Origin: Syntrophorhabdaceae bacterium
Lineage (GTDB): Bacteria > Desulfobacterota > Syntrophorhabdia > Syntrophorhabdales > Syntrophorhabdaceae
Length of the DNA: 64,000 nucleotides
Direction of reading: 5' to 3'
Assembly (NCBI GenBank): GCA_963665295.1
Contig: OY762209.1
Span: 3,712,001 to 3,776,000 of the forward strand
The notes under the pieces were generated by a model. It had not been told where the DNA came from. It searched no databases and worked only from the letters and a program-made list of their open reading frames with translations. Made by a program: the position numbers and the translations under genes. Shown piece by piece: positions 1 through 64,000 of this stretch (position 1 is the stretch's first letter; every line of letters starts with the position of its first letter).

Positions 1-179
1 ATTGCATCCCCTCTTTCAAGTTCGTCCCAGGAGAACACCAGAGACGACCCTTCAGCATAGGCATCGTCCACCTGGCTCTTTGGGATCCACGCTTCGTCCC
101 CATCAACCTCGATAAGAACCGCCTTTTCCGTTTCCTTGAGAAACTTGCATTTAACGTCAACGAGTTCGTGTTGAGGCAT
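1..179 (-). CDS. Small phage protein, partial (runs off the left edge)
   Basis: ATG at 179 just after the stop of the upstream gene; reads MPQHELVDVKCKFLKETEKAVLIEVDGDEAWIPKSQ, a common small phage protein pattern. Confidence 0.6.
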   Translation of the reverse strand, partial: MPQHELVDVKCKFLKETEKAVLIEVDGDEAWIPKSQVDDAYAEGSSLVFSWDELERGDA

Positions 180-181
180 GG

Positions 182-1609
182 CTACGCCGCCTTTTCCCCT
201 CTCAACCGGGCTGAAGTATCAGCAGCAAAGGCCAGCAATTCCCGTTTGTCGTCTCCGAGTACCTTCCCCTCGGCTATCTTCTGGTTGGCTTCTTTCGAGA
301 GAGCCCTAAACGCCGTGGCGTCTTTGCATTTGCCAAATTCCGATTTGTAATGGTCGCGGATCACCGCGGACTCAAGGGCGGGATTACTCCTTTCCTCCAT
401 ATTCTCGTCAAGGTTGGCTCCGGGATCGTCATCCACGCGGTTACCTTGATCGTCAAATTCTTCGAGTTCGGGGATGAATTCCTCTGGCCCTGCCGCGGTC
501 GTCTGCGTCATAGGGGGTGGAGGTTCCTTGACCGGCGTAGGCGGGGGCTCGTGCTTGAGGGTGTATGGCCGCTCCACGGGTCTCTCAGGTTCTGGTGCCG
601 GGGGGAGGGCCGCAGGCTCTTCAATGGGATTACCGGCAAGAAGAGCCTGCGCCTGATTTCCCCGCTCAAGGACCTTCTGCGGTTCGTAGGCAAGCATGAG
701 GCTGAAGAAATCAATGTCGGCTTCGAGGTATATCAGGTCCTGCTCGGCCGTCTTCATTTCCCCTTGCTGCACGTCGAACCGGTGTATCTCTTCGTCCCCA
801 ACCTTGCGGATATACATAATGGGTTTCTTTGTCGCGTGATCGATAAGACCCTGTATCCTTCCCGTGGCCTTTCCCACCAACTGCAGCTTGCTTTTCATCT
901 GCAGGAAGGACAGAATGGATGTGCTGTGAATCTGCCATACGCCGAGGCCCCTTGTGCCGGGGATAACCGCTTGAACATAGCCCTTGAACTTACAGGTGCC
1001 GTTCTTGTATTCCTTGCATTCCTCCGGCCGGCACGGCCCTCTTTCCTGCGACTGTCGCCCCCCGAAGAGGCGCTTTCCTTTTTCCAGGGGAACAGGCTCC
1101 ATGCATATGCGACAGTACCCGTTCTCTCCCGTCTCCGCGTCGCGGGTCCTCTTGTATTCGCTCCAGAACTTCCGTTCCCGGGCAGACCAGCACTCAAGGC
1201 CGTGTGGGATATTCTCAAACCAATCAGCGGACAAAAAGACAACCGGTATCGTTCTGATCTTGCCGTCCTTGTCGGCGTAGAGATCGTGCAGTATCTTCGC
1301 GTTCTCGGGATTGGTCCGGCAGTCAATTTCTCTGACTGTGAAATAGTCCTGGTTCTCCGGTGTGAGCTTGGAGCCTCCTCGGACGTTCTTGCCTATCGCT
1401 TTCTCGATATCGTCCCAGGAAGCACCCTTTTCGACCATCCCGGTATAAACCTTCATGTCCTGCTCATATGCGGCCCTTTCCTCCTCCGTGGCGTTCTTCG
1501 ACGGCCGCACCAGGCGCTTTATCCCGCTACGCAGGTTACCGAGGACCGGCATGCTTTGAAATCCGGGCTTCTTTCCTTTTAAAAGGTCGTCTCTCCAATC
1601 GTTTATCAT
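182..1609 (-). CDS. Gp3-like / recombination-directionality-factor-like protein (candidate recombination protein)
   Basis: GGAGG RBS; Cys cluster (C-x4-C-x6-C) and GLGVWQIHSTS motif; Pro/acidic C-terminal tail; follows the SbcCD-like pair. Confidence 0.6.
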   Translation of the reverse strand: MINDWRDDLLKGKKPGFQSMPVLGNLRSGIKRLVRPSKNATEEERAAYEQDMKVYTGMVEKGASWDDIEKAIGKNVRGGSKLTPENQDYFTVREIDCRTNPENAKILHDLYADKDGKIRTIPVVFLSADWFENIPHGLECWSARERKFWSEYKRTRDAETGENGYCRICMEPVPLEKGKRLFGGRQSQERGPCRPEECKEYKNGTCKFKGYVQAVIPGTRGLGVWQIHSTSILSFLQMKSKLQLVGKATGRIQGLIDHATKKPIMYIRKVGDEEIHRFDVQQGEMKTAEQDLIYLEADIDFFSLMLAYEPQKVLERGNQAQALLAGNPIEEPAALPPAPEPERPVERPYTLKHEPPPTPVKEPPPPMTQTTAAGPEEFIPELEEFDDQGNRVDDDPGANLDENMEERSNPALESAVIRDHYKSEFGKCKDATAFRALSKEANQKIAEGKVLGDDKRELLAFAADTSARLRGEKAA

Positions 1610-1620
1610 GGTGTTCCTCC

Positions 1621-4017
1621 TCAGTTTGTAATAACTTCCACTCTCCCCTGCTCAAGCCGTATCACCGCGTCCGCCATGGCCTGAAGCTCTGGTGTCTGAG
1701 TAATACAATAAAGGTTCCGATATCCCCCCAATTCCATGGCCCGCCGCATGGCCGCGAAGAACTCCTTCTTCTTGGCGGGGTCCAGGGCGCCGTCTTTCTC
1801 ATCGCTGTATGTCGCGTCGTATTTCCGGCCGGATGTGCTTGCCAGATAAAGGGCGATGGCCTTCGTCATGCTGTCCTCTATCCATGTCTTTTCGCCGCCG
1901 CTCATCTTTCGGATGCTCTTGACTTCGTTGGTCTCGTTGTCGAAGACCGAGATGTCGAACGTCTCCTTGTTCCCTTTACCGTCGGCCTTCGCAATTTGCG
2001 TGTCTATGCGGACCTGGAACCGCCCGCCATACTCCTTCAAAAGCTCGTTTGCGATCGATGCCACTTGGGGCCCGGCGTCGTCGAGTTCAAGCGCGATTAT
2101 GCCGTCATTCCCGAATGCCTTCTCGAGTATTCCCCACTGTGAAGCCTCGCCGCTGAGGTAGTCTATCTTCTGATTCACGTCCTCAAGTTCCGTTGCCGCT
2201 TTTCCGATATCAGCCAGGGCCTGTTCAATGGCGCCGATGGTCTTGGAGTCGGCTTCTTTCTGAACGGTGATCGTTTCAATTTTCCCCTTGATCGTTTCAG
2301 CCGTCTCCAGCAAGACCGCCTTTTTCTGCGTCTGCGTTTCACCGGTTTCGGTAAGGTCAATCAAGTCCATCGTAAGGTCCGCGATCTCTAGGTCAAGGGC
2401 CTCGATCTTCTCCCCTATCTTTGCCTCTTCCCGGTCCTTCTCCGCTTCCAAGGTTTCCTTGTCCTTCCTCAATCCGGGTAGCGACTCCTCGGCGATCTCG
2501 ATACGCGGAAGGATGTTGAGGGCCTTCTGAGCGTTCGAAAGCTTTGTCTCCAGCGTGGTTATGTCACCTTCCCACTTGGTCTTAGACGCCTTTCTCTCTG
2601 TCAACAACTTCTGCAGGGCCGCCTTGTCCGGCAGGGTAGCCTTAAGGGTGCCTATCTTGGTTTTCAGCTCCACGACCCGTGGGTCACTCTGCAGGGCTGT
2701 TTCAAGTTCCTTCTCGAGGGTGGGTATGCTCTTTTTGGCGGTAAGCGCGTCTTTGACGAATCGGCAACCCGCCGCCGTTTCTTCCGAGCACGGGGTGCCT
2801 TCCAGTCTCTTCGCATCCTTCCGCGCATCCTCAAGGGTCTTCGTGGCGAGGTCGATCTTGGTTTTGTGTTCCAGGTTGATCTTTTCGAGGCTATGTTCAA
2901 GGTCTTTAATAGATGCCTCTGTGGCCTGTGCCTTATTGATCTCATCAGTGAGCTTGTCTATTTGTCCGCCCACTGTTGACAGGTTGACCTTTGCCTCTGC
3001 GAGGTCCGTTTCAAATGCCGCCCTGGCGTCGATATACTTCTGGACGTTGCCCCTCTTCCCGGCCAATTCCTCAGCGGAGGTGATCTTAGTGTTCAACTGT
3101 ACGATCTTGTCGTACAGTTCATCGGCTTTGGTCTTCTTCTCTGTTTTTAACTCCTCCTTCGCCGCTTCCTTCGCGACCAGGTCCTTCTCAACCTTTTCCT
3201 TCTGCTCGGCGCGCTCCGTCTCCATCCCTATCTTTACGTCACATTCGTTGACGGCCATCTGCACATCGAAAGCCTGGCTCTGCAGGCCATCGAGGTCCTT
3301 CTCCGCAGTCCCGATTCTCCGAGTAACTGCGTCCAACTCACCCCGCTTCACCTCTTCCCCGTCCACGATCCCCTTCAGGCGGGACCGGTCGAACATAAGG
3401 GTTTCCGTCTTTCCGGCCAAATGTTGCTTTATACGACGTGCCTTCTCTCCGATGATCTTTAAGTTCTCGATGCAGAGCAACTCAGTGAACAATTCCTTTA
3501 TATCTCCCTTGGCATAGTCAGAGAGGGCCTTGGCGTTCTGAGCGCGGAAGACGCTCGTAAAGAACAGTTCGGGTGAGCCCATGATCTTTTCAACGGCTTG
3601 GTCGTAGTTGTCGAGCTTGCCGTCAATGCCCCGTTCGAGGATCCACTTTCCGGGATCTCCGTGTGCCCAATGGTACAGGTATGCTTCCTGCTTCTTCCTC
3701 GCCCCATCGATCAGGACCACGCTTCTATACGTGACCTCGTCCACCTCGAAGATGAATTCCTTCTCCGCGTCGCCGTCCACCTGCTCGTAGTATGAGAACG
3801 CCGACGGTTTATAGCTGCTGTCCCTGCCGTTCATGCGGTATGGCATGAGCCGGTAAGGGTGCATATTGTCCATGATCGTCGTCTTTCCTCCCCCGTTGCG
3901 CGCGGAAAAGGCGATGATACCGGCCGGCAGACTTTCGCAATTCATAATTACTTCATCAAGGCCAATGCCCGCTTTGATTCCCTTAAATCCCTTAAGCCGC
4001 AATGACATCGGACGCAT
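1621..4017 (-). CDS. SbcC/Rad50-like SMC ATPase
   Basis: Walker A ARNGGGKTT, long coiled coil with central Cys pair, signature MSGGE, Walker B-like YSDE; start set at 4017 behind AAGGAGG. Confidence 0.9.
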   Translation of the reverse strand: MRPMSLRLKGFKGIKAGIGLDEVIMNCESLPAGIIAFSARNGGGKTTIMDNMHPYRLMPYRMNGRDSSYKPSAFSYYEQVDGDAEKEFIFEVDEVTYRSVVLIDGARKKQEAYLYHWAHGDPGKWILERGIDGKLDNYDQAVEKIMGSPELFFTSVFRAQNAKALSDYAKGDIKELFTELLCIENLKIIGEKARRIKQHLAGKTETLMFDRSRLKGIVDGEEVKRGELDAVTRRIGTAEKDLDGLQSQAFDVQMAVNECDVKIGMETERAEQKEKVEKDLVAKEAAKEELKTEKKTKADELYDKIVQLNTKITSAEELAGKRGNVQKYIDARAAFETDLAEAKVNLSTVGGQIDKLTDEINKAQATEASIKDLEHSLEKINLEHKTKIDLATKTLEDARKDAKRLEGTPCSEETAAGCRFVKDALTAKKSIPTLEKELETALQSDPRVVELKTKIGTLKATLPDKAALQKLLTERKASKTKWEGDITTLETKLSNAQKALNILPRIEIAEESLPGLRKDKETLEAEKDREEAKIGEKIEALDLEIADLTMDLIDLTETGETQTQKKAVLLETAETIKGKIETITVQKEADSKTIGAIEQALADIGKAATELEDVNQKIDYLSGEASQWGILEKAFGNDGIIALELDDAGPQVASIANELLKEYGGRFQVRIDTQIAKADGKGNKETFDISVFDNETNEVKSIRKMSGGEKTWIEDSMTKAIALYLASTSGRKYDATYSDEKDGALDPAKKKEFFAAMRRAMELGGYRNLYCITQTPELQAMADAVIRLEQGRVEVITN

Positions 4018-5254
4018 AGTCAGCCTCCTTCTTTTCTCCGTAAAGCTCGTCAATTATGGTTTCCGGTTCCATACCGATAAAACCGAGCATGTGATAGACC
4101 GCGGGCTCTATGGTCTGTCCGGTTGTCTCCCCCCACTTCGCCAACTTGGCCTCCAGCGACTGCTCTTTGCTGATGCCTTCAGCCCTGACCCTGACCGTGG
4201 GGATTATTACTTTCTCAATCTTCACGTCCGTAGCGCCCTTCTCCATGGCAGCGGCTATGATAGCCTGCTCGTCCACCTTGCCGACATCGGCCTCGGCGAC
4301 CGTGTAGACGATCCTGACGTTCTCCCCTTCCTGCACGTCTTCGACGCTCTCAATGCCGGGAAGCCCTTCTTGTCTTATGGTGCGCATGACCCGGGCGGGG
4401 GTAACGATTGTCCGTGATGAGACGTAACCCCCTACTTCTATCTCGTGGATAAGGAATCCTTTCTCTTCCGTCTCTCCGTGGTTCAGGCGGGTGATTGACC
4501 CACTATAATGGATGCTTCCCCATGACTGCGCTTTGTGAATGTGGCCCAGGCAATACACGTCACAGGCGGCAAGCCGTAAGTCCCCGGTCGTAAATTCCAA
4601 ATCTTTTCCCGTCATTACCTGACCCGTGGAGAGTTCCGAACCCGTAACAGTTCCATGACCCACAAGGACCGTCGGTATCCCCTCGTCTCCCGCCTGCTCA
4701 TTGACGACGCCCCACGCCTGGAACATGTCCCTCATCAGGTCCTGGACTTCGCGCGTGGTGTCCGCGACCGAGCCCGACGTGTAGGCAAGGACGTTGCCCT
4801 TGCTGATGGTGGGGAGGCAGGAGATAATAGCCCGATGATAAGTGCCTAATGATGGTGTCTCGCTCAAAGTGATGAAGTCCGTCCTGTCGCCGTTATTCAT
4901 GAGTGCTATCTGTTCCGGCCGCTCCGTCACATAAATCGGATAAGCCGTCCGCAACCGCGCCATGGCGTCGAGCGCCCCCGGGCCGTCATGCGTGGGGGTG
5001 CCTCTGACTATAATGGTGGGCGCGATCATGCCGCAGCCGTAAACGAAATCTACCGCGGCCATGTGGGCGGGGCTCCCGATCATGATTCCCTCAGGCGAGG
5101 CCAAGAAATCGACCAAGTCGCCAGCGAGGGCTATGAGGTCCGGCGCCTCCACTCTCAATTCGTTGACGGCGAAGTTGCTGCATTTGATGATGTCGGGTAA
5201 AACTTGGGGCTTGTTCATAAAATGCAAATCTGCGAAGTGTGCGACTCTAAACAT
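3992..5254 (-). CDS. SbcD/Mre11-like metallophosphoesterase nuclease
   Basis: Motifs ADLH, AGDL, GTPTHD, VGHG, LGHIH, YSGS; strong RBS; adjacent to the SbcC-like gene. Confidence 0.9.
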   Translation of the reverse strand: MFRVAHFADLHFMNKPQVLPDIIKCSNFAVNELRVEAPDLIALAGDLVDFLASPEGIMIGSPAHMAAVDFVYGCGMIAPTIIVRGTPTHDGPGALDAMARLRTAYPIYVTERPEQIALMNNGDRTDFITLSETPSLGTYHRAIISCLPTISKGNVLAYTSGSVADTTREVQDLMRDMFQAWGVVNEQAGDEGIPTVLVGHGTVTGSELSTGQVMTGKDLEFTTGDLRLAACDVYCLGHIHKAQSWGSIHYSGSITRLNHGETEEKGFLIHEIEVGGYVSSRTIVTPARVMRTIRQEGLPGIESVEDVQEGENVRIVYTVAEADVGKVDEQAIIAAAMEKGATDVKIEKVIIPTVRVRAEGISKEQSLEAKLAKWGETTGQTIEPAVYHMLGFIGMEPETIIDELYGEKKEADYASDVIAA

Positions 5255-5399
5255 GTCCTCCTCCTAATTTCTGCCTCCTCAAAGAATCTCAGGGAAGGAC
5301 CGGAGGAGTGACGGCCCTTTTCGGGTGCCCCCTATCCCTGAGTTGGGCTTGATTGCCCCGGTTACGACCTCAGTCCCATCTGGTGACGGGTGCCGTCGC

Positions 5400-5909
5400 T
5401 CATTTTGTCACCTCAAACGCCAGCCGGACCACCACGGGGTTGTTCTCCCATGGATGGGTTTTGCCGTTTATGGAGTCCCAAAGGGTGCGAAACCAGTCCA
5501 CATGACACATAGGGCCTCGTTCGTGAAACTCAGGGAAGCCCGAGCGTTCTTTGTCTCCTTCCCTCTTGGCATCGTCAGGCGTGATCCACTGTAATAGTTC
5601 CTGCCTTGCGTCGTCCGTGGCCACACAGCGAAGTCTGACAAACTCCCGCGGCATATATATGGAGGGAATGTGCTTAACCTTCCACTTCCATTCCGATGGC
5701 TGGGGAGGAATGTAACCGTCTGCCGCGTACTGGACCCATCGGCCGTAGGAAGGATTGAGGAAGGGCACAAGCGCCTCCTGAATCTCCAGAATGTCCCCGG
5801 CCTTCACCTTCATGTACTTCTCGCTGATGCGCCGGGTGACGGTCTTCTTCCTGCCTTCTCGGATTGCCAGAACGTTACCGCCGGTCATGGGAAGGAGGAT
5901 ATGGTTCAC
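5400..5909 (-). CDS. ASCH/PUA-like phage protein
   Basis: IREGRKKTVTRR, GDILEIQE, PSIYMPRE, ITPDDAKREG, WENNPVV motifs. Confidence 0.7.
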   Translation of the reverse strand: MNHILLPMTGGNVLAIREGRKKTVTRRISEKYMKVKAGDILEIQEALVPFLNPSYGRWVQYAADGYIPPQPSEWKWKVKHIPSIYMPREFVRLRCVATDDARQELLQWITPDDAKREGDKERSGFPEFHERGPMCHVDWFRTLWDSINGKTHPWENNPVVVRLAFEVTK

Positions 5910-6091
5910 CGCGTCACCCCCAAAGCGGTCCTCTCTGCCCTCTCCAGTTCCGTGGTCACCGGAGACTGCATTACCCGGTCACGCGCCTTTTCGTCCTTCA
6001 TCCAGAATGCGCCCCAAATGAGGGCCGTTACTGCGACGATCAGGACCATAACGACCAGGGCGCCGCCTTCAACGTGATTCTCTTCACGCAT
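5906..6091 (-). CDS. Small single-pass membrane protein
   Basis: Hydrophobic stretch ALVVMVLIVAVTALIWGAFW; overlaps neighbours in the operon. Confidence 0.55.
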   Translation of the reverse strand: MREENHVEGGALVVMVLIVAVTALIWGAFWMKDEKARDRVMQSPVTTELERAERTALGVTR

Positions 6092-6341
6092 AAATCCCCC
6101 TTTCCTTGAGGTATTTGACAATCTCTCGCGCCATCGCCTCTTCCGAGGGCGCCGGGTAGGTGACGAGGATATTCAGGAGATGACCTTCCAGAGCGTCCAC
6201 ACACCGGCAAGTCGGGTCGAAACGGCACGCTATTTTCACCCCTCGCTCGTCCACCGGTTCGCAGAGTGTCGAGTGTTCGTGCTCGCCCTTATGGCCGCAG
6301 TATTCTGACGGGCAATTCTTATGAGTCGGGCTAACCATCAT
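6084..6341 (-). CDS. Small Cys/His-rich hypothetical protein
   Basis: Coupled ORF in the early left operon. Confidence 0.5.
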   Translation of the reverse strand: MMVSPTHKNCPSEYCGHKGEHEHSTLCEPVDERGVKIACRFDPTCRCVDALEGHLLNILVTYPAPSEEAMAREIVKYLKERGIYA

Positions 6342-6613
6342 AGTCCCGCCTGAAGGGTCTTTATGAGTCCCCGGAGCGCGGGCTTCGACAGCAACGTGCC
6401 GCCGGTTCTGGTGACCTTGCCGTCCCGTGTGATATAGGAGTTGATGGTCATACTCCCATCGGGATTGAGGCTTATGGTCTGAATCTGGTTAATTGTCTCG
6501 TAAAACACGGTTTCATTTCGCCCGGGGCCTATCTCCGACACACGGGTCGGCATGGTGGTCCGTCCGCAAATCATGGCCTTAATCATCTGGTTGTTCCCTC
6601 CTTGTTTTGGCAC
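6338..6613 (-). CDS. Hypothetical protein (start uncertain)
   Basis: Coupled ORF in the early left operon. Confidence 0.45.
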   Translation of the reverse strand: MPKQGGNNQMIKAMICGRTTMPTRVSEIGPGRNETVFYETINQIQTISLNPDGSMTINSYITRDGKVTRTGGTLLSKPALRGLIKTLQAGL

Positions 6614-6826
6614 TCGCTTCAGATAAGTCCCGCATCTTCGGCGCGGTCATAGTTCACATCTACGTTGAGAACGCTCATAGATGCTCTCACGCGGATACGA
6701 CCTTCCGAGAGTATGTTTGTCCGGGGCATCCAAACCGGCGGTCTTGAGATTGAATCTGCGAGCTTGAACATTTTTTCATTCATATTCTTCCGTCCTTGTT
6801 TGCTTTCGGGTGTGGGTCATGAATAC

Positions 6827-6878
6827 AGATTAATCCATGGATTATTTAAATGTCAAGCTAAAAATAATCTAGAGATTA
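6827..6878 (-). promoter_or_regulatory. PL/OL-like leftward promoter with two operators TAATC-N4-GATTA
   Basis: Palindromes at 6831-6844 and 6865-6878 flank a minus-strand TTGACA (6856-6851); same motif at 10972 and 11006. Confidence 0.75.
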
Positions 6879-6961
6879 AGGTAATAAACTGCACGACTGA
6901 ACTATTTGAGGAAGGCAAGCATTTCCTGCAGGCAATCCTTCGTTTGTCACCTGATTTGGGC

Positions 6962-7032
6962 GGTACCGAAAAAAGGTGTTTGCCGATACCTGCAAAAAAT
7001 ACCTTGACAAATGGTACCATATGCGGTACCGT
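6962..7032 (+). promoter_or_regulatory. hicAB promoter with GGTACC palindromes (probable HicB operators)
   Basis: TTGACA 7004-7009, TACCGT 17 nt later; GGTACC at 6962, 7013 and 7025. Confidence 0.55.
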
Positions 7033-7066
7033 AGTTAATACAATCTGATTGGTACATGGGTAGCCG

Positions 7067-7333
7067 ATGGCGAAAGGTCCACACGTCAAACTGTTGAGTA
7101 AGGCTAGGAATAATGCAGCAGGGTTAAGGTTTTCCGAACTGCAGAGGCTTTGCGAGGCGTTAGGAATGACACTCGACCGGGTGAGCGGATCACATTTCAT
7201 TTACAAACACGAAAATCCACCGTTTATTATGTCCATTCAGCAGATGCCGGATGGGAAGGCAAAGCCTTATCAGGTTAAGCAGTTGTTGAGTTTCGTAGAT
7301 AAATTCAACTTAAGTGGAGAGAGCGATGTTTAA
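7067..7333 (+). CDS. hicA: HicA-family mRNA interferase toxin
   Basis: LRFSELQRLCEALG...SGSHFIYKH...GKAKPYQVKQ. Confidence 0.9.
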   Translation: MAKGPHVKLLSKARNNAAGLRFSELQRLCEALGMTLDRVSGSHFIYKHENPPFIMSIQQMPDGKAKPYQVKQLLSFVDKFNLSGESDV

Positions 7334-7826
7334 GTATTCGGTCGTTGTTAAATGGAGCGACGAGGACGGTGGATTTATTGCGACCGTTCCGGAACTTGAA
7401 GGACTTAGTGCCTTCGGAGAAACCCACGATGACGCTGTGAAGGAACTTATGTTCGCAGCGGAAGCGTATATGCTTACTTTGAGGGAATCGGGACAGGAAA
7501 TCCCAACGCCCGAGAAGATCGTTCCTTACAGTGGACAACTCAGATTGAGACTGCCTAAGAGCTTACACGGGAAACTGGCCGCAGAGGCCGAAAGCGATGG
7601 CGTTTCTTTGAACACCTATCTCGTATCACTTCTTGCTCGTCGTCAAGGGGAACGAGATACGGTGGACAGCTTCGTCAAGCACATTCTTGAGGCCTTTAGA
7701 ATGGCGGTTCAGGCCCCATATAAAATTGACTCGGATCAGGATTCATCAAGATACAACGCAACGGAAACATTAAAAGAAGAGGCGGGTTCACCCAATCTTC
7801 TTTTAATTGTGGGAGGGAAATCCTGA
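7326..7826 (+). CDS. hicB: HicB-family antitoxin with RHH domain and ~55-aa C-terminal extension
   Basis: YSVVVKWSDEDGGFIATVPELEGLSAFGET; YSGQLRLRLPKSLHGKL...GVSLNTY. Confidence 0.9.
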   Translation: MFKYSVVVKWSDEDGGFIATVPELEGLSAFGETHDDAVKELMFAAEAYMLTLRESGQEIPTPEKIVPYSGQLRLRLPKSLHGKLAAEAESDGVSLNTYLVSLLARRQGERDTVDSFVKHILEAFRMAVQAPYKIDSDQDSSRYNATETLKEEAGSPNLLLIVGGKS

Positions 7827-8230
7827 TGATAAAGCACATCTGGTCCATCCTGTGTGAGAAGGTTGTTACAGATAAGGACACAGGCGTCACGAGTTACTTA
7901 AGCGCTATCGAAGCGATTATTGTGAAGAGCGTGCCAGTTACCATGCCGTTCCTCGCCCTGGGAAGCTTGTGGCGGACAGATAATCCGGCGGGAGATAACC
8001 TGCAATTCAGAGTGTCGCTCATTCATCCTGAAAGCAAATGGGAAAAACAGTTGGTGACATCTGAGGGTACCTTGCTTGTGACAAAAAGGTATCGCTCTAA
8101 TGTTGTGATGAACGGTTCTGAATTCGTACAAGCAGGGACGTACATGTTCAAGGTTGAGGTATGCAACAATGGGAAATGGGAACAAGTCGCAGAGATACCG
8201 TTCGATGTCACTGTTGCTACGGAAAAATAG
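7826..8230 (+). CDS. DUF6941-like beta-rich protein, third gene of the hicAB operon
   Basis: TGATG overlap with hicB; ILCEKVVTD..TG and AGTYMFKVEV pattern. Confidence 0.6.
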   Translation: MIKHIWSILCEKVVTDKDTGVTSYLSAIEAIIVKSVPVTMPFLALGSLWRTDNPAGDNLQFRVSLIHPESKWEKQLVTSEGTLLVTKRYRSNVVMNGSEFVQAGTYMFKVEVCNNGKWEQVAEIPFDVTVATEK

Positions 8231-8273
8231 GGCACAAGGAAAGACAGCGAAAGGGCATCTGGATGAACGAGAG

Positions 8274-9158
8274 TCATTCCAATTGGCCTCCGCGTTCTTT
8301 GACCCATTCGAGAAGTGGCGCCGGTAGAGACGCCATTTTGGCTACACCAAACGCCTTGAACTGCTTGCCTTCCAGAAGCAAAACCGCATAAACGCCCAGA
8401 CCGCCTTTATCGATAGTGAAAGCTGCTTCTTCCGTGCCGCAGCTATGTGGAGCACAGCCTGATCCTATGTAATAGCTGTCTGCGGCCCGAAGCGTAGTCG
8501 ATACGCTCAGATTGGAGTAAAAGTTGTCATAGTTGGCCGAAAGTAGCGTCTTGAACCTTTGGGCAATGATTGGCTCCTTAAATATCTCTGTGGGGTGTAG
8601 ACCAACATACTTGTCCAAAACTGGAAATCGCTGGTGAGCAGGTGATGCTGGCTGTTCGGGTTTGAAGGCATCCTTGGCAGCAAATACAAGGAGCACTTCT
8701 GCAAGGGGCGCGTATCCGCGCAGTTCAACCAAGTGCTGTTTTGTGTCGTCGGTCGTCTGCGACGTATATTGCACTCGGCTCTTGAGATGCCCTCCAGAAG
8801 GTTCATACTCAACGAGCTCGGACAGACGTACGGGCGTATTGCCGATGGTTTGGACAAGCTTGTCTGGGAGTTTTGCTTCCAACGAAGCCTCGCATGTATA
8901 CTTGTCGAGTTTATCATCACGATTGGCAGTGCGGATCATTGTGACGGTGATCTGTACTGCACTTGTGATTTGGTCCGCTAACGATTTGTCCAGACCGCTG
9001 GCAACAGCCTGTTTTTGAAGGGCATCATGGAAAATCTGTCTAACCAGATCGATGCTTTTGGGATCGGCACATGGCGGGGTTTTCGCACCGCACCCAGCGA
9101 GAGTGAAAATGGCAATGTTGACGGTGATCAATGTAATAAGAAGCGCATGACGTTTCAT
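8274..9158 (-). CDS. Lipoprotein with C-terminal Ivy-like (lysozyme inhibitor-like) motif
   Basis: Signal peptide with lipobox LAGC; SGCAPHSCG resembles the Ivy loop CKPHDC. Confidence 0.6.
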   Translation of the reverse strand: MKRHALLITLITVNIAIFTLAGCGAKTPPCADPKSIDLVRQIFHDALQKQAVASGLDKSLADQITSAVQITVTMIRTANRDDKLDKYTCEASLEAKLPDKLVQTIGNTPVRLSELVEYEPSGGHLKSRVQYTSQTTDDTKQHLVELRGYAPLAEVLLVFAAKDAFKPEQPASPAHQRFPVLDKYVGLHPTEIFKEPIIAQRFKTLLSANYDNFYSNLSVSTTLRAADSYYIGSGCAPHSCGTEEAAFTIDKGGLGVYAVLLLEGKQFKAFGVAKMASLPAPLLEWVKERGGQLE

Positions 9159-10300
9159 GTTTCCCCTTTTATGGTTTGTGGCTCATCGGTCTTTTCTGCC
9201 TGCATAATAGTTTTTGTCTTCTTGAGTGAACGGCCTACTTGAGCAGAGATGTCCTTGGCGGAAAAACCCATGGACTTCAATTCGAGTACCGCTTTTGGGA
9301 AAATGTCATCGTCATAAATCTTCCAAGCACGTCTCGATATTGCATATACGGCGCCACATACATCGTACTCACTTACGACAATTCTATCGCCGAGATCTAC
9401 CCCCTGTTCTTGAAGTATTTCTCTCGTAAGCCGTATTCTCTCCCCCTCATTCTTGGCAAACTTAAACCTGCTATCCACAGCTACGATTCTGGCGCATTTT
9501 GTTTGATCGTCTTCGGAAACTTCTATATCGCCGTTGTCGTCTTCCTCGTCGTTATCGTCTGTAGCTGGAATTTGGGTTGATTTCAGGAATTGGTCATCTG
9601 ACCAGGCAGACCAGTTTCCATTCTCGTCTTGGTAGCGCATCCGGTAATAGTAGAGATAGCCGCCTGGTTCCAGTAAGTTTTCGGGGGTTCCATGGGCTAT
9701 TTTTTCATCGACAATGCCGGAATCGTAAAGAGGTTCTTCATCCCAGGTTTCCTGAAACGCAGAGCGCACCTGCCATTGAGTATGTGACACATGGTGCTCA
9801 TAATCGTCCGGAAGATCGAGGTACGACGGGTGCGTTAAGACGTAACTACAGTCATCGCACGAGGAGACAAGCAAATGATAGATCCAAAAGACAGCATTTA
9901 TGTTGGCGAAAGAGACAGGAGTCTTGCTGTGAACATATAGAAAGTAAGTGGCGACAACCAAAGGTTGTATGTCCTTTATGCCGTGGCCGAAAAAGCAAAC
10001 CATATCGTCCTTCTCCAAAGGACTATCGCAATATATAAGAGCATCAACCGGATTGCCCCCAGGGAGAATGACAGCTATTGCATCATAGGAATCTGCCTCA
10101 TTGTATATCGGCGAGCCATCGGAACCTCTTTTGAGAGGGCAACAGATGGCATCTATTGATTCATCAGAGGTCTCCAGATGATCCTTTAAGGACGACACCA
10201 CCTCGTCCAAGGCCATGTTATCCTCATAAACACGGTGGAGTAGGTAGGTTTCAAGGCGAAGAAGAATGAGTTTTCTTTCCAGAGAATCAGACTCTTCCAT
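9155..10300 (-). CDS. Accessory protein with a central Fn3-like domain and possible C-terminal HTH
   Basis: QWQVR...LYDSG...LEPGGYLYYYRMRY...WSAWS; follows the cI-like gene on the same strand. Confidence 0.6.
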   Translation of the reverse strand: MEESDSLERKLILLRLETYLLHRVYEDNMALDEVVSSLKDHLETSDESIDAICCPLKRGSDGSPIYNEADSYDAIAVILPGGNPVDALIYCDSPLEKDDMVCFFGHGIKDIQPLVVATYFLYVHSKTPVSFANINAVFWIYHLLVSSCDDCSYVLTHPSYLDLPDDYEHHVSHTQWQVRSAFQETWDEEPLYDSGIVDEKIAHGTPENLLEPGGYLYYYRMRYQDENGNWSAWSDDQFLKSTQIPATDDNDEEDDNGDIEVSEDDQTKCARIVAVDSRFKFAKNEGERIRLTREILQEQGVDLGDRIVVSEYDVCGAVYAISRRAWKIYDDDIFPKAVLELKSMGFSAKDISAQVGRSLKKTKTIMQAEKTDEPQTIKGET

Positions 10301-10371
10301 ACAGCTTCAATCCGTACATCTTCCGATATTACGGGGTGTTTCTGTTTGTATCTTTCCAAACTTCACGTAGA

Positions 10372-10935
10372 TCACGTTCCCTTCCCGGCTCTGCCTGGCT
10401 TCCCGGAAGGGTTTCCAGATCCCAAGGTTTTTTCAAGGGCTTCAATCCTTCTATTCATCTCTTTTAGGTCTTTCTGGTATTTTATGGTACGCAGGAAAGT
10501 TGCGATATTGGCTTTCAAAGAGTCTTTCGTTTCCTGGTCTTCTGATGCCATGATTTCTATGAGTTGAGGCATTACCTCTTCAAGATCAGCGGGATAGCGC
10601 GTTGGGACTGACTGGGGTGATTGCGTCCTTTCGAGAATAATGACGGGCGCTTCAAGCGTATCTGTAATGTTGGGTGGAGGAAGGTCTTGCTGCAAGGATT
10701 TCCTCTCCTCCTCGCTAAATGGAAGAACTTCGTCAGGTAAGTATTTCCACCAAGGCTGTCTCAATACGTAGGCCAATCGGAGAAGAAACTTAGTTGATAC
10801 TCCTTTCTTATCTCTGAGAAAATTACTAAATTGGACGGAGGATACGCGTGCTTGCACTGCAACTTCACAATCGTCGTAACCTGAATTATCGACATCAGCG
10901 CGAATCGATAACAGTATTTCCTTACTCAATCTCAT
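10372..10935 (-). CDS. CI-like XRE HTH repressor (no S24 peptidase motif recognised)
   Basis: N-terminal HTH (EVAVQARVSSVQFSNFLRD); divergent from a cro-like gene across operators. Confidence 0.7.
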   Translation of the reverse strand: MRLSKEILLSIRADVDNSGYDDCEVAVQARVSSVQFSNFLRDKKGVSTKFLLRLAYVLRQPWWKYLPDEVLPFSEEERKSLQQDLPPPNITDTLEAPVIILERTQSPQSVPTRYPADLEEVMPQLIEIMASEDQETKDSLKANIATFLRTIKYQKDLKEMNRRIEALEKTLGSGNPSGKPGRAGKGT

Positions 10936-10942
10936 GACTTAG

Positions 10943-11023
10943 ATAGTAAAGGGCAGCATCTGTTATGTCAATAAACTCAGGATTAAATTCTGCTTGACAT
11001 GACATTAATCTCTGGATTAAGAT
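10943..11023. promoter_or_regulatory. OR-like switch: divergent PRM/PR-like promoters and two operators
   Basis: Minus strand TTGACA(10971-10966)-N17-TACTAT; plus strand TTGACA(10994-10999)-N18-TAAGAT; operators at 10972-10985 and 11006-11019. Confidence 0.75.
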
Positions 11024-11030
11024 AAGGATT

Positions 11031-11234
11031 ATGAGACAAGTTGATATAGCGCACAAAACGGGCAAGTCATCAATGTTCATTTCGCTCTGTAGAAGAGGGA
11101 AACGGCATACCAGCGACAAATTCCTGGCCATCGAGTTAAGCAAGCTCACTGGGAAACCTCCAATAGAATTTATAAGCGAGAATTTCCGAGATGCATACCT
11201 AAAGGCATGGCCTGAATTGGGTAAGGCCGCATGA
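11031..11234 (+). CDS. Cro-like HTH protein
   Basis: 67 aa, MRQVDIAHKTGKSSMFISLCRRG; position opposite the repressor. Confidence 0.75.
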   Translation: MRQVDIAHKTGKSSMFISLCRRGKRHTSDKFLAIELSKLTGKPPIEFISENFRDAYLKAWPELGKAA

Positions 11235-11662
11235 TCCGCATAGGGCCGCCGAGGAAGTATTATGAGACACCATAGTCTTTCCAAGGCAGTAAAGCCATCG
11301 CCGCAATGTATGGTGAGCGTGGAGACACTGTCTCGAGAGTGGTGCTTTGCCTCTTTGCTGAAGGCTGGCTTAACTGGAGGCGGATATTATGAGCCATAAG
11401 TTCCTTTTATGCTTAGGCGCCGCGGTCTTCATTATTCACCAGGTTCGACTTCATCGAATGTCAATAGGAGCGAATAAGAAGTCATGACAACCCCTCCGTC
11501 ATATTGGATTTGTTGGTGCTCGCAATACCGATTCTTTCATGTGGCGGAGGGGTTGTCAAGATGTTGTGAGATTCGGTCATTGCAATGTGATATTACCTGC
11601 TTAGCACGTGTAGTTCAATCTTGGAAATTGTCTTACTACCGTCCACAGTGGAGGAAAAATAC

Positions 11663-12163
11663 GTGAAAAAACCAAAACAGATCACCATACCAAATCTGAA
11701 AGACCTCACCTATCTGCAAGCATTGACTATTGCTCACGAGTTAAGTCGTCTCTCGTATGAAGAAATAGCTGAGCGGATGGGTAAAGGGAGAGAGACGATC
11801 CATCGCTATTTCACAGACCCTGCTTATAACCCTCCCACAAGTCTCGTTCCCAAACTCTGTCGGGTGCTCGGAAACTATCTGCTCATCGAATGGCAGGCTG
11901 CGCAAGTAGATGGTTATCTGACATTTGAGACGGGTGTGACGGACCTCGGGGATGTTGTTGTGAAGATGGGAGAGCTGACCAAAGAATTTTCGGACGTGCT
12001 CAAGGAGGACGGGGAGGCTCGGAAGGATGGGGAGTATGACTCTGGCGAACTGGAACGCACGGAGCGAGAACTGGATCATCTGATAAAGAAGGGCATTGAA
12101 ACCAAGGATACAGTCAGATCAATGAGACACACTTTGGAATCGGCTAAAGTGACAGCAAGGTAG
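11663..12163 (+). CDS. CII-like phage regulatory protein
   Basis: GTG behind GGAGG; HTH EEIAERMGKGRETIHRY; acidic helical C-terminus (DGEYDSGELE). Confidence 0.65.
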   Translation: MKKPKQITIPNLKDLTYLQALTIAHELSRLSYEEIAERMGKGRETIHRYFTDPAYNPPTSLVPKLCRVLGNYLLIEWQAAQVDGYLTFETGVTDLGDVVVKMGELTKEFSDVLKEDGEARKDGEYDSGELERTERELDHLIKKGIETKDTVRSMRHTLESAKVTAR

Positions 12164-12285
12164 AGAGCGATGACGACTTGCCAGCGGGAAGCGATGAGGA
12201 TTGAAAAAGAAGCATGGGAATTAATCAGGCAGGTGGCGATCTTTATCGAGAAAGTGAATGCGACTCTAAAATGAACCCAACGAAA

Positions 12286-12987
12286 TCATTTATAGCGCTT
12301 TTCCGCGATCCTTTGGGGAAGTACGAAGGCATACTCAAGAAAGATGCGGACAAAATTGATCATCTCGTCGGCTTGTTCCACCGTGGCATTGATTTCGTGA
12401 ATGGCTTGATTACCTTCCATACGGACTTGATGTGCCCAATCGGCAAGCACTCTGGTCAAGACGCCCTTTTGATGGAGATCGTTTATCCGATCTATGAGAG
12501 TCCTTCCTTCAGCCCCCAGACTGCCAAGGGCCATTTCGAGCGTGCTGCGGCATCCAGCGACGACCATGGATGGTTCAAGGCCCTGCCTCATGTGGTCCTG
12601 AAGATTCGTAAAGAGCTTTGCCGCCCTTTCGGGGATCGCCGGATGGTCAAAAGCATGTTGCGGCTCGGGGTACTGCTTCAGGAGCTTTGGTGCCGGGCCG
12701 TTGTAACGCTTGTCGAAGCCGGCGCATTTGCGAATTTCTTCAAGTTGCGAAAATGCGCAGGAGAAAAAGAAAAGCATTGGTTGATAACAGGTTGGACAGG
12801 CAGCGGTTCCATATGCCTCCATAATGTCGCCGACAGGAACGACGCGCGTCTGAATCGCTGGCGCGGTTTTCTTCGCTTCCTGGCGTGTAAGGATTCGCGA
12901 TTCATAAAAGTGGCTGAGGGGAAACGATTCAATGTTGCCGCAGTTGGGACACTCTGTCTTGAAAAAGAACATGCGAACCTCCGCCAA
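12286..12987 (-). CDS. DUF4145/HEPN-like protein with two CxxC motifs
   Basis: CPNC, CPTC; CRSTLE...LIDRINDL...RMEGNQAIH. Confidence 0.75.
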   Translation of the reverse strand: MAEVRMFFFKTECPNCGNIESFPLSHFYESRILTRQEAKKTAPAIQTRVVPVGDIMEAYGTAACPTCYQPMLFFFSCAFSQLEEIRKCAGFDKRYNGPAPKLLKQYPEPQHAFDHPAIPERAAKLFTNLQDHMRQGLEPSMVVAGCRSTLEMALGSLGAEGRTLIDRINDLHQKGVLTRVLADWAHQVRMEGNQAIHEINATVEQADEMINFVRIFLEYAFVLPQRIAEKRYK

Positions 12988-12995
12988 GGGCGATT

Positions 12996-13235
12996 ATGAA
13001 AACATACAACGGTTTGACTTTGGTTATAAACAAGATTGACGAGATAGTCAACAGACTAAGTCCAGGCTCAGGCGTCATGCGGCTGAATCCGGACGAAGCG
13101 GGAGAGCAACTGTCCGGACTGACTCAATATACAGAAAACGTGATTCTAATCGAGGCGCTATCCAGGAGTCTCATCATCGAACACATGAGACATATGTATC
13201 ATCAGCCAAAACCCCATGACGGCGAACAAACATGA
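12996..13235 (+). CDS. Hypothetical protein
   Basis: ORF in the early right orientation. Confidence 0.4.
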   Translation: MKTYNGLTLVINKIDEIVNRLSPGSGVMRLNPDEAGEQLSGLTQYTENVILIEALSRSLIIEHMRHMYHQPKPHDGEQT

Positions 13236-13456
13236 CAGGCCACTGCTGCCCTTATTCTCACTACCCACAATGTGAAATAAGGGCTTATCCCGTACCCGTG
13301 CCGGGGTACCTCCTTTTGATGATCTCGCGCCCAGGATTGCAATTGTGGGAGGGCTTGCAATATCGGCTATCCGACAAAAAAGGTCGAAGCCTCTTCAGGA
13401 GGAAGGACGTTGAGGGGGCGAGGGGATGAAGAAATATCCCACGATGAGGAAATAAG

Positions 13457-14512
13457 GTGTCGAACCCGCAAGCCGAAGACGGCCATGTAGACATAGCGAA
13501 CGAGGTCATGGACGCTCTATGTCGGATACGAATACCGGGAGAGGCCCGGCAAATTCTTGATTTCATCATCCGGAAAACATGGGGATGGAAGAAGAAGGAG
13601 GACGCAATACCATTGAGCCAGTTTGAAAAAGGGACCGGGCTAAAGAAGACTCATGTTCTCAAAGCGGTATATAAACTCCAAGAAATGAATTTAATCATTA
13701 CCCAAAAAGGTAACGGAATCGTAAGATACGGGATTAATAAGGATTATGATAGTTGGAAACCGTTACCCAAAAAGGTAACGGAAAAAGTCAGGGTATCCAC
13801 GTTAAAGCCTTTCTGCTACATATGTGGCTTTGAAGACGCAGTAGAGCGACATCACATTATCCCCCGGAATGAAGGAGGTTCCAATAAAATCAGCAACATT
13901 GTAAGCCTATGCCCAAATTGTCATACTCTTTCCCACCGAGGAAAATATGATAGGGATATGCTGTTCCTCAAAAAGGTAACGGTTGAAAGCATTACCCAAA
14001 AAGGTAACGTGATTGAAGAAAACAGCAAAAAACCGTTACCCAAAACAGTACCCTCAAAAGACACTACAAAAGACACTACAAAAGACAAGAGCATAGGCAC
14101 AGGGGCCCCTGTGCCATGCCCGCATCAGGAAATTATTGCTTTGTATCACGAAATACTTCCAGAGCTTAACCGGGTGGTGGAGTGGACGGAAGGCAGGCAG
14201 AGCTTTCTGCGCACCAGATGGAAAGAGAAAAAGGAGCGCCAAAGCCTGGATTGGTGGCGAGGATATTTTCGCCTCGTAAGCGAATCCGACTTTCTCACGG
14301 GTAAAGCGAAGGGATTCAAAGCCGACCTGGAATGGCTTGTGCGGCCGTCGAATTTCATCAAGGTCATTGAGGGTCGCTACAAGAACAACGGGGTTGGGCC
14401 GCCAAACCAGCCGCCTGCCGCCGAGTCGGACGCAGACCGCAGACTGAGAGAAACGAGGGAGGATTATGAGCGTCGTAAAAATCGTGCATTGGAAAACACT
14501 GGTGGGGGCTGA
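13457..14512 (+). CDS. Lambda O-type replication initiator with an inserted HNH domain
   Basis: EDGHVDIANEVMDAL...IIRKTWGWKKKED N-terminus; CYIC...HHIIP...GGSN...LCPNCH; C-terminal ADLEWLVRPSNFIKVIEGRY. Confidence 0.85.
   Translation: MSNPQAEDGHVDIANEVMDALCRIRIPGEARQILDFIIRKTWGWKKKEDAIPLSQFEKGTGLKKTHVLKAVYKLQEMNLIITQKGNGIVRYGINKDYDSWKPLPKKVTEKVRVSTLKPFCYICGFEDAVERHHIIPRNEGGSNKISNIVSLCPNCHTLSHRGKYDRDMLFLKKVTVESITQKGNVIEENSKKPLPKTVPSKDTTKDTTKDKSIGTGAPVPCPHQEIIALYHEILPELNRVVEWTEGRQSFLRTRWKEKKERQSLDWWRGYFRLVSESDFLTGKAKGFKADLEWLVRPSNFIKVIEGRYKNNGVGPPNQPPAAESDADRRLRETREDYERRKNRALENTGGG
13698..14088. repeat. Replication origin iterons (G/A)TTACCCAAAAAGGTAAC, five copies, plus an A-rich 12-bp tandem repeat
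   Basis: Copies at 13698, 13762, 13963 (variant), 13991 and 14035 (variant); AAAAGACACTAC tandem at ~14056-14088. Confidence 0.8.
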
Positions 14513-14921
14513 CTTTATCAGGCAATTCGAGGATATAGAGAAGTCTATTGCTGAAAAGGAGTGGGTAGGCTTGCCCACGGAAACGATTATGAAAGACGTT
14601 CGCAAGGCGGTAGGGCCGGACATATTTGAGGAATGGGCCAAAAAACGGGCTCAGCTGAGGTTTTGCGGATACGAGATCGAAAATAAGCTTTATTACCGGA
14701 CGGGATGGTATGAACCGGGTATTGACTCAGGGGAACTGTATTTTCGGGCCATTGTCCGGGATCCCGCAGGCGCGATCCTGCAGTTCGTGAGCCTTGAATC
14801 TCACCATGCCGACCAAGACGTGGTGCGAAGGATAGACGAGCAATATTGTGAAGCCTCAAAAACAAAAACATATCGCCTGGTGAAGAATACGACGCGGGCG
14901 GTAGGGGAGATTAGAGCATGA
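14502..14921 (+). CDS. Hypothetical protein (start uncertain)
   Basis: ORF directly following the initiator. Confidence 0.45.
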   Translation: MGADFIRQFEDIEKSIAEKEWVGLPTETIMKDVRKAVGPDIFEEWAKKRAQLRFCGYEIENKLYYRTGWYEPGIDSGELYFRAIVRDPAGAILQFVSLESHHADQDVVRRIDEQYCEASKTKTYRLVKNTTRAVGEIRA

Positions 14922-15190
14922 GTGCCAAAAATACGGCGAAATTCAGGGCAATGTATGTGACCTGGAGCGCAGGATAACGGATCAACGCCGGGGATTATAC
15001 GGGATTTACAAGGGGCGTGTCGGGACCAGTGGGGGAAGCAGACCGCAAGGCCGAGGAGGATATGGAAAGATGGGAAGTGGGGTCAGATCGGAGATGAAAT
15101 TGGTAATAGAGCCAACTATTGAGGAAATTCAAATAGTTGAGTTGTTCGATAAATTCGTACAACTGAATTGGTAGGATGAAAAGGAGGAGC

Positions 15191-15613
15191 ATGGAAACGA
15201 CAAAAATGATTGGAGACTATTACCCTGGACAGTTGAGCTACCTCGGACAAAACCGCAAAGCGAATCAGCACACCGAGGAAAAAGAAATGCACGTCTGTCG
15301 GAAATGCGGTGTCGAATTCGAGCGAACTATCACATCTGCCCGCGAGTTATGCGGACTCTGCTGGAAAGAGGGCAACACCGAGACGAGGAAGAAAGCTGCC
15401 GCAGGCCTTGTGCTCATAAAGTCGGAGATCCTGCAAGAATACATGGACCGGAGGGGGAGAAACACAACCCGCATTGCGGGATTGATAGGAGTAAAGCCCC
15501 GCGCTGTGAGCGATTGGCTGAAGGGCGGCCGAGCCCGGATGTCGAGTGTGATGAAGCTGGCGGCGCTGATGGGCGTGGACGGAGAAAAGCTTATACAGGA
15601 GGAAAGCAAGTGA
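15191..15613 (+). CDS. Zn-ribbon plus XRE HTH protein
   Basis: AGGAGG RBS; CRKC..CGLC; IAGLIGVKPRAVSDWLKG. Confidence 0.65.
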   Translation: METTKMIGDYYPGQLSYLGQNRKANQHTEEKEMHVCRKCGVEFERTITSARELCGLCWKEGNTETRKKAAAGLVLIKSEILQEYMDRRGRNTTRIAGLIGVKPRAVSDWLKGGRARMSSVMKLAALMGVDGEKLIQEESK

Positions 15614-15806
15614 TAGATGATCTATCGGGTTATGAGAAAACAACGATCCCCGGGATGCTCACGTGGCACTTCGGGCGCAAGGAGGAGCGTGGGTACCGGA
15701 CGCTGTGCGGTTTGCAGCTGGTCAATCGGACTGTGGCGTATCGGGACCGGGCGTGCGTGGTGTGCCAAGCGAAGGCGCGGGAGATCAAGGAAGAGGAGGT
15801 TAGAGC

Positions 15807-16523
15807 ATGAAGATAGGCACGAAAAGCATTCTCTTCGGAGCCCACCAATTTATGATTCATCCTTGGTTCGTAGCGGCGGCATGGTGGAAGCTCTACGGGT
15901 TCCCGTGGGACCCTCGATTGTGGGTCGCATTCTTCGTTCACGATTTCGGCTATTGGGGCAGCCCCAATATGGACGGTCCCGAGGGAGAGGAACATGTGAG
16001 GTTGGGAGCGACGGTTATGGGTAGTCTCTTCGATCCGAGCAGGCCCTTTTTCATGAGACGATGGTACACGCGCCTCATCGGGAGCGTCTGCAACAAACTT
16101 TGGGGCGACGGTCAGAGGTACAACGAAGCCCCCGATCAGGCCCTGTTTACCTGGTACTGCTTCTGTTTCTACCACTCCCGGTTCATAGCGAAGAGATATA
16201 ACACGAGCGTCTCAATGCTCTGCTATGCTGACAAACTCGCTATAGCCCTTACTCCCTGGTGGCTTTATATCCCCATGACGACGCTGTCAGGAGAGATCAG
16301 AGAGTATATGGCTTTGGCCGACACAAGGACGGCTGCAGGGGAGCCTAAATACGCCTCGATGAACGTCTACAGCAGCGAAAAAAGGCAGTGGTATGCGAAT
16401 GTCCAGGAGTATCTGAGGCAGTGGGTAGAAGAACACAAGGGCGGTAAAGAGGATACCTGGACGCTGGCATCGATGTCAAGTAAACCGCAGTCTGATGCTA
16501 ATTTGTCAAGTGGAGGATTATAA
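15807..16523 (+). CDS. Phage protein with HD-like motifs
   Basis: GGAGG RBS; HQF, VHDFG, YHSR, YADKL. Confidence 0.6.
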   Translation: MKIGTKSILFGAHQFMIHPWFVAAAWWKLYGFPWDPRLWVAFFVHDFGYWGSPNMDGPEGEEHVRLGATVMGSLFDPSRPFFMRRWYTRLIGSVCNKLWGDGQRYNEAPDQALFTWYCFCFYHSRFIAKRYNTSVSMLCYADKLAIALTPWWLYIPMTTLSGEIREYMALADTRTAAGEPKYASMNVYSSEKRQWYANVQEYLRQWVEEHKGGKEDTWTLASMSSKPQSDANLSSGGL

Positions 16524-16565
16524 ACATGCAGAACTGGCAAAAAGGACAGAGAAAAGGAGAAGAAT

Positions 16566-16955
16566 ATGTGGAATAATCCAGATCCAGCGAACAAGTACAG
16601 AAACAAGCAAATAGAGGTTGACGGCATCGTCTTTGACTCGAAGAAGGAGGCGGGAGTATATCAGGACCTCAAGGAACAGAAAGCCAAGGGACACATTAAA
16701 GACTTTCGACGGCAGGTTCGTTATGAGCTTGTCCCGGCGCAATATGTCGAAAGGGAAAAGCCCAACAAAAAGGGCGTCGTGAAGCTCACGCGAGTCTGCG
16801 TAGAAAAGTCAGTCGATTATGTGGCCGATTTCGTCGTGGAGTTTCCAGATGGAGAAATAAGCGTAGTGGATCCCAAAGGGAAGAAGACGAAGGACTACGT
16901 GATTAAGCGCAAGCTGATGCGGCACGTCCACGGCATAGCGGTCAAGGAGGTATAG
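16566..16955 (+). CDS. DUF1064-family putative endonuclease
   Basis: NKYRNKQIEVDGIVFDSKKEA...YVADF...VVDPKG. Confidence 0.85.
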   Translation: MWNNPDPANKYRNKQIEVDGIVFDSKKEAGVYQDLKEQKAKGHIKDFRRQVRYELVPAQYVEREKPNKKGVVKLTRVCVEKSVDYVADFVVEFPDGEISVVDPKGKKTKDYVIKRKLMRHVHGIAVKEV

Positions 16956-17109
16956 AGCGGATGAAAATAAGGGGCACCGCCAGGCATTTTGCTGCAAGAT
17001 ATGGAGTATCGGAGACCATCAAGAAAAAGCCCGATCCGCACAAAGAAATGGACAAACCGCTTAAAGCAATTGAGTCTGGATTGCGCCATGAAACTATCAA
17101 GGTGGCGCG

Positions 17110-17538
17110 ATGAAGGAGAAGCACGAAGCTATGGCCGCAGCTCTTGCCTATCTCATGTGCCGGGAACTGTATTTGCTTGAACTTTCCGTGAATGGATATC
17201 GTCACTCTTCGGCGCCCGGACTGGAAGAGGTCATTGTGAAGAAGGAGCAAGAGATTGAGCGGGTTAGAGGTATTGTGGAGGACCTGAGCGCTGTTGATCT
17301 GGAGAAGACTACTGAAGGTGAAATCTCAATGGCCAGGGTGGTACGAGACATGGAGACCATCAAGGAGGCTATCGCGGTTCTCCTTGATGATGTTCTAAAC
17401 CGCTTAAGCGACAATCTGTTAATAGCTCAAGGGACGGACAGGCTGAATGAAGCCATGGCGAAGGTGAACAACGTAGATGATATTGTCGGGAGACTAAGGC
17501 GGGTGGCGCAGTCACAAGGAAAGGGGGATAGAACGTGA
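17110..17538 (+). CDS. Hypothetical helical protein
   Basis: ORF in operon. Confidence 0.5.
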   Translation: MKEKHEAMAAALAYLMCRELYLLELSVNGYRHSSAPGLEEVIVKKEQEIERVRGIVEDLSAVDLEKTTEGEISMARVVRDMETIKEAIAVLLDDVLNRLSDNLLIAQGTDRLNEAMAKVNNVDDIVGRLRRVAQSQGKGDRT

Positions 17539-17783
17539 TGACGAACGGTGATCCTATCATTGCCCGGGATGATGACTTACTCATCGGCCGTAAGAGAATC
17601 TTGCACTTTCTGCAATTATCCGACTGGGAGGCCGTTGTGGCCCGAATTCAGAAGGAGGGTCTTCCTGTTGAGAAGGTGTGTGGCAGGATTGAGATGAGCC
17701 TACAGAAATACCGGACATGGAGGGCTAAATTTGAGCCCGGAAAGGGAATAATCGACAGAGGGAATAGTGGTGCAAAACAGTAA
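17535..17783 (+). CDS. Small putative DNA-binding protein
   Basis: LLIGRKRILHFL...GLPVEK pattern; directly upstream of the terminase. Confidence 0.45.
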   Translation: MMTNGDPIIARDDDLLIGRKRILHFLQLSDWEAVVARIQKEGLPVEKVCGRIEMSLQKYRTWRAKFEPGKGIIDRGNSGAKQ

Positions 17784-18603
17784 GCCAAGAAAACGCCCAA
17801 AGTCATTCAAAAAGACAAAGCGCGGCCTTACGCCGAAGCAGAAACTTTTTGTCCGCGAATATCTTGTTGACATGAATGCGACCCGAGCGTATCTGCGGGC
17901 AGGGTACAAGGTGAGTGAAAAGGTAGCCGGTGCGGCGGGCCTGAGAATGTTAAAAAATGATGTGGTTTCAAAGGCTATCAACAAGTCTCTGGGGCATCGC
18001 TTGAACAAGATCGAAATCAACAACGATACCGTTCTTCAGGAGATTGCAAAATTGGCCTTCTGCAACATCCGCGATTATATCAAGATCAGGGAAGACGGCA
18101 AAGCGGATATGGACTTGTCAAGCCTGACCCGGGAGCAGGCCGCCGCGATTCAGGAACTCACGTTTGATGACGGAAAGGTTAAGTTCAAGTTGGCCGACAA
18201 GAAAGGCTCCTTGGATATGCTGGCAAAGTATCTGAAATTATTCAGTGACACATTGCCTGTGACATCAACCAGGACAGCCAAATTACTCAAAGCTGTGCTT
18301 GATGGGACGATGACAGCACGGGAAGCGGCATATAAGTTCAACATGCTCGGCCTGCCGCTGCCCGAAGTTCTGAGAATTGAACTCTCCAAAGCTCCGCCTG
18401 AGCCGCCACCACCGGACATTCCGCCCGCCATGGAAGATGCTGAGCTCGAGGAGCGTTACAGGAGGGCTCTGGAGAGGAACGAGCAGCAGACCGGGGAGTG
18501 GGTGCCGAAAAGGCAGGAAGAGGTGAAGGAAATCAAGAATGATCTGAAAGGCATCGATTCTTTCGCGCCTGGCATGGAGGGGGAGACCCGATCAGATGAG
18601 TAA
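17767..18603 (+). CDS. Terminase small subunit
   Basis: LTPKQKLFVREYLVDMNATRAYLRAGY; overlaps the large subunit gene. Confidence 0.9.
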   Translation: MVQNSKPRKRPKSFKKTKRGLTPKQKLFVREYLVDMNATRAYLRAGYKVSEKVAGAAGLRMLKNDVVSKAINKSLGHRLNKIEINNDTVLQEIAKLAFCNIRDYIKIREDGKADMDLSSLTREQAAAIQELTFDDGKVKFKLADKKGSLDMLAKYLKLFSDTLPVTSTRTAKLLKAVLDGTMTAREAAYKFNMLGLPLPEVLRIELSKAPPEPPPPDIPPAMEDAELEERYRRALERNEQQTGEWVPKRQEEVKEIKNDLKGIDSFAPGMEGETRSDE

Positions 18604-20089
18604 GACGGGCAGCATACTATCAGCTCCGAGCGCTATTGTGAATCGATACAAGGACTTTTGCGTCCGTTACCGCCACCAATGTCTGCGATACGCAATTGAA
18701 GTTGTCCGGATAGAACCGACGTGGCAACAAGTTGATCTATTCAGGGCAGTGGAAGTCCCGGGTTGCCGCGTAGCTTGCAGGAGCGGCCATGGAACTGGCA
18801 AATCGTTCGGCTATGCCATAATCTGCGATTGGCTCTTGAGGACATACCCAATGAGCAACACGCTTCTGACGGCGACAAACTTGGAGCAACTGCGCTCAGT
18901 AGTCTGGAAAGAACTCGATACGGTGATCGGCAAAGTCAACGATGCTTACCCATGGATGAGCCCCTATTTTGTCAAAGAGACGAGGCGCTATTATGCTTTG
19001 AACCACAAGGACTCCTGGTACGTAATGCCGAAAACGGCGTCCAAGCACAAGCCGGAAGGTGTAGCCGGTCAGCACCGGCAATGGTACACGGTTCTTGTTG
19101 ATGAGGCATCAGGGGTCGATGACGAGATTCATGGGGTCCTGCGCGGCGCCCTCACCATGAAAGAGAACCGGTATGTCATGGTGAGCCAGCAGACGAGGAA
19201 TGTTGGGCATTTCGCCGATGCCTTCACTCTCCTGAAGGAAATATATACCTGTCTTGAGTTCAACGCCGAGGAATCGCCGCTTGTCTCCCACGAGTGGATC
19301 AGGGAAAAACTGATCGAGTACGGCGGTCACCACAGTCCCGAATACCAAATCAAAGTGCTCGGCAGGGCGCCGGATAATCTGAGCGGCTATCTTATCCCCC
19401 GTTCATGGCTGGAAGAATCGAGGATGCTGGTCATTACCCATCAGAAGCCATGGGGATGGGTGCTCACGGCAGACGTGGCCGAAGGGGTGCACCGTGATTC
19501 CTCCGTATGGACCTTGGGAAAAGTTTCCGGATACGACAGCGAACGGCGGGTTGAGGTAGTAGATTCCATGGCGTATGACGACCTCAACGAGAAACGGTTT
19601 GCCTGGAGAATCCATGAGCGGGTGGTGGGCCTTCCGAACGTGACTATTGCCGTTGATGCGGATGGCACGGGACGGGCGGCTATATTGGACTTGGAAGAAC
19701 TCGGCCATACCGTGGAGCATATTCACTGGGGGATGCAGCCTCATAGCGCGGCAGACCGGCGACGCTACAAGAACCTGCGGGCCTACTCTCACGTGAAGGC
19801 GAGAGAGGCGATATTTGATAAGCGCATGAAGATCGACACGCACAAGAAGACGGTGGAACAGGGGGCGCTGCTGCCTTACAAAATCGACGAGGGCGGCAGA
19901 TATGCGATGACCCCGAAGGAGCAGATGAAGGCTGCCGGCATCAAGTCGCCTGACCGCTTTGATACGCACTGTTTCTTTTTCCTCGTGGATTATATACCTG
20001 CCGATGAAGAAACATTCGGACCGGAACAGGAAAAGAATGACCTGCTCGACATGGCCCGAAAGATAATTGCCGGGGGAGAGGCAGCATGA
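18596..20089 (+). CDS. pacB: Terminase large subunit, P1 PacB-like
   Basis: SGHGTGKS Walker A, VLVDEASGV Walker B, SPEYQIKVLG, ADVAEG, IKSPDRFD. Confidence 0.9.
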   Translation: MSKTGSILSAPSAIVNRYKDFCVRYRHQCLRYAIEVVRIEPTWQQVDLFRAVEVPGCRVACRSGHGTGKSFGYAIICDWLLRTYPMSNTLLTATNLEQLRSVVWKELDTVIGKVNDAYPWMSPYFVKETRRYYALNHKDSWYVMPKTASKHKPEGVAGQHRQWYTVLVDEASGVDDEIHGVLRGALTMKENRYVMVSQQTRNVGHFADAFTLLKEIYTCLEFNAEESPLVSHEWIREKLIEYGGHHSPEYQIKVLGRAPDNLSGYLIPRSWLEESRMLVITHQKPWGWVLTADVAEGVHRDSSVWTLGKVSGYDSERRVEVVDSMAYDDLNEKRFAWRIHERVVGLPNVTIAVDADGTGRAAILDLEELGHTVEHIHWGMQPHSAADRRRYKNLRAYSHVKAREAIFDKRMKIDTHKKTVEQGALLPYKIDEGGRYAMTPKEQMKAAGIKSPDRFDTHCFFFLVDYIPADEETFGPEQEKNDLLDMARKIIAGGEAA

Positions 20090-20313
20090 AGATAGATCGA
20101 ATAATGGAACAGATTCTGGGGGAAGAGGAGGGCCTGACAATGTGGAAAGTGGTCATGACGTTGACGCACGAGGTGATAGGGTTGACGGCGATTGCACTGT
20201 GGATGATCGGGATAGCCGCAGCCAAAGGATGGTTGTGGGTCGCTCTGTCGAGCCTGCTTCCGCCTGTGGCGTGGGTATTTGCCGCAAAGTATTTTCTCGG
20301 GGTGCAGGGATGA
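20086..20313 (+). CDS. Small two-TM membrane protein
   Basis: Two hydrophobic segments; coupled to both neighbours. Confidence 0.55.
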   Translation: MKIDRIMEQILGEEEGLTMWKVVMTLTHEVIGLTAIALWMIGIAAAKGWLWVALSSLLPPVAWVFAAKYFLGVQG

Positions 20314-20948
20314 GCGATGAGGTTCTGAAGATATTGACCGTTTCTCTGGTGGGCAACCAGCGGAGCAAAGCATACGCCATATTCAACGGGGAACAACTCG
20401 TCATAACGGGCGTCCACCCGATCTCTGGGGTGTTCAGTTCGTGGCGTAAGCCGTTGATTGATGAGATTATCGACAAGAAGGGCAAGGGTTATGTGGTGCT
20501 CATCGAGGAAAAGACAGAGATTATTGCCCAGCATGGGACGCAGTACCTCCTGGAGGATGTCGAAGGCAGGAGCAACCTGTATGACGCACTTGATTGGTAT
20601 TTTGCCTTGCAGGACATGGGAAACGTGATAGCGGACGATGACGCCAAGCGGTTCCTGATCCGGACAGGCAGCGAGGGTCAGAAGATCGAGAAGAAACAGG
20701 ATGAGAAAGGGCGGCCTTACTACGATATCGATTGGGCCTCATTTCACGGCGGGCATAGGGCCATTCTTCTCTGTGTGGTGGCCGCTATGACGGAACCATT
20801 GAGTGATCGATACATTGAAGCAATGTTTGGGGAGCCAATTCAGGATCCCGAGGACAATAATCCGGTAAGGAGATGGAAGAAGGCGTTTGCCTCCCGGGAC
20901 TTGGAGAGAGGAAAGGCACTGGAAGACAAGAGGGAAAGAAGAGGATGA
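20310..20948 (+). CDS. P1-like conserved protein (resembles Lxr from memory)
   Basis: Coupled ORF; YDIDW...HRAILLC C-terminal pattern. Confidence 0.45.
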   Translation: MSDEVLKILTVSLVGNQRSKAYAIFNGEQLVITGVHPISGVFSSWRKPLIDEIIDKKGKGYVVLIEEKTEIIAQHGTQYLLEDVEGRSNLYDALDWYFALQDMGNVIADDDAKRFLIRTGSEGQKIEKKQDEKGRPYYDIDWASFHGGHRAILLCVVAAMTEPLSDRYIEAMFGEPIQDPEDNNPVRRWKKAFASRDLERGKALEDKRERRG

Positions 20949-21292
20949 CTGCACGCGAAATCAGAAGCTTTCTGGCCGAGTATCGCTTTGATACCTCATG
21001 CGAGGCAACACTACAAGCGCAAATTGAAAGGGCTTTCCGGGAAAGAGGCGTCGAATACAAAAGGGAAGTTCGTTTGTCTTCACATGATCGCATCGACTTT
21101 CTTTTGGAGGGGATCGGAATAGAAGTGAAAATCAAGGGATCGGCAAAGGCGATCTTCCGGCAGTGTCAACGGTATTGCGCCTACGATGAGATACAAGCAC
21201 TCATCCTGGTAACCGGACGGTCCATGGGCCTCCCGGAAAGTATTCAGGGGAAGCCATGTTACTATCACAATCTGGGGCGAAGCTGGCTATGA
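20945..21292 (+). CDS. Small PD-(D/E)xK-type nuclease
   Basis: EATLQ...REV...RIDF...IEVK. Confidence 0.65.
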   Translation: MTAREIRSFLAEYRFDTSCEATLQAQIERAFRERGVEYKREVRLSSHDRIDFLLEGIGIEVKIKGSAKAIFRQCQRYCAYDEIQALILVTGRSMGLPESIQGKPCYYHNLGRSWL

Positions 21293-23124
21293 GAACTTAC
21301 GGAAGTATCTTTCTGCAAGGTAAACGTTGGGTGGACGATTCAAAGCAATGGGTCCTGGACGGCCTTGAACCTCACGTATCGATAAAGCTGAAGAACATCT
21401 TTCCGAAAATCCCCAAGACATCAGTGGGGCCGTTTCTCTTCGACAACACCCCAGAGAATTGTGCTGACCTGGAATGGTTCATGTCGCGCTATCCTCTGGC
21501 TATTTCAGAGGAACACCTTCAGGAATTGCAGGCGAGAAGGACCCTCTTCCTGGAAAACCAAGCTGAAATGGAACGGATTATGAGGCCTGACTTTGTGCCC
21601 GGCAATTATAGTCTGAAGGACGGCCAGGCAATCAGGCCATATCAGGCGCAGGCAATTGGGATCTTCCATAGGTCGAGGGCCCTGCTGATCGGTGATGATG
21701 TCGGACTCGGCAAAACCTATATCGGAATTGGGGCTTGTCTCAAAACGGAGCACCTTCCCGCTATCGTCGCGGTTCAGACTCACTTGCATCGTCAATGGAA
21801 AGAGAAGATAGAGTCGTTTTCAAACCTGAAAGTACATATGATATCGGGCACGCGGCCTTATAACCTTCCGGCGGCCGACATTTACCTCATAAAGTATTCG
21901 TGCGTCGCAGGGTGGGTTGATATTTTCAGACAAGGCTATTTCAAGACCGCCATTTTCGATGAAGTACAGGAACTCCGCCGCGGCACCCTCTCTGACAAAG
22001 GAGCGGCAGCCAAGGTTCTCGCCGCGGGGGTCGATTACCGCCTCGGTTTAAGCGCCACCCCCATCTACAACTATGCGGATGAGATATGGAACGTCATGGA
22101 CATCCTGAACGAGCACTCTCTCGGCACCCGTGACGAATTCTTGCGAGAGTGGGGCGCCGACCACTACGGAACGAACAAGATCATCATCAAGGATCCCAAG
22201 GCCCTGGGTTCCTATCTGCGAGAGAAATACCTCTTTCTCCGTCGGACAAAGGCCGATGTCGGGCAACACCTGAAGCCGGTTAATACGGTTGTCGAAACGG
22301 TGGGGTTCGATGCTCAGTCGGTAAAATCCGCCGAAGAGTTGGCTGCAAAGCTCGCCTTAAAGGCATCACAGGGTAGTTTTATCGAACGGGGTCAAGCTGC
22401 CAGGGAACTCGATTTGATGGTCAGGTATATGACGGGCGTCTCAAAAGCGAAATATGTTGCTGAATTCGTCCGTATCCTGCTGGAGAGCGGAGAGCCCGTG
22501 GTTCTTGCCGGCTGGCACCGAGATGTTTATGATATCTGGCTTAAAGAACTTGCCGAGTTCAAGCCGGTCATGTATACGGGATCGGAGAGCGAAGCGCAGA
22601 AAGAGAAGGCAAAGCAGGCTTTTGTCAATGGCGAGACGGACCTGTTCATCATCTCATTGAGGTCTGGAATAGGCTTGGATGGGCTTCAGTTCCGGTGTTC
22701 TACGGTCGTGTTCGGCGAATTGGACTGGTCTCCCCAAGTTCATTACCAAGTCACCGGCCGTTTGGACCGGGAGGGGCAGGAAGAGCCCGTCATGGCCATA
22801 TACCTTTGCAGCGATAGCGGGTCCGATCCCCTCATGATTGACCTCTTGGGCCTTAAATCGTCTCAGGCGAGAGCCATAATTGATCCGAGCCTTGGGGTCC
22901 AAGCCGTCTATAGCGACCAATCAAGAATGCAGATGCTTGTGCAGAAATACCTGAGAAATAGGAAAGTAATTACGGGGGACAAGGGAGAGGTGCCAAATAT
23001 GGATTGGGAAGAATCAACGCCATTGAGGGTCGGGGATCAAGTAATGCTGAATGGGGAAAAAGGTTTCATCACGGGAGAAGCAACGAGCCGTGAGACTTTA
23101 CAGGAAGGGGGGCGACCATCATGA
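21289..23124 (+). CDS. SNF2-like SF2 helicase
   Basis: GDDVGLGKT, FDEVQ, LSATP, QVTGRLDREGQ. Confidence 0.9.
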   Translation: MRTYGSIFLQGKRWVDDSKQWVLDGLEPHVSIKLKNIFPKIPKTSVGPFLFDNTPENCADLEWFMSRYPLAISEEHLQELQARRTLFLENQAEMERIMRPDFVPGNYSLKDGQAIRPYQAQAIGIFHRSRALLIGDDVGLGKTYIGIGACLKTEHLPAIVAVQTHLHRQWKEKIESFSNLKVHMISGTRPYNLPAADIYLIKYSCVAGWVDIFRQGYFKTAIFDEVQELRRGTLSDKGAAAKVLAAGVDYRLGLSATPIYNYADEIWNVMDILNEHSLGTRDEFLREWGADHYGTNKIIIKDPKALGSYLREKYLFLRRTKADVGQHLKPVNTVVETVGFDAQSVKSAEELAAKLALKASQGSFIERGQAARELDLMVRYMTGVSKAKYVAEFVRILLESGEPVVLAGWHRDVYDIWLKELAEFKPVMYTGSESEAQKEKAKQAFVNGETDLFIISLRSGIGLDGLQFRCSTVVFGELDWSPQVHYQVTGRLDREGQEEPVMAIYLCSDSGSDPLMIDLLGLKSSQARAIIDPSLGVQAVYSDQSRMQMLVQKYLRNRKVITGDKGEVPNMDWEESTPLRVGDQVMLNGEKGFITGEATSRETLQEGGRPS

Positions 23125-23435
23125 CAACGCTGTCTCGGCTTTCGCCTTATAACGTCACTGATGATCTCTTGCGGTCCGATCTGTATCGCGAGATCAAGAA
23201 AGGAAACAATGAGTGGCCGGAATACGAAATACAGCCCGACGAGGTTTTGATGCCGGAACTGGTTGCCTATCGTTTCTATGGTACTGATCTCCTGAAGTGG
23301 GTAGTTCTGATAGTGGCAGGCTTGGATGACATGCGGGAGGTCCTGGAGGCTGGAACAACGATCAAGCTCCCCCCGACTGTCTGGATACGAGAACGGATCA
23401 AGCATTACGCAGGCGACTATGATAACGAGGAATAA
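23121..23435 (+). CDS. Baseplate LysM-like protein (P1 gp26 position)
   Basis: YEIQPDEVLMPELVAYRFYG...GTTIKLP; synteny. Confidence 0.75.
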   Translation: MTTLSRLSPYNVTDDLLRSDLYREIKKGNNEWPEYEIQPDEVLMPELVAYRFYGTDLLKWVVLIVAGLDDMREVLEAGTTIKLPPTVWIRERIKHYAGDYDNEE

Positions 23436-23440
23436 TTATA

Positions 23441-24649
23441 ATGGCACTTTGGGGGCTTTTCGGCGATAAGAAAAAGGATGAGTTTAGACAATTCGAGAAG
23501 ACGTTCAAGCAGATATGGGCCAAGACGAGCACCCGACGTCAGGCCGACAAACGGGATGCCTTTCTCACACCCGATCTGTTGCGCCGGCGCCGGGAGGTTA
23601 CAAAAAGCGGGAAGCAAAAGCTGGTCTTGGACTTCGGTTCCCAGGGCGGCAGAGTTTCTTATACGCTGGCCGATCTTAACAAAATGGCAAAGGCCATGGA
23701 GAAGGCCGAAGGGAAATTCAGCGAATCGACAAGGGGCGTTACTGTGGCGGAACTGATCCGGTCTTCCCGGAAGATCGACATTGAGAGAGCCAAGAAGATT
23801 ACGAACTCGACCCTGTACAAGTTCGACGGATCTATCCTGTTATTTAGGTCCAGGGCCGGGGACGACAGCAAGGTTAATTTCCACCAGGTTAAGGTACGTC
23901 TCGAGGACTGGGAACATGAGGTAAGGGGTGGGCTGGGCAACACCTACCTGCCCGCAGCGGCAAGCGCGGCCAGGGGCCGGGTGTCCTTCGACTGCGATTG
24001 TGGCAGACACCAGTACTGGTATCGATATTTGGCCACTATTGGTGGGTTTGCGCTTGACCCCAAAGAGTTTGCTTTCCCGAAGATCCGGAACCCGAAGTTG
24101 CAGGGCTGTGCCTGCAAGCACGTCATAAAGACGCTCGCTGTCCTACAGACTCCTTTTGTACAGAGCAGAATTGCCCTGGAAATGAAAGACCAAGCTCAGA
24201 AAAAGGGGTGGTTCAGTCGGCTGCTGCATGGAGAGAGGCCCACAGAGACATTCATGGAAGGGGAGGATTTGCAGGCGTCGGAACTTAGTGGAAACGTTGG
24301 TATCGAGAAGTCTTTCAAGAACATGAAGAAAGCCAGGGCGGGGTACGCTCAAAAAATAAAGAACTGGGTCAAGGCGAAGACAAAAAAGAAAGCGGAGAAG
24401 ACGATGGAAAAGAGTATGGACACCGTCCTCGGTAAGGGAACGGTCTCGGAAACTGTGGCCAAGCAGGAGATCAAAAAGCGGCGACAGGCGGAAGATGATG
24501 CGCTAAAACATAAGCTTGATGCCTATATTCTCAGGGCGATTTATGAAAAGAAGATGTCAAAGGCTGAGGCTGTCAGGTCTTTCGCGGATGAAAACAAAAT
24601 GACCGTGAAAGAGGTCGAGAAATTGGGAAAGGAGGCAAATATCCTATGA
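23441..24649 (+). CDS. P1 gp25-like protein with SWIM-like Zn motif
   Basis: FDCDCGRHQYWYRY...PKIRNP...CKH. Confidence 0.7.
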   Translation: MALWGLFGDKKKDEFRQFEKTFKQIWAKTSTRRQADKRDAFLTPDLLRRRREVTKSGKQKLVLDFGSQGGRVSYTLADLNKMAKAMEKAEGKFSESTRGVTVAELIRSSRKIDIERAKKITNSTLYKFDGSILLFRSRAGDDSKVNFHQVKVRLEDWEHEVRGGLGNTYLPAAASAARGRVSFDCDCGRHQYWYRYLATIGGFALDPKEFAFPKIRNPKLQGCACKHVIKTLAVLQTPFVQSRIALEMKDQAQKKGWFSRLLHGERPTETFMEGEDLQASELSGNVGIEKSFKNMKKARAGYAQKIKNWVKAKTKKKAEKTMEKSMDTVLGKGTVSETVAKQEIKKRRQAEDDALKHKLDAYILRAIYEKKMSKAEAVRSFADENKMTVKEVEKLGKEANIL

Positions 24650-25467
24650 AAGAACGCGATTATAGAGACTTCAATAAGGCGATGTCGGAAGATTTCATGG
24701 TTTTTGTCCGGAATCATCCGGACGCCTTTGACGTGCTCCTCTTCAAGCCGGACCCCGATTCTCTCGAAACAGTAGCCGTCGACCAAGACGTGGTCGGGGC
24801 CCTGGAGACCGAAGAGAGGGCGCTCGAATACCTTGATCCCGTCATGACAAAGGCTGTCCTTATTCCGGACGAGTTTCCTTTTGGCGCGGTCGATGCGGGA
24901 GGGGAGCCGGACGGAAATATGGATCGGCCGTCAGTTCTCTTGATCGCGGATCCTGATATTCCAAAACAGACCGTGGTGCAATACCGGGAGTTTATCAACG
25001 ATACCGACGTAAGAGTAGTGTCGCTATATATCATGCGTAGCGAGATCATAGGGGAAGCCCCTGGTGTGTGTGAAAAGCATTACTGCGTGCCGTTCCAGGT
25101 ATTCGATTACGAGTTCATTGAACCTCCATTGAATGAATTTCCTGAAGACGAAGCCGAGGACACCGGTGAGACACCGATCTTATCGGCGAGCGAGTTTATT
25201 CTGCACTGCAATGAAGACGACACTCACGAGAAGAGTCAATGGCGGATTAGGGCATCTGCAGGGACCTATGACGATCCAGTGTACGACAGCGGCACCTGTT
25301 CCGATTTGAGAAGCCACAGTGTTCCGGCCGGGCATCTGGAGACAGGCGGTGTCTATTTCTGGCATGTTCGGTATCGAGGCGCCGCAGGTGATGAGGAAGG
25401 CGAAGAGGAGATATGGTCCGACTGGTCTGAAGAGACGCAGTTTACCACGATGGGGGTATTCGAATGA
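24646..25467 (+). CDS. P1 gp7-like neck protein with added C-terminal Fn3-like domain
   Basis: Synteny; HPDAFDVLLFKP; C-terminal YFWHVRY...WSDWS. Confidence 0.6.
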   Translation: MKERDYRDFNKAMSEDFMVFVRNHPDAFDVLLFKPDPDSLETVAVDQDVVGALETEERALEYLDPVMTKAVLIPDEFPFGAVDAGGEPDGNMDRPSVLLIADPDIPKQTVVQYREFINDTDVRVVSLYIMRSEIIGEAPGVCEKHYCVPFQVFDYEFIEPPLNEFPEDEAEDTGETPILSASEFILHCNEDDTHEKSQWRIRASAGTYDDPVYDSGTCSDLRSHSVPAGHLETGGVYFWHVRYRGAAGDEEGEEEIWSDWSEETQFTTMGVFE

Positions 25468-26201
25468 GCAACGAATTTTCAGAACTTCAGGCGGTTGATT
25501 TCGGTCTCGGCGCATTCATCGCGGCTGCATTTTCCGATCTCAACCCGGACAGAGGACCAAAGGGCTACCGGGAATTCCTTTCAAGGCCGGCAAATAGGCA
25601 AATATACCGACACGACGCCGATACACCGAAGGATTTCGTGCAAGCCTTTCTTGCTGCGCAGGCGGCGGCAAAGACCGCTGCTGGGGCAAAAATAAACCTC
25701 ATAGAGATGCCGCTCGTATACTATTTCCGCAAGCCAGGGCTCACTAACGGAACCGACAGGGAAGCGACACGACGCGGGCGCTACGTGTGGTCGGAAGGGG
25801 AGGAGGAACTCCTCAACGCCTATCAGTTCATGGTGCTGCCCCTCGTGCTCGACTACCGAATGTTTTTCCTCGCCTGGGACAAGCCTACCCTCGATAAGCT
25901 ACAATTGGCCTGGTACGCTTACGCATCACGGCATGACAAGTTCACGTGCCGGTATCGCCTCGGTTCCGAGGATATATTTGAAATTTCAGCTTTCATGCAG
26001 GATCATAAGTCGCTTCTGTGCTCGGATGAAAGCGTACCTCCCGGTCAGGACACGCGTCGGGTCTACGCCGTATCCGCGGGGATGCAAATCGCGACGGATG
26101 TGATTGTGGGGGCGGGAGCGGAACCGCCAGAGGCGGTTACGATCACTGGCATCCTGTGGCACTATTTGGACCACGCAACGGGGAGCGAGCGGGATGGCTG
26201 A
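25464..26201 (+). CDS. P1 gp24-like tail terminator
   Basis: Synteny and size. Confidence 0.55.
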   Translation: MSNEFSELQAVDFGLGAFIAAAFSDLNPDRGPKGYREFLSRPANRQIYRHDADTPKDFVQAFLAAQAAAKTAAGAKINLIEMPLVYYFRKPGLTNGTDREATRRGRYVWSEGEEELLNAYQFMVLPLVLDYRMFFLAWDKPTLDKLQLAWYAYASRHDKFTCRYRLGSEDIFEISAFMQDHKSLLCSDESVPPGQDTRRVYAVSAGMQIATDVIVGAGAEPPEAVTITGILWHYLDHATGSERDG

Positions 26202-27198
26202 GACGACCAAGCAGGAAGACTATTTTCTCCAAGCCGTGAAGTTAATCAGGAACGGCGTAGAGGCTGGGACATTCGATCTGTCGTTTCTCAAGGAAGTCAC
26301 TTTTGTCGAGACTATTGACCTTTCGGGCCCGCGCCTCATGATGACCTTTGATGATACAAACTCAATTATCCGGGATGACATGAAGGTCAAGGAACGAGAC
26401 GTGCTACAGATTCGAATCGCCGATGTGTGGGAGCGGGACGGCATTGACCAGACTGTACAATTTGTAATCTGGACGATGCCGAATAGGGCCAATATGGTCA
26501 CGCTGAACTGTATGCAACGCAATGTCGATCTTCTGAAGCAGCCTGCGAAAGACAGCATACTATTTCCGAAAGCGTCGATAGAAACAATACTGAAGCGGCT
26601 GGCCCCGGGCCTTAAATACAACGTCGGCAGCTTCCCGGCGCTTGAGGCTTACCACCTTCTTCCCGGTGAAAGGCCCACGCGACTGCTGCGGCAGATAGCC
26701 AAGGAAAGAGGGGGGCTCTGCTTCTACCGGCGCGGATCGATTGTCTTCCAGAAGCTGGGCGAACTCTTGAAGAAGGAAGCGAAGCATACCTATGAGCATG
26801 ATAACCGTAGGGCCAAGAATCAGATCGTATATTTCACCAGGGATAATGCCAAGGCTTTGATCAAGGACCGCGTGGAGCGCAATGTCATCGGATGGGATAT
26901 GGTTAAAGGGATCATGAAGTCAGGGAAAAAGACGACCAAGCCACCCGAGTTCGTGTCCGTCTGTAATATGCCGACCATGAACAACCTCACCGAGATTCCG
27001 TATCCTGCCATCGACTTCATTGCGCTGGGCAATGGCGCGTTTGTTCCCGGGATGCCGATTTCCCTGAAATGGAATGCAGCCAGGGTCGACGCGCCCATTG
27101 ATGAGAGTCTTCCGGCAAAGGTGGTTATCGGGACGGTGGCTCATTACTATAGTTCACAGAAGTATTTCGTCCGCGTGAAAGGAGTGTTGCCGAAATGA
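26194..27198 (+). CDS. Baseplate hub protein (P1 gp6 position)
   Basis: FVETIDLSGPRL; YHLLPGERPTRLLRQIAKE; precedes the spike. Confidence 0.7.
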   Translation: MAETTKQEDYFLQAVKLIRNGVEAGTFDLSFLKEVTFVETIDLSGPRLMMTFDDTNSIIRDDMKVKERDVLQIRIADVWERDGIDQTVQFVIWTMPNRANMVTLNCMQRNVDLLKQPAKDSILFPKASIETILKRLAPGLKYNVGSFPALEAYHLLPGERPTRLLRQIAKERGGLCFYRRGSIVFQKLGELLKKEAKHTYEHDNRRAKNQIVYFTRDNAKALIKDRVERNVIGWDMVKGIMKSGKKTTKPPEFVSVCNMPTMNNLTEIPYPAIDFIALGNGAFVPGMPISLKWNAARVDAPIDESLPAKVVIGTVAHYYSSQKYFVRVKGVLPK

Positions 27199-27878
27199 AC
27201 AGCGAACCGAATCCGACATCGACAAATCAGGGGAAATACTTTGGGGAATATATCGGGCGTGTCGAGAACGTCAACGATCCTGAAGGTTTGCTGCGCGTTC
27301 AGGTCCGCGACATGGTCCACCATACCGAGCAGGTTCCGACAAAAGCTCTTCCGTGGGCAGAGTACAAGTTACCCGTGGGCGCTCGTGTCAATGACGGATT
27401 CTTCACTCCGGTTGATGTAGGGGACTGGGTTTGGCTGGATTATCCTTACGAGGGAAATTCACGGAGGCCGCGTATTACGGGATCGGTCCATATGGCTCCG
27501 GGGAAAGTCCCGAATTTTCCCCATGAGGTATTTTCGGGAGCCAACAAGCTTGTCCATAAGGTAACCGGCGATGAACCTATACCAGCACCGGCGGCGTACC
27601 ACAAGAACTGTGTCTATTCTCAGCATGGCGTTACCATTGAGATCAACGAGGACACCTCTCTTTCCGTGACTCAAAGAGCTACCGGTACGGCGATACGCAT
27701 TTCGCCGCAAGGGGACATTACGCTTCATAGCGAGAAGAGAATCTTCGCATCAGCCAAGGAGTCCGCGGAATTAACCGGCAATTTCCATATAATTGGGAAC
27801 ATCGACGTGACTGGAAACATCAGTGCAACCGGCAATATAATCGACGGCGGGTCGAACACAAACCACCACAGTCATTAA
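27195..27878 (+). CDS. Baseplate spike (gp5/gpV-like)
   Basis: OB-fold DPEGLLRVQV...PVDVGDWVW; beta-helix repeats; terminal HxH (NHHSH). Confidence 0.85.
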   Translation: MNSEPNPTSTNQGKYFGEYIGRVENVNDPEGLLRVQVRDMVHHTEQVPTKALPWAEYKLPVGARVNDGFFTPVDVGDWVWLDYPYEGNSRRPRITGSVHMAPGKVPNFPHEVFSGANKLVHKVTGDEPIPAPAAYHKNCVYSQHGVTIEINEDTSLSVTQRATGTAIRISPQGDITLHSEKRIFASAKESAELTGNFHIIGNIDVTGNISATGNIIDGGSNTNHHSH

Positions 27879-27930
27879 TAAGCTACCCTCTGTCCGAACT
27901 GGGGGATATCCGGTTCGGACTTGTCAACTT

Positions 27931-27982
27931 CGCAATCCTTCGTTTTTCTATCACAATCCTTCGTTTTTCCCCTATTTTCATT
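27931..27982 (+). promoter_or_regulatory. Putative late regulatory element, copy 1 (two CAATCCTTCGTTTTT, 21 bp apart)
   Basis: 51/52 identical to 62420-62471; upstream of the capsid gene. Confidence 0.7.
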
Positions 27983-28106
27983 CAAGCCGATTCCTATTAG
28001 CCTTTCTGTAACGGCCACTTAAGGCGGCACTCCCCCGCGCCGCTGTGAGAAGAAAGAGCAATAGACGTAAACAAAACAGACCTACGAAACGGAGGTAAAG
28101 GATACG

Positions 28107-29714
28107 ATGAAAGAATACCACGAAAGAGTAAGATCGATCACGGAAAAGGCAAACCACCTTCGGGATGCCCTGTTGGTCCCCGTGGTCGATCAGGCTACCG
28201 GGCGGTTTATCACTGATCACAGAGTAAGGGCGGAGCGGCTGGAAGGCGCGACCAAAGGAAGTATTTTTGAGGGCCTTGGCAAAGGGGCCGCCATGATTCA
28301 GGCAACATGGTCGAATGCGTTGCGGCAGTATTGCAACCAGCGCGGATATATGCCCTCCGAGGAGATGCTCGCCAGTGCGCATCAGGCGCTTATTAACGCC
28401 ATAACGGCAACCGCAACCGGCCGGCAGGAAGTCGGCGGTATGGTTCTTGAGGCAGCCAACATTTCCACGACAGAGGGTATTCTCATGAGGGACCGCATGG
28501 TGGCGCTTATTCTGCCCGTCATGCTACTGTCAGTCACCGGGAACATTGTATCATATATTCCCGGGACCTTTAACCAGAGCGAGATTTTCAAGATATGGAG
28601 AGTGGCCGCCAGTACTTTCGGTGACCTGCACGCGAATGATCGTATCACCCACAACTTCGCCGGTCAGTACTCGAGCATGGATCAGCGATTCCTGACGGGT
28701 ACCGGAAATGGAACCAAGACAGGATCATCGAATGAGTTCGACCTCAATTCCAACTCAAAATGGGGGAGCGTCCGGCCTTTCAAGAAGAAGTCGATCAAGA
28801 TCATTCATGACCGCAATGTCGTGGCGGTAGACGATGGGGCCGCAGCGCTGCACGGGACTTTTGTTGTCGGAGGGACGACCATTACCGTGACGGGCACGGT
28901 CAACTATGCCAGCGGTATCGTTCACCCCGTGTTTTCGACGGCGCCCGCTACCGGGATCGAGGTGCATGTTGGTATCGATATCGATATCGAGAAAGACCCG
29001 ACGCTCATTCCCGCCGTGAACCACGAAATGGACTCGAAGACGCTTTATCCGCACGAGGCGGCAATTGAAGCCAGCACAACTCTCCAGTCTCTCTGGGGCT
29101 TAAGGCGAGAGTTCAATCTGAACGCCGACAGCATGGCCATGCTCGCCATGAGAAACCTTCTGAGTGCGGATAAGGACCGCAAGCACCTCGCCGACATGTA
29201 TTTCTATATGAAGGGGCAGAAGTCCTGGAATATGCACGTGCCGGCCAGCACATATTTCCAGGAGCATTACGAAACCGTTAAACAGACGCTTCTGGAAATA
29301 GACGCGACACTCATGTCTCAGACGGGAACGTCCGGACTTATCGGCCTTGTGGCGGATTCCAAGACAGCCGTCCTGTTCAAGAGCATGAAGGAGCCGAACT
29401 TCGTTGCAGCTCCGGGGTACGTAAGAATCCCTCAGCCTCACTATGTCGGTCGCCTCTTCGGCATGTGGGACCTCTATGAGGATCCGCAGCGGTCCACGGA
29501 CTACAGCACCCTCTGCTATGCGAAGGGGAAGAACATCGGGGAAGCCGGTTATATTGCTGGAGATGCCATCCCTGCTATGGCCTTCAAGCACGCCATGCAG
29601 AGTGACCTGAAATATGAAAACACCCTTTGGGAGTTAGCCTATCGTGACCTGAACCCGTTCGACGGTCGAGAGTATTTCATGGAACTGGCCATCACCGATG
29701 TAGCCGAGGGTTAA
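28107..29714 (+). CDS. Major capsid protein, P1 gp23-like
   Basis: 535 aa, GGAGG RBS, first gene of the structural operon, N-terminal propeptide with a VLE-A site, precedes the sheath. Confidence 0.8.
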   Translation: MKEYHERVRSITEKANHLRDALLVPVVDQATGRFITDHRVRAERLEGATKGSIFEGLGKGAAMIQATWSNALRQYCNQRGYMPSEEMLASAHQALINAITATATGRQEVGGMVLEAANISTTEGILMRDRMVALILPVMLLSVTGNIVSYIPGTFNQSEIFKIWRVAASTFGDLHANDRITHNFAGQYSSMDQRFLTGTGNGTKTGSSNEFDLNSNSKWGSVRPFKKKSIKIIHDRNVVAVDDGAAALHGTFVVGGTTITVTGTVNYASGIVHPVFSTAPATGIEVHVGIDIDIEKDPTLIPAVNHEMDSKTLYPHEAAIEASTTLQSLWGLRREFNLNADSMAMLAMRNLLSADKDRKHLADMYFYMKGQKSWNMHVPASTYFQEHYETVKQTLLEIDATLMSQTGTSGLIGLVADSKTAVLFKSMKEPNFVAAPGYVRIPQPHYVGRLFGMWDLYEDPQRSTDYSTLCYAKGKNIGEAGYIAGDAIPAMAFKHAMQSDLKYENTLWELAYRDLNPFDGREYFMELAITDVAEG

Positions 29715-29774
29715 GAAAGCCCGGGCAATCCGTCTGCGTAGCTGCTCGTCGGGCGGATTGCCTCTATTGCATTA

Positions 29775-29803
29775 GTCGCTCTCAAGCGAGCGCGGATTGA
29801 AAC
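29775..29803 (+). CRISPR. Solitary type I-C-like CRISPR repeat (not an array)
   Basis: GTCGCTCTCAAGCGAGCGCGGATTGAAAC: GTCGC start, CGCTC/GAGCG stem, GGATTGAAAC end; intergenic. Confidence 0.6.
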
Positions 29804-29821
29804 GATAGCAGGAGGCCAACT

Positions 29822-30220
29822 ATGAAGATCCAGTTCCAGAACAACAGCGTGTCGGGCGTCAACCGAAAGTACAGGGGTTTTGTCCTCGACTTGCCTGGCC
29901 ACTCTTCACAGGCCATCGACGTTCCTCCTCAGTACGTCAAGGATGTTCTTTCCTATCTCAAATACAGGCATCCCGCAGTTATCTGTACTCCAGTCGCGGA
30001 AAAGCTTGAGAGCTCGCCCAACGAGACCAATACTGTCGCTTCCGCTGTGCAAATAGAAGCCGCCGGCGAAGAAACAGGAGCGACCGATACCACCGCGGAG
30101 TCCGACGCAGTGACCGGGTCAGGTGAGGACGAGACAGACACCGAGGGGCAGGAAGAGAAGGTCCCGGCGGTCGATGCAGGGGCCGGAAAGAAAACCAAAA
30201 AGAGCGGAGGTAAGAAATGA
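29822..30220 (+). CDS. Putative head-associated protein with acidic low-complexity tail
   Basis: GGAGG RBS; N-terminal domain similar to that of 61104-61766. Confidence 0.65.
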   Translation: MKIQFQNNSVSGVNRKYRGFVLDLPGHSSQAIDVPPQYVKDVLSYLKYRHPAVICTPVAEKLESSPNETNTVASAVQIEAAGEETGATDTTAESDAVTGSGEDETDTEGQEEKVPAVDAGAGKKTKKSGGKK

Positions 30221-32085
30221 AATCAGTGATCACGAATGCCGCCGAAATTACCGTTCTGCGGCTGATTGACAATACATATAAGACGGGCGGCGGTCCCGTT
30301 TCCGTTGGCGCCACAGTTGTTGTGGCCAGCAAGGGGCCTGTCGGAAAGGTAACCCAGGTGCGGGATGACAATTGGGAAGATATCTTCGGATCGCCTCTTT
30401 CCAGACGGTCAAGCTTCATGGAGGGGCTCAGACATCTCGCAGACGCAGCTAAAGAATGCAACTATGTGAACGTCGTTCGAGTTGTCAAAAGCGACGCGCG
30501 CTTCCCATCCCTGCTGGTGAAATTGATCAATTATCATGGCGCGTGGGTTTCGGGTCATGCATACGTGGCCGGAGATGTCGTTACTCTCGCCAACGTCAAG
30601 TATATCTGCATCCTGCCGCACACTGCATCAGAAGAAAATGACCCCCCGAATGTGACGAATTGGGCGGTGTTTACGAGCACCATGGAGGTGGGCAAGACGT
30701 CCACTGTAAATGGCCACCCATACGGAACGGCCCTCTCCCTGGGTAACGGGTACGTCATGGAGATTTGGCCCATTGACGGTGATCCGAGCGGCAATCGATC
30801 CTTCGAAATCATCGATGTCATCACCGAAAAAGGTGCCTGGGGTACTGGCACCGTCTACGAGGCCAACGATGTGATCACTGTCACGGGAGGAAAGCTCATC
30901 TGCACCACAGGGCATACCGCTTCAGGTGACGCTCCGACTCTGGCCGTCCCCGGGACCAACTGGAAGGCGTACAAGGGAGAATATGACCAGCGTTTCACCA
31001 TCAATATCTATGACAAGGATGAGAATGGCGATGAGTACACCCTCGAAACGTATTCCGTAGGTCTGAACCCCACGGACAAGGACGACATGGGCCGTCCCGC
31101 CTTCATCGAAACAGTCTTGGAGCAGAACAGTGACCGGTTCCGATGCAATATCGATGAGGACCTTACGTGGAATACTATCAAAGACAGCCTGAAATACGGC
31201 ATCAAGGCTTCGTTCATCGGCGGTACGAACGGGGGGGACCCTGAGACGGAGGATTGGATTAAAGCATGGGATCTGTTCAGGAACGAGACATTCGGCTGTG
31301 ACCTCATGTTCGCGGCGGGCGTCTATGATGAGGATGTCCTGTCGAACTGCATTGACATCGCCAGCGGGCGTCATTGCTCCTTTTTCTTCGATATCAACCC
31401 GAATTTGCAATCCGATCAGGCCATTGCCTGGCTAAAGGGGACGGGCCTCGAAAACAGACAGGCCGCTGTTTACTATTGCCCCTTTTCTGCCAAGGACCGC
31501 TGGTATGATGGAAAGACCGTCTGGGGAGCGTCCGGAGCGGCGGTTGCAGCATGCGCTATCGGAAATGCCAATATGAGCGGTGCCATTCCGGGAATTCACT
31601 ATGCCCCGGCAGGAATCAATCGAGGCAAACTGAACCGCACCAGTGTTACGCCACTATACCCCGAAGATATCATCAATCGGGATGATTTCTATGATGCCCG
31701 AATCAACCCCGTAGTGAGCGGTGACAGCGGCGGCGCCGTCATTGATGACGCTCTGACCATCCATTATAAACAGAACTACAGTCGCTTCGTTTGGGTCAAC
31801 AGAATTGCGAACTATATCGACCACCGGTTCGTGGAGGGAGCGGCTTACATGAAGTTCGAGCCGGACGGACTCACCAAACAGGGCCTCACCAAAATGACAA
31901 AGGAGATTCTTGATCAGCTTGTTACCTCGGGAGCTTTGGTTACACCGAGAGAATCGGAGGATGGCAAGAACCCTTATATCCTGACGGTTAGGCAGGAAGA
32001 AATCGACCTCTGGCTGGTTACATGGGATTTTTGCCCTACCGGTGCGGCGCGACGTATCGCCGGACAGCCGAGACTCATCAAATAA
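30217..32085 (+). CDS. Tail sheath (P1 gp22-like) with two CBM5/12-like inserts
   Basis: KGPVGKV, VVRVV, HYAPAGINRG, RINPVV, KFEPDG, CPTGAARRI. Confidence 0.9.
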   Translation: MKSVITNAAEITVLRLIDNTYKTGGGPVSVGATVVVASKGPVGKVTQVRDDNWEDIFGSPLSRRSSFMEGLRHLADAAKECNYVNVVRVVKSDARFPSLLVKLINYHGAWVSGHAYVAGDVVTLANVKYICILPHTASEENDPPNVTNWAVFTSTMEVGKTSTVNGHPYGTALSLGNGYVMEIWPIDGDPSGNRSFEIIDVITEKGAWGTGTVYEANDVITVTGGKLICTTGHTASGDAPTLAVPGTNWKAYKGEYDQRFTINIYDKDENGDEYTLETYSVGLNPTDKDDMGRPAFIETVLEQNSDRFRCNIDEDLTWNTIKDSLKYGIKASFIGGTNGGDPETEDWIKAWDLFRNETFGCDLMFAAGVYDEDVLSNCIDIASGRHCSFFFDINPNLQSDQAIAWLKGTGLENRQAAVYYCPFSAKDRWYDGKTVWGASGAAVAACAIGNANMSGAIPGIHYAPAGINRGKLNRTSVTPLYPEDIINRDDFYDARINPVVSGDSGGAVIDDALTIHYKQNYSRFVWVNRIANYIDHRFVEGAAYMKFEPDGLTKQGLTKMTKEILDQLVTSGALVTPRESEDGKNPYILTVRQEEIDLWLVTWDFCPTGAARRIAGQPRLIK

Positions 32086-32096
32086 GGAGGATGGAC

Positions 32097-32744
32097 ATGT
32101 TTGGAACAAACGAAGCTACTGAAATTTTCGGCGACCTTATTTTTGAGAGGGCCAAGGACTGCAAGATCTTCGAAGAGGCTGCCGACGCGGGTGCCATCGA
32201 TGATTTTGCCAAGAAACAGATGCGCTCTCAGGCTATGGCTTGCGCCCTGACGTGGGTGGAGAATGGGGATTTTTCGTTTGGGGCCCTGTCCGATGCTGCC
32301 GCAACTATTGCCGATCTGGATGGAGACGAAGAGTTTTCAGACGATGAGCAGGCCTACTATAACGACCTTCTGACCGAAGTAGGCTATGCCCTTACCGCTT
32401 TGGGCGCGGATGCCGGAAACATCCAGTCCTTCATCGACAATGAAGATGACGAGGAAGGCGCGAAACTGGGGGCCTTCCTGTCAGAGAAGATGCAGGGTGT
32501 TGAACAGGACGACGAGACCCTTATCACGGATTATGCCGTGAGCAACCAGCCGATCATGGAATCGATGGTTAAGGTGGTCAGAAATGGACAGATCGCATTC
32601 AAAAAGAAAAGGATCGGCCGCCCTCATAAGATGACGGCGGCACAGAAGGCAGGCCTGAAAGTTGCCCGGAGAAGAGCCTTTACGGGCGCGGCAAAGCTGG
32701 CCAGAGCCAAATCGATAAGGATGCGACGCAAAAGAGGTATGTAA
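32097..32744 (+). CDS. Prohead core/scaffold-like protein (acidic body, basic C-terminus)
   Basis: IMES followed by KVVRNG...TAAQKAGLKVARRRA...RRKRGM. Confidence 0.6.
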   Translation: MFGTNEATEIFGDLIFERAKDCKIFEEAADAGAIDDFAKKQMRSQAMACALTWVENGDFSFGALSDAAATIADLDGDEEFSDDEQAYYNDLLTEVGYALTALGADAGNIQSFIDNEDDEEGAKLGAFLSEKMQGVEQDDETLITDYAVSNQPIMESMVKVVRNGQIAFKKKRIGRPHKMTAAQKAGLKVARRRAFTGAAKLARAKSIRMRRKRGM

Positions 32745-33425
32745 GTGGCACTGACGGATTCAGAAAAGAAGACTGCCCAGGGCAAAGCCGGAGGTCTGAA
32801 GATATACGGTAACGCAGACGAAAAAGTAAGCCCTTATCTGAAGGCATGGATCGCTCAGCCGGATGAAGAAAGCAAGATCAGCGTCTGTGTTGTCGGGCTG
32901 ATAGGGCCGGGAACAACCCGGTCCCTGCAGGCTAACTGGAATAGCCCCTTCGAACAATCCAACCTCGGGGGGATGTTCGAAAAAGTGGGAGGGTTGTTAC
33001 AGGCAACGTCCGGGAAGACGTCGGTCACCACATTATCATCAACCCAAATATGGGAAGGGAATAGGCCCCACACCTTTAATCTGACTCTCTCTTTCTATGC
33101 CATTAACGACGCGCAGAAAGAAGTCATGTTTGCACTGCGCGAACTTGAAAAGATGATGGGTCCGAATATCTCGGCGGGATCGGAGAAAGACGGCGTCGTA
33201 AAGGAACTTTTCAGGAGTGCCATACCGGGAGGCCGTATCCCCCAGCCCGTTATTTTGAACATAGGCCGGCACATGATGATTCCGAATTGCGTCATTGAAT
33301 CCATGTCCGTACCGTTGGATAAGGAGAAGACCAAGGAAGGATACTTGGTCCGGGCCGATGCAACGCTATCCATATCCACAAAGGTCATGTTGAACAAGGA
33401 AAATATCGGACAAACATGGCCGTAA
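32745..33425 (+). CDS. Tail tube initiator / baseplate-tube junction protein
   Basis: WNSPFE...QIWEG...FNLTLSF...CVIESMS pattern; position. Confidence 0.55.
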   Translation: MALTDSEKKTAQGKAGGLKIYGNADEKVSPYLKAWIAQPDEESKISVCVVGLIGPGTTRSLQANWNSPFEQSNLGGMFEKVGGLLQATSGKTSVTTLSSTQIWEGNRPHTFNLTLSFYAINDAQKEVMFALRELEKMMGPNISAGSEKDGVVKELFRSAIPGGRIPQPVILNIGRHMMIPNCVIESMSVPLDKEKTKEGYLVRADATLSISTKVMLNKENIGQTWP

Positions 33426-33446
33426 AACACAAGAGAGGAGAATAAA

Positions 33447-33974
33447 ATGGGTAACATTTCAAATGTTCAGCACAACGTTCCGCTGGTGAAGAGCTCATAT
33501 AAAAAGTTCGTATCAATGGGCGAGGGCGCGAAGGGCGACGATTTCAGGATGACCATTGAAGGTTACCCTAACCTCGAATACCTCGTGCAGTCCACGCAAC
33601 TTCCGGCCCTTAAGAGGGAGCCGGTCGAATCCAAGGGGCCCCACGGGGTGATGTTCAACCAGCAGGGCAATTTGATGAATGCCCAGGATATTACCATCGC
33701 TTTCAAGGAAGTTGTTAGCGGGATGGCACTGGACGCCCTGAGAGACTGGGTGAAGAACAAACTCTATTTGCAAGTCACCCTTGCGCTCATCTCCGAAAGC
33801 CAGCCGGAATCTGTCTTTGCGAATTCCGTTGTCCTGGAAGATGCCTGGGTCGAGATCGACGCCGTAGACCTGTCGGTCGATGACACGACAACGCTGGTGA
33901 AGCCGACCGGGACTATTCACGGCAACTGGGTGACATGGGCGGACGAGGAGCAGGAAACGCTCCCTTGGGAATAG
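33447..33974 (+). CDS. Tail tube protein
   Basis: 175 aa tube-like beta pattern; GAGGAG RBS. Confidence 0.65.
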   Translation: MGNISNVQHNVPLVKSSYKKFVSMGEGAKGDDFRMTIEGYPNLEYLVQSTQLPALKREPVESKGPHGVMFNQQGNLMNAQDITIAFKEVVSGMALDALRDWVKNKLYLQVTLALISESQPESVFANSVVLEDAWVEIDAVDLSVDDTTTLVKPTGTIHGNWVTWADEEQETLPWE

Positions 33975-33977
33975 CGC

Positions 33978-34523
33978 ATGACTCCGAACGGTTTATTGGA
34001 ACTGGTCAAAACCCAGTTTCAGGTCATTTATCTTGACTCCGTGAAGCTGACAAACCTACTGAAGCAGGCCCTTGGAGCTTATCAGGACAAGGCCGGCGTT
34101 GTACGTAAGATTCAGTTTGGCGATGACGTGACGGCGGTCAATATACCCGATGATCTGCTGGAGGTGATCGGAGCGACGGACGCAGAGGGGAGATGGCATG
34201 AACATCGCGTGACGGGCGACTCTATTGCGGTGATCCAGCAAGCAGGAAAGAGTGTCAAACCCTATGTCATATCGTACTTTGTCAATCTTCGGGATGCGGA
34301 TACTGAGGAATTTGAGTTGCCTCCTGAAACGGTCGGTCTTCTTCGCGGCTATCTTGAGGCCCTGATTGCATCCCTGAACACGGCACGGGCAAGGCAGATA
34401 GCCGCGGCAACGGGAATACAAGCGGAATATCCGTCCGACGAAGATCTGAGAGCCAGAGTGGAGAATATTGAACTGACCATGGAAGATTCGCAGGCAATTA
34501 TCCCGATGGCGACGGTGTATTGA
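33978..34523 (+). CDS. P1-like head-tail adaptor
   Basis: MTP..LLE.VK..F...LL.QALG.YQD.AG N-terminus recalled from a P1 morphogenetic protein. Confidence 0.5.
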   Translation: MTPNGLLELVKTQFQVIYLDSVKLTNLLKQALGAYQDKAGVVRKIQFGDDVTAVNIPDDLLEVIGATDAEGRWHEHRVTGDSIAVIQQAGKSVKPYVISYFVNLRDADTEEFELPPETVGLLRGYLEALIASLNTARARQIAAATGIQAEYPSDEDLRARVENIELTMEDSQAIIPMATVY

Positions 34524-35017
34524 TGGAGGAAGATTTCAACAAGCTGAGATTGATTGCCAAGCAACTTGTGGAGACACCTTTCCAGGAAGGGTGGCAGTTT
34601 CGTCTGGATATTGATGACGAAAATGCGCCCGACGATCTTGATATTTACGTCAAGGACATTACTTTTGGCCCGATTGAGATCGAGACGGAGAGTATCAAGG
34701 CAGGGATGCAGACCTTGACCTATCCCACCGGAACGGTCCCCGTGGGACTTTCCATGACCATGAGAGACAACCAGGATCGGCGTATCTATGACTGGTTCAC
34801 GGCATGGTCAAAGAAAATGGTCAATGATGATGGGACCGTGAATCTGCCTTCTGAGTATGTCAGGAAGGCCGAGCGCATTAACCTGGTTACGGATGAGATT
34901 CAAGATACATGGTTTGTGTTCCCGACCAAGCTGGGGGATATCACAGAAGCTGTGGACTCTGAAGGATTTCTTGAGTTTCCCATAACATTTATACAATTCA
35001 GATCGTGGGGTGAATAA
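34523..35017 (+). CDS. Tube-like baseplate protein
   Basis: QEGWQFRL...DIYVKDI...LEFPITF. Confidence 0.55.
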   Translation: MEEDFNKLRLIAKQLVETPFQEGWQFRLDIDDENAPDDLDIYVKDITFGPIEIETESIKAGMQTLTYPTGTVPVGLSMTMRDNQDRRIYDWFTAWSKKMVNDDGTVNLPSEYVRKAERINLVTDEIQDTWFVFPTKLGDITEAVDSEGFLEFPITFIQFRSWGE

Positions 35018-35799
35018 TGATTACACCTTTTACTTTGCCGTCGAATCCAAGCATACAAGTTCAATTGCGCGAGGCGACGGTAGCCGACGCTATAGACTTC
35101 GCCGATTTGGATGACAGTCATGAAGAAGAACTGACCACCATGTTTCTGGGGAGAATGCAGAACTCTGGTACCGTCCGCGATCCTCGGAAATGGACAGCGG
35201 AGGACAGGCGCTTTGCGCTTTACTGGTACTGGCTCCATACGTCGAAGGATCATGAAGTGGCCCTTTCATATGAATGCCGTCATTGCGGCGGCACACATGT
35301 CTACCTGCAGGACTTCCGGGAACTCGCAGATCATTACGCTTCAATCAATGAGGGTCCGGAAAGGGAAGGGTTATGGAAGGACGAAAGGATCATCGTGCGG
35401 CCGTTGTCAGGGGCCGACATGGAGACGCTCGAACGGATGAGACTGGGATTTGGTATTGCGCGGACAAACACCGAGGAACCTGTGAACAAAAAAGCGCGGA
35501 CGATGATGATGTTCGAACGTCTCGCCATGTGCGTAACCTTCGTAAGTGATAAGAGAGGAGCGGACAAGGCACAGGGCGACGAACGACGGAAGAAGATAAT
35601 GGCGTTGACCGTGGACGAATTCTCAGCGTTCGCTGATCTTGTCTATGGGCTGCTTTCCGACATGAAGCATGGTCTTGAAACGGAATATGCCGACGGTCGT
35701 CTCTTCCTTCTCATGCCGGTTCACGAATGTCCCGAAGGAGGTGGACAAACGCGCTTGCGTTATCCCTTTCGGAATAGCGACTACATTCCAGGTCTATAG
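35017..35799 (+). CDS. Tail/baseplate assembly chaperone
   Basis: YECRHCGGTH and HECP; directly upstream of the tape measure. Confidence 0.6.
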   Translation: MITPFTLPSNPSIQVQLREATVADAIDFADLDDSHEEELTTMFLGRMQNSGTVRDPRKWTAEDRRFALYWYWLHTSKDHEVALSYECRHCGGTHVYLQDFRELADHYASINEGPEREGLWKDERIIVRPLSGADMETLERMRLGFGIARTNTEEPVNKKARTMMMFERLAMCVTFVSDKRGADKAQGDERRKKIMALTVDEFSAFADLVYGLLSDMKHGLETEYADGRLFLLMPVHECPEGGGQTRLRYPFRNSDYIPGL

Positions 35800-35937
35800 C
35801 GAACGGTCCTGGACTATTGTGATTGAAAACCTGTGCTTATACGGAGGTCAGACAATTGATGGGTTGCGAAGGACGCCGCAAAGTCAGGTACTTTCATTAC
35901 ACGAAGCACTGAAGCGAAGAACGAAGGCAGGGCGTAG

Positions 35938-38601
35938 ATGATCACGAGTGAAGCCAAAACCGAGAAGACGATAAGAACTATCGCCCCCATCGCTTCTGAT
36001 GAAGCTGACAAGATGCGCATCTTTTCTGAAATCCTTAGAAAGAGAGAGGAAAAAAACGAAAGGACCGTTGTCACCATTCTCAGGAGAATCGAATCCAACA
36101 CGTCCCTCCTGAAGAAGTTTGGAACCGCAGAGCCCGAGACCCATGACCGGGTGACTACTGCCAGGGGTACGATCCCGCGTAATGCTCCGCTGAGCCGCGC
36201 AAATAAAGGTCGTCACCTCACTGTCAAAGCAAAGGAAGAACGGTCGCAGAGGGCTGGTAAGGAAAGGAAAGAGCCCTCTAAGGGTGCTCTCGATTCCGCT
36301 CGCGATGAGAACAGCATGATCGGGAAAGCGGCAAGCGACAAGGTCCGGAGCCAGAAAACAGGGACCATGGAGCCCTCCGTTATCACCGCAAAGCGCGTGA
36401 AGCAAGAAGAGGCCGTAGGGGGAGTAATCCCTGAAGTACAGAGCGAAGCGAAGTCCGTAGACCAAAGACCTTCATCTGTCATGCCTCCCGAACCGGAAAG
36501 GGACACCAACGGTCGTTTTGTTGGCAAAAGCAAGTCTCAGGAGGCACGCGCCGAGCAGGGCAACAAGATTGGGAAGAAGTCTATTCTGCAAACCCTGAAG
36601 CGGGGCATGGAAGGGATAAACGATAAAGGCAGGGCGACGTTGGCAACCCATGCCGGGACCCTTGAAGAGGCTGCCGGAAGGGCGGCTGGCGGTCCCATAT
36701 TTGACGCGGTGATGGAACTCAAGGGTGCTCTCGATTCCGCTCGCGATGAGAACAGCATGATCGGGAAAGCGGCAAGATGGGTAGGGAAGAAAACGCGTGT
36801 GATGAAGAAGGACCAGGTACCCCGCGATAATGACCACGCAGATCAAGGCCGGTTTCTGGGTGCGAAAGAGGAGGGTGACAAGATTGTTGAAACCCTCAAT
36901 CAGTCCGAAGATGAAGACGGAAAGCGGCATGAAGAGCTAATCAAAGCGATTCTAAGGAATAGCAAGAGCGGAAATGGGGGAAACACCGCCAAAGGCCCCG
37001 GCAACCCGGATAGCACGGGTTTGCCCTACCCCAAGAAGACGGGCCCAGGGTCGAAAGTCAGAGAAAAGCTGAAACAAACCCTGCGAAGAAAACTCTCACC
37101 GACTATACAGAAGGTTCCAGGTATGCCGGGGAGCGGAGGACGAAGTGGGGGTGATATGCCAGGGATGCCCGGGTTTGGCCTGAAGGAACTCGTCAAAATG
37201 ACAGGGCCGTTCTTAAGTGCGGCGTTGCCAATTGCGATGCCGATATTAGTAGGTGCGGCTCTCCTCTGGGGCGCCAAAGAAGGGTATGGCCAGTTGCCCG
37301 AAGAGGAAAAGACGAAAAGAAAAGACACGACCGACCACCCTGGAGGTCCTGTTGTCAACGCATGGAAGAATGAGCCAGTAGACCCAAAGACTGGAAAAGC
37401 AATTTCGATAGGTGAGAGTGTCGCTCAATTTGTAGGTAGGCAGGAGAGCGGAGCAAAAAAGAATTACAGCGCCGTCAATCTTAACGATACGGGAGGTACC
37501 GTTTCTGCCGGAAAATACCAGTTCAATTCCAAAGGACAACTGCCCAGCTTCTTGGGAGTAAGAGACAAGGAGGGAATAACCAACGCTGACAAGTTTGGGA
37601 TAACAGCAGACCCTAAAAAGGACCCTCAAGGCTTTAAAGGGCAATGGCAAGCGGCTGCTTCAGGAGAGAACAAGGCAGAGTTTGAGAAGGCCCAGGATAT
37701 ACAATTCCAAAGCGCAGTGATAAACCCGGCCTTGACGAGGGCTCAAGCTCATGGGGTGGACATATCCGATGTAGGGACCCAAAAGATTGTTGCGAGCATG
37801 GCCACCACCACCGGCGCAGGAGGAAATACAAGAATACTTAAACGAGCAGTTGAGGCTGGCGGGGGTTATGAGGCATTCAAGAAACTTACTCCTGCACAGC
37901 AACAAGACCTTATTGTCGCGGAAAGAAAGAATTACGTTCAAAACGATGTGTCTACGATGACACCGAAGCAAAAAGCTGAAGCCCTTGAGAGATATGACCG
38001 CGAAAAGGCGGAAGTCAGAACAGGGACCACCACCTCTACGGTTGACAAGAACGCGGAGACCAAACCCGTACCCACAGTTGCAACGGTAGCCAAAGAAGAG
38101 AAGAAGCAGCTTTTGACGGCAAAGGGCGAACCAGCCATCGAGACAGCGACCGCTACACCTGTCGCAAAACCGGGATCTACTGCTCTCGGTCAAGGAGCGG
38201 CAACCACGGAAGCAACAAAACCTATGGCGGTGGCCACTGCTCTTCCTATGGCAGGACCCAAGGGGTTCATGGCCAACGCAATGAACGTTGCCGACGCAAA
38301 CCAGATTGTTCCTGAAATGCCCGTTACTACTCTCGCCAAGGGAGCACCTGCGCGGGTAGTGGGCCCTCCAGAAAGGATTACCACGGCCAGGGCAATGACT
38401 AACGAGCAGCCGAAGCAGACTCAAGGGCCTTCGCAAGCCGGAACGGACATGAGCGGTACGCTGATGGTCGCGCTCGAAAAGCTCAATGCGAGCGTCGCGA
38501 AAATGTCGGGTAACGATGAAACTGCGCAATCGGGGGCCCCGGTGATCCGGACGGAATTTGACGACACCATGCTGACTCTCATGGCATATGACAGGGTGTG
38601 A
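35938..38601 (+). CDS. sit: Tape measure / injection protein with lysozyme-like domain (P1 Sit position)
   Basis: RDTNGRF motif, hydrophobic segment, QESG...YSAV...DTGGTVSAGKYQF muramidase-like motif. Confidence 0.7.
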   Translation: MITSEAKTEKTIRTIAPIASDEADKMRIFSEILRKREEKNERTVVTILRRIESNTSLLKKFGTAEPETHDRVTTARGTIPRNAPLSRANKGRHLTVKAKEERSQRAGKERKEPSKGALDSARDENSMIGKAASDKVRSQKTGTMEPSVITAKRVKQEEAVGGVIPEVQSEAKSVDQRPSSVMPPEPERDTNGRFVGKSKSQEARAEQGNKIGKKSILQTLKRGMEGINDKGRATLATHAGTLEEAAGRAAGGPIFDAVMELKGALDSARDENSMIGKAARWVGKKTRVMKKDQVPRDNDHADQGRFLGAKEEGDKIVETLNQSEDEDGKRHEELIKAILRNSKSGNGGNTAKGPGNPDSTGLPYPKKTGPGSKVREKLKQTLRRKLSPTIQKVPGMPGSGGRSGGDMPGMPGFGLKELVKMTGPFLSAALPIAMPILVGAALLWGAKEGYGQLPEEEKTKRKDTTDHPGGPVVNAWKNEPVDPKTGKAISIGESVAQFVGRQESGAKKNYSAVNLNDTGGTVSAGKYQFNSKGQLPSFLGVRDKEGITNADKFGITADPKKDPQGFKGQWQAAASGENKAEFEKAQDIQFQSAVINPALTRAQAHGVDISDVGTQKIVASMATTTGAGGNTRILKRAVEAGGGYEAFKKLTPAQQQDLIVAERKNYVQNDVSTMTPKQKAEALERYDREKAEVRTGTTTSTVDKNAETKPVPTVATVAKEEKKQLLTAKGEPAIETATATPVAKPGSTALGQGAATTEATKPMAVATALPMAGPKGFMANAMNVADANQIVPEMPVTTLAKGAPARVVGPPERITTARAMTNEQPKQTQGPSQAGTDMSGTLMVALEKLNASVAKMSGNDETAQSGAPVIRTEFDDTMLTLMAYDRV
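36280..36776 (+). repeat. Exact 56-bp direct repeat within the tape measure gene
   Basis: 36280-36335 equals 36721-36776 (KGALDSARDENSMIGKAA). Confidence 0.9.
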
Positions 38602-38602
38602 A

Positions 38603-38956
38603 ATGGGTACTTATATCGAAGAATTCGACCACTTACTTGAACTGAATCCGACAACGGAGGTCAGAAAGTACGACGATGAGGACGCGTTGCAGGATCGGAT
38701 ATTTGAATGGCTGGAAACGCCCCAGGGAACTGTGGCTGACCTTCCCGGGTGGGGACATAACCTGACCATCTTGAAGCATGAGCCCGAGGGCGTCAACCTG
38801 AATGTTGTGGCGGAAATGAGCATCATGACGAAGATGCCCCAGGACATAGAGAATCTGGTCATTGAAGGTGTCAGCATCACATTCACCGAAATCGATCTGT
38901 GTCAGGTAGTCATCACGCATCGGCTTGGAATATTCGAGGAGACGATAGAGCTGTGA
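38603..38956 (+). CDS. T4 gp25-like sheath initiator (P1 PmgA position)
   Basis: EWLETPQGTVADLPGWG. Confidence 0.75.
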   Translation: MGTYIEEFDHLLELNPTTEVRKYDDEDALQDRIFEWLETPQGTVADLPGWGHNLTILKHEPEGVNLNVVAEMSIMTKMPQDIENLVIEGVSITFTEIDLCQVVITHRLGIFEETIEL

Positions 38957-40386
38957 TCACCAAAGACGAAGCAGTAGCAAAATTCAAAGAGATTCTTACG
39001 GCAAAGGCTTCATGGAGAACTTTGTCGAAATCGCAGTTTGTCAACCACCTTGCCATCTTTATGAGCTGGGTATTGCGGGAGGCGCTTTGGAAGATCGAGC
39101 GAGTCTTTCAGGAATACTTCCTCTCCACGGCATTAAATGAATCCAGCATCCTGGCGCATGTTGAGGACCGGGAATACATTCCTCGGAAAAGGACACCGGC
39201 GTCAGGATCCGGAACGATCACGAATAATGGGGCGAGCACAGTGTACCTGCCTGTCTATCAACCATTGTCTTCCGATGCTGACCTCGATTATGTCACGGAT
39301 CAGGCATTGACACTTGCCCCGGGCCAGGTGGCCGCCGTTGAATTCATCCAAAGATCAGAGATGGAAGCGATCCATACCGTTACAGAGGCGTCGGCGTTCT
39401 ATGGAATCCTTTTCGATGAGAGCCTCGACAGTAGACTGACATCCGATCGGGCAGCCAAAATATGTGACTTCGGTGTCTATGTCGATCTTGGTGAGGGCCT
39501 CGGGTATGAACTTTGGACTTACTCGCGCCTCTTCCAGAATGCATATGAGGGAGATCAGGTCTACGACGAATTCCACACACATGCGGGGAAGGCTGGAATT
39601 CGTTTTGGAAACAGCTACGTCGGCACGATCCTTCCCGCGGGAGCCTTGGTAAAGATTGTGTTGCGGCTCACGGACGGTGATACGAGCTTGGCCGAGGGGC
39701 AGTCGTTGTACGTAGTGGGTGAGGTCCTGGATGCTGTGGGAGAAATTGCTGACTTGGCCATCGTCACAACGGAGGCTATCACTGATGGCCAGGATGCTGA
39801 GACAGTTGAGGAGATGAGACAGAATCTCCAATACTGGCCCATTTATGATGAAAAGCTCGTATGGCGGGATGACTATGTCTTCTTCATCAAAAAGGCCGTG
39901 GCCGATATCCTGTGGATCAAGGTATGGGGAGAGGAAGACGCTGAGGCACTTCACGGGCCCCGCTTCGAGTACATTAACAAGATATTCGTTTCTGCCTATG
40001 CAAAGGATCGATCGGGTCTTTCCACCGAAATTACCGACGCGCTGGCCGGCGTCAATATTCTTAACCGGAAATTTCAGTGGATAGACCCGATTTTCTCTAC
40101 CTTCTCCCTGGCGATTACGGGAAAGGTTGCCCGGACCGTCGCTATCACCGATGCACAGACGGCAATCAGGGAAGCCCTGACAAAGAAGTATGGCAAAGAA
40201 TCATCGAGCAGGCTGACGGAAGTGCGAGTAAAGGACTTTTACAGTATCATCAATTCGACTGGGTACTTTTCGGTAACCGGAGCCTATTTTGAAGTTGCAC
40301 ATGCCGGAACAACCGAAGCGACGGAACTTAACGACATGGTTCACATCGACATGGATGCGACCACGATCACGCTGAGCTATATATGA
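38953..40386 (+). CDS. bplA: Baseplate wedge subunit
   Basis: FLSTALNESSILA, IRFGN, GQDAETVEEMR, VWGE. Confidence 0.8.
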   Translation: MITKDEAVAKFKEILTAKASWRTLSKSQFVNHLAIFMSWVLREALWKIERVFQEYFLSTALNESSILAHVEDREYIPRKRTPASGSGTITNNGASTVYLPVYQPLSSDADLDYVTDQALTLAPGQVAAVEFIQRSEMEAIHTVTEASAFYGILFDESLDSRLTSDRAAKICDFGVYVDLGEGLGYELWTYSRLFQNAYEGDQVYDEFHTHAGKAGIRFGNSYVGTILPAGALVKIVLRLTDGDTSLAEGQSLYVVGEVLDAVGEIADLAIVTTEAITDGQDAETVEEMRQNLQYWPIYDEKLVWRDDYVFFIKKAVADILWIKVWGEEDAEALHGPRFEYINKIFVSAYAKDRSGLSTEITDALAGVNILNRKFQWIDPIFSTFSLAITGKVARTVAITDAQTAIREALTKKYGKESSSRLTEVRVKDFYSIINSTGYFSVTGAYFEVAHAGTTEATELNDMVHIDMDATTITLSYI

Positions 40387-41921
40387 TTGATTGGCTGAAG
40401 AAAAGACTATCGCCCGTAAAGAAGGATTCCTCGAGGTGGAAGGAACTGGCTGAAGCCATACAGGATTTTTGGGCGGAGAATTTTGACCCCGGGTATAATG
40501 TGCTCGCTGGCCTTCGGTCTATCTATACGGCTGATTCTGCAAATCAGAAGCGCTTTCTCGTAGAGATGGGTCACTACTTCGAAGATGGTATTGCCGAGGA
40601 AAACATCCCGGTCAGCGTTGCCATGCGCAAGATGGAGTTACACCAAAAGGAAACGAACGTTCCCTTGGTGCGTTCCATGGCCAGGATCGGATTCGCCGCT
40701 GAATGGGCTCCGCTTTATGCTCCCAGGGGCGAGGTTTACGGAACCTCATTCTATACCGAAGATGAACTTGAAGCGGCAGGGCTCCATCTCGATGCCGATG
40801 TAATTCGTCTTGACGGGTCATGGTACATAGGAGATGATTCGGCCGTTCACCTGACCTCCGACGGAGTTTATATGACGTCCCGGGCAAAGATGATCATCGA
40901 TCTTTCAACCGGACGCGTCCCTGGGATGATCGATGTTGCTCGGCGCCGAATCATGCAGGTCAAGCCTCTCCACATTGTGTTTGACGGCTTCAAATATCGC
41001 ATATTGCTTGAAATATCAGCCAAGCCACGCCACGAAATGCATCTGAGGATGGTGAAAACCGTCGATCAGTATTATCCATGGTGTACACCGAAGCTCACGG
41101 GACTTTGGAAAGTAGGCACCAATATCATGATTCCACACCGACATTTGGACGGAACCTGGAAACTGAATGGTGCGGACCTTGGACATTACCTCGTATCCGG
41201 AACGGTTCACAAGCAGCTTCTCCAATGTACCATGACCAGCGGCATGAGGGTAGTAAAGAACATCGAGAGGCCGGATAAACATTTCGATGTTCGCCTTGGA
41301 GAATCCCTTTTAAAGCTGGACGGCTTGTGGCATGTCGGCAGGAATCGGATATTGACCCTTAGCGGCGAGAGAAAACTCAGAAAGGGGCCCTTGGAAGTTG
41401 ATGCTACGCCAGCATGGAGCTTCCGCTCAGGAGACGCCTGCACCATTCAATATCCTGTATCACCCAAGAAGTTAGGACTTCTGGCCACATTGGTAAGTTG
41501 GCGACGGCTTGACGGGAGATGGGTGGTTGGCGGGCAACTGGGAATTAAGCCTAACAATCTTGACGGTACATGGGTGTTACGCACTCCCGGAATTAGAACC
41601 GGACAGTCATTTGGTCTGGCTAAAAAGCTCGGGAATATCGGGCTATTCCGAAATATCGGCCGCTACACGGTTCGAGTAGGCGAGGGGTGGAGTCGTAAGC
41701 TTGATGGGCGATGGGTGGTCGGTGCTTATCACGATCTGGATGGAACATGGGGGCTGGATGGGTCTCATCGATTGGGCGCGATCCGGATAGGGCGATACTT
41801 TCGCAAGCTGGATATGAGCTGGAAGGTCGGTGAAGTTACGAAACGGCTCGACGGAGCATGGCAGGTAGGCCAGCCGGGACCGGAATGCGAAATGAGTATC
41901 ACGGTAAGGAAAGCGGCATAG
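40383..41921 (+). CDS. Baseplate wedge protein (P1 gp16 position) with LDGxW-repeat extension
   Basis: VKPLHIVFDG; about 10 LDGxW-type repeats. Confidence 0.7.
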   Translation: MIDWLKKRLSPVKKDSSRWKELAEAIQDFWAENFDPGYNVLAGLRSIYTADSANQKRFLVEMGHYFEDGIAEENIPVSVAMRKMELHQKETNVPLVRSMARIGFAAEWAPLYAPRGEVYGTSFYTEDELEAAGLHLDADVIRLDGSWYIGDDSAVHLTSDGVYMTSRAKMIIDLSTGRVPGMIDVARRRIMQVKPLHIVFDGFKYRILLEISAKPRHEMHLRMVKTVDQYYPWCTPKLTGLWKVGTNIMIPHRHLDGTWKLNGADLGHYLVSGTVHKQLLQCTMTSGMRVVKNIERPDKHFDVRLGESLLKLDGLWHVGRNRILTLSGERKLRKGPLEVDATPAWSFRSGDACTIQYPVSPKKLGLLATLVSWRRLDGRWVVGGQLGIKPNNLDGTWVLRTPGIRTGQSFGLAKKLGNIGLFRNIGRYTVRVGEGWSRKLDGRWVVGAYHDLDGTWGLDGSHRLGAIRIGRYFRKLDMSWKVGEVTKRLDGAWQVGQPGPECEMSITVRKAA

Positions 41922-41945
41922 GACACACAAGAAAGGAGGAAGAGA

Positions 41946-42326
41946 ATGTCAGAGGCAACAACTACGAATGGTTACCGTCAGCGATTGGCGAAACTGCACT
42001 ACGACGGAACGGCGCTGTCTCAAGTGGCGCAGATGGCTTTCGGGGATGGCGGCCATAATCCGGACGGCTCACCCAAGACCCCAAACCCGGCACAAACGAC
42101 CCTCGTTCGTGAGGTGCTCAGGAAGAACCTCAGTGCGATTGCGCAGGAAGATCTCTATTCCGTCACTGGGACAGGTCTCATTACCGAAGCAGAGCTTGTG
42201 GGCATCCATATTTCCGAGGCGGGGCTTCTGGATGCATCTGGGAATCTTCTCGGGTTCCGGAATTTCGCCCCAAAGATTAAGGAAGCGGACGAAGAGTATG
42301 AAATCAAAATCAAGCTGAAGTTTTAA
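41946..42326 (+). CDS. Tail fibre collar/attachment protein
   Basis: MAFGDGG...ISEAGLLDASGNL. Confidence 0.75.
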   Translation: MSEATTTNGYRQRLAKLHYDGTALSQVAQMAFGDGGHNPDGSPKTPNPAQTTLVREVLRKNLSAIAQEDLYSVTGTGLITEAELVGIHISEAGLLDASGNLLGFRNFAPKIKEADEEYEIKIKLKF

Positions 42327-42350
42327 TCCACAGGAAAGGAGGATAAAGAT

Positions 42351-43259
42351 ATGGTGGCATTACCACATGCAGCTATCACGCCCATTCCCAACAATGAGCC
42401 CGATGCCGTTCCGAGCCTCTGGAATGATCGTTATCTGGAAATTGACGAGAATTTCGGAAATCTGAACGGAAGAACAGGAGCCATGGAAAGTGAGGTCCAG
42501 GCCGCGAGAGGCGGAAAGGAGTCTATCAACGCAAGACTGGACCAGGTCGAAACCAACATGGAAGGTCTTGACCCCGAATTTCAGAACAACCTGATTGCCG
42601 CGGTCCTTGCTGCAACCGATATGGCGGCCTTGGCAAACCGCGAGTTGGAACGGTTCCGGCGTGTGCGGATACAGGAGGGCGAAACCACCATCTACAATCG
42701 CGGGATTATCTCGGGCTGCGCGATTACCCGCAAGGCGGCAGGCGTCAGAGTCTTGAGTCTCGCTTTGGGGAGTCTTTTTATTCACGGGAGACGCTACGTA
42801 GTGACTGCCGACACTGACGCGACCGCCGTCCCACCCAACTCCGGCGCAAGTTCCGCCATCTGCTATGTATACCTCTACGTTGACGAAAATGGAGAGGTGC
42901 AGTGCCAGTGCACGGCACTCAATACAGCGGTGCCGAGCAATGGACTTACCATCTACACCATCACCGTTCCGGCGGGAAGCACCGGCGATGGCGATGCCTT
43001 CACGATCACTGATGTGAGACGCGCCGAAGCGGGCTGGCCAAACGTGTTTGCAGCCCCGGTCTACGCAGCGATTGCGTTGCCGTATGTCCTGCCTGACACG
43101 AACTACGGTGTTCACCTCGATGTCGTGTCTTGCGAAGGCGGGCGTCAGCAGATCGGTGACCTTGAGGTGGCAGATCGCCTCACGAACGGCTTCAAAATAT
43201 ACCTGGGAGGCGCGGCTGATGCAGTCTGCATCCGCTACACCGTCCAGCGCATGATTTAA
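42351..43259 (+). CDS. Tail fibre protein
   Basis: Coiled-coil N-terminus, beta-rich C-terminus (YGVHLDV...TNGFKI); position. Confidence 0.6.
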   Translation: MVALPHAAITPIPNNEPDAVPSLWNDRYLEIDENFGNLNGRTGAMESEVQAARGGKESINARLDQVETNMEGLDPEFQNNLIAAVLAATDMAALANRELERFRRVRIQEGETTIYNRGIISGCAITRKAAGVRVLSLALGSLFIHGRRYVVTADTDATAVPPNSGASSAICYVYLYVDENGEVQCQCTALNTAVPSNGLTIYTITVPAGSTGDGDAFTITDVRRAEAGWPNVFAAPVYAAIALPYVLPDTNYGVHLDVVSCEGGRQQIGDLEVADRLTNGFKIYLGGAADAVCIRYTVQRMI

Positions 43260-43269
43260 GGGGGCTACC

Positions 43270-43650
43270 ATGCAAGTTGAAATCTTAGGCAATGGACCTT
43301 TGGCCGAGTACTCAGTAAACGGAACCACCGTGAAGATCGGCGGTGAGGGCGGAGTTGAAATTGACTGCGCTGCATTGCAGTCGGATGCGGCGACCACCAT
43401 CGATATTTGTCGGGATGGAATCGGCAACCTGGTAAGAGGGGTAGGAGACGGAGTGTCCTATGTGGCGTCCCTCATCATTCCTCCGCAGGAAAAAAGCGAA
43501 CAGTTGAAGTACGAGAACGGCAATCCGGTTGTGGATGATGATGGCAAGCAGGTCTATGAGGTGGTCATTGCGCCCCTGAACATGGATAAAGTTCGGCTGT
43601 CGCTGTGGCCCTTCATAAATCCCGAACCGGTATCGCAGGAAAGACTGTAA
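43270..43650 (+). CDS. Fibre-associated protein
   Basis: YVASLIIPP...PLNMDKVRLSLW; lies between the fibre and the Mtd-like gene. Confidence 0.6.
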   Translation: MQVEILGNGPLAEYSVNGTTVKIGGEGGVEIDCAALQSDAATTIDICRDGIGNLVRGVGDGVSYVASLIIPPQEKSEQLKYENGNPVVDDDGKQVYEVVIAPLNMDKVRLSLWPFINPEPVSQERL

Positions 43651-43678
43651 TATCAAAATTTGAAGGAGGTTTTAAGAC

Positions 43679-44695
43679 ATGCTGATTTTTAATAAAGACC
43701 CATTGAGAGCGGCAGTCGAGGCAGCAAGCGGCGGCAGGGTGACGGTGTTGTATGACGACAAGGGATACCCGAGTCACATGGCCATTATCCCGAAATTTCT
43801 GGTGGAGACCATAGATGCCGACCTTGGGACCGGTGTCCATCCGGCATTCCTCGCGAATGGCGTGGAGAAATCCGAGATCTTCATTGGACAGTTTAAGGCC
43901 AACGTGCTTGACGGTCGAGCCCTTTCCCTCCCCGGGTATGATCCTACCGCCAGCGTCAACTTCAATACGGCAAAGGGGTATTGCACAGCCAAAGGCCCCG
44001 GCTGGCATCTGATGAGCAATTGGGAGGCTGCCGCGCTCGCCCTTTACTGCATCAAAAACGGTCAGCCTCGCGGCAATACCGACTACGGCAGGCACCATAC
44101 GTCCATTCATGAATGTGGGCGCCGGCAGGATGGCGTTGCTCCTGGTATCGGCTCCGGTACGGCCCGGGCTCTCAACGGCTCCGGTCCTGCCTCGTGGCGG
44201 CATGACGGCACACTGGCCGGCATCGATGGCCTGTGCGGCAACATCTGGGAATGGGTGGACGGCATGAAGATCGTCGCCGGAAAGTTCTACTTCCCCGACG
44301 ACAACTATTTCACTCAAGCGGAGGGGTCCTGGAAGGATCAGGGCGTGATTATCGCTAATGACAGCGCCGCTAAACTCGGCGTGGCCGGTACGGATACCCT
44401 TTACGCCAATGGTGGCGTTTCCTTTGGTGCCTGGAAGGGATTGACGCGGACCACGGCCTATGCGGCCCTTTCCACGGCGATCAAGAACCGATTTATGCAG
44501 GCCATGATTGATCCGGCATTCGACAACAGCGGCCCGGTTGGAAGTTTCTATTTTGACACGACTACAGAGCGCGTTCCTCTCCGGTTTGGCCATTGGTACA
44601 ACGGCGCCGATGCTGGCGTGGCTGCGTTGGGCTTGCACAACACGCGTTCTAACGTGGACCTGTTCGTCGGGTTTCGCCCCGCCTACATCGGTTGA
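43679..44695 (+). CDS. Mtd-like receptor-binding protein (FGE/C-type lectin fold), DGR target type
   Basis: HPAF, GWHLMSNWE, GLCGNIWEWVDG, terminal R-x-G-x-W...GFRPA. Confidence 0.85.
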   Translation: MLIFNKDPLRAAVEAASGGRVTVLYDDKGYPSHMAIIPKFLVETIDADLGTGVHPAFLANGVEKSEIFIGQFKANVLDGRALSLPGYDPTASVNFNTAKGYCTAKGPGWHLMSNWEAAALALYCIKNGQPRGNTDYGRHHTSIHECGRRQDGVAPGIGSGTARALNGSGPASWRHDGTLAGIDGLCGNIWEWVDGMKIVAGKFYFPDDNYFTQAEGSWKDQGVIIANDSAAKLGVAGTDTLYANGGVSFGAWKGLTRTTAYAALSTAIKNRFMQAMIDPAFDNSGPVGSFYFDTTTERVPLRFGHWYNGADAGVAALGLHNTRSNVDLFVGFRPAYIG

Positions 44696-44715
44696 GTGAA
44701 GGTCCGTTAATCTGC

Positions 44716-44737
44716 GGGGTGGGTTATCACCCACCCC
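44716..44737. other. DGR-type hairpin downstream of the variable region (may also act as a terminator)
   Basis: GGGGTGGGT-TATC-ACCCACCCC; 9-bp stem, loop reads GATA on the minus strand. Confidence 0.65.
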
Positions 44738-44758
44738 TTTAAGCTGTGATAGGGGAGA

Positions 44759-44871
44759 ATGACGAGGAATCTGATTGTCTATGAGAAAGAACTTTCGAAA
44801 TGAGCAAAGCGGCTGAAGGACAGGACAATCTATGGCAGGTTCTGGCCAGAGCGGTATTCACGAGGACATAA
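44759..44871 (+). pseudogene. Possible scar of a deleted avd-TR-RT cassette
   Basis: GGGGAG RBS then MTRNLIVYEK, continuing TFEM after a frameshift and ending VLARAVFTRT-stop. Confidence 0.4.
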
Positions 44872-44886
44872 GGAAGGAGGTGGACC

Positions 44887-45480
44887 ATGATTCATATCGA
44901 TTTTGACAAATTCAACAAAGTGGGGTTGAAGCCGATTCTGGAAAAGTTCGAGAAGGAGGGTTTGCCGGTTGCCGGCGTGGAGGCCGATAACAAGGCGAAG
45001 CGCGAATCCGGATTTCAGGTAAAATCAGCAACCATCAACTTCGAGAGTGGGCAAAAACTTCTTGTGAAAACGAAAGCTGGCGGTTCAATTTTCCAGGTCA
45101 AGTTGAACAATAAAGTCTTGGCCATCAAGAACGTTGACGACCTCGACAAGGCTATCCAGGAAGTTATCGATTATGCCAAGGAAAATGAGAAGAACTATCA
45201 GAAACAGAGGGAAAAGCAACTTGCCCGGCAGAAAGTGAACGTTCCCAAGATTACGCCTGCCAACGCCTCGGTAGCAGAGCAGATCACACAGTACCAAGCG
45301 ACTCTTGACGAAACGAGGGCTGCCGACGAGGACCTGAGCACCCAAGTGACAGACGTTGAGAATACCAATGCCGAGAAAGGCAGTACTGTAAGTGTCCTCG
45401 AAAACGAACTGAACGGGTTGGTGGCCGCGGGAGAGGCCCTTCAAAATGAATATGACCAACTGAAGGAGGTGGCAGCATGA
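44887..45480 (+). CDS. hdf: Hdf-like protein (DarA N-terminal homologue)
   Basis: KRESGFQVKSATINFESGQ...GSIFQVKLNNK; directly upstream of darA. Confidence 0.75.
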   Translation: MIHIDFDKFNKVGLKPILEKFEKEGLPVAGVEADNKAKRESGFQVKSATINFESGQKLLVKTKAGGSIFQVKLNNKVLAIKNVDDLDKAIQEVIDYAKENEKNYQKQREKQLARQKVNVPKITPANASVAEQITQYQATLDETRAADEDLSTQVTDVENTNAEKGSTVSVLENELNGLVAAGEALQNEYDQLKEVAA

Positions 45481-47450
45481 ATCCGCTGACGGAGGGAAAG
45501 AAGATTACGCTGGGATATGACTATTTCGCTAAAGGCTTCACCGCCCCCCAGCTATTGGAGGCATATTACAGGCTGATTGCTGACAAGGAGCAGGCGCGTT
45601 TACTCTTTGAGACAGCCTCCATTGACCAAGTGGATGAGGTCTACAACCCCGGAGATGCCTATGACGAGAATGACCGGATGACGACCAAGGAAATGGTGAT
45701 GGAGGCTGTCTCGGTCCAAAAGTTCGCCCGAACGGATACCAAAATGGCGGCACTCGTACGTGTCTTCAATGCTTATCTGAAGGACAAGAATATTGAAGCC
45801 CAGGTGCCCATCATCGGTACACCAAGGAAGTCAGGCCTCTTCGCAACTGTGACTGTGCAGATTCCATTCAGCGACGGCCAAGTGGTGAGTATCATATTCC
45901 ACAGTCCGGACAACAATAAGATGAAGATCACGGCTGATGATGAAATCATTGCTTTCCGTTGGCTCCTGAACAAGAGGGACATCACTCACGTCGTTTCCCC
46001 GGAGAACGATGCCGAAGTCAGTTTGCAGGAAATCGGCAAACGAACCGCTCAATTGGTTGAAAAGAACAGTGCTCGCTTCCAGGCCATGCAAAAGGGTCTG
46101 ATTGAGCAGAAGAAGAATCTCGAAGAGATTAAAACACAGGCCGAAGAAGCAGTGAGACAGCACGATGAACTCATGGGCAAGCTCAAGGAAGGCCAGGGTG
46201 TCTTGGAGACGATAGATGCAAAGATTGCCAACCTGAAAGACCGGATAGTCAAGCAGAAAGCGTTTAACGATGATCTACAAACGAAGATCGACGCGCTGAA
46301 GGCAAAGCGGGCCGGGAATGATGGGAAAGCGGTAGGCGGGGATACGCCGAAGACGGAGGCAGAGATAAAGGCCGAGCACGAACGGGCTGCCTACGAAGAG
46401 AAACGTTCGGCGCTGGGAAGCGAGCTTACGGGTCGCGGGTTTATCGACAACGGCATGGGATGCGTATGGGATAAGGAAGGTTTCGGATATGCCCAGGCCA
46501 GTGGTGTGGATGGATACGGTATTACGGTCGGGCTTGCTGATGGAAGCAAGAAGACCTTCTCCTCGGCCACCCTCGCGGGATTCGACAAACAGGCCTCCAA
46601 CGCTCTCGCCTGGATCGACAAGAACCTTAAAGGGGTAGCGACTCCCGAGATCACGATTGACCCCGCTCTTTCTTCCATGGATGCGACTGCTGGTTTTGCT
46701 GAGTTTGTCGCGAAACAGGACGAGGGACACAATGAGGGTTACAGCCCAAAAGAAAGCGTCTTGAATATCGACGCCGTTGCAAAGAGTGAGGGTCTGGAAG
46801 CCCAATGGTCGGAAGGGGAGGATGACGGGATGCCAATTGCGGTTGGTACTTTCACTATATCGAATGGCAATCAGATCGGCGGGACCCAGATCAGCCCGGA
46901 CGGAAAGGCCGTCTTTCTTCTGAACGGCGAGCGGTACCGAGGTAGTTACTACCTGGCAACCGCCGATGGTGAGACCCAGGATGCGGCCGTGAAAGAAATC
47001 GCCGGAATCATCAAGGCGAAAGCCGAGAAGGACGAAAGGAGCAATCAGGCAGATGAAACGAATCGCCTTATCGAAGTAGGGAAAGGGGTAGTACCGGGTG
47101 TCCGTCTGCAGGACGCAGAAGAAGCAGGAAGATTGTGGGAAATGAAGGGTCGCGGCGAGTTGACCCAAGAGGAATGGGATAAGTACGTTGCCGATCTCCA
47201 GGCATCCAATAAGGTGGCAGCACCTGAGCCTCAGTCTAAGAGCTCCACGGAGACCGATGGCCCAGCAGCCATAAGCGTGCTCAACGATATCCTGGCAGGG
47301 AAGTACGACGACGATTCTACGAGGTTGGGCGAGGCCCTTGATCAGGCAGCTTCCGAACTGGAAAGGGACGGAAAAGCCGAGGCGTATGATGCGTTGCTTA
47401 ACCAGTGCGCCGATTACTTGACATCCATTCTGAAGAAGGAGGCAGCCTAA
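45477..47450 (+). CDS. darA: Defence-against-restriction internal head protein DarA-like
   Basis: IPFSDGQVVSIIFHSPD...AFRWLLNKRDITHVVSPE...LVEKNSARFQ; helical C-terminal domain. Confidence 0.85.
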   Translation: MNPLTEGKKITLGYDYFAKGFTAPQLLEAYYRLIADKEQARLLFETASIDQVDEVYNPGDAYDENDRMTTKEMVMEAVSVQKFARTDTKMAALVRVFNAYLKDKNIEAQVPIIGTPRKSGLFATVTVQIPFSDGQVVSIIFHSPDNNKMKITADDEIIAFRWLLNKRDITHVVSPENDAEVSLQEIGKRTAQLVEKNSARFQAMQKGLIEQKKNLEEIKTQAEEAVRQHDELMGKLKEGQGVLETIDAKIANLKDRIVKQKAFNDDLQTKIDALKAKRAGNDGKAVGGDTPKTEAEIKAEHERAAYEEKRSALGSELTGRGFIDNGMGCVWDKEGFGYAQASGVDGYGITVGLADGSKKTFSSATLAGFDKQASNALAWIDKNLKGVATPEITIDPALSSMDATAGFAEFVAKQDEGHNEGYSPKESVLNIDAVAKSEGLEAQWSEGEDDGMPIAVGTFTISNGNQIGGTQISPDGKAVFLLNGERYRGSYYLATADGETQDAAVKEIAGIIKAKAEKDERSNQADETNRLIEVGKGVVPGVRLQDAEEAGRLWEMKGRGELTQEEWDKYVADLQASNKVAAPEPQSKSSTETDGPAAISVLNDILAGKYDDDSTRLGEALDQAASELERDGKAEAYDALLNQCADYLTSILKKEAA

Positions 47451-47451
47451 C

Positions 47452-48912
47452 ATGCGACTCTCATTCTCTGAAAAAAGGGCACTTCAAAAGACCATTATGA
47501 CAAACCTCGCCAGCCTCCAAGGAAGTGATTTGTCCTTCCAGGACAAAAGACGGTTCCAGAAGGAAATCCAGGACGCCTTTGCCAAGCTCAAGGAGAAACT
47601 GGACATCGTTGATACCGGCGAACCACAGATGGGGCCTGCAACGATGGACGACGTCAATAATGTCATGCCTTTATTGCAACACTTTATCGGTGCATCCCAG
47701 TTAGCCGCGATGGGAGATGGCGTGCGGGGTGAGGAGGGACAATTCTTCAAAGACAAGTTTATCGAAATTGCCAGAACCATTGACGCCATGCCGAAGACCT
47801 ACGGTCAGGACGGCAAAGGTGACGATGCGATGGTGTACCTCCACTATTTCAAGGGTGGGTCCGATTGGTATATCACGGAAAAAGATCAAGAGACGGAGCA
47901 AGCCCAGGCGTTCGGTTATGCAATTCTGAATGGCGACAAGCAGAACGCCGAATTGGGGTATATCAGCATTGAGGAGTTGACAAAGCTCGGCGTCGAGCTT
48001 GATCTGTATTGGAGTCCCAAAACGCTCGGAGAGATCAAAGGCACCGCGCCCGCGCAGGGAAAAGCCTCCGGGAACGAAAATCAGAGACTATCTGACCTGA
48101 TTGCCGGCAAATACAATAACGAGCCACCGGAGGGGTTCCTGAAGATCTTGAAGGAGATCATAGAGGAAATCAACGACATTGAGCCTGTAAAGCCGCCCAC
48201 CATCACCTACATCGAGACGAACCAGGACAAGATCAATTCGATCATGGAAAGCGCCCTGGAAGAGGTCTTTGGGAGACTGTGGGAGAAGACGAGTGGATTT
48301 CCTCCTCGACCAATAGAAACATTGTCTTCGCCACAACCGGCCAGTGATGCCGTAAGGATCAAGAATCAGGACGGCGACTATGGGCCGCCGAGGAAGATCA
48401 GCATTGACATCGATGACGATTTCTATGGCCCGACCGCGTTTCGCGCGGTGATCAGAGCCATTGAAGAGGCCCGGGCGGGAGACACGATTGAAATCAAGGT
48501 GAATTCGAACGGGGGAGATACCCAGTCGGCACAGGCCATTTATGTGGCCTTGTTGAAGACGCTGGCGAAGACGAAAGCGATCATCATCAACGCCTATTCC
48601 GCGGGAAGCATCGTCGCAATGGCCTGCGATGAGATAGAGCCGACGCCATTCTGCAGCATGATGGTCCATAATGCTTCCACATTCAGCGGGGGTAAACTCG
48701 GGGACCTGGCTGGTAAGGCTACATTCTTGAATGACTATTTTGGTGAGTGGTATCAGCAGCTTTACGCCGGATTCCTCTCTGATGAGGAATTGAAGGACGT
48801 TATCAAGGGTCAGGATTTCTGGCTGAAAGAACCTCAGATAAGGGAACGCCTGAAGAACTGGAAACCGATCCGTCAGCGGTTACAGGAAAACGGAACGATC
48901 AAGGCTGCCTGA
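47452..48912 (+). CDS. DdrA-like protein with DUF2958-like insert and C-terminal ClpP-like protease
   Basis: Duplicated N-terminal helix; YLHYF..SDWYITE...ELGYISIEEL...DLYW; VNSNGGD, AYSAGS, MVHN, DFWL. Confidence 0.7.
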   Translation: MRLSFSEKRALQKTIMTNLASLQGSDLSFQDKRRFQKEIQDAFAKLKEKLDIVDTGEPQMGPATMDDVNNVMPLLQHFIGASQLAAMGDGVRGEEGQFFKDKFIEIARTIDAMPKTYGQDGKGDDAMVYLHYFKGGSDWYITEKDQETEQAQAFGYAILNGDKQNAELGYISIEELTKLGVELDLYWSPKTLGEIKGTAPAQGKASGNENQRLSDLIAGKYNNEPPEGFLKILKEIIEEINDIEPVKPPTITYIETNQDKINSIMESALEEVFGRLWEKTSGFPPRPIETLSSPQPASDAVRIKNQDGDYGPPRKISIDIDDDFYGPTAFRAVIRAIEEARAGDTIEIKVNSNGGDTQSAQAIYVALLKTLAKTKAIIINAYSAGSIVAMACDEIEPTPFCSMMVHNASTFSGGKLGDLAGKATFLNDYFGEWYQQLYAGFLSDEELKDVIKGQDFWLKEPQIRERLKNWKPIRQRLQENGTIKAA

Positions 48913-48913
48913 A

Positions 48914-51022
48914 ATGCCAACTCCGCTTGTCAAAAAGCTTGCCGAGGAAAATGGCATCGACATTCAGGAAGCCGAGAAGTGGTGGGATAAGGCAATGAAG
49001 ATTGTCGAGGAACAGGCCGGTTTGTCCGAGGATGATGGAGAAGACTACTGGAAGTATGTGGTCGGGGTTTTCAAGAAGTCCATGGGCGCCGGCGAGGATG
49101 ACAGCATTTCGGAAAGCTCCGGTGGCCGCCCTGGGAAAAAGGATAGGTTAAAAGTGGTATACCCCCAACGAGTCCGAGAAGCGAGGTCGTTCTCGGAGAT
49201 CCTGCAAATCTTCTCCATGCTGTTTCCGTACGCCGTGGATTCGCATTCATGGGATGCAGAATACGAGGCGGCAAAGAAATTCAGGGTTCTTTTCGAAGGG
49301 TTTCAACAGGAATCCGATGTTGAACGTAAATATGAGATTGCCTGCGAGATGGAGGAGTTCTCCCGGTCATTTCGTTATAAAGGCGGTTTTCTGACCATGG
49401 CTGGCGATGGTGCGGAGTCGAGAGAGGTATTGAAATTTGTGGCGCCCTCATCGATTGGCGCATTTCTTCTGGAAAGAAACTGTCAGGAGGGTGAAAACGC
49501 CATCGCAGAGATCATTCCCGATTACAAGGAGAAGTTGAGCGCCCAACGAGACCTTCAGGCAAGAATGGACCAGATAGAAAGAGATTATGGCCTTAATCTA
49601 TCCGACACGTTACTCAGGAAGAAGGAAGAGGTTGATTCCGCGAAGCGAGAGTGTGGCGTCCTTGGTCTGCAGACCAGAGCGGATGCGTTAAAAAATGAAC
49701 AATGGGAGTGGACAAGAAACCACACAAGGACTATGCCGCTTCGTAGTGAAGCAGAGGCTTATGCAAGGTGGCAGCGGGAGCTTGATGACTATAACGGAGA
49801 AAAAGGTAAGCGATTTCAAGAACTTATGGACAAGTCCTATGAACTCGAAAATATTCATGTAAAACCCGTGCGTGACAGATGGAACGCTGAGATCGCACAG
49901 GCCGAAAACGAGAGAAACAGAGAGGTTTCCCTCTTACAAGAGGCCGAGAGGGAGCTTGAGGACGCAGTCGGTGGAGCCCTTATCTTCAAGATACTGGAGT
50001 CATCTCCTGTAACCAAAGAAGATGCAGGCCAATGGGTAAAGAACCAGAGGGTGAGTAAGTCGGCAGTTATCCGACTGAAGAAGCAGGGATATGAAGAAAG
50101 TGCCCTTAGGGATCACATGGCCGAATTCTATAGACTGACAGGCGGAAGGATCGGAAAGGCTTTTATCGAAACGAAGGGAGACAAGAGGGCGAAGGCTGCC
50201 TTTTGGGATGGAACTATCTATATTGACGGAAGTTTTACGAAGCGGACCCTCTTTCACGAGATGGGGCACCTACTGGAAAGAGAGCCAAAATTAGAGGCCA
50301 TGGCAGAGACATTCCGTGACGGGAGGGCAAAGAAGGAAAAGGGAACGAAGACTCTGAAAAGCATCACGAACAATCCGGCGTACCGGTCTGATGAGGTCGC
50401 CTACACCGATGACTTTTTTGATCCTTATGTTGGAAAAGTCTATAGGAACAATTGCACTGAAGTGCTTTCCATGGGGACGCAAATGTTTTCTTCTCCTCAA
50501 GATGCCACGTTTCTGGCAAGTCGGGATCCACAGATGTTCAATATGATGCTGGGCTTCATGCTCTCCAAGCCCACTGCCCGCGAGATCGCCAAAAAAGAGA
50601 TGATTCAGGAAGTGGCTTCGGACATGGTGAGCGAACGAGACCGGCTTGATAAGTTCTACCAAACCCTGACGAAAAGGGCCAAGGATGGTTCGTTTTGGGA
50701 AGGGAAAGGCTCTGGATTGATTTCCAGGCTTGAAGGTTACGGCAACGGAAAGGGAAGCGGGAAGACAATGGTTCTTTACTACTATCCCGGAGATCTGCAG
50801 CAGGGACCGGGTGAGTATGTGCAGTCGAGCTTTTTCAAAAACAGACAGGCAGCAAAAAACTTTGCCTATCTCTACCTTCTTTATGTCCAGAAGGGAATCA
50901 TAACCAGCAAGGATGAAGCCTCCCGTCTCAGCTATGCCATAGCTAACTGTGTGCTGAGAAAGACAATACCTCCAAAACTGACAATTGACGATCTTCCAAC
51001 GTTTATCGAGGAGTTGAAATGA
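48914..51022 (+). CDS. Putative internal head protein with coiled coil and HExxH zincin-like domain
   Basis: TLFHEMGHLLE...YVGKVY...TEVLSMG; location in the dar cluster. Confidence 0.7.
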   Translation: MPTPLVKKLAEENGIDIQEAEKWWDKAMKIVEEQAGLSEDDGEDYWKYVVGVFKKSMGAGEDDSISESSGGRPGKKDRLKVVYPQRVREARSFSEILQIFSMLFPYAVDSHSWDAEYEAAKKFRVLFEGFQQESDVERKYEIACEMEEFSRSFRYKGGFLTMAGDGAESREVLKFVAPSSIGAFLLERNCQEGENAIAEIIPDYKEKLSAQRDLQARMDQIERDYGLNLSDTLLRKKEEVDSAKRECGVLGLQTRADALKNEQWEWTRNHTRTMPLRSEAEAYARWQRELDDYNGEKGKRFQELMDKSYELENIHVKPVRDRWNAEIAQAENERNREVSLLQEAERELEDAVGGALIFKILESSPVTKEDAGQWVKNQRVSKSAVIRLKKQGYEESALRDHMAEFYRLTGGRIGKAFIETKGDKRAKAAFWDGTIYIDGSFTKRTLFHEMGHLLEREPKLEAMAETFRDGRAKKEKGTKTLKSITNNPAYRSDEVAYTDDFFDPYVGKVYRNNCTEVLSMGTQMFSSPQDATFLASRDPQMFNMMLGFMLSKPTAREIAKKEMIQEVASDMVSERDRLDKFYQTLTKRAKDGSFWEGKGSGLISRLEGYGNGKGSGKTMVLYYYPGDLQQGPGEYVQSSFFKNRQAAKNFAYLYLLYVQKGIITSKDEASRLSYAIANCVLRKTIPPKLTIDDLPTFIEELK

Positions 51023-54000
51023 TTGAAGAGATGCAGTATCCGGTAACGCCCTATGCTTTCGACATCGAAACGTCTATGGGCGATCTGCGCATTGAGATGG
51101 AGTCCACGGAGTTTGATGCTCCTTCAAAATTCGAGATCAAGACCTATGGCGGGAATGCGGCTCCGGAATCGGTTTTGAGAAGATACTTTCATGAATTCGG
51201 GTTCGGGATGAGGGGCCATAGAATAGAGATGGAAGGTGATCGAGCCTTTCCATCCGATTTCTACCATGTTTTGACCATGAGCCGCACCTATCTTCAAGAG
51301 GGGAAGCAAAGCAGCATTCTCGACTTCCAAATTATGGGGTTTGTTCCGCGTAAAGGGTATGTAGACTTATTTGTCGGTCCAGAAGGTGATGGTGAAGACG
51401 ATAACATTTTGGAGAGCGCCGAGAGCGTTCTCATGACTCTCACGGGCAAGGAATTGGGCGAGAATATTGATTCAGAGAGCGCCGTCGAGGTAGCCAAGAA
51501 CTATTACAGAGCCAAAATGCAGGGGAAAATAGTAACACGGCCAAGCGTGGGCGATGTACGCTTTTCCGGCAAGGGATGGAAGAAATTCAGGCGAGGCATA
51601 ACAACGGACATCAAGAAGGCCAAACTACTGCCTGCGGCCCCTGTCGTCGTTCGACTCGGAAAGCACTCCGTCTCGGAACTCTACAAGAGCCGTCCCGATA
51701 ATATTGTCCGATTCCATTTTTTTGATGGGAAGATTGAACTCGAAGGCCAAGTCCTGCTTGTCGGTGTGACTGTTGGAGAAGACGACAGAGGTTGTCTCTT
51801 TTATAATCTCAATCATGACCCAGATGTTCTCATAGAAAAACGAAAGGCCCCAAGTTTGCCCAGGTTAGAAGCCCGGGGGTTGGAGCCCTCCATCGGGGAG
51901 CATGATGCTCACCGCAATAGAAGTATAGACGCAGAAGACCGTGATGTCAACATTACGGAATCTGCCTCCATCGATAGGGAAGCCAACAAAGCGGCGTCTT
52001 CTCCAAAAAATAGCCTTCCCGAGCCCACGGAGGCCCAAAAAGAAGCCGGGAATTACCGCAAGGGTCATGTGACTATTCGCGGCCTGGACATCGCTATCGA
52101 GAACCCCGCAGGGTCCGAACGGTCCGGTGTCAACCGGGATGGAAAGAAATGGACATCGAAGATGCGTCACCACTATGGCTATTTCAAAGGTACGAGGGGG
52201 CGCGACAAAGATCATCTTGACGTCTTCCTCGGTCCGGATCCCGAGAACGCAGACAAGGTGTTCATCGTAAACCAGACAAGCCAGGCTACGGGTTCTTTCG
52301 ATGAGCACAAGATCATGTGGGGGTTTGAAACTGAAGACGAGGCGCGTGCGGCCTATCTCTCCAATTACGAAGAGGGATGGCAGGGCCTTGGGAGCATCTG
52401 CACCTTGTTCGTTGACGAATTCAAGGACTGGCTGAAGAACGGAGACACTACTATACCGGTCGAAAGGGGGGTGACCGGGTCGTATCACCAAGACCCATCC
52501 TGGGTCGGTGTTGATTTGGACGGCACGCTTGCAAAGTACGACGGCTGGGTAGGAGAGGATCACATCGGTGAGCCCATTCCCCTCATGATGGCTTTCGTAA
52601 AGCGCCTCGTAAGGGAAGGCAAAAGGGTAAAGATATTCACTGCCAGAGCGTCAGACCCTGAGAAGATACCGCCCGTCAAGAAATGGCTTGAAAGGAATGG
52701 CCTGGGAGACCTTGAAGTAACCAACGTCAAGGATCAGAACATGACCATGCTTTATGATGACCGGGCGGCGAAGGTTATAGCCAACACGGGCGTCATCCTC
52801 GAGAAAGCACGCCAAAGCGCGATAATGGAACGCAGTCGAGCAACTTATTTCCGTGGTGCTGTTCAAGGGGCAGTTTCCTTTGACGACATCGAGGATGTTT
52901 TTGCTGCCACGTTTGGCCCTATCGTGGTCAAACGGTTCATATTTGGGGAGATATCGGAACTGGAAAATCAGATTAAGGCTATGCGTGAGAAGCTCGCTCA
53001 GGTGATGCTGGACAATGACGGTACCGGGATCGTCCAGGGAGAAAAGACGACCGCCTATCTGAACGACAACTCGCCCATTGATCTTCAGTATGCCGTGATC
53101 GGGGCGGATCGCCTTGTTACGTCTCATACCGACGAACTGTCTCTAAATCGGGACTTCTCGCAGGACCTCCAACCCCGGGATCGCGCCCGGGAGGGCATGA
53201 GGTTACAAGTCGAGCAGATGGCGGGTAAGCTGAATCCAGAACGCCTTGGAGAATCTACAAGCGTTTCAACGGGAGCACCCATCATTGGTCAGGACCTCAC
53301 GGTCGAATCAGGCAATGGACGGACCATTGCCATACGAAAAGCCTACACGGCGGGGGAGAAGGGTCAGGAATACAAACAATGGCTCGTTACGAATGCCGAT
53401 CAGTTCGGGATTTCCGGTAAAGCCATTGAGAGTATGGAAAGACCGGTATTGGTAAGGATTCGTCTTACGGAAATTGATCGTTCCGAATTTGCACGGAAAG
53501 CCAATGAAGACGAAATCGCACAGATGGCGCCTTCGGAACTGGCCAAGGCGGATGCTGCAAGGCTGACCAATGACGACATAGCCTTTTTTCAGCCTTCCGA
53601 TGATGGCAATATTGCGGCAACCACGAACCGAGCCTTTATCGCCAAGTTCGTAGAGAAGATGGGAGTTACCGCATCCACCGGATACATGACGAAAGACGGA
53701 AGATACACAAAGCAGCTCATTGACCGGGTGCAGGCCGCTATTTTTCAGAAAGCATACCAAGATGAAGACCTGCTGATTCTCATGGCGGAAGAAGCCGACC
53801 CGAAGATAAAGAACATTTTGAGTGCAATGACTGTCGCCGCGGGCGAATTCTCCGGGGCAAAGGCCGCTGACCAGGATCTCATGGGAATCGATATCCCACA
53901 TCACATCATAGAAGCTGCAAAACTGATAAAGAAGGCAAGGCAAGATGGAGATGCTATCGAGATGGTATTAGCCCAGGGTGGCTTTTTCGAAGCCATATCC

Positions 54001-54723
54001 GAAGATACGAAGCATATCACCCGATTCATCGACAGCAATATCCGATCCGCAAAACGCATGGGCGCCGTCTTTAAGGAGGCGGCGAGCATGCTCAAAAGGC
54101 GTCTGATAGACGAGAAGACACCTAAGTTGATCGCCATGGAAGAGCCATTGCCCACCCCGACCCAGATCCTCACCCGGGCCATAGAAAAGGAAAAGGCGGC
54201 AAGAGAAGTCGGCGAAAACCTTTTTGAGGCGGCCGGAGAATTTGACTGGCGGGAGGCTATAGAAGCCGCGGCAACTTTTGAGGATATTCAGGCCGTTTTC
54301 GAGAGTAAGTTTCCAGAAGTATTCAAAACCGGCAGGGGAAAGCAAACATTCCCTAAGCCTAAAAGAAATATGATGATCAATACCGACAATGGAGAGACAA
54401 CAATAAATCACCTCTTGTCACGCATGGCGCGTGCAAGAGGTGACCAGAAAAGAGACCTGTACTTGTCTACCTACGGCGACGATAGGCGCGCTCTCATAGA
54501 GGCGGCAATTCTGAAATTGCCGGCAGGGGAATACACACTGTCAATAGAAGGCAGGGCAGCGCCTTCACTTCAACGGACAATCATAGACAAATATGGGGTG
54601 TGGGTTGGGGTTGATGTCACTGAACCTCTTGTTCGGGGGATGGCGGTCAAGTATCCAGAAGCAATTCAAGCAACATTCACTCTTGGGTTACAGGAAATAA
54701 GAATAATTACGCGGAGGAGATAA
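51019..54723 (+). CDS. ddrB: DdrB-like polyvalent protein: LPD3-like, inorganic-pyrophosphatase-like, HAD-like and ddrB-ParB domains
   Basis: AGNYRKGH...DKDHLDVF...FDEHK; VDLDGTLA...LYDD; LQPRDR...GAPII...VESGNGR. Confidence 0.75.
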   Translation: MIEEMQYPVTPYAFDIETSMGDLRIEMESTEFDAPSKFEIKTYGGNAAPESVLRRYFHEFGFGMRGHRIEMEGDRAFPSDFYHVLTMSRTYLQEGKQSSILDFQIMGFVPRKGYVDLFVGPEGDGEDDNILESAESVLMTLTGKELGENIDSESAVEVAKNYYRAKMQGKIVTRPSVGDVRFSGKGWKKFRRGITTDIKKAKLLPAAPVVVRLGKHSVSELYKSRPDNIVRFHFFDGKIELEGQVLLVGVTVGEDDRGCLFYNLNHDPDVLIEKRKAPSLPRLEARGLEPSIGEHDAHRNRSIDAEDRDVNITESASIDREANKAASSPKNSLPEPTEAQKEAGNYRKGHVTIRGLDIAIENPAGSERSGVNRDGKKWTSKMRHHYGYFKGTRGRDKDHLDVFLGPDPENADKVFIVNQTSQATGSFDEHKIMWGFETEDEARAAYLSNYEEGWQGLGSICTLFVDEFKDWLKNGDTTIPVERGVTGSYHQDPSWVGVDLDGTLAKYDGWVGEDHIGEPIPLMMAFVKRLVREGKRVKIFTARASDPEKIPPVKKWLERNGLGDLEVTNVKDQNMTMLYDDRAAKVIANTGVILEKARQSAIMERSRATYFRGAVQGAVSFDDIEDVFAATFGPIVVKRFIFGEISELENQIKAMREKLAQVMLDNDGTGIVQGEKTTAYLNDNSPIDLQYAVIGADRLVTSHTDELSLNRDFSQDLQPRDRAREGMRLQVEQMAGKLNPERLGESTSVSTGAPIIGQDLTVESGNGRTIAIRKAYTAGEKGQEYKQWLVTNADQFGISGKAIESMERPVLVRIRLTEIDRSEFARKANEDEIAQMAPSELAKADAARLTNDDIAFFQPSDDGNIAATTNRAFIAKFVEKMGVTASTGYMTKDGRYTKQLIDRVQAAIFQKAYQDEDLLILMAEEADPKIKNILSAMTVAAGEFSGAKAADQDLMGIDIPHHIIEAAKLIKKARQDGDAIEMVLAQGGFFEAISEDTKHITRFIDSNIRSAKRMGAVFKEAASMLKRRLIDEKTPKLIAMEEPLPTPTQILTRAIEKEKAAREVGENLFEAAGEFDWREAIEAAATFEDIQAVFESKFPEVFKTGRGKQTFPKPKRNMMINTDNGETTINHLLSRMARARGDQKRDLYLSTYGDDRRALIEAAILKLPAGEYTLSIEGRAAPSLQRTIIDKYGVWVGVDVTEPLVRGMAVKYPEAIQATFTLGLQEIRIITRRR

Positions 54724-54726
54724 TAA

Positions 54727-57700
54727 ATGATTCTTGAAAGGGCTGTCCCGGATTGGAAATCGAAAGTTCAAGCGGCAAGCAGTTTCTTTGACATAGCGAC
54801 GGTTATCAAGACCCTTTTCGATCTGGAAACGGTCCCGGGGCAAGAGCCTCCGAAAGACCCAAACGACTACAAAGATGAAAATTCTGATTACGGTCTGAAG
54901 GTCAAGGGGATAAAAGCCCGCGAACGTCTCAACGAACAGGCCCGGGAGATCATCGGCCGCGTAAAAACCCCTGACGATCTGACAGACGCAGACCGGGAAA
55001 TACTGAAACAATATTCAGGAAGGGGGGGTCTTACCGAAAACTCCCAGTTTGAATACTACACGCCGACTCACGTGGCCGAGGGACTATGGGACGGCATGAT
55101 GACCAACGGATTCGCAAACGGGAATGTTCTGGATCCCTGCGTAGGTGCCGGCGTCTTTTCGGCGACTAAACCAAAAGGGGCAATCATCACCGGGGCGGAC
55201 ATTGATCCGGTCGGTTCAAGAGTCGCCCAGCTTCTCAATCCGGAAGACCTGATCCAAAGCCAGTCGTTTGAAAGAACCGTCATGGAGACCCCCGACGATA
55301 CCTTTGACGCCGTAGTCGGTAATGTTCCCTTCGGCAACGCGAGAGGAGCGAGCGCCCATGACGATCCCGATTACAAAAATGAAAAGCGCATCGAGCGCTA
55401 TTTCATTCTCAGAGCCCTGGACAAAGTGAAGCCAGGGGGGCTCTGTTGCCTGATCGTGCCTATCAATATCGTTGGCGCCAAGGGTGGACAGTGGGAGAAG
55501 TTCCGAATCGCATGTAGCAAAAAGGCTGAATTCCTCGGGGCCCATAAACTGCCATCCAAAACCTTTGCAGCTCAGGGGACCGACACCGTTGTGGACATCG
55601 TCGCCTTCAGAAAGCATCCGAAGGACTTCCTGGACAGGATAGATAACATTCCTTTCGATACCATGAAGGCCTCAAGGGTCATATGGGACGAATTCATTAG
55701 CGGACAATACTGGGTGGGCGAGGGGCGTCAATTCATCATGGGGAAGTGGGTTCCGAAAATTGAAGGAGATCGATGGAGCCGGGAAGTAGTGGATGGCGAT
55801 ATTGACAACGCGGGGCTAAAGGCGAAGCTCGCGCAGCGCTTTGAGTCCCGTATCAACTGGGACCTCCTTGAAGTGGCGGAGCCCATCATCAGAAACTATG
55901 TGGAGGGCGACCGGAAGATCATCAATGGCACCGAATATGAGTTGAGCAGTGGCCAGTGGTCCCGTGTAGTCAAGATTAATGATACCTCATTGACGATTGA
56001 TAGAGGCCGGTACGGCGCTGGGTCCTTGGACGAACTGAAAGCGGTACTGTCATCGTCTAAAGGGGCTTTGGCCCTGTCCGCGAAACAACTCTTTGCCGTC
56101 TTCAAGGCTTTCCCGGAATTCCTGACCCCCCTACAAAAAGCCTCCATCGAATTCGCCATGAGCCAACCGAAAGAAGAGTATCAGGAGCAACTTTTTCGGG
56201 GTTCGATCATCGGGGGCATGATAGCCCGTTATCAGAATACTGTCAACGATGGGACCGCCGAGGATGCGGACCTGCTTGAGCTTCAGGAGCTTGTTTCCAA
56301 GGAGATCGACACCTATGGACATCCCAAAAACAACAGGGGATTGTTGCTGACCGGTGAATCATCAAAGATGTTCGGCCTCTTCAAGAATGCCGTCGATGAA
56401 AAGGGTCAGTTCTCGGATCTTCTTGCAGGGACCATGGATGGGTCGGGGCGAACCTTGGAGTACGATTCGACCAACTTGCAGGCCATTGTGGAGCATCTCT
56501 TCGTCCGGGAAGGGATTCAGTCCATAGAGTTGGAGGACATCCAAAAACTCTACACGGGGAAACGAGAAATCAAGACACTGTCCGACCTTGTCGATGATGA
56601 TGCGTTGGCTATTACGCCCGATGGCTTTATCATGCCGATGGGACGCTATGCAGTGGGCGACATCTATCCTAAGGTCCAGGCCATGAGCGACGCCCTAGCG
56701 GTCGAAACGGATGAACGGGTCAAGGGCAAATACATGGAGCAGATAGAAGAGATTATGCGCCGGCGAAAGACAACGAAGCCGGAAGACATCTCTTTTGATA
56801 TGCGCCAAAAATGGTTCAGCAAGAAATATGTGATCGATTTTCTCAGGGAAAACGGCTATTCGCACCTCACCTACGGCACTATGGAAGAGGTCGTCAAAGA
56901 GAACCCCTATGACGGGAAGACTTTTACTGCACGTGCGCTGAAAGAGGATTACGATAATCCATTCGGCAGGTTCTCTGGAATTGACGATAGTAAGGGAGGC
57001 TTCCCGAAGCAGTTCCTCAAATACCTCAATGGCGAGAATGTTACGTCTTCCGGAGAAGACGCCCAGGAAAGAATCAAGGAGTACAAGGATCGATGCCGCA
57101 TTTTTGAAGAACAGTTCAACGTATGGATGCAACAGCACATCGAAATCAACGAGATAACCGAGCGATATAACCGGAAATTCAACGGATTCACCCCTTTTGA
57201 CTATGAGGATGCTGATCTTGGCCTGAAAGATGTCTCTCCTCAGGTAAGGCTTCATGGCTATCAGAATGCAGGCGTACGGCGATTATCTGAAGAGGGTCGG
57301 GGTATTCTGGCACACGATGTAGGACTCGGGAAGACTTTCACCGCTCTCGGTCTCTATGCCTATAACAAAAAGATGGGCCGCTCGAAGAAGACTTGCATCG
57401 TGGTGCCGAAGTCCGTACTTGGGAACTGGTATCACGAATCAAAGAAGTTCTTGGGAAACTGCGACGATGTTCTGTTTGTCGGATTTGAGCCGAAATTGGG
57501 CGACGGCGGACAGATCGAGCAGGAGGTTGTGAAGGATGAGAAAGGAAATCCGAAGGTAAACATACTCACTGGACAGCTTGAATATCAGGACATCCTCATA
57601 GAGAGAAACGGCAAAGAAGACGTGTGGGGGGCCATGTGGAGGATTCCGCAGTCAAACTATTCTCTCATCGTCATGACAAAGGAAAAATTTGGCATGATTC

Positions 57701-60700
57701 CCATGAGACCGGACAGCAAAAAGGCCTATGCGGATAAGATGGTTAAAAGATCGCTTATCAGTGAGAAAATGCACGCAGAGGCAACGAGCGACAGCGCCGC
57801 GACCAACGGTATGTCGGCGGAGAAGAGGGTCTCCTATAGTCAGGATGTTGAAAAGGCGAGGCTCGAACAGCAATTCTCCGATGAGGGAACGGCGAAGAAG
57901 GGGGAACTTCCTTACTTCGAGGATATGGGATTTACCGACGTGATCATAGACGAGTGTCATGAGTTCAAAAACAACATGCTTGGTGGGGAACATTATCAGG
58001 ATGTGGCATATCTCCCCACTGCTCCACCCGCGAAACGTGCCCTCGACATGACCATGAAGATGGCATACCTGCGTGATGCCAATAATGGCCGAGGGGCATA
58101 TATGCTCTCCGCTACCCCGGTAACGAACAGTCCGTTCGAGATATTCAACATGCTTTCCTATGTGTGCCCACTCGAAGAATTCGAGAGATACGGTATCTAT
58201 ACGCCCGATGATTTTATTCGCGTATTCGGGGAGATCATGAGCGTTGATAAGATGATGGTTGACGGGGGACTCAAGACAAAAGACGGGTTGAAGGGGTTTC
58301 AAAACCTCGACGGGCTTCGGAGTATGTTTCACAAGTATGTAAACATGAAAGGTGCCGATGATTTCCCAGATCAGATCAAGCTGCCTCCCCATGAGGAAGT
58401 AAGCCTCGACATCGAATTGACCGAGAAACAGCAAGAGGTTTACGCAATCTTGCGCGAGCGCGCGAAAGACGCTGCGAAGCCGCCACAAAAAGGAGAGAAG
58501 AAGGAAAGTATGTTCTCCGTCATCCGGGATATGGACCGGGTTACGACTGATATGGACCTATATAACAAAACGATGACCTTTGTCTTCCGAGAAGCAGACA
58601 GAGCCAATGTGGACGGCTTAGTAAAGAACCTCCCCCAGTCCATCAAGGTTAAGCGCGTCCTCGATGACGATGAGATGGATGCTCTCGGCCTTGATCCAGA
58701 GATGAACAAGGGTAAGGCCCAGGAAGTCACTGTCAAGCTCAAGACGGAATCACGAACGGAAAACAGCAGTTATATTGTCGTCTTTCCGAAAGAGTATGAG
58801 AATATCGTTATTGACCGCATCCCCGGAAACGGCATTGCAATGGAGAATGTATCGCATCCCCTAATGCCAAAGTATGCGAAGCTCATTGAGAATCTGCGCG
58901 CTGACCTTGAAACCGATGGAAAGCAGCTCATCTTTACCGAAGAGAAATCGCAGCATCAGAAGATTTTACGCCTCATAGTCCATCATATCCCGACTATCTC
59001 CAAACTGATTGGAATTATCAACGCGGATGAAGCAAAGGGAGAGGATATTCAGAAAATATCAGATGAATACAATTCCGGCAGTCTGAAATTCGTGATCTGC
59101 AATAAGAAGGCCGAGGTCGGAGTAAACCTTCAGAAGGGCACGACCGCAATCCACCACTTGACCCTTCCCTGGACCCCGGCGAGCATTCAACAGCGAAACG
59201 GCAGAGGAGTGCGCCAGGGCAATACGGCGGCCATGATCCATATCTACTATTACTGCGGTAAAGGGTCTTTCGACGCCTACCGCCTCGAGATACTGAAGGC
59301 AAAGTCGAACTGGATGAGGGACCTCTTCGACGGTACTGATGCAACGGCGGGGAATGCAAACGCCTTGAGCCAAGATGATATGATGGACATGCTCGAAGCC
59401 GATCCGGAGGCGGCGAAGAAAAGGAGGCTTGAGCGATTGGCGGCGAAGCAAGCCGAGGAAGCTGAGAAGGAAAAAAGGCGCCTTGCGAACCAATTGCAGG
59501 TGTTATCTCAAGCAAGTAGCGATCTCGCTGGTCTCGACGTTGCCAAAAAGGCAGAACAGGAGAAACTGACCAAAAGGGTGATGGACCTTGAGCCGGAGAT
59601 AAAGAGACTTCACGAGCGATGGTCCGCGGCTGAGGGAGACGATAAAGCGAGAATCGGTCGTCAGATAATGGAGAAAGAACAATCTCTGAAAAACGTGAAA
59701 AATAAGCTTTCCTCTCTTGACCAGACGTTCGAGCAGAGGCGGATCAAGCTTACATCCTCAGTAAAACAGGCGTCGGGACTCTTGCGCCAGAAGGCGAAAA
59801 AAGGCCAACTCCCCTTTGACGAAGCATTAATCGACCGGCCAGAAAGCGCCTGTGTGACACTGTCCGGCAAGGTAGTAGCGGTCGGGGATTGTTACGAGTA
59901 TCAAGGCGATTATTTCCACGGTATCATCAAAGTCGCGGAGGTTGATCCCATTGCCCGAGCCTTCAAATATGAGGAAATAGTGGGTAGGATTAACAATCAG
60001 GATATGGACCGTGCTCTCGATAAGAAGGAATGGGGATGGTATAAGGCCGAGAGCCTTGCAAAATTGGAACAAAAAGGCCTCACAAAAGTCTCGTATTCAG
60101 AGAAAGAACTCATGTTGAAGAAAATGTTAACTGAATCACATGATTATAAGACTCTAGTGGAAGGCAGAATTGACAAGGATATGTTCCTTACCTACCGGAA
60201 GGAGATCAACTGGGATAAACGCGCCATGTACGTTGTGAGGAGTCAAGACGGAACGACAACGATCACCGATGGCTACTCGACCAAGGACCTTGCCAATGCC
60301 ATTATCTATCCTGACGCGAAGAGCGACGGTTTTAGAAAGGCAGTGTGCGAGGGCTATTTACAACAAAAAAGGAGAGGGGGGTCCGTTTACTACGTCTCCG
60401 GCATGATGAGAATGCTCTTTGGTGACAACTATGAAGATGTCGCCATGGAATATGGCAAGACCGCGACAGAAGCCGAGGTAATAGAAGCGTGCGCAAAGGC
60501 ATGGAACGATCAATGGAAAGCAAAACGCCCTTACGGATGTGACAACCTCGACGAACTTGTAAACGCTTTGTTGGACAGAACGGTCAGCCGTGCGACTGTC
60601 CTGAGTGACACACGATCATCCATGAGATACGCAACCAGTGGGCTTGGAGACAACGATGAGCAAATAGAACTCATAGTAAACCAATACTGCCAGGATCTTA

Positions 60701-61089
60701 TGTCCAGCATCGATGCTGCCGTTGCAGCACAAAAGAGCGAAAAGGAACGTGCGGCCAACGAGTCCTTAAAAAACGATCCACGATATAAGGAAGTGCCGCG
60801 GGAAGTCAAGGACGCATTTGACAAGATCGGAATAACGGTCAAAACGAATACTACAAATATGGCTTTGCCGGGATTCAAAAGGCGCCGTGGGGTTGTTTTG
60901 GAGCCCTTTGCACGGTGGTTTTTTCAGGATAGGAATGGAAAGAGTGGTGCGCTCTTCAGAACAAAAGATATTCTGAAAGCGCGTTATGGGGCTCAGTTCT
61001 TTTCGGATGCGGGGGAAGCGTTCAAAGGGGCTTGGTGGCACGTGCCTTCGGCAACGGACTTGAAGGCAATCTATGAACTAATTGCATAA
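54727..61089 (+). CDS. darB: DarB-like N6-adenine methyltransferase / SNF2 helicase fusion
   Basis: YYTP, VLDPCVGAG, GNVPFG; AHDVGLGKT, IDECH, LSATP, QRNGRGVRQGN. Confidence 0.92.
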   Translation: MILERAVPDWKSKVQAASSFFDIATVIKTLFDLETVPGQEPPKDPNDYKDENSDYGLKVKGIKARERLNEQAREIIGRVKTPDDLTDADREILKQYSGRGGLTENSQFEYYTPTHVAEGLWDGMMTNGFANGNVLDPCVGAGVFSATKPKGAIITGADIDPVGSRVAQLLNPEDLIQSQSFERTVMETPDDTFDAVVGNVPFGNARGASAHDDPDYKNEKRIERYFILRALDKVKPGGLCCLIVPINIVGAKGGQWEKFRIACSKKAEFLGAHKLPSKTFAAQGTDTVVDIVAFRKHPKDFLDRIDNIPFDTMKASRVIWDEFISGQYWVGEGRQFIMGKWVPKIEGDRWSREVVDGDIDNAGLKAKLAQRFESRINWDLLEVAEPIIRNYVEGDRKIINGTEYELSSGQWSRVVKINDTSLTIDRGRYGAGSLDELKAVLSSSKGALALSAKQLFAVFKAFPEFLTPLQKASIEFAMSQPKEEYQEQLFRGSIIGGMIARYQNTVNDGTAEDADLLELQELVSKEIDTYGHPKNNRGLLLTGESSKMFGLFKNAVDEKGQFSDLLAGTMDGSGRTLEYDSTNLQAIVEHLFVREGIQSIELEDIQKLYTGKREIKTLSDLVDDDALAITPDGFIMPMGRYAVGDIYPKVQAMSDALAVETDERVKGKYMEQIEEIMRRRKTTKPEDISFDMRQKWFSKKYVIDFLRENGYSHLTYGTMEEVVKENPYDGKTFTARALKEDYDNPFGRFSGIDDSKGGFPKQFLKYLNGENVTSSGEDAQERIKEYKDRCRIFEEQFNVWMQQHIEINEITERYNRKFNGFTPFDYEDADLGLKDVSPQVRLHGYQNAGVRRLSEEGRGILAHDVGLGKTFTALGLYAYNKKMGRSKKTCIVVPKSVLGNWYHESKKFLGNCDDVLFVGFEPKLGDGGQIEQEVVKDEKGNPKVNILTGQLEYQDILIERNGKEDVWGAMWRIPQSNYSLIVMTKEKFGMIPMRPDSKKAYADKMVKRSLISEKMHAEATSDSAATNGMSAEKRVSYSQDVEKARLEQQFSDEGTAKKGELPYFEDMGFTDVIIDECHEFKNNMLGGEHYQDVAYLPTAPPAKRALDMTMKMAYLRDANNGRGAYMLSATPVTNSPFEIFNMLSYVCPLEEFERYGIYTPDDFIRVFGEIMSVDKMMVDGGLKTKDGLKGFQNLDGLRSMFHKYVNMKGADDFPDQIKLPPHEEVSLDIELTEKQQEVYAILRERAKDAAKPPQKGEKKESMFSVIRDMDRVTTDMDLYNKTMTFVFREADRANVDGLVKNLPQSIKVKRVLDDDEMDALGLDPEMNKGKAQEVTVKLKTESRTENSSYIVVFPKEYENIVIDRIPGNGIAMENVSHPLMPKYAKLIENLRADLETDGKQLIFTEEKSQHQKILRLIVHHIPTISKLIGIINADEAKGEDIQKISDEYNSGSLKFVICNKKAEVGVNLQKGTTAIHHLTLPWTPASIQQRNGRGVRQGNTAAMIHIYYYCGKGSFDAYRLEILKAKSNWMRDLFDGTDATAGNANALSQDDMMDMLEADPEAAKKRRLERLAAKQAEEAEKEKRRLANQLQVLSQASSDLAGLDVAKKAEQEKLTKRVMDLEPEIKRLHERWSAAEGDDKARIGRQIMEKEQSLKNVKNKLSSLDQTFEQRRIKLTSSVKQASGLLRQKAKKGQLPFDEALIDRPESACVTLSGKVVAVGDCYEYQGDYFHGIIKVAEVDPIARAFKYEEIVGRINNQDMDRALDKKEWGWYKAESLAKLEQKGLTKVSYSEKELMLKKMLTESHDYKTLVEGRIDKDMFLTYRKEINWDKRAMYVVRSQDGTTTITDGYSTKDLANAIIYPDAKSDGFRKAVCEGYLQQKRRGGSVYYVSGMMRMLFGDNYEDVAMEYGKTATEAEVIEACAKAWNDQWKAKRPYGCDNLDELVNALLDRTVSRATVLSDTRSSMRYATSGLGDNDEQIELIVNQYCQDLMSSIDAAVAAQKSEKERAANESLKNDPRYKEVPREVKDAFDKIGITVKTNTTNMALPGFKRRRGVVLEPFARWFFQDRNGKSGALFRTKDILKARYGAQFFSDAGEAFKGAWWHVPSATDLKAIYELIA

Positions 61090-61103
61090 GGAGGTTTCAA
61101 AAA

Positions 61104-61766
61104 ATGCTGAAAACAACTCTGAAGTTTGAAAACTACGGTTCGTCGGGCCTGCACTACATCGGGCATGGTGCTGATTTCGAAGTGCCTGGCCATACGATTG
61201 GCACCGCAGGTATTTCCGTCAATGTTGATCAGGATCAGGCCGCTACAATCACGTCGGAAGTCCGGACGAAAAGGCCGGCCATGGTGGTCACCTCCGTCGA
61301 GACCTTCGATGATGGCGTGATTCCTGCGTATATGCCCTTTCAGAAGGACAACTATGCAGGGGCCTCCGCCCCTGACGAGGACAACGACGTGACGGAAGGA
61401 TACTCCGTGGGTTCGGTCTGGATCGACACGACCGCGAATCCCCATGAGATCTACAGATGCGTCGACGCCAGTGAGGGGGCAGCGATATGGCTGAACACAT
61501 CCTTGGAACTGAGCGAGATTCTGAATGCCGATATGAATCTGGCATTGGGAAAGGTATACAAGATCAACGGCGTGAAAGTTGTCGGGGCCCCTGGCGCCCA
61601 CGTTGCCGATGCAAGCGCTGTTGTCGGAACGGCAACGAATGGAGGCTATGGATTCGTGTCTGCTGATGAAATGAATGCTTTCATCAGCGGTGTCAATGCC
61701 GTAAAAGATGCCGCCAATGCGGTTGTCGCCAGACTTGAAGGACATGGGCTTATTGCCTCTGCCTAA
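61104..61766 (+). CDS. Putative head decoration/fibre protein
   Basis: GYSVGSVWID...YRCVDAS.GAAIW and ARLEGHGLIA motifs; N-terminus similar to 29822-30220. Confidence 0.55.
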   Translation: MLKTTLKFENYGSSGLHYIGHGADFEVPGHTIGTAGISVNVDQDQAATITSEVRTKRPAMVVTSVETFDDGVIPAYMPFQKDNYAGASAPDEDNDVTEGYSVGSVWIDTTANPHEIYRCVDASEGAAIWLNTSLELSEILNADMNLALGKVYKINGVKVVGAPGAHVADASAVVGTATNGGYGFVSADEMNAFISGVNAVKDAANAVVARLEGHGLIASA

Positions 61767-61917
61767 ATAGACAATGTCGAGAGGATATTATGACCAAAAT
61801 GGCCGCTGTAGCAGGCGGCCATTTGCACCGCCTATGGATCTTGCAATTACAGACGGAGCAGGGTATCTTGTCGGAAAGACGAAATTGACGCAGGACCAGG
61901 CAGTGTAAGGAGACGCG

Positions 61918-62322
61918 ATGAATATCTACAAGCCCTCTGAAAATGATTTGCAACCCCTATTGGATCAGGCCACGGCCAATCAGCCAGTTGATCAGTGGAT
62001 AGACAAATTCCTGGCAAATCTGAAGGCCATCCTTCTCAAGAGCCCGCTTCGCTACCGAGCTTATGGACCATACTGGTGGCTGCTGAAAAAAGCCTATATC
62101 GATAAGGAGGATTTCTCCTTTGGAGGCTTTCTTGACCGGGAATGGCTCTCAACCATGGACTACGGTAAGCCAGAATTGAATATTGTGGCCGCCTTCCTCT
62201 ATGAGGATATGAGAACGGCCAAGAACATGATCGATGATCCGTTCCACGTTATGGAGACGGTAGACGGTGGAGATGCGATTGAATTCGGCTCCAACGATCC
62301 AGAGATGGAGATGAAGATATAG
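61918..62322 (+). CDS. ulx: Ulx-like DarB packaging factor
   Basis: LLKSPLRYRAYGPYW..LKK matches P1 Ulx as recalled; downstream of darB. Confidence 0.75.
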   Translation: MNIYKPSENDLQPLLDQATANQPVDQWIDKFLANLKAILLKSPLRYRAYGPYWWLLKKAYIDKEDFSFGGFLDREWLSTMDYGKPELNIVAAFLYEDMRTAKNMIDDPFHVMETVDGGDAIEFGSNDPEMEMKI

Positions 62323-62419
62323 CCCTTGAAGGGGGGCATGTATTTAACGATTTGACAAGCTGCACGGGCAGTTTTTGGCGCGGGGCCGGGAGACTGGCCC
62401 CCTATTCCCGCATCGTTGC

Positions 62420-62471
62420 CGCAATCCTTCGTTTTTCTATCGCAATCCTTCGTTTTTCCCCTATTTTCATT
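62420..62471 (+). promoter_or_regulatory. Putative late regulatory element, copy 2
   Basis: 51/52 identical to 27931-27982; ends 28 nt before the portal ATG. Confidence 0.7.
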
Positions 62472-62499
62472 TGCCTGCCTATCTTCTTTAATCTTAGTT

Positions 62500-64000
62500 A
62501 TGGCGGAGGAAAAGAAGCGATCATTTTGGCAGAACCTATTTCCAGGCTTTTTGGGGAAGAATCAGGGAGCTAACGCCAACGTTTCCATTCCACCAATTTC
62601 GAATTACGAGGACTTCGTTGCCGACGCCCTCCTGTCGGGATCGCCTGTCGGGGATGCCAGTGGGGAAGACGAATATCAACTCACGGAACTCCCCAACAGC
62701 CGCCTTCTGAAATACAAAATCTTTCGGGTCATGGCCGATGATCCAACCATTGATTCAGCGCTCAAGATGCACATATCTCATGCCCTATCAGCGCGTTCTG
62801 ACACAGGAGAAATCATATCCATAGAGTCCACCTCAGATAAGGATGACCCAATTACGATTGACCTCCGTAATACCTTTAAGACCATCGTGAACCAGAATGT
62901 CCAATTCTGGGCATATAACGCGGCCCTCAACGGCATATGGTTCGCCCGAGTTTACGGTGAACCCCGTAAAGGAGTTCAACTGGTCAGGTCAGATTACTAT
63001 TCTCACCCACAGTTTATCAAGGCATATGAACAGGCCGGTCAGATAGCTGGCTATACCGCTGCGCATCAGAATCCCCTGCAAAACGCTGGCTATATCGCAT
63101 TAATGGAGCCTTGGAAATTTATCGCCTTTCGCATTCCTATCTGGAAGGCCGAAAGTGAATTCGAGCCGCCCAGACTCGATGGGTCAATCTTCGATATATC
63201 CAACGATGATTACAAATCTGAGAGTATTATAGAGAGTCAGAACTACGGTACATCATTGATCGAGACAGCATTCGCGCCGTGGATGGACCTCCAAGAAGCT
63301 ATCCTATCCCTCAATATGTCAAGGAAGAATGCGGCCCGGCTTGAACGGTTAGTAGGGGTAAACACCGGTAAACTTTCTCCGCAACGAGCCTCTCAGTACC
63401 TCAACACGATATCCAGTCAGATACTGAAAGTCAACCAGGCCAACGCGAAGCAGTCCCTGAGACGGGGCTACGTCCAGACGGTCATCAACCATCTTATCCC
63501 TATTTTCGGCGACGGCAAGGGCCGCCTCGATATCGCATCGATAGAGGGGAATCCCAATCTTGACGGGTTGGCAGACATTGACTTCCATGTGAAGCGCCTC
63601 GGCTCCGCCCTCGGTGTCGACCCAGCTCTTCTGGGATTCGGCGAAATGTTATCAGGTGGCCTCGGCGACGGTGGGTTCTTTCGAATCTCCGTCCTTGCGG
63701 CAATAAAGGCAAATATGCTCAGGCGGGCCGTATTGAGTGGTGTGGAGAACCTTTTCGATATCCATGTCGCTTACAAGTTCGGCAAGGTCTTTCTGCCTGG
63801 TGAAAAACCATGGCGGGTCGTTTTCAATTCAGTCTCGTCGGCCCTCGAAAGGGAGGAACGGGAGAACCTGGAGGGGCGCGTAACGTTTGCGACGATGATG
63901 GGGCAACTCATTCAGATCATTGATGCCGAATTTTCATCAGTTGATAGGACCGCTCTGGCCAATTATATGTTTACCGACATCATGAGGATTGATGAAGAGA
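62500..64000 (+). CDS. prt: Portal protein, P1 Prt-like, partial (absent from the ORF track because it runs off the edge)
   Basis: Manual translation MAEEKKRSFW...ELPNSRLLKYKIFRVMADDPTIDSALKMHISHALS...SGGLGDGGFFR. Confidence 0.85.
   Translation, partial: MAEEKKRSFWQNLFPGFLGKNQGANANVSIPPISNYEDFVADALLSGSPVGDASGEDEYQLTELPNSRLLKYKIFRVMADDPTIDSALKMHISHALSARSDTGEIISIESTSDKDDPITIDLRNTFKTIVNQNVQFWAYNAALNGIWFARVYGEPRKGVQLVRSDYYSHPQFIKAYEQAGQIAGYTAAHQNPLQNAGYIALMEPWKFIAFRIPIWKAESEFEPPRLDGSIFDISNDDYKSESIIESQNYGTSLIETAFAPWMDLQEAILSLNMSRKNAARLERLVGVNTGKLSPQRASQYLNTISSQILKVNQANAKQSLRRGYVQTVINHLIPIFGDGKGRLDIASIEGNPNLDGLADIDFHVKRLGSALGVDPALLGFGEMLSGGLGDGGFFRISVLAAIKANMLRRAVLSGVENLFDIHVAYKFGKVFLPGEKPWRVVFNSVSSALEREERENLEGRVTFATMMGQLIQIIDAEFSSVDRTALANYMFTDIMRIDEE

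Follow-up and report, generated by a model that had tools for sequence, protein, structure and literature searches.

A shared targeting-type motif and predicted processing sites in the Dar head-cargo operon of a P1-like prophage

How might proteins as different as a methyltransferase-helicase, a ParB-domain protein and a zincin be directed to the head of a single phage? The question is raised by a 64,000-nucleotide stretch of a Syntrophorhabdaceae genome (contig OY762209.1, positions 3,712,001 to 3,776,000; hereafter the window), where a P1-like prophage carries its Dar operon for head cargo. In a 2026 cryo-EM study, DdrA, DdrB, DarB and Ulx reportedly could not be placed. The paper that mapped the DarB signal suspected and sought one common to the Dar proteins, without finding any (PMC9024508). 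The P1 Dar system, whose proteins are packaged and injected and protect the DNA in cis from type I restriction, is represented here by homologues of all of hdf, darA, ddrA, ddrB, darB and ulx, with ddrB as two separate modules. They come with P1-type head genes for a gp23-like capsid, the portal and Pro, which shares 32% sequence identity with its P1 counterpart (E 1e-43). The features are as follows (+, forward strand; in site names the number is that of the Glu and the hyphen marks the predicted cut):

28107..29714, +, major capsid protein, 31% identical to P1 gp23
32022..32744, +, late protein (gene 32022) with IFE and IME sites; PHROG 1053
44887..45480, +, Hdf homologue; PHROG 1620, Pfam DarA_N
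45477..47450, +, DarA, inner-capsid anchor; Pfam DarA_N
47232..47447, +, DarA C-terminal helical domain, kept at most aligned DarA C-termini
47452-48912, +, DdrA gene; N-terminus aligns with that of P1 DdrA
47452..47589, +, tag B, the DdrA N-terminal helical hairpin
47674..48036, +, cargo domain in the DdrA linker; PHROG 5203, no flanking sites
48067..48249, +, DdrA C-domain; PHROG 1855, DdrA-like; predicted site IME266-S at its end
48394..48876, +, ClpP-like cargo fused after the DdrA site; untagged, in some relatives only
49106..49114, +, predicted site ISE67-S; orthologues L008 and L010 read VLE
49160..49225, +, tag A copy 1, in the zincin cargo gene (48914-51022)
49886..50632, +, zincin (HEMGH) module; PHROG 20397/2299, resembles the C-terminal half of P1 DdrB
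51406..51804, +, predicted site ILE132-S, then untagged LPD3 module
51952..52437, +, predicted site ITE314-S, then untagged InPase module
52504..52767, +, HAD-like module (DLDGT); PHROG/Pfam
52795..52830, +, tandem predicted sites ILE595-K and IME604-R
52849..52914, +, tag A copy 2, start of the DdrB-like ParB module
53065..53463, +, ddrB-ParB domain; Pfam PF18763, module extending to about 54228
54220..54228, +, predicted site LFE1070-A at the ParB module end (compare P1 DdrB LFE441-S and Aeromonas MFD)
54247..54312, +, tag A copy 3, start of a variable C-terminal module
54730..54819, +, DarB N-terminus with predicted site ILE4-R and tag A copy 4 (54754-54819)
54727..61089, +, DarB methyltransferase-SNF2 helicase
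61918..62322, +, Ulx homologue; PHROG 1629
62416..64000, +, portal, continuing past the window edge
G000:C1:3776188-3777213, prohead protease gene pro, just beyond the window, after the portal

The domain assignments made in the original prediction hold: LPD3, InPase and ddrB-ParB are recognized by Pfam, the HAD-like and ClpP-like domains by PHROG/Pfam, and the zincin from its HEMGH motif. Its "core protein" label for gene 32022 was not confirmed, PHROG 1053 being annotated as of unknown function. Several disparate conflict domains are found per chain, among late genes and shuffled between relatives; Iyer et al. 2017 (PMC5512222) describe polyvalent proteins with the same LPD3, InPase, ddrB-ParB, PBECR, ART, MPTase and DarA-N domains and a similar late-gene context. 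A search for att sites and tRNAs around the prophage gave no convincing direct repeat.

The 22-residue motif called tag A here had been proposed to recur four times, and all four copies translate exactly at the coordinates listed above. Each stands out significantly from the host proteome, with p 6e-7 to 4e-6: in leave-one-out PSSM tests, 6, 1, 1 and 1 of 1,595,757 host-proteome positions reach the four copies, and the lone host position matched is a genuine orphan copy of tag A. Scanned in all six frames with an HMM, the complete 5.5 Mb genome returns the four copies at E 6e-12 to 3e-9 (they belong to the training alignment), the orphan at 4e-5 and, in a frame of 30 aa, a single weak match at 0.036. 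The consensus from 35 copies is W[RK]xA[IV]xxAxSF[DE][DE]IxxVFxxLF, predicted to fold as two helices (pLDDT 85.6). No Pfam model matches it, and a search of PDB sequences gave nothing meaningful, the best hit (E 0.073) being a designed coiled coil.

In 33 related loci, every tag A match scoring at least 15 lies in a cargo gene or DarB downstream of darA. Across P1-like phages the motif heads DarB and DdrB-type cargo proteins and also turns up within shuffled polyvalent proteins, and it is the sole tag ahead of the methylase in 92 of 120 DarB homologues. When a model trained without gammaproteobacterial sequences was used to rank some 2,250 windows per DarB, the N-terminal or anchored window of gammaproteobacterial DarBs came first in 6 of 11 and in the top five in 10 of 11. 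DdrB and zincin N-termini outside the training set score 9-23, the host 1e-4 level being 8.1, and the P1 DdrB windows at residues 558, 3 and 615 rank 1, 2 and 3 of 982. Residues 4-25 of P1 DarB score poorly on their own (rank 5-7 of 2,242, p about 1e-3), so that their identity with tag A depends on position and on intermediate sequences. The position of tag A in DarB is that of the P1 DarB capsid-targeting signal; residues 1-30 of P1 DarB suffice for packaging, and loss of 11-30, which removes most of helix 2, is tolerated, while loss of 16-30 or 21-30 is not (PMC9024508). Beyond the P1-like phages, the coverage consists of a 400-genome phylum scan, in which the two other matches with E below 1e-3 are both due to chance (one, on a tentative reading, in a methylmalonyl-CoA-mutase-like C-terminus and one in a non-phage region), and of 46 distant ParB polyvalent proteins, all 46 of which lack tag A. 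Tag A is very probably a targeting signal. Some of the "internal" tags may be true N-termini within over-extended ORFs.

Each copy is preceded, as had been noted, by a Glu motif -- ISE-S, IME-R, LFE-A and ILE-R, lying 15, 6, 6 and 5 residues ahead of the tags -- and the border sites ILE-S (51406), ITE-S (51952) and IME-S (48241) were likewise found, as were those of the capsid, gene 32022 and DarA. The cut consensus of the T4 prohead protease is [IL]-x-E. The predicted enrichment of [ILV]xE[SAR] is seen ahead of 25 of the 33 internal tag copies (background 0.15); a stricter pattern, [ILVMF][LFM]E, selected after inspection of the data, lies within 30 residues upstream of 28 of them (background 12%), while controls with K, Q or D in place of E, or with the motif reversed, give 1, 0, 0 and 4 of 33. 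Shuffling breakpoints fall within 15 aa of a site in 37 of 92 cases (13.6 expected), and xLE[SA] occurs per 1,000 aa at 1.95 in cargo, 0.28 in tail and baseplate proteins, 0.42 in the DarB body and 0.41 in the host. The predicted capsid propeptide cut, VLE115-A (28443-28451), aligns with P1 MLE120-S, which was mapped by Edman degradation and is the only cleavage after Glu established in that paper by sequencing of virion proteins (PMC9024508). DarA has predicted propeptide sites at LFE45 and VME76-A (45696-45704), the latter aligned with P1 LLE68-A; the density of P1 DarA begins at residue 70 (PMC12810830). The InPase-HAD junction has no predicted site in this phage, though relative L014 has one there. 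Sites before tags have Arg or Lys at P1' in 35 of 68 cases, for which no experimental precedent was found in the available parts of the literature examined, and no site precedes the N-terminal DarB tags of P1 and other gammaproteobacteria. A site at the ParB module end does not serve as a discriminator (14 of 18 against 31 of 46).

The internal sites, judged from sequence, are probably cut. A rather unlikely reading keeps tag A as a genuine targeting signal and leaves the polyproteins uncut, the internal xLE motifs being relics of fused "MILE-tag" starts, elements for docking on the prohead core or, after ParB, part of a clamp motif. Such a reading would fit the Met that immediately precedes ILE at many internal tags, the QxxLF or QxxMF at which ParB modules often end (presumably a sliding-clamp-binding motif) and at which one protein stops, and the retention of the ParB-end site in D6 and L029, though nearly nothing lies beyond it. 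It would also fit the polyvalent proteins noted in PMC5512222 as packaged or transferred whole. The 76 kDa DdrB product cited in PMC5512222 does not agree with a cut at residue 441, and in SPN3US all substrate cuts found remove N-terminal propeptides only (PMC10052503). However, the sites, frequently in tandem, also head untagged LPD3, InPase, PBECR and HAD modules at shuffling borders, they follow the choice between Glu and Asp made in the capsid and Pro, and a capsid-like site in an exposed linker within the prohead should be cut.

The gene at 47452 is DdrA and likely an adaptor, a point that the original prediction had missed, together with the second, unrelated tag that this gene bears; in the literature examined, as far as available, the only role assigned to DdrA is that of EcoA antagonist. 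Its C-domain is, on balance, the probable receptor for tag A. DarB has tag A at 21 of 21 loci with the DdrA C-domain; at those without it, tag A is found in 1 of 7 (borderline, score 8.1), tag B in 3 and neither in 3, in a table that omits 5 of the 33 loci (DarB missed by the script) and in which DdrA could sit outside the fetched stretch. ParB modules fused directly to DarA have tag A in 0 of 23 cases, their close unfused relatives in 14 of 18. Complex prediction for the DdrA C-domain with tag A, a pair picked in advance from the co-occurrence pattern, gave 0.50 against 0.02 for the best control, with at least 93% of contacts common between runs and partner pLDDT of at least 67; this offers the receptor role weak support. 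The mark passes 116 of 157 solved pairs and also 2 of 215 mismatched ones, and those passing at 0.60 or under comprise just 18 of the solved pairs along with the two mismatched ones. Foldseek gave no match for the DdrA model at E 0.001.

Tag B, whose helices span 4-22 and 28-46 when modelled in a relative, stands in for tag A on some DarBs; the two tags are unrelated by hhalign. The DarA C-terminal domain does align with the DdrA C-domain (hhalign probability 69%, E 4.4e-5, 31 columns), and it is the likely receptor for tag B.

A partner other than DdrA -- Ulx, the tag itself, or a tag acting mainly as an ejection leader on mature pieces, with the cuts as predicted -- is about as unlikely as the absence of cutting. 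Ulx had been put forward as the tag's partner, and it helps P1 DarB to localise (PMC9024508); moreover, the tag stays after the predicted cut, internal copies are redundant for packaging of a whole chain, and the modelled complex with the DdrA C-domain is weak. Set against this are the co-occurrence of tag A with the DdrA C-domain and its absence from DarA-fused cargo. Xanthomonas Rb1, without a DdrA C-domain, has an Ulx-sized gene after darB (its identity assumed from position), and P1 packages DdrB ahead of DarB and Ulx (PMC12810830). Ulx is probably not the receptor, DdrA being the more likely one by co-occurrence and complex prediction.

Concerning the enzyme, several phages have Asp at the capsid, DarA and Pro sites together, and the cargo tracks this type: E-type phages have 10 E and 2 D cargo sites and D-type phages 9 E and 18 D (Fisher p 0.006), a comparison among relatives that are not independent, where the label represents three changes on the tree, possibly of single origin, and three D labels were given by eye. 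D-type cargo retains 9 E matches, with Spartinivicinus at 2 E and 0 D. In Pro, one residue close to the conserved His seemed to follow E/D specificity, with a counter-example in L144. Searches of Pro against Pfam and PDB sequences gave no protease match; P1 Pro resembles T4 structure 5JBL by HHpred (99.44; PMC9024508, supplement). It is very improbable that a protease of the cargo itself, the zincin or the ClpP-like domain, does the processing in place of Pro. Iyer et al. had already proposed processing, with a polyprotein analogy, through MPTase autoproteolysis of DdrB, the available part of their paper giving neither cut sites nor a targeting motif (PMC5512222), and both protease-like domains are encoded in this operon. 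However, the border sites resemble those of the capsid, DarA and Pro itself, ClpP is restricted to some relatives, and D6, whose DdrB is without the zincin half, still has capsid-type sites in DarA and Pro. A chance origin for the amphipathic helix repeats, with Glu motifs at background level, is already refuted for this lineage by the genome-level significance, the cargo-only matches in 33 loci and the site enrichment, short as the motif is and despite the two chance matches in the 400-genome scan.

The reading preferred here, in which tag A is a capsid address docking on the DdrA C-domain and Pro cuts the [ILVMF]-[LFM]-E borders, is taken to be somewhat better than an even prospect. The inner capsid wall would be lined by DarA and Hdf, as has been shown in P1; the DarA C-terminal domain would hold the N-terminal hairpin (tag B) of DdrA, whose C-domain would in turn bind tag A of DarB, the zincin protein and the ParB polyprotein, while the untagged LPD3, InPase, HAD and ClpP domains would enter the head as fusions. 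At maturation the propeptides of capsid and DarA would be trimmed (the trimming has been shown in P1, Pro being the presumed enzyme) and Pro would release the individual enzymes from the polyproteins; tag A, lying downstream of the cut, would be retained on the mature piece, and these pieces would likely leave the head along with the DNA. Cleavage and injection of the polyproteins are here deduced from sequence. A shared motif behind predicted cut sites suggests a plug-in cargo system, and of the plug-in platform originally envisaged the targeting-type motif, the border sites and the architecture stand on comparative grounds; the claim that each module is separately tagged does not, tags being confined to ParB, zincin, DarB and some C-terminal modules. 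The wider proposal has a little less than an even chance: P1-like phages would possess a programmable delivery system, in which a chain of DarA C-domain with tag B and DdrA C-domain with tag A, built on paralogous receptor domains, accepts any cargo cassette. Equally tentative is its companion, that a protease with lineage-specific Glu or Asp preference splits the shuffled polyproteins and that the multi-tagged P1 DdrB competes with DarB for DdrA.

Relative to P1, where the signal at the DarB N-terminus and the capsid and DarA propeptide sites correspond in position, the parts of DdrB are separate here, one being a zincin gene and the other a ParB module within a larger shuffled polyprotein, both of them tagged; DdrA bears two extra cargoes, and the element is chromosomal. 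Diverse injected cargo with one common signal, and cleavage after Glu by a T4-type protease, both predicted here, are features of T4 internal proteins and Alt (capsid-targeting sequence, gp21) and of the SPN3US gp245 substrates (PMC7411985, PMC3012670, PMC10052503). The T4 signal, however, is a short propeptide at the N-terminus that the protease cuts off, whereas tag A is C-terminal to the predicted site, kept, and also internal; the tag A system seems to use a dedicated adaptor, and some lineages use Asp. The variant of the P1 Dar system described here is new and offers an answer, in testable form, to a stated open question. If correct, the tag, its candidate receptor and cut sites defined to the residue would account for the stepwise order of Dar packaging, DdrA would gain a function, the protease and sites for polyvalent-protein processing would be named, and the rules, testable in laboratory P1, would inform how reporters or enzymes are loaded into its heads.

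A further small resemblance lies in DdrA itself, where the segment ALEEVFGRLW following IME-S, a candidate "half-motif", is like the second helix of tag A and falls below the tag score.

The host genome is a single contig of 5.5 Mb, and the window carries the late region of a P1-like prophage, in the order terminase, capsid, tail, hdf, darA, three cargo genes, darB, one unknown gene, ulx and portal. The protease gene, pro, is located just beyond the window edge, after portal, and its product is 32% identical to P1 Pro. Judged by gene content this is a P1 Dar operon, and it is also a polyvalent-protein locus in the sense of Iyer et al. (PMC5512222). To the left of the late region, at window 7314-10300, a HicB-like gene, a DUF-type gene and lipoprotein-like accessory genes were noted by eye.

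Tag A, a 22-residue motif with four copies in the window (one in the zincin gene, two in the ParB polyprotein, one at the DarB N-terminus), is a real, conserved feature. All four had been placed correctly by the original prediction. In leave-one-out tests just 1-6 positions of the host proteome, out of 1.6 million, scored as high as each copy; the consensus of 35 copies is W[RK]xA[IV]xxAxSF[DE][DE]IxxVFxxLF, and structure prediction gives two helices. In a scan of 33 related loci (187,023 aa), all matches of at least 15 bits fell past darA, in DarB or a cargo gene, either at the N-terminus or within a polyprotein; weaker matches (9-14) in these loci include tail proteins. The relatives combine the same modules in other orders and with other partners. 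Of the ParB polyproteins, 14 of the 18 close ones and 1 of the 20 intermediate ones carry the tag, as against none of the 46 distant ones and none of the 23 fused to DarA. The expectation that every piece would be separately tagged held for DarB, the zincin, the ParB module and the variable tail module; LPD3, InPase, HAD and ClpP are untagged. One lineage (proteins P0138-P0158), with the ParB module joined directly to DarA, lacks tag A and has hardly any xLE[SA] sites.

The sole strong match in the host proteome is a further tag A copy heading a broken ORF (host contig G000:C1:1890244-1890675, minus strand; L106:4245-4676), probably the remnant of another P1-like element. It lies 1.8 Mb from the prophage, directly downstream of a tRNA-Ser and adjoining an IS630-like transposase; the domain after the tag matches PHROG 22413, is PRTase-like by eye, and is interrupted by stops.

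The second element of the prediction was that these genes encode polyproteins cut by the prohead protease after [I/L]-x-E. VLE115|A of the window capsid aligns with MLE120|S of P1 gp23, a cut mapped by Edman degradation (PMC9024508), and VME76|A of DarA with P1 LLE68|A; the P1 DarA density begins at residue 70 (PMC12810830). P1 Pro matches a T4 structure in HHpred (99.44; PMC9024508 supplement); Pfam and PDB sequence searches with Pro gave no protease match. After dereplication of the tag copies from 135 to 84 (33 internal, 51 near the N-terminus), a strict pattern selected post hoc, [ILVMF][LFM]E, was found in the 30 residues upstream of 28 internal and 31 N-terminal tags, against a background of 0.12 for the former and 1.5 expected for the latter, in a set where relatives are non-independent and some "internal" tags may stem from ORFs with a wrongly called start. 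The pattern stated beforehand, [ILV]xE[SAR], precedes 25 of the 33 internal tags, and control patterns precede 1 (K), 0 (Q), 0 (D) and 4 (reversed order). Sites also mark module borders independently of the tag, as had been proposed: 37 of 92 shuffling breakpoints lie within 15 residues of one, with 13.6 expected. The density of xLE[SA] per 1,000 aa is 1.95 in cargo versus 0.28-0.42 in tail proteins, the DarB body and the host. The InPase-HAD junction of the window has no site, and the P1' residue is Arg or Lys at 35 of 68 sites. All substrate cuts of SPN3US take off N-terminal propeptides (PMC10052503), so internal splitting of polyproteins would exceed that precedent.

In many relatives the ParB module ends in QxxLF or QxxMF, and its terminal site overlaps this QxxLF-type motif (window 54200-54228, P0128-P0133, P0051); one protein stops there. 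The motif resembles a sliding-clamp-binding motif, and a cut at this site would leave it exposed at the C-terminus.

Several phages have Asp for Glu at their capsid, DarA or Pro maturation sites (loci L096, L097, L098, L099, L108, L117, L101 and L094), which suggests Asp-specific prohead proteases in these P1-like phages and plasmids of Vibrio, Alteromonas, Photobacterium, Aeromonas, Xanthomonas and Pseudomonas. Cargo sites track this type, with 10 E:2 D in five E-type and 9 E:18 D in seven D-type phages (p 0.006; Spartinivicinus, 2 E:0 D, is omitted), the E/D label needing three changes on the tree, though these may go back to one origin.

In P1, DarB residues 1-30 carry a reporter into the capsid; the study that showed this saw no consensus among the Dar N-termini (PMC9024508). 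Among 120 DarB homologues, the region before the methylase contains tag A only in 92, tag B (the N-terminal helical hairpin of DdrA) only in 14, both in 2 and neither in 12, by the cut-offs of this analysis. A model built from the window lineage only was used on 11 gammaproteobacterial DarBs, with a search window of up to 45 positions. The N-terminal or anchored window came first of ~2,250 in 6 of them and among the top five in 10; the model did not recover an N-terminal tag A in Xenorhabdus DarB. A broader model, trained without P1 and without gammaproteobacterial DdrB sequences, scored the DdrB/zincin N-termini of D6, Vibrio, Photobacterium, Aeromonas and Spartinivicinus at 9-23, and in P1 DdrB ranked positions 558, 3 and 615 first, second and third of 982. 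The likely homology of tag A to the P1 DarB signal rests on position and intermediate sequences, since P1 DarB 4-25 scores only 1.5 (rank 7), several P1 non-tag positions score as high as the P1 DdrB copies, and deletion of DarB 11-30 is tolerated (16-30 and 21-30 are not; PMC9024508).

The gene at 47452-48912, DdrA by sequence, consists of the tag B hairpin, a C-domain, a cargo insertion, and ClpP following IME|S. The C-domain is a candidate receptor for tag A: among the 28 loci, out of 33, that allowed scoring, DarB has tag A in 21 of 21 with this domain; the seven without it have borderline tag A (1), tag B (3) or neither by HMM (3), several unscored or "neither" cases being hairpin-like by eye. 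Complex prediction for the C-domain with tag A, a pair picked from this co-occurrence, lends weak support at 0.50 versus 0.02 for the best control (at least 93% of contacts shared between runs, partner pLDDT at least 67), on a scale where 116 of 157 solved pairs and 2 of 215 mismatched ones reach the mark, 18 of the former and both of the latter doing so with no more than 0.60. Loss of ddrB reportedly improves protection (Piya, 2017), which is what competition for DdrA would predict. The DarA C-terminus is a conserved helical domain resembling that of DdrA (prob 69%), and the reported P1 order Hdf/DarA, DdrA, DdrB, DarB, Ulx (PMC12810830) fits the proposed DarA-DdrA-tag A chain. The tag and site statistics are computed; on the reading proposed here the pieces would be targeted to the capsid, bound by DdrA, cleaved and injected.

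Iyer et al. had already drawn the polyprotein analogy for polyvalent proteins and proposed zincin autoproteolysis (PMC5512222). The tag A system would work like T4 capsid targeting (PMC7411985, PMC3012670); it falls outside that definition because tag A follows the predicted cut and is retained. In the available full-text literature, with few subscription papers, we found neither a shared Dar tag (PMC12707154 and PMC10695390 included) nor Pro-type sites within DdrB-like proteins described, nor an adaptor role for DdrA.

Other arrangements were seen in the relatives. DarB is fused behind DdrA, ParB or InPase modules, the junction keeping site and tag A (P0015, P0060, P0050, P0074; L096:15129-22175). 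One Pro (L007:12552-14162) has ~195 extra, cargo-module-like N-terminal residues beginning with an ILE|S site, so this pro gene may be a cargo carrier too. Several different cargo genes share a small mobile N-terminal module (…YWKYVVGVFKKSMG) ahead of a site (window 48914-49105; L017:15750; P0019; P0107). A conserved ~120-aa module with an acidic linker at its end, possibly another docking unit, heads many polyproteins (window 51019-51400; L015:15098; L096; L107:12627) and looks by eye like the small gene that follows ddrB in P1-like phages. Intein-like insertions occur in several DarB homologues (L015:17986-20925; P0020, P0032, P0038).
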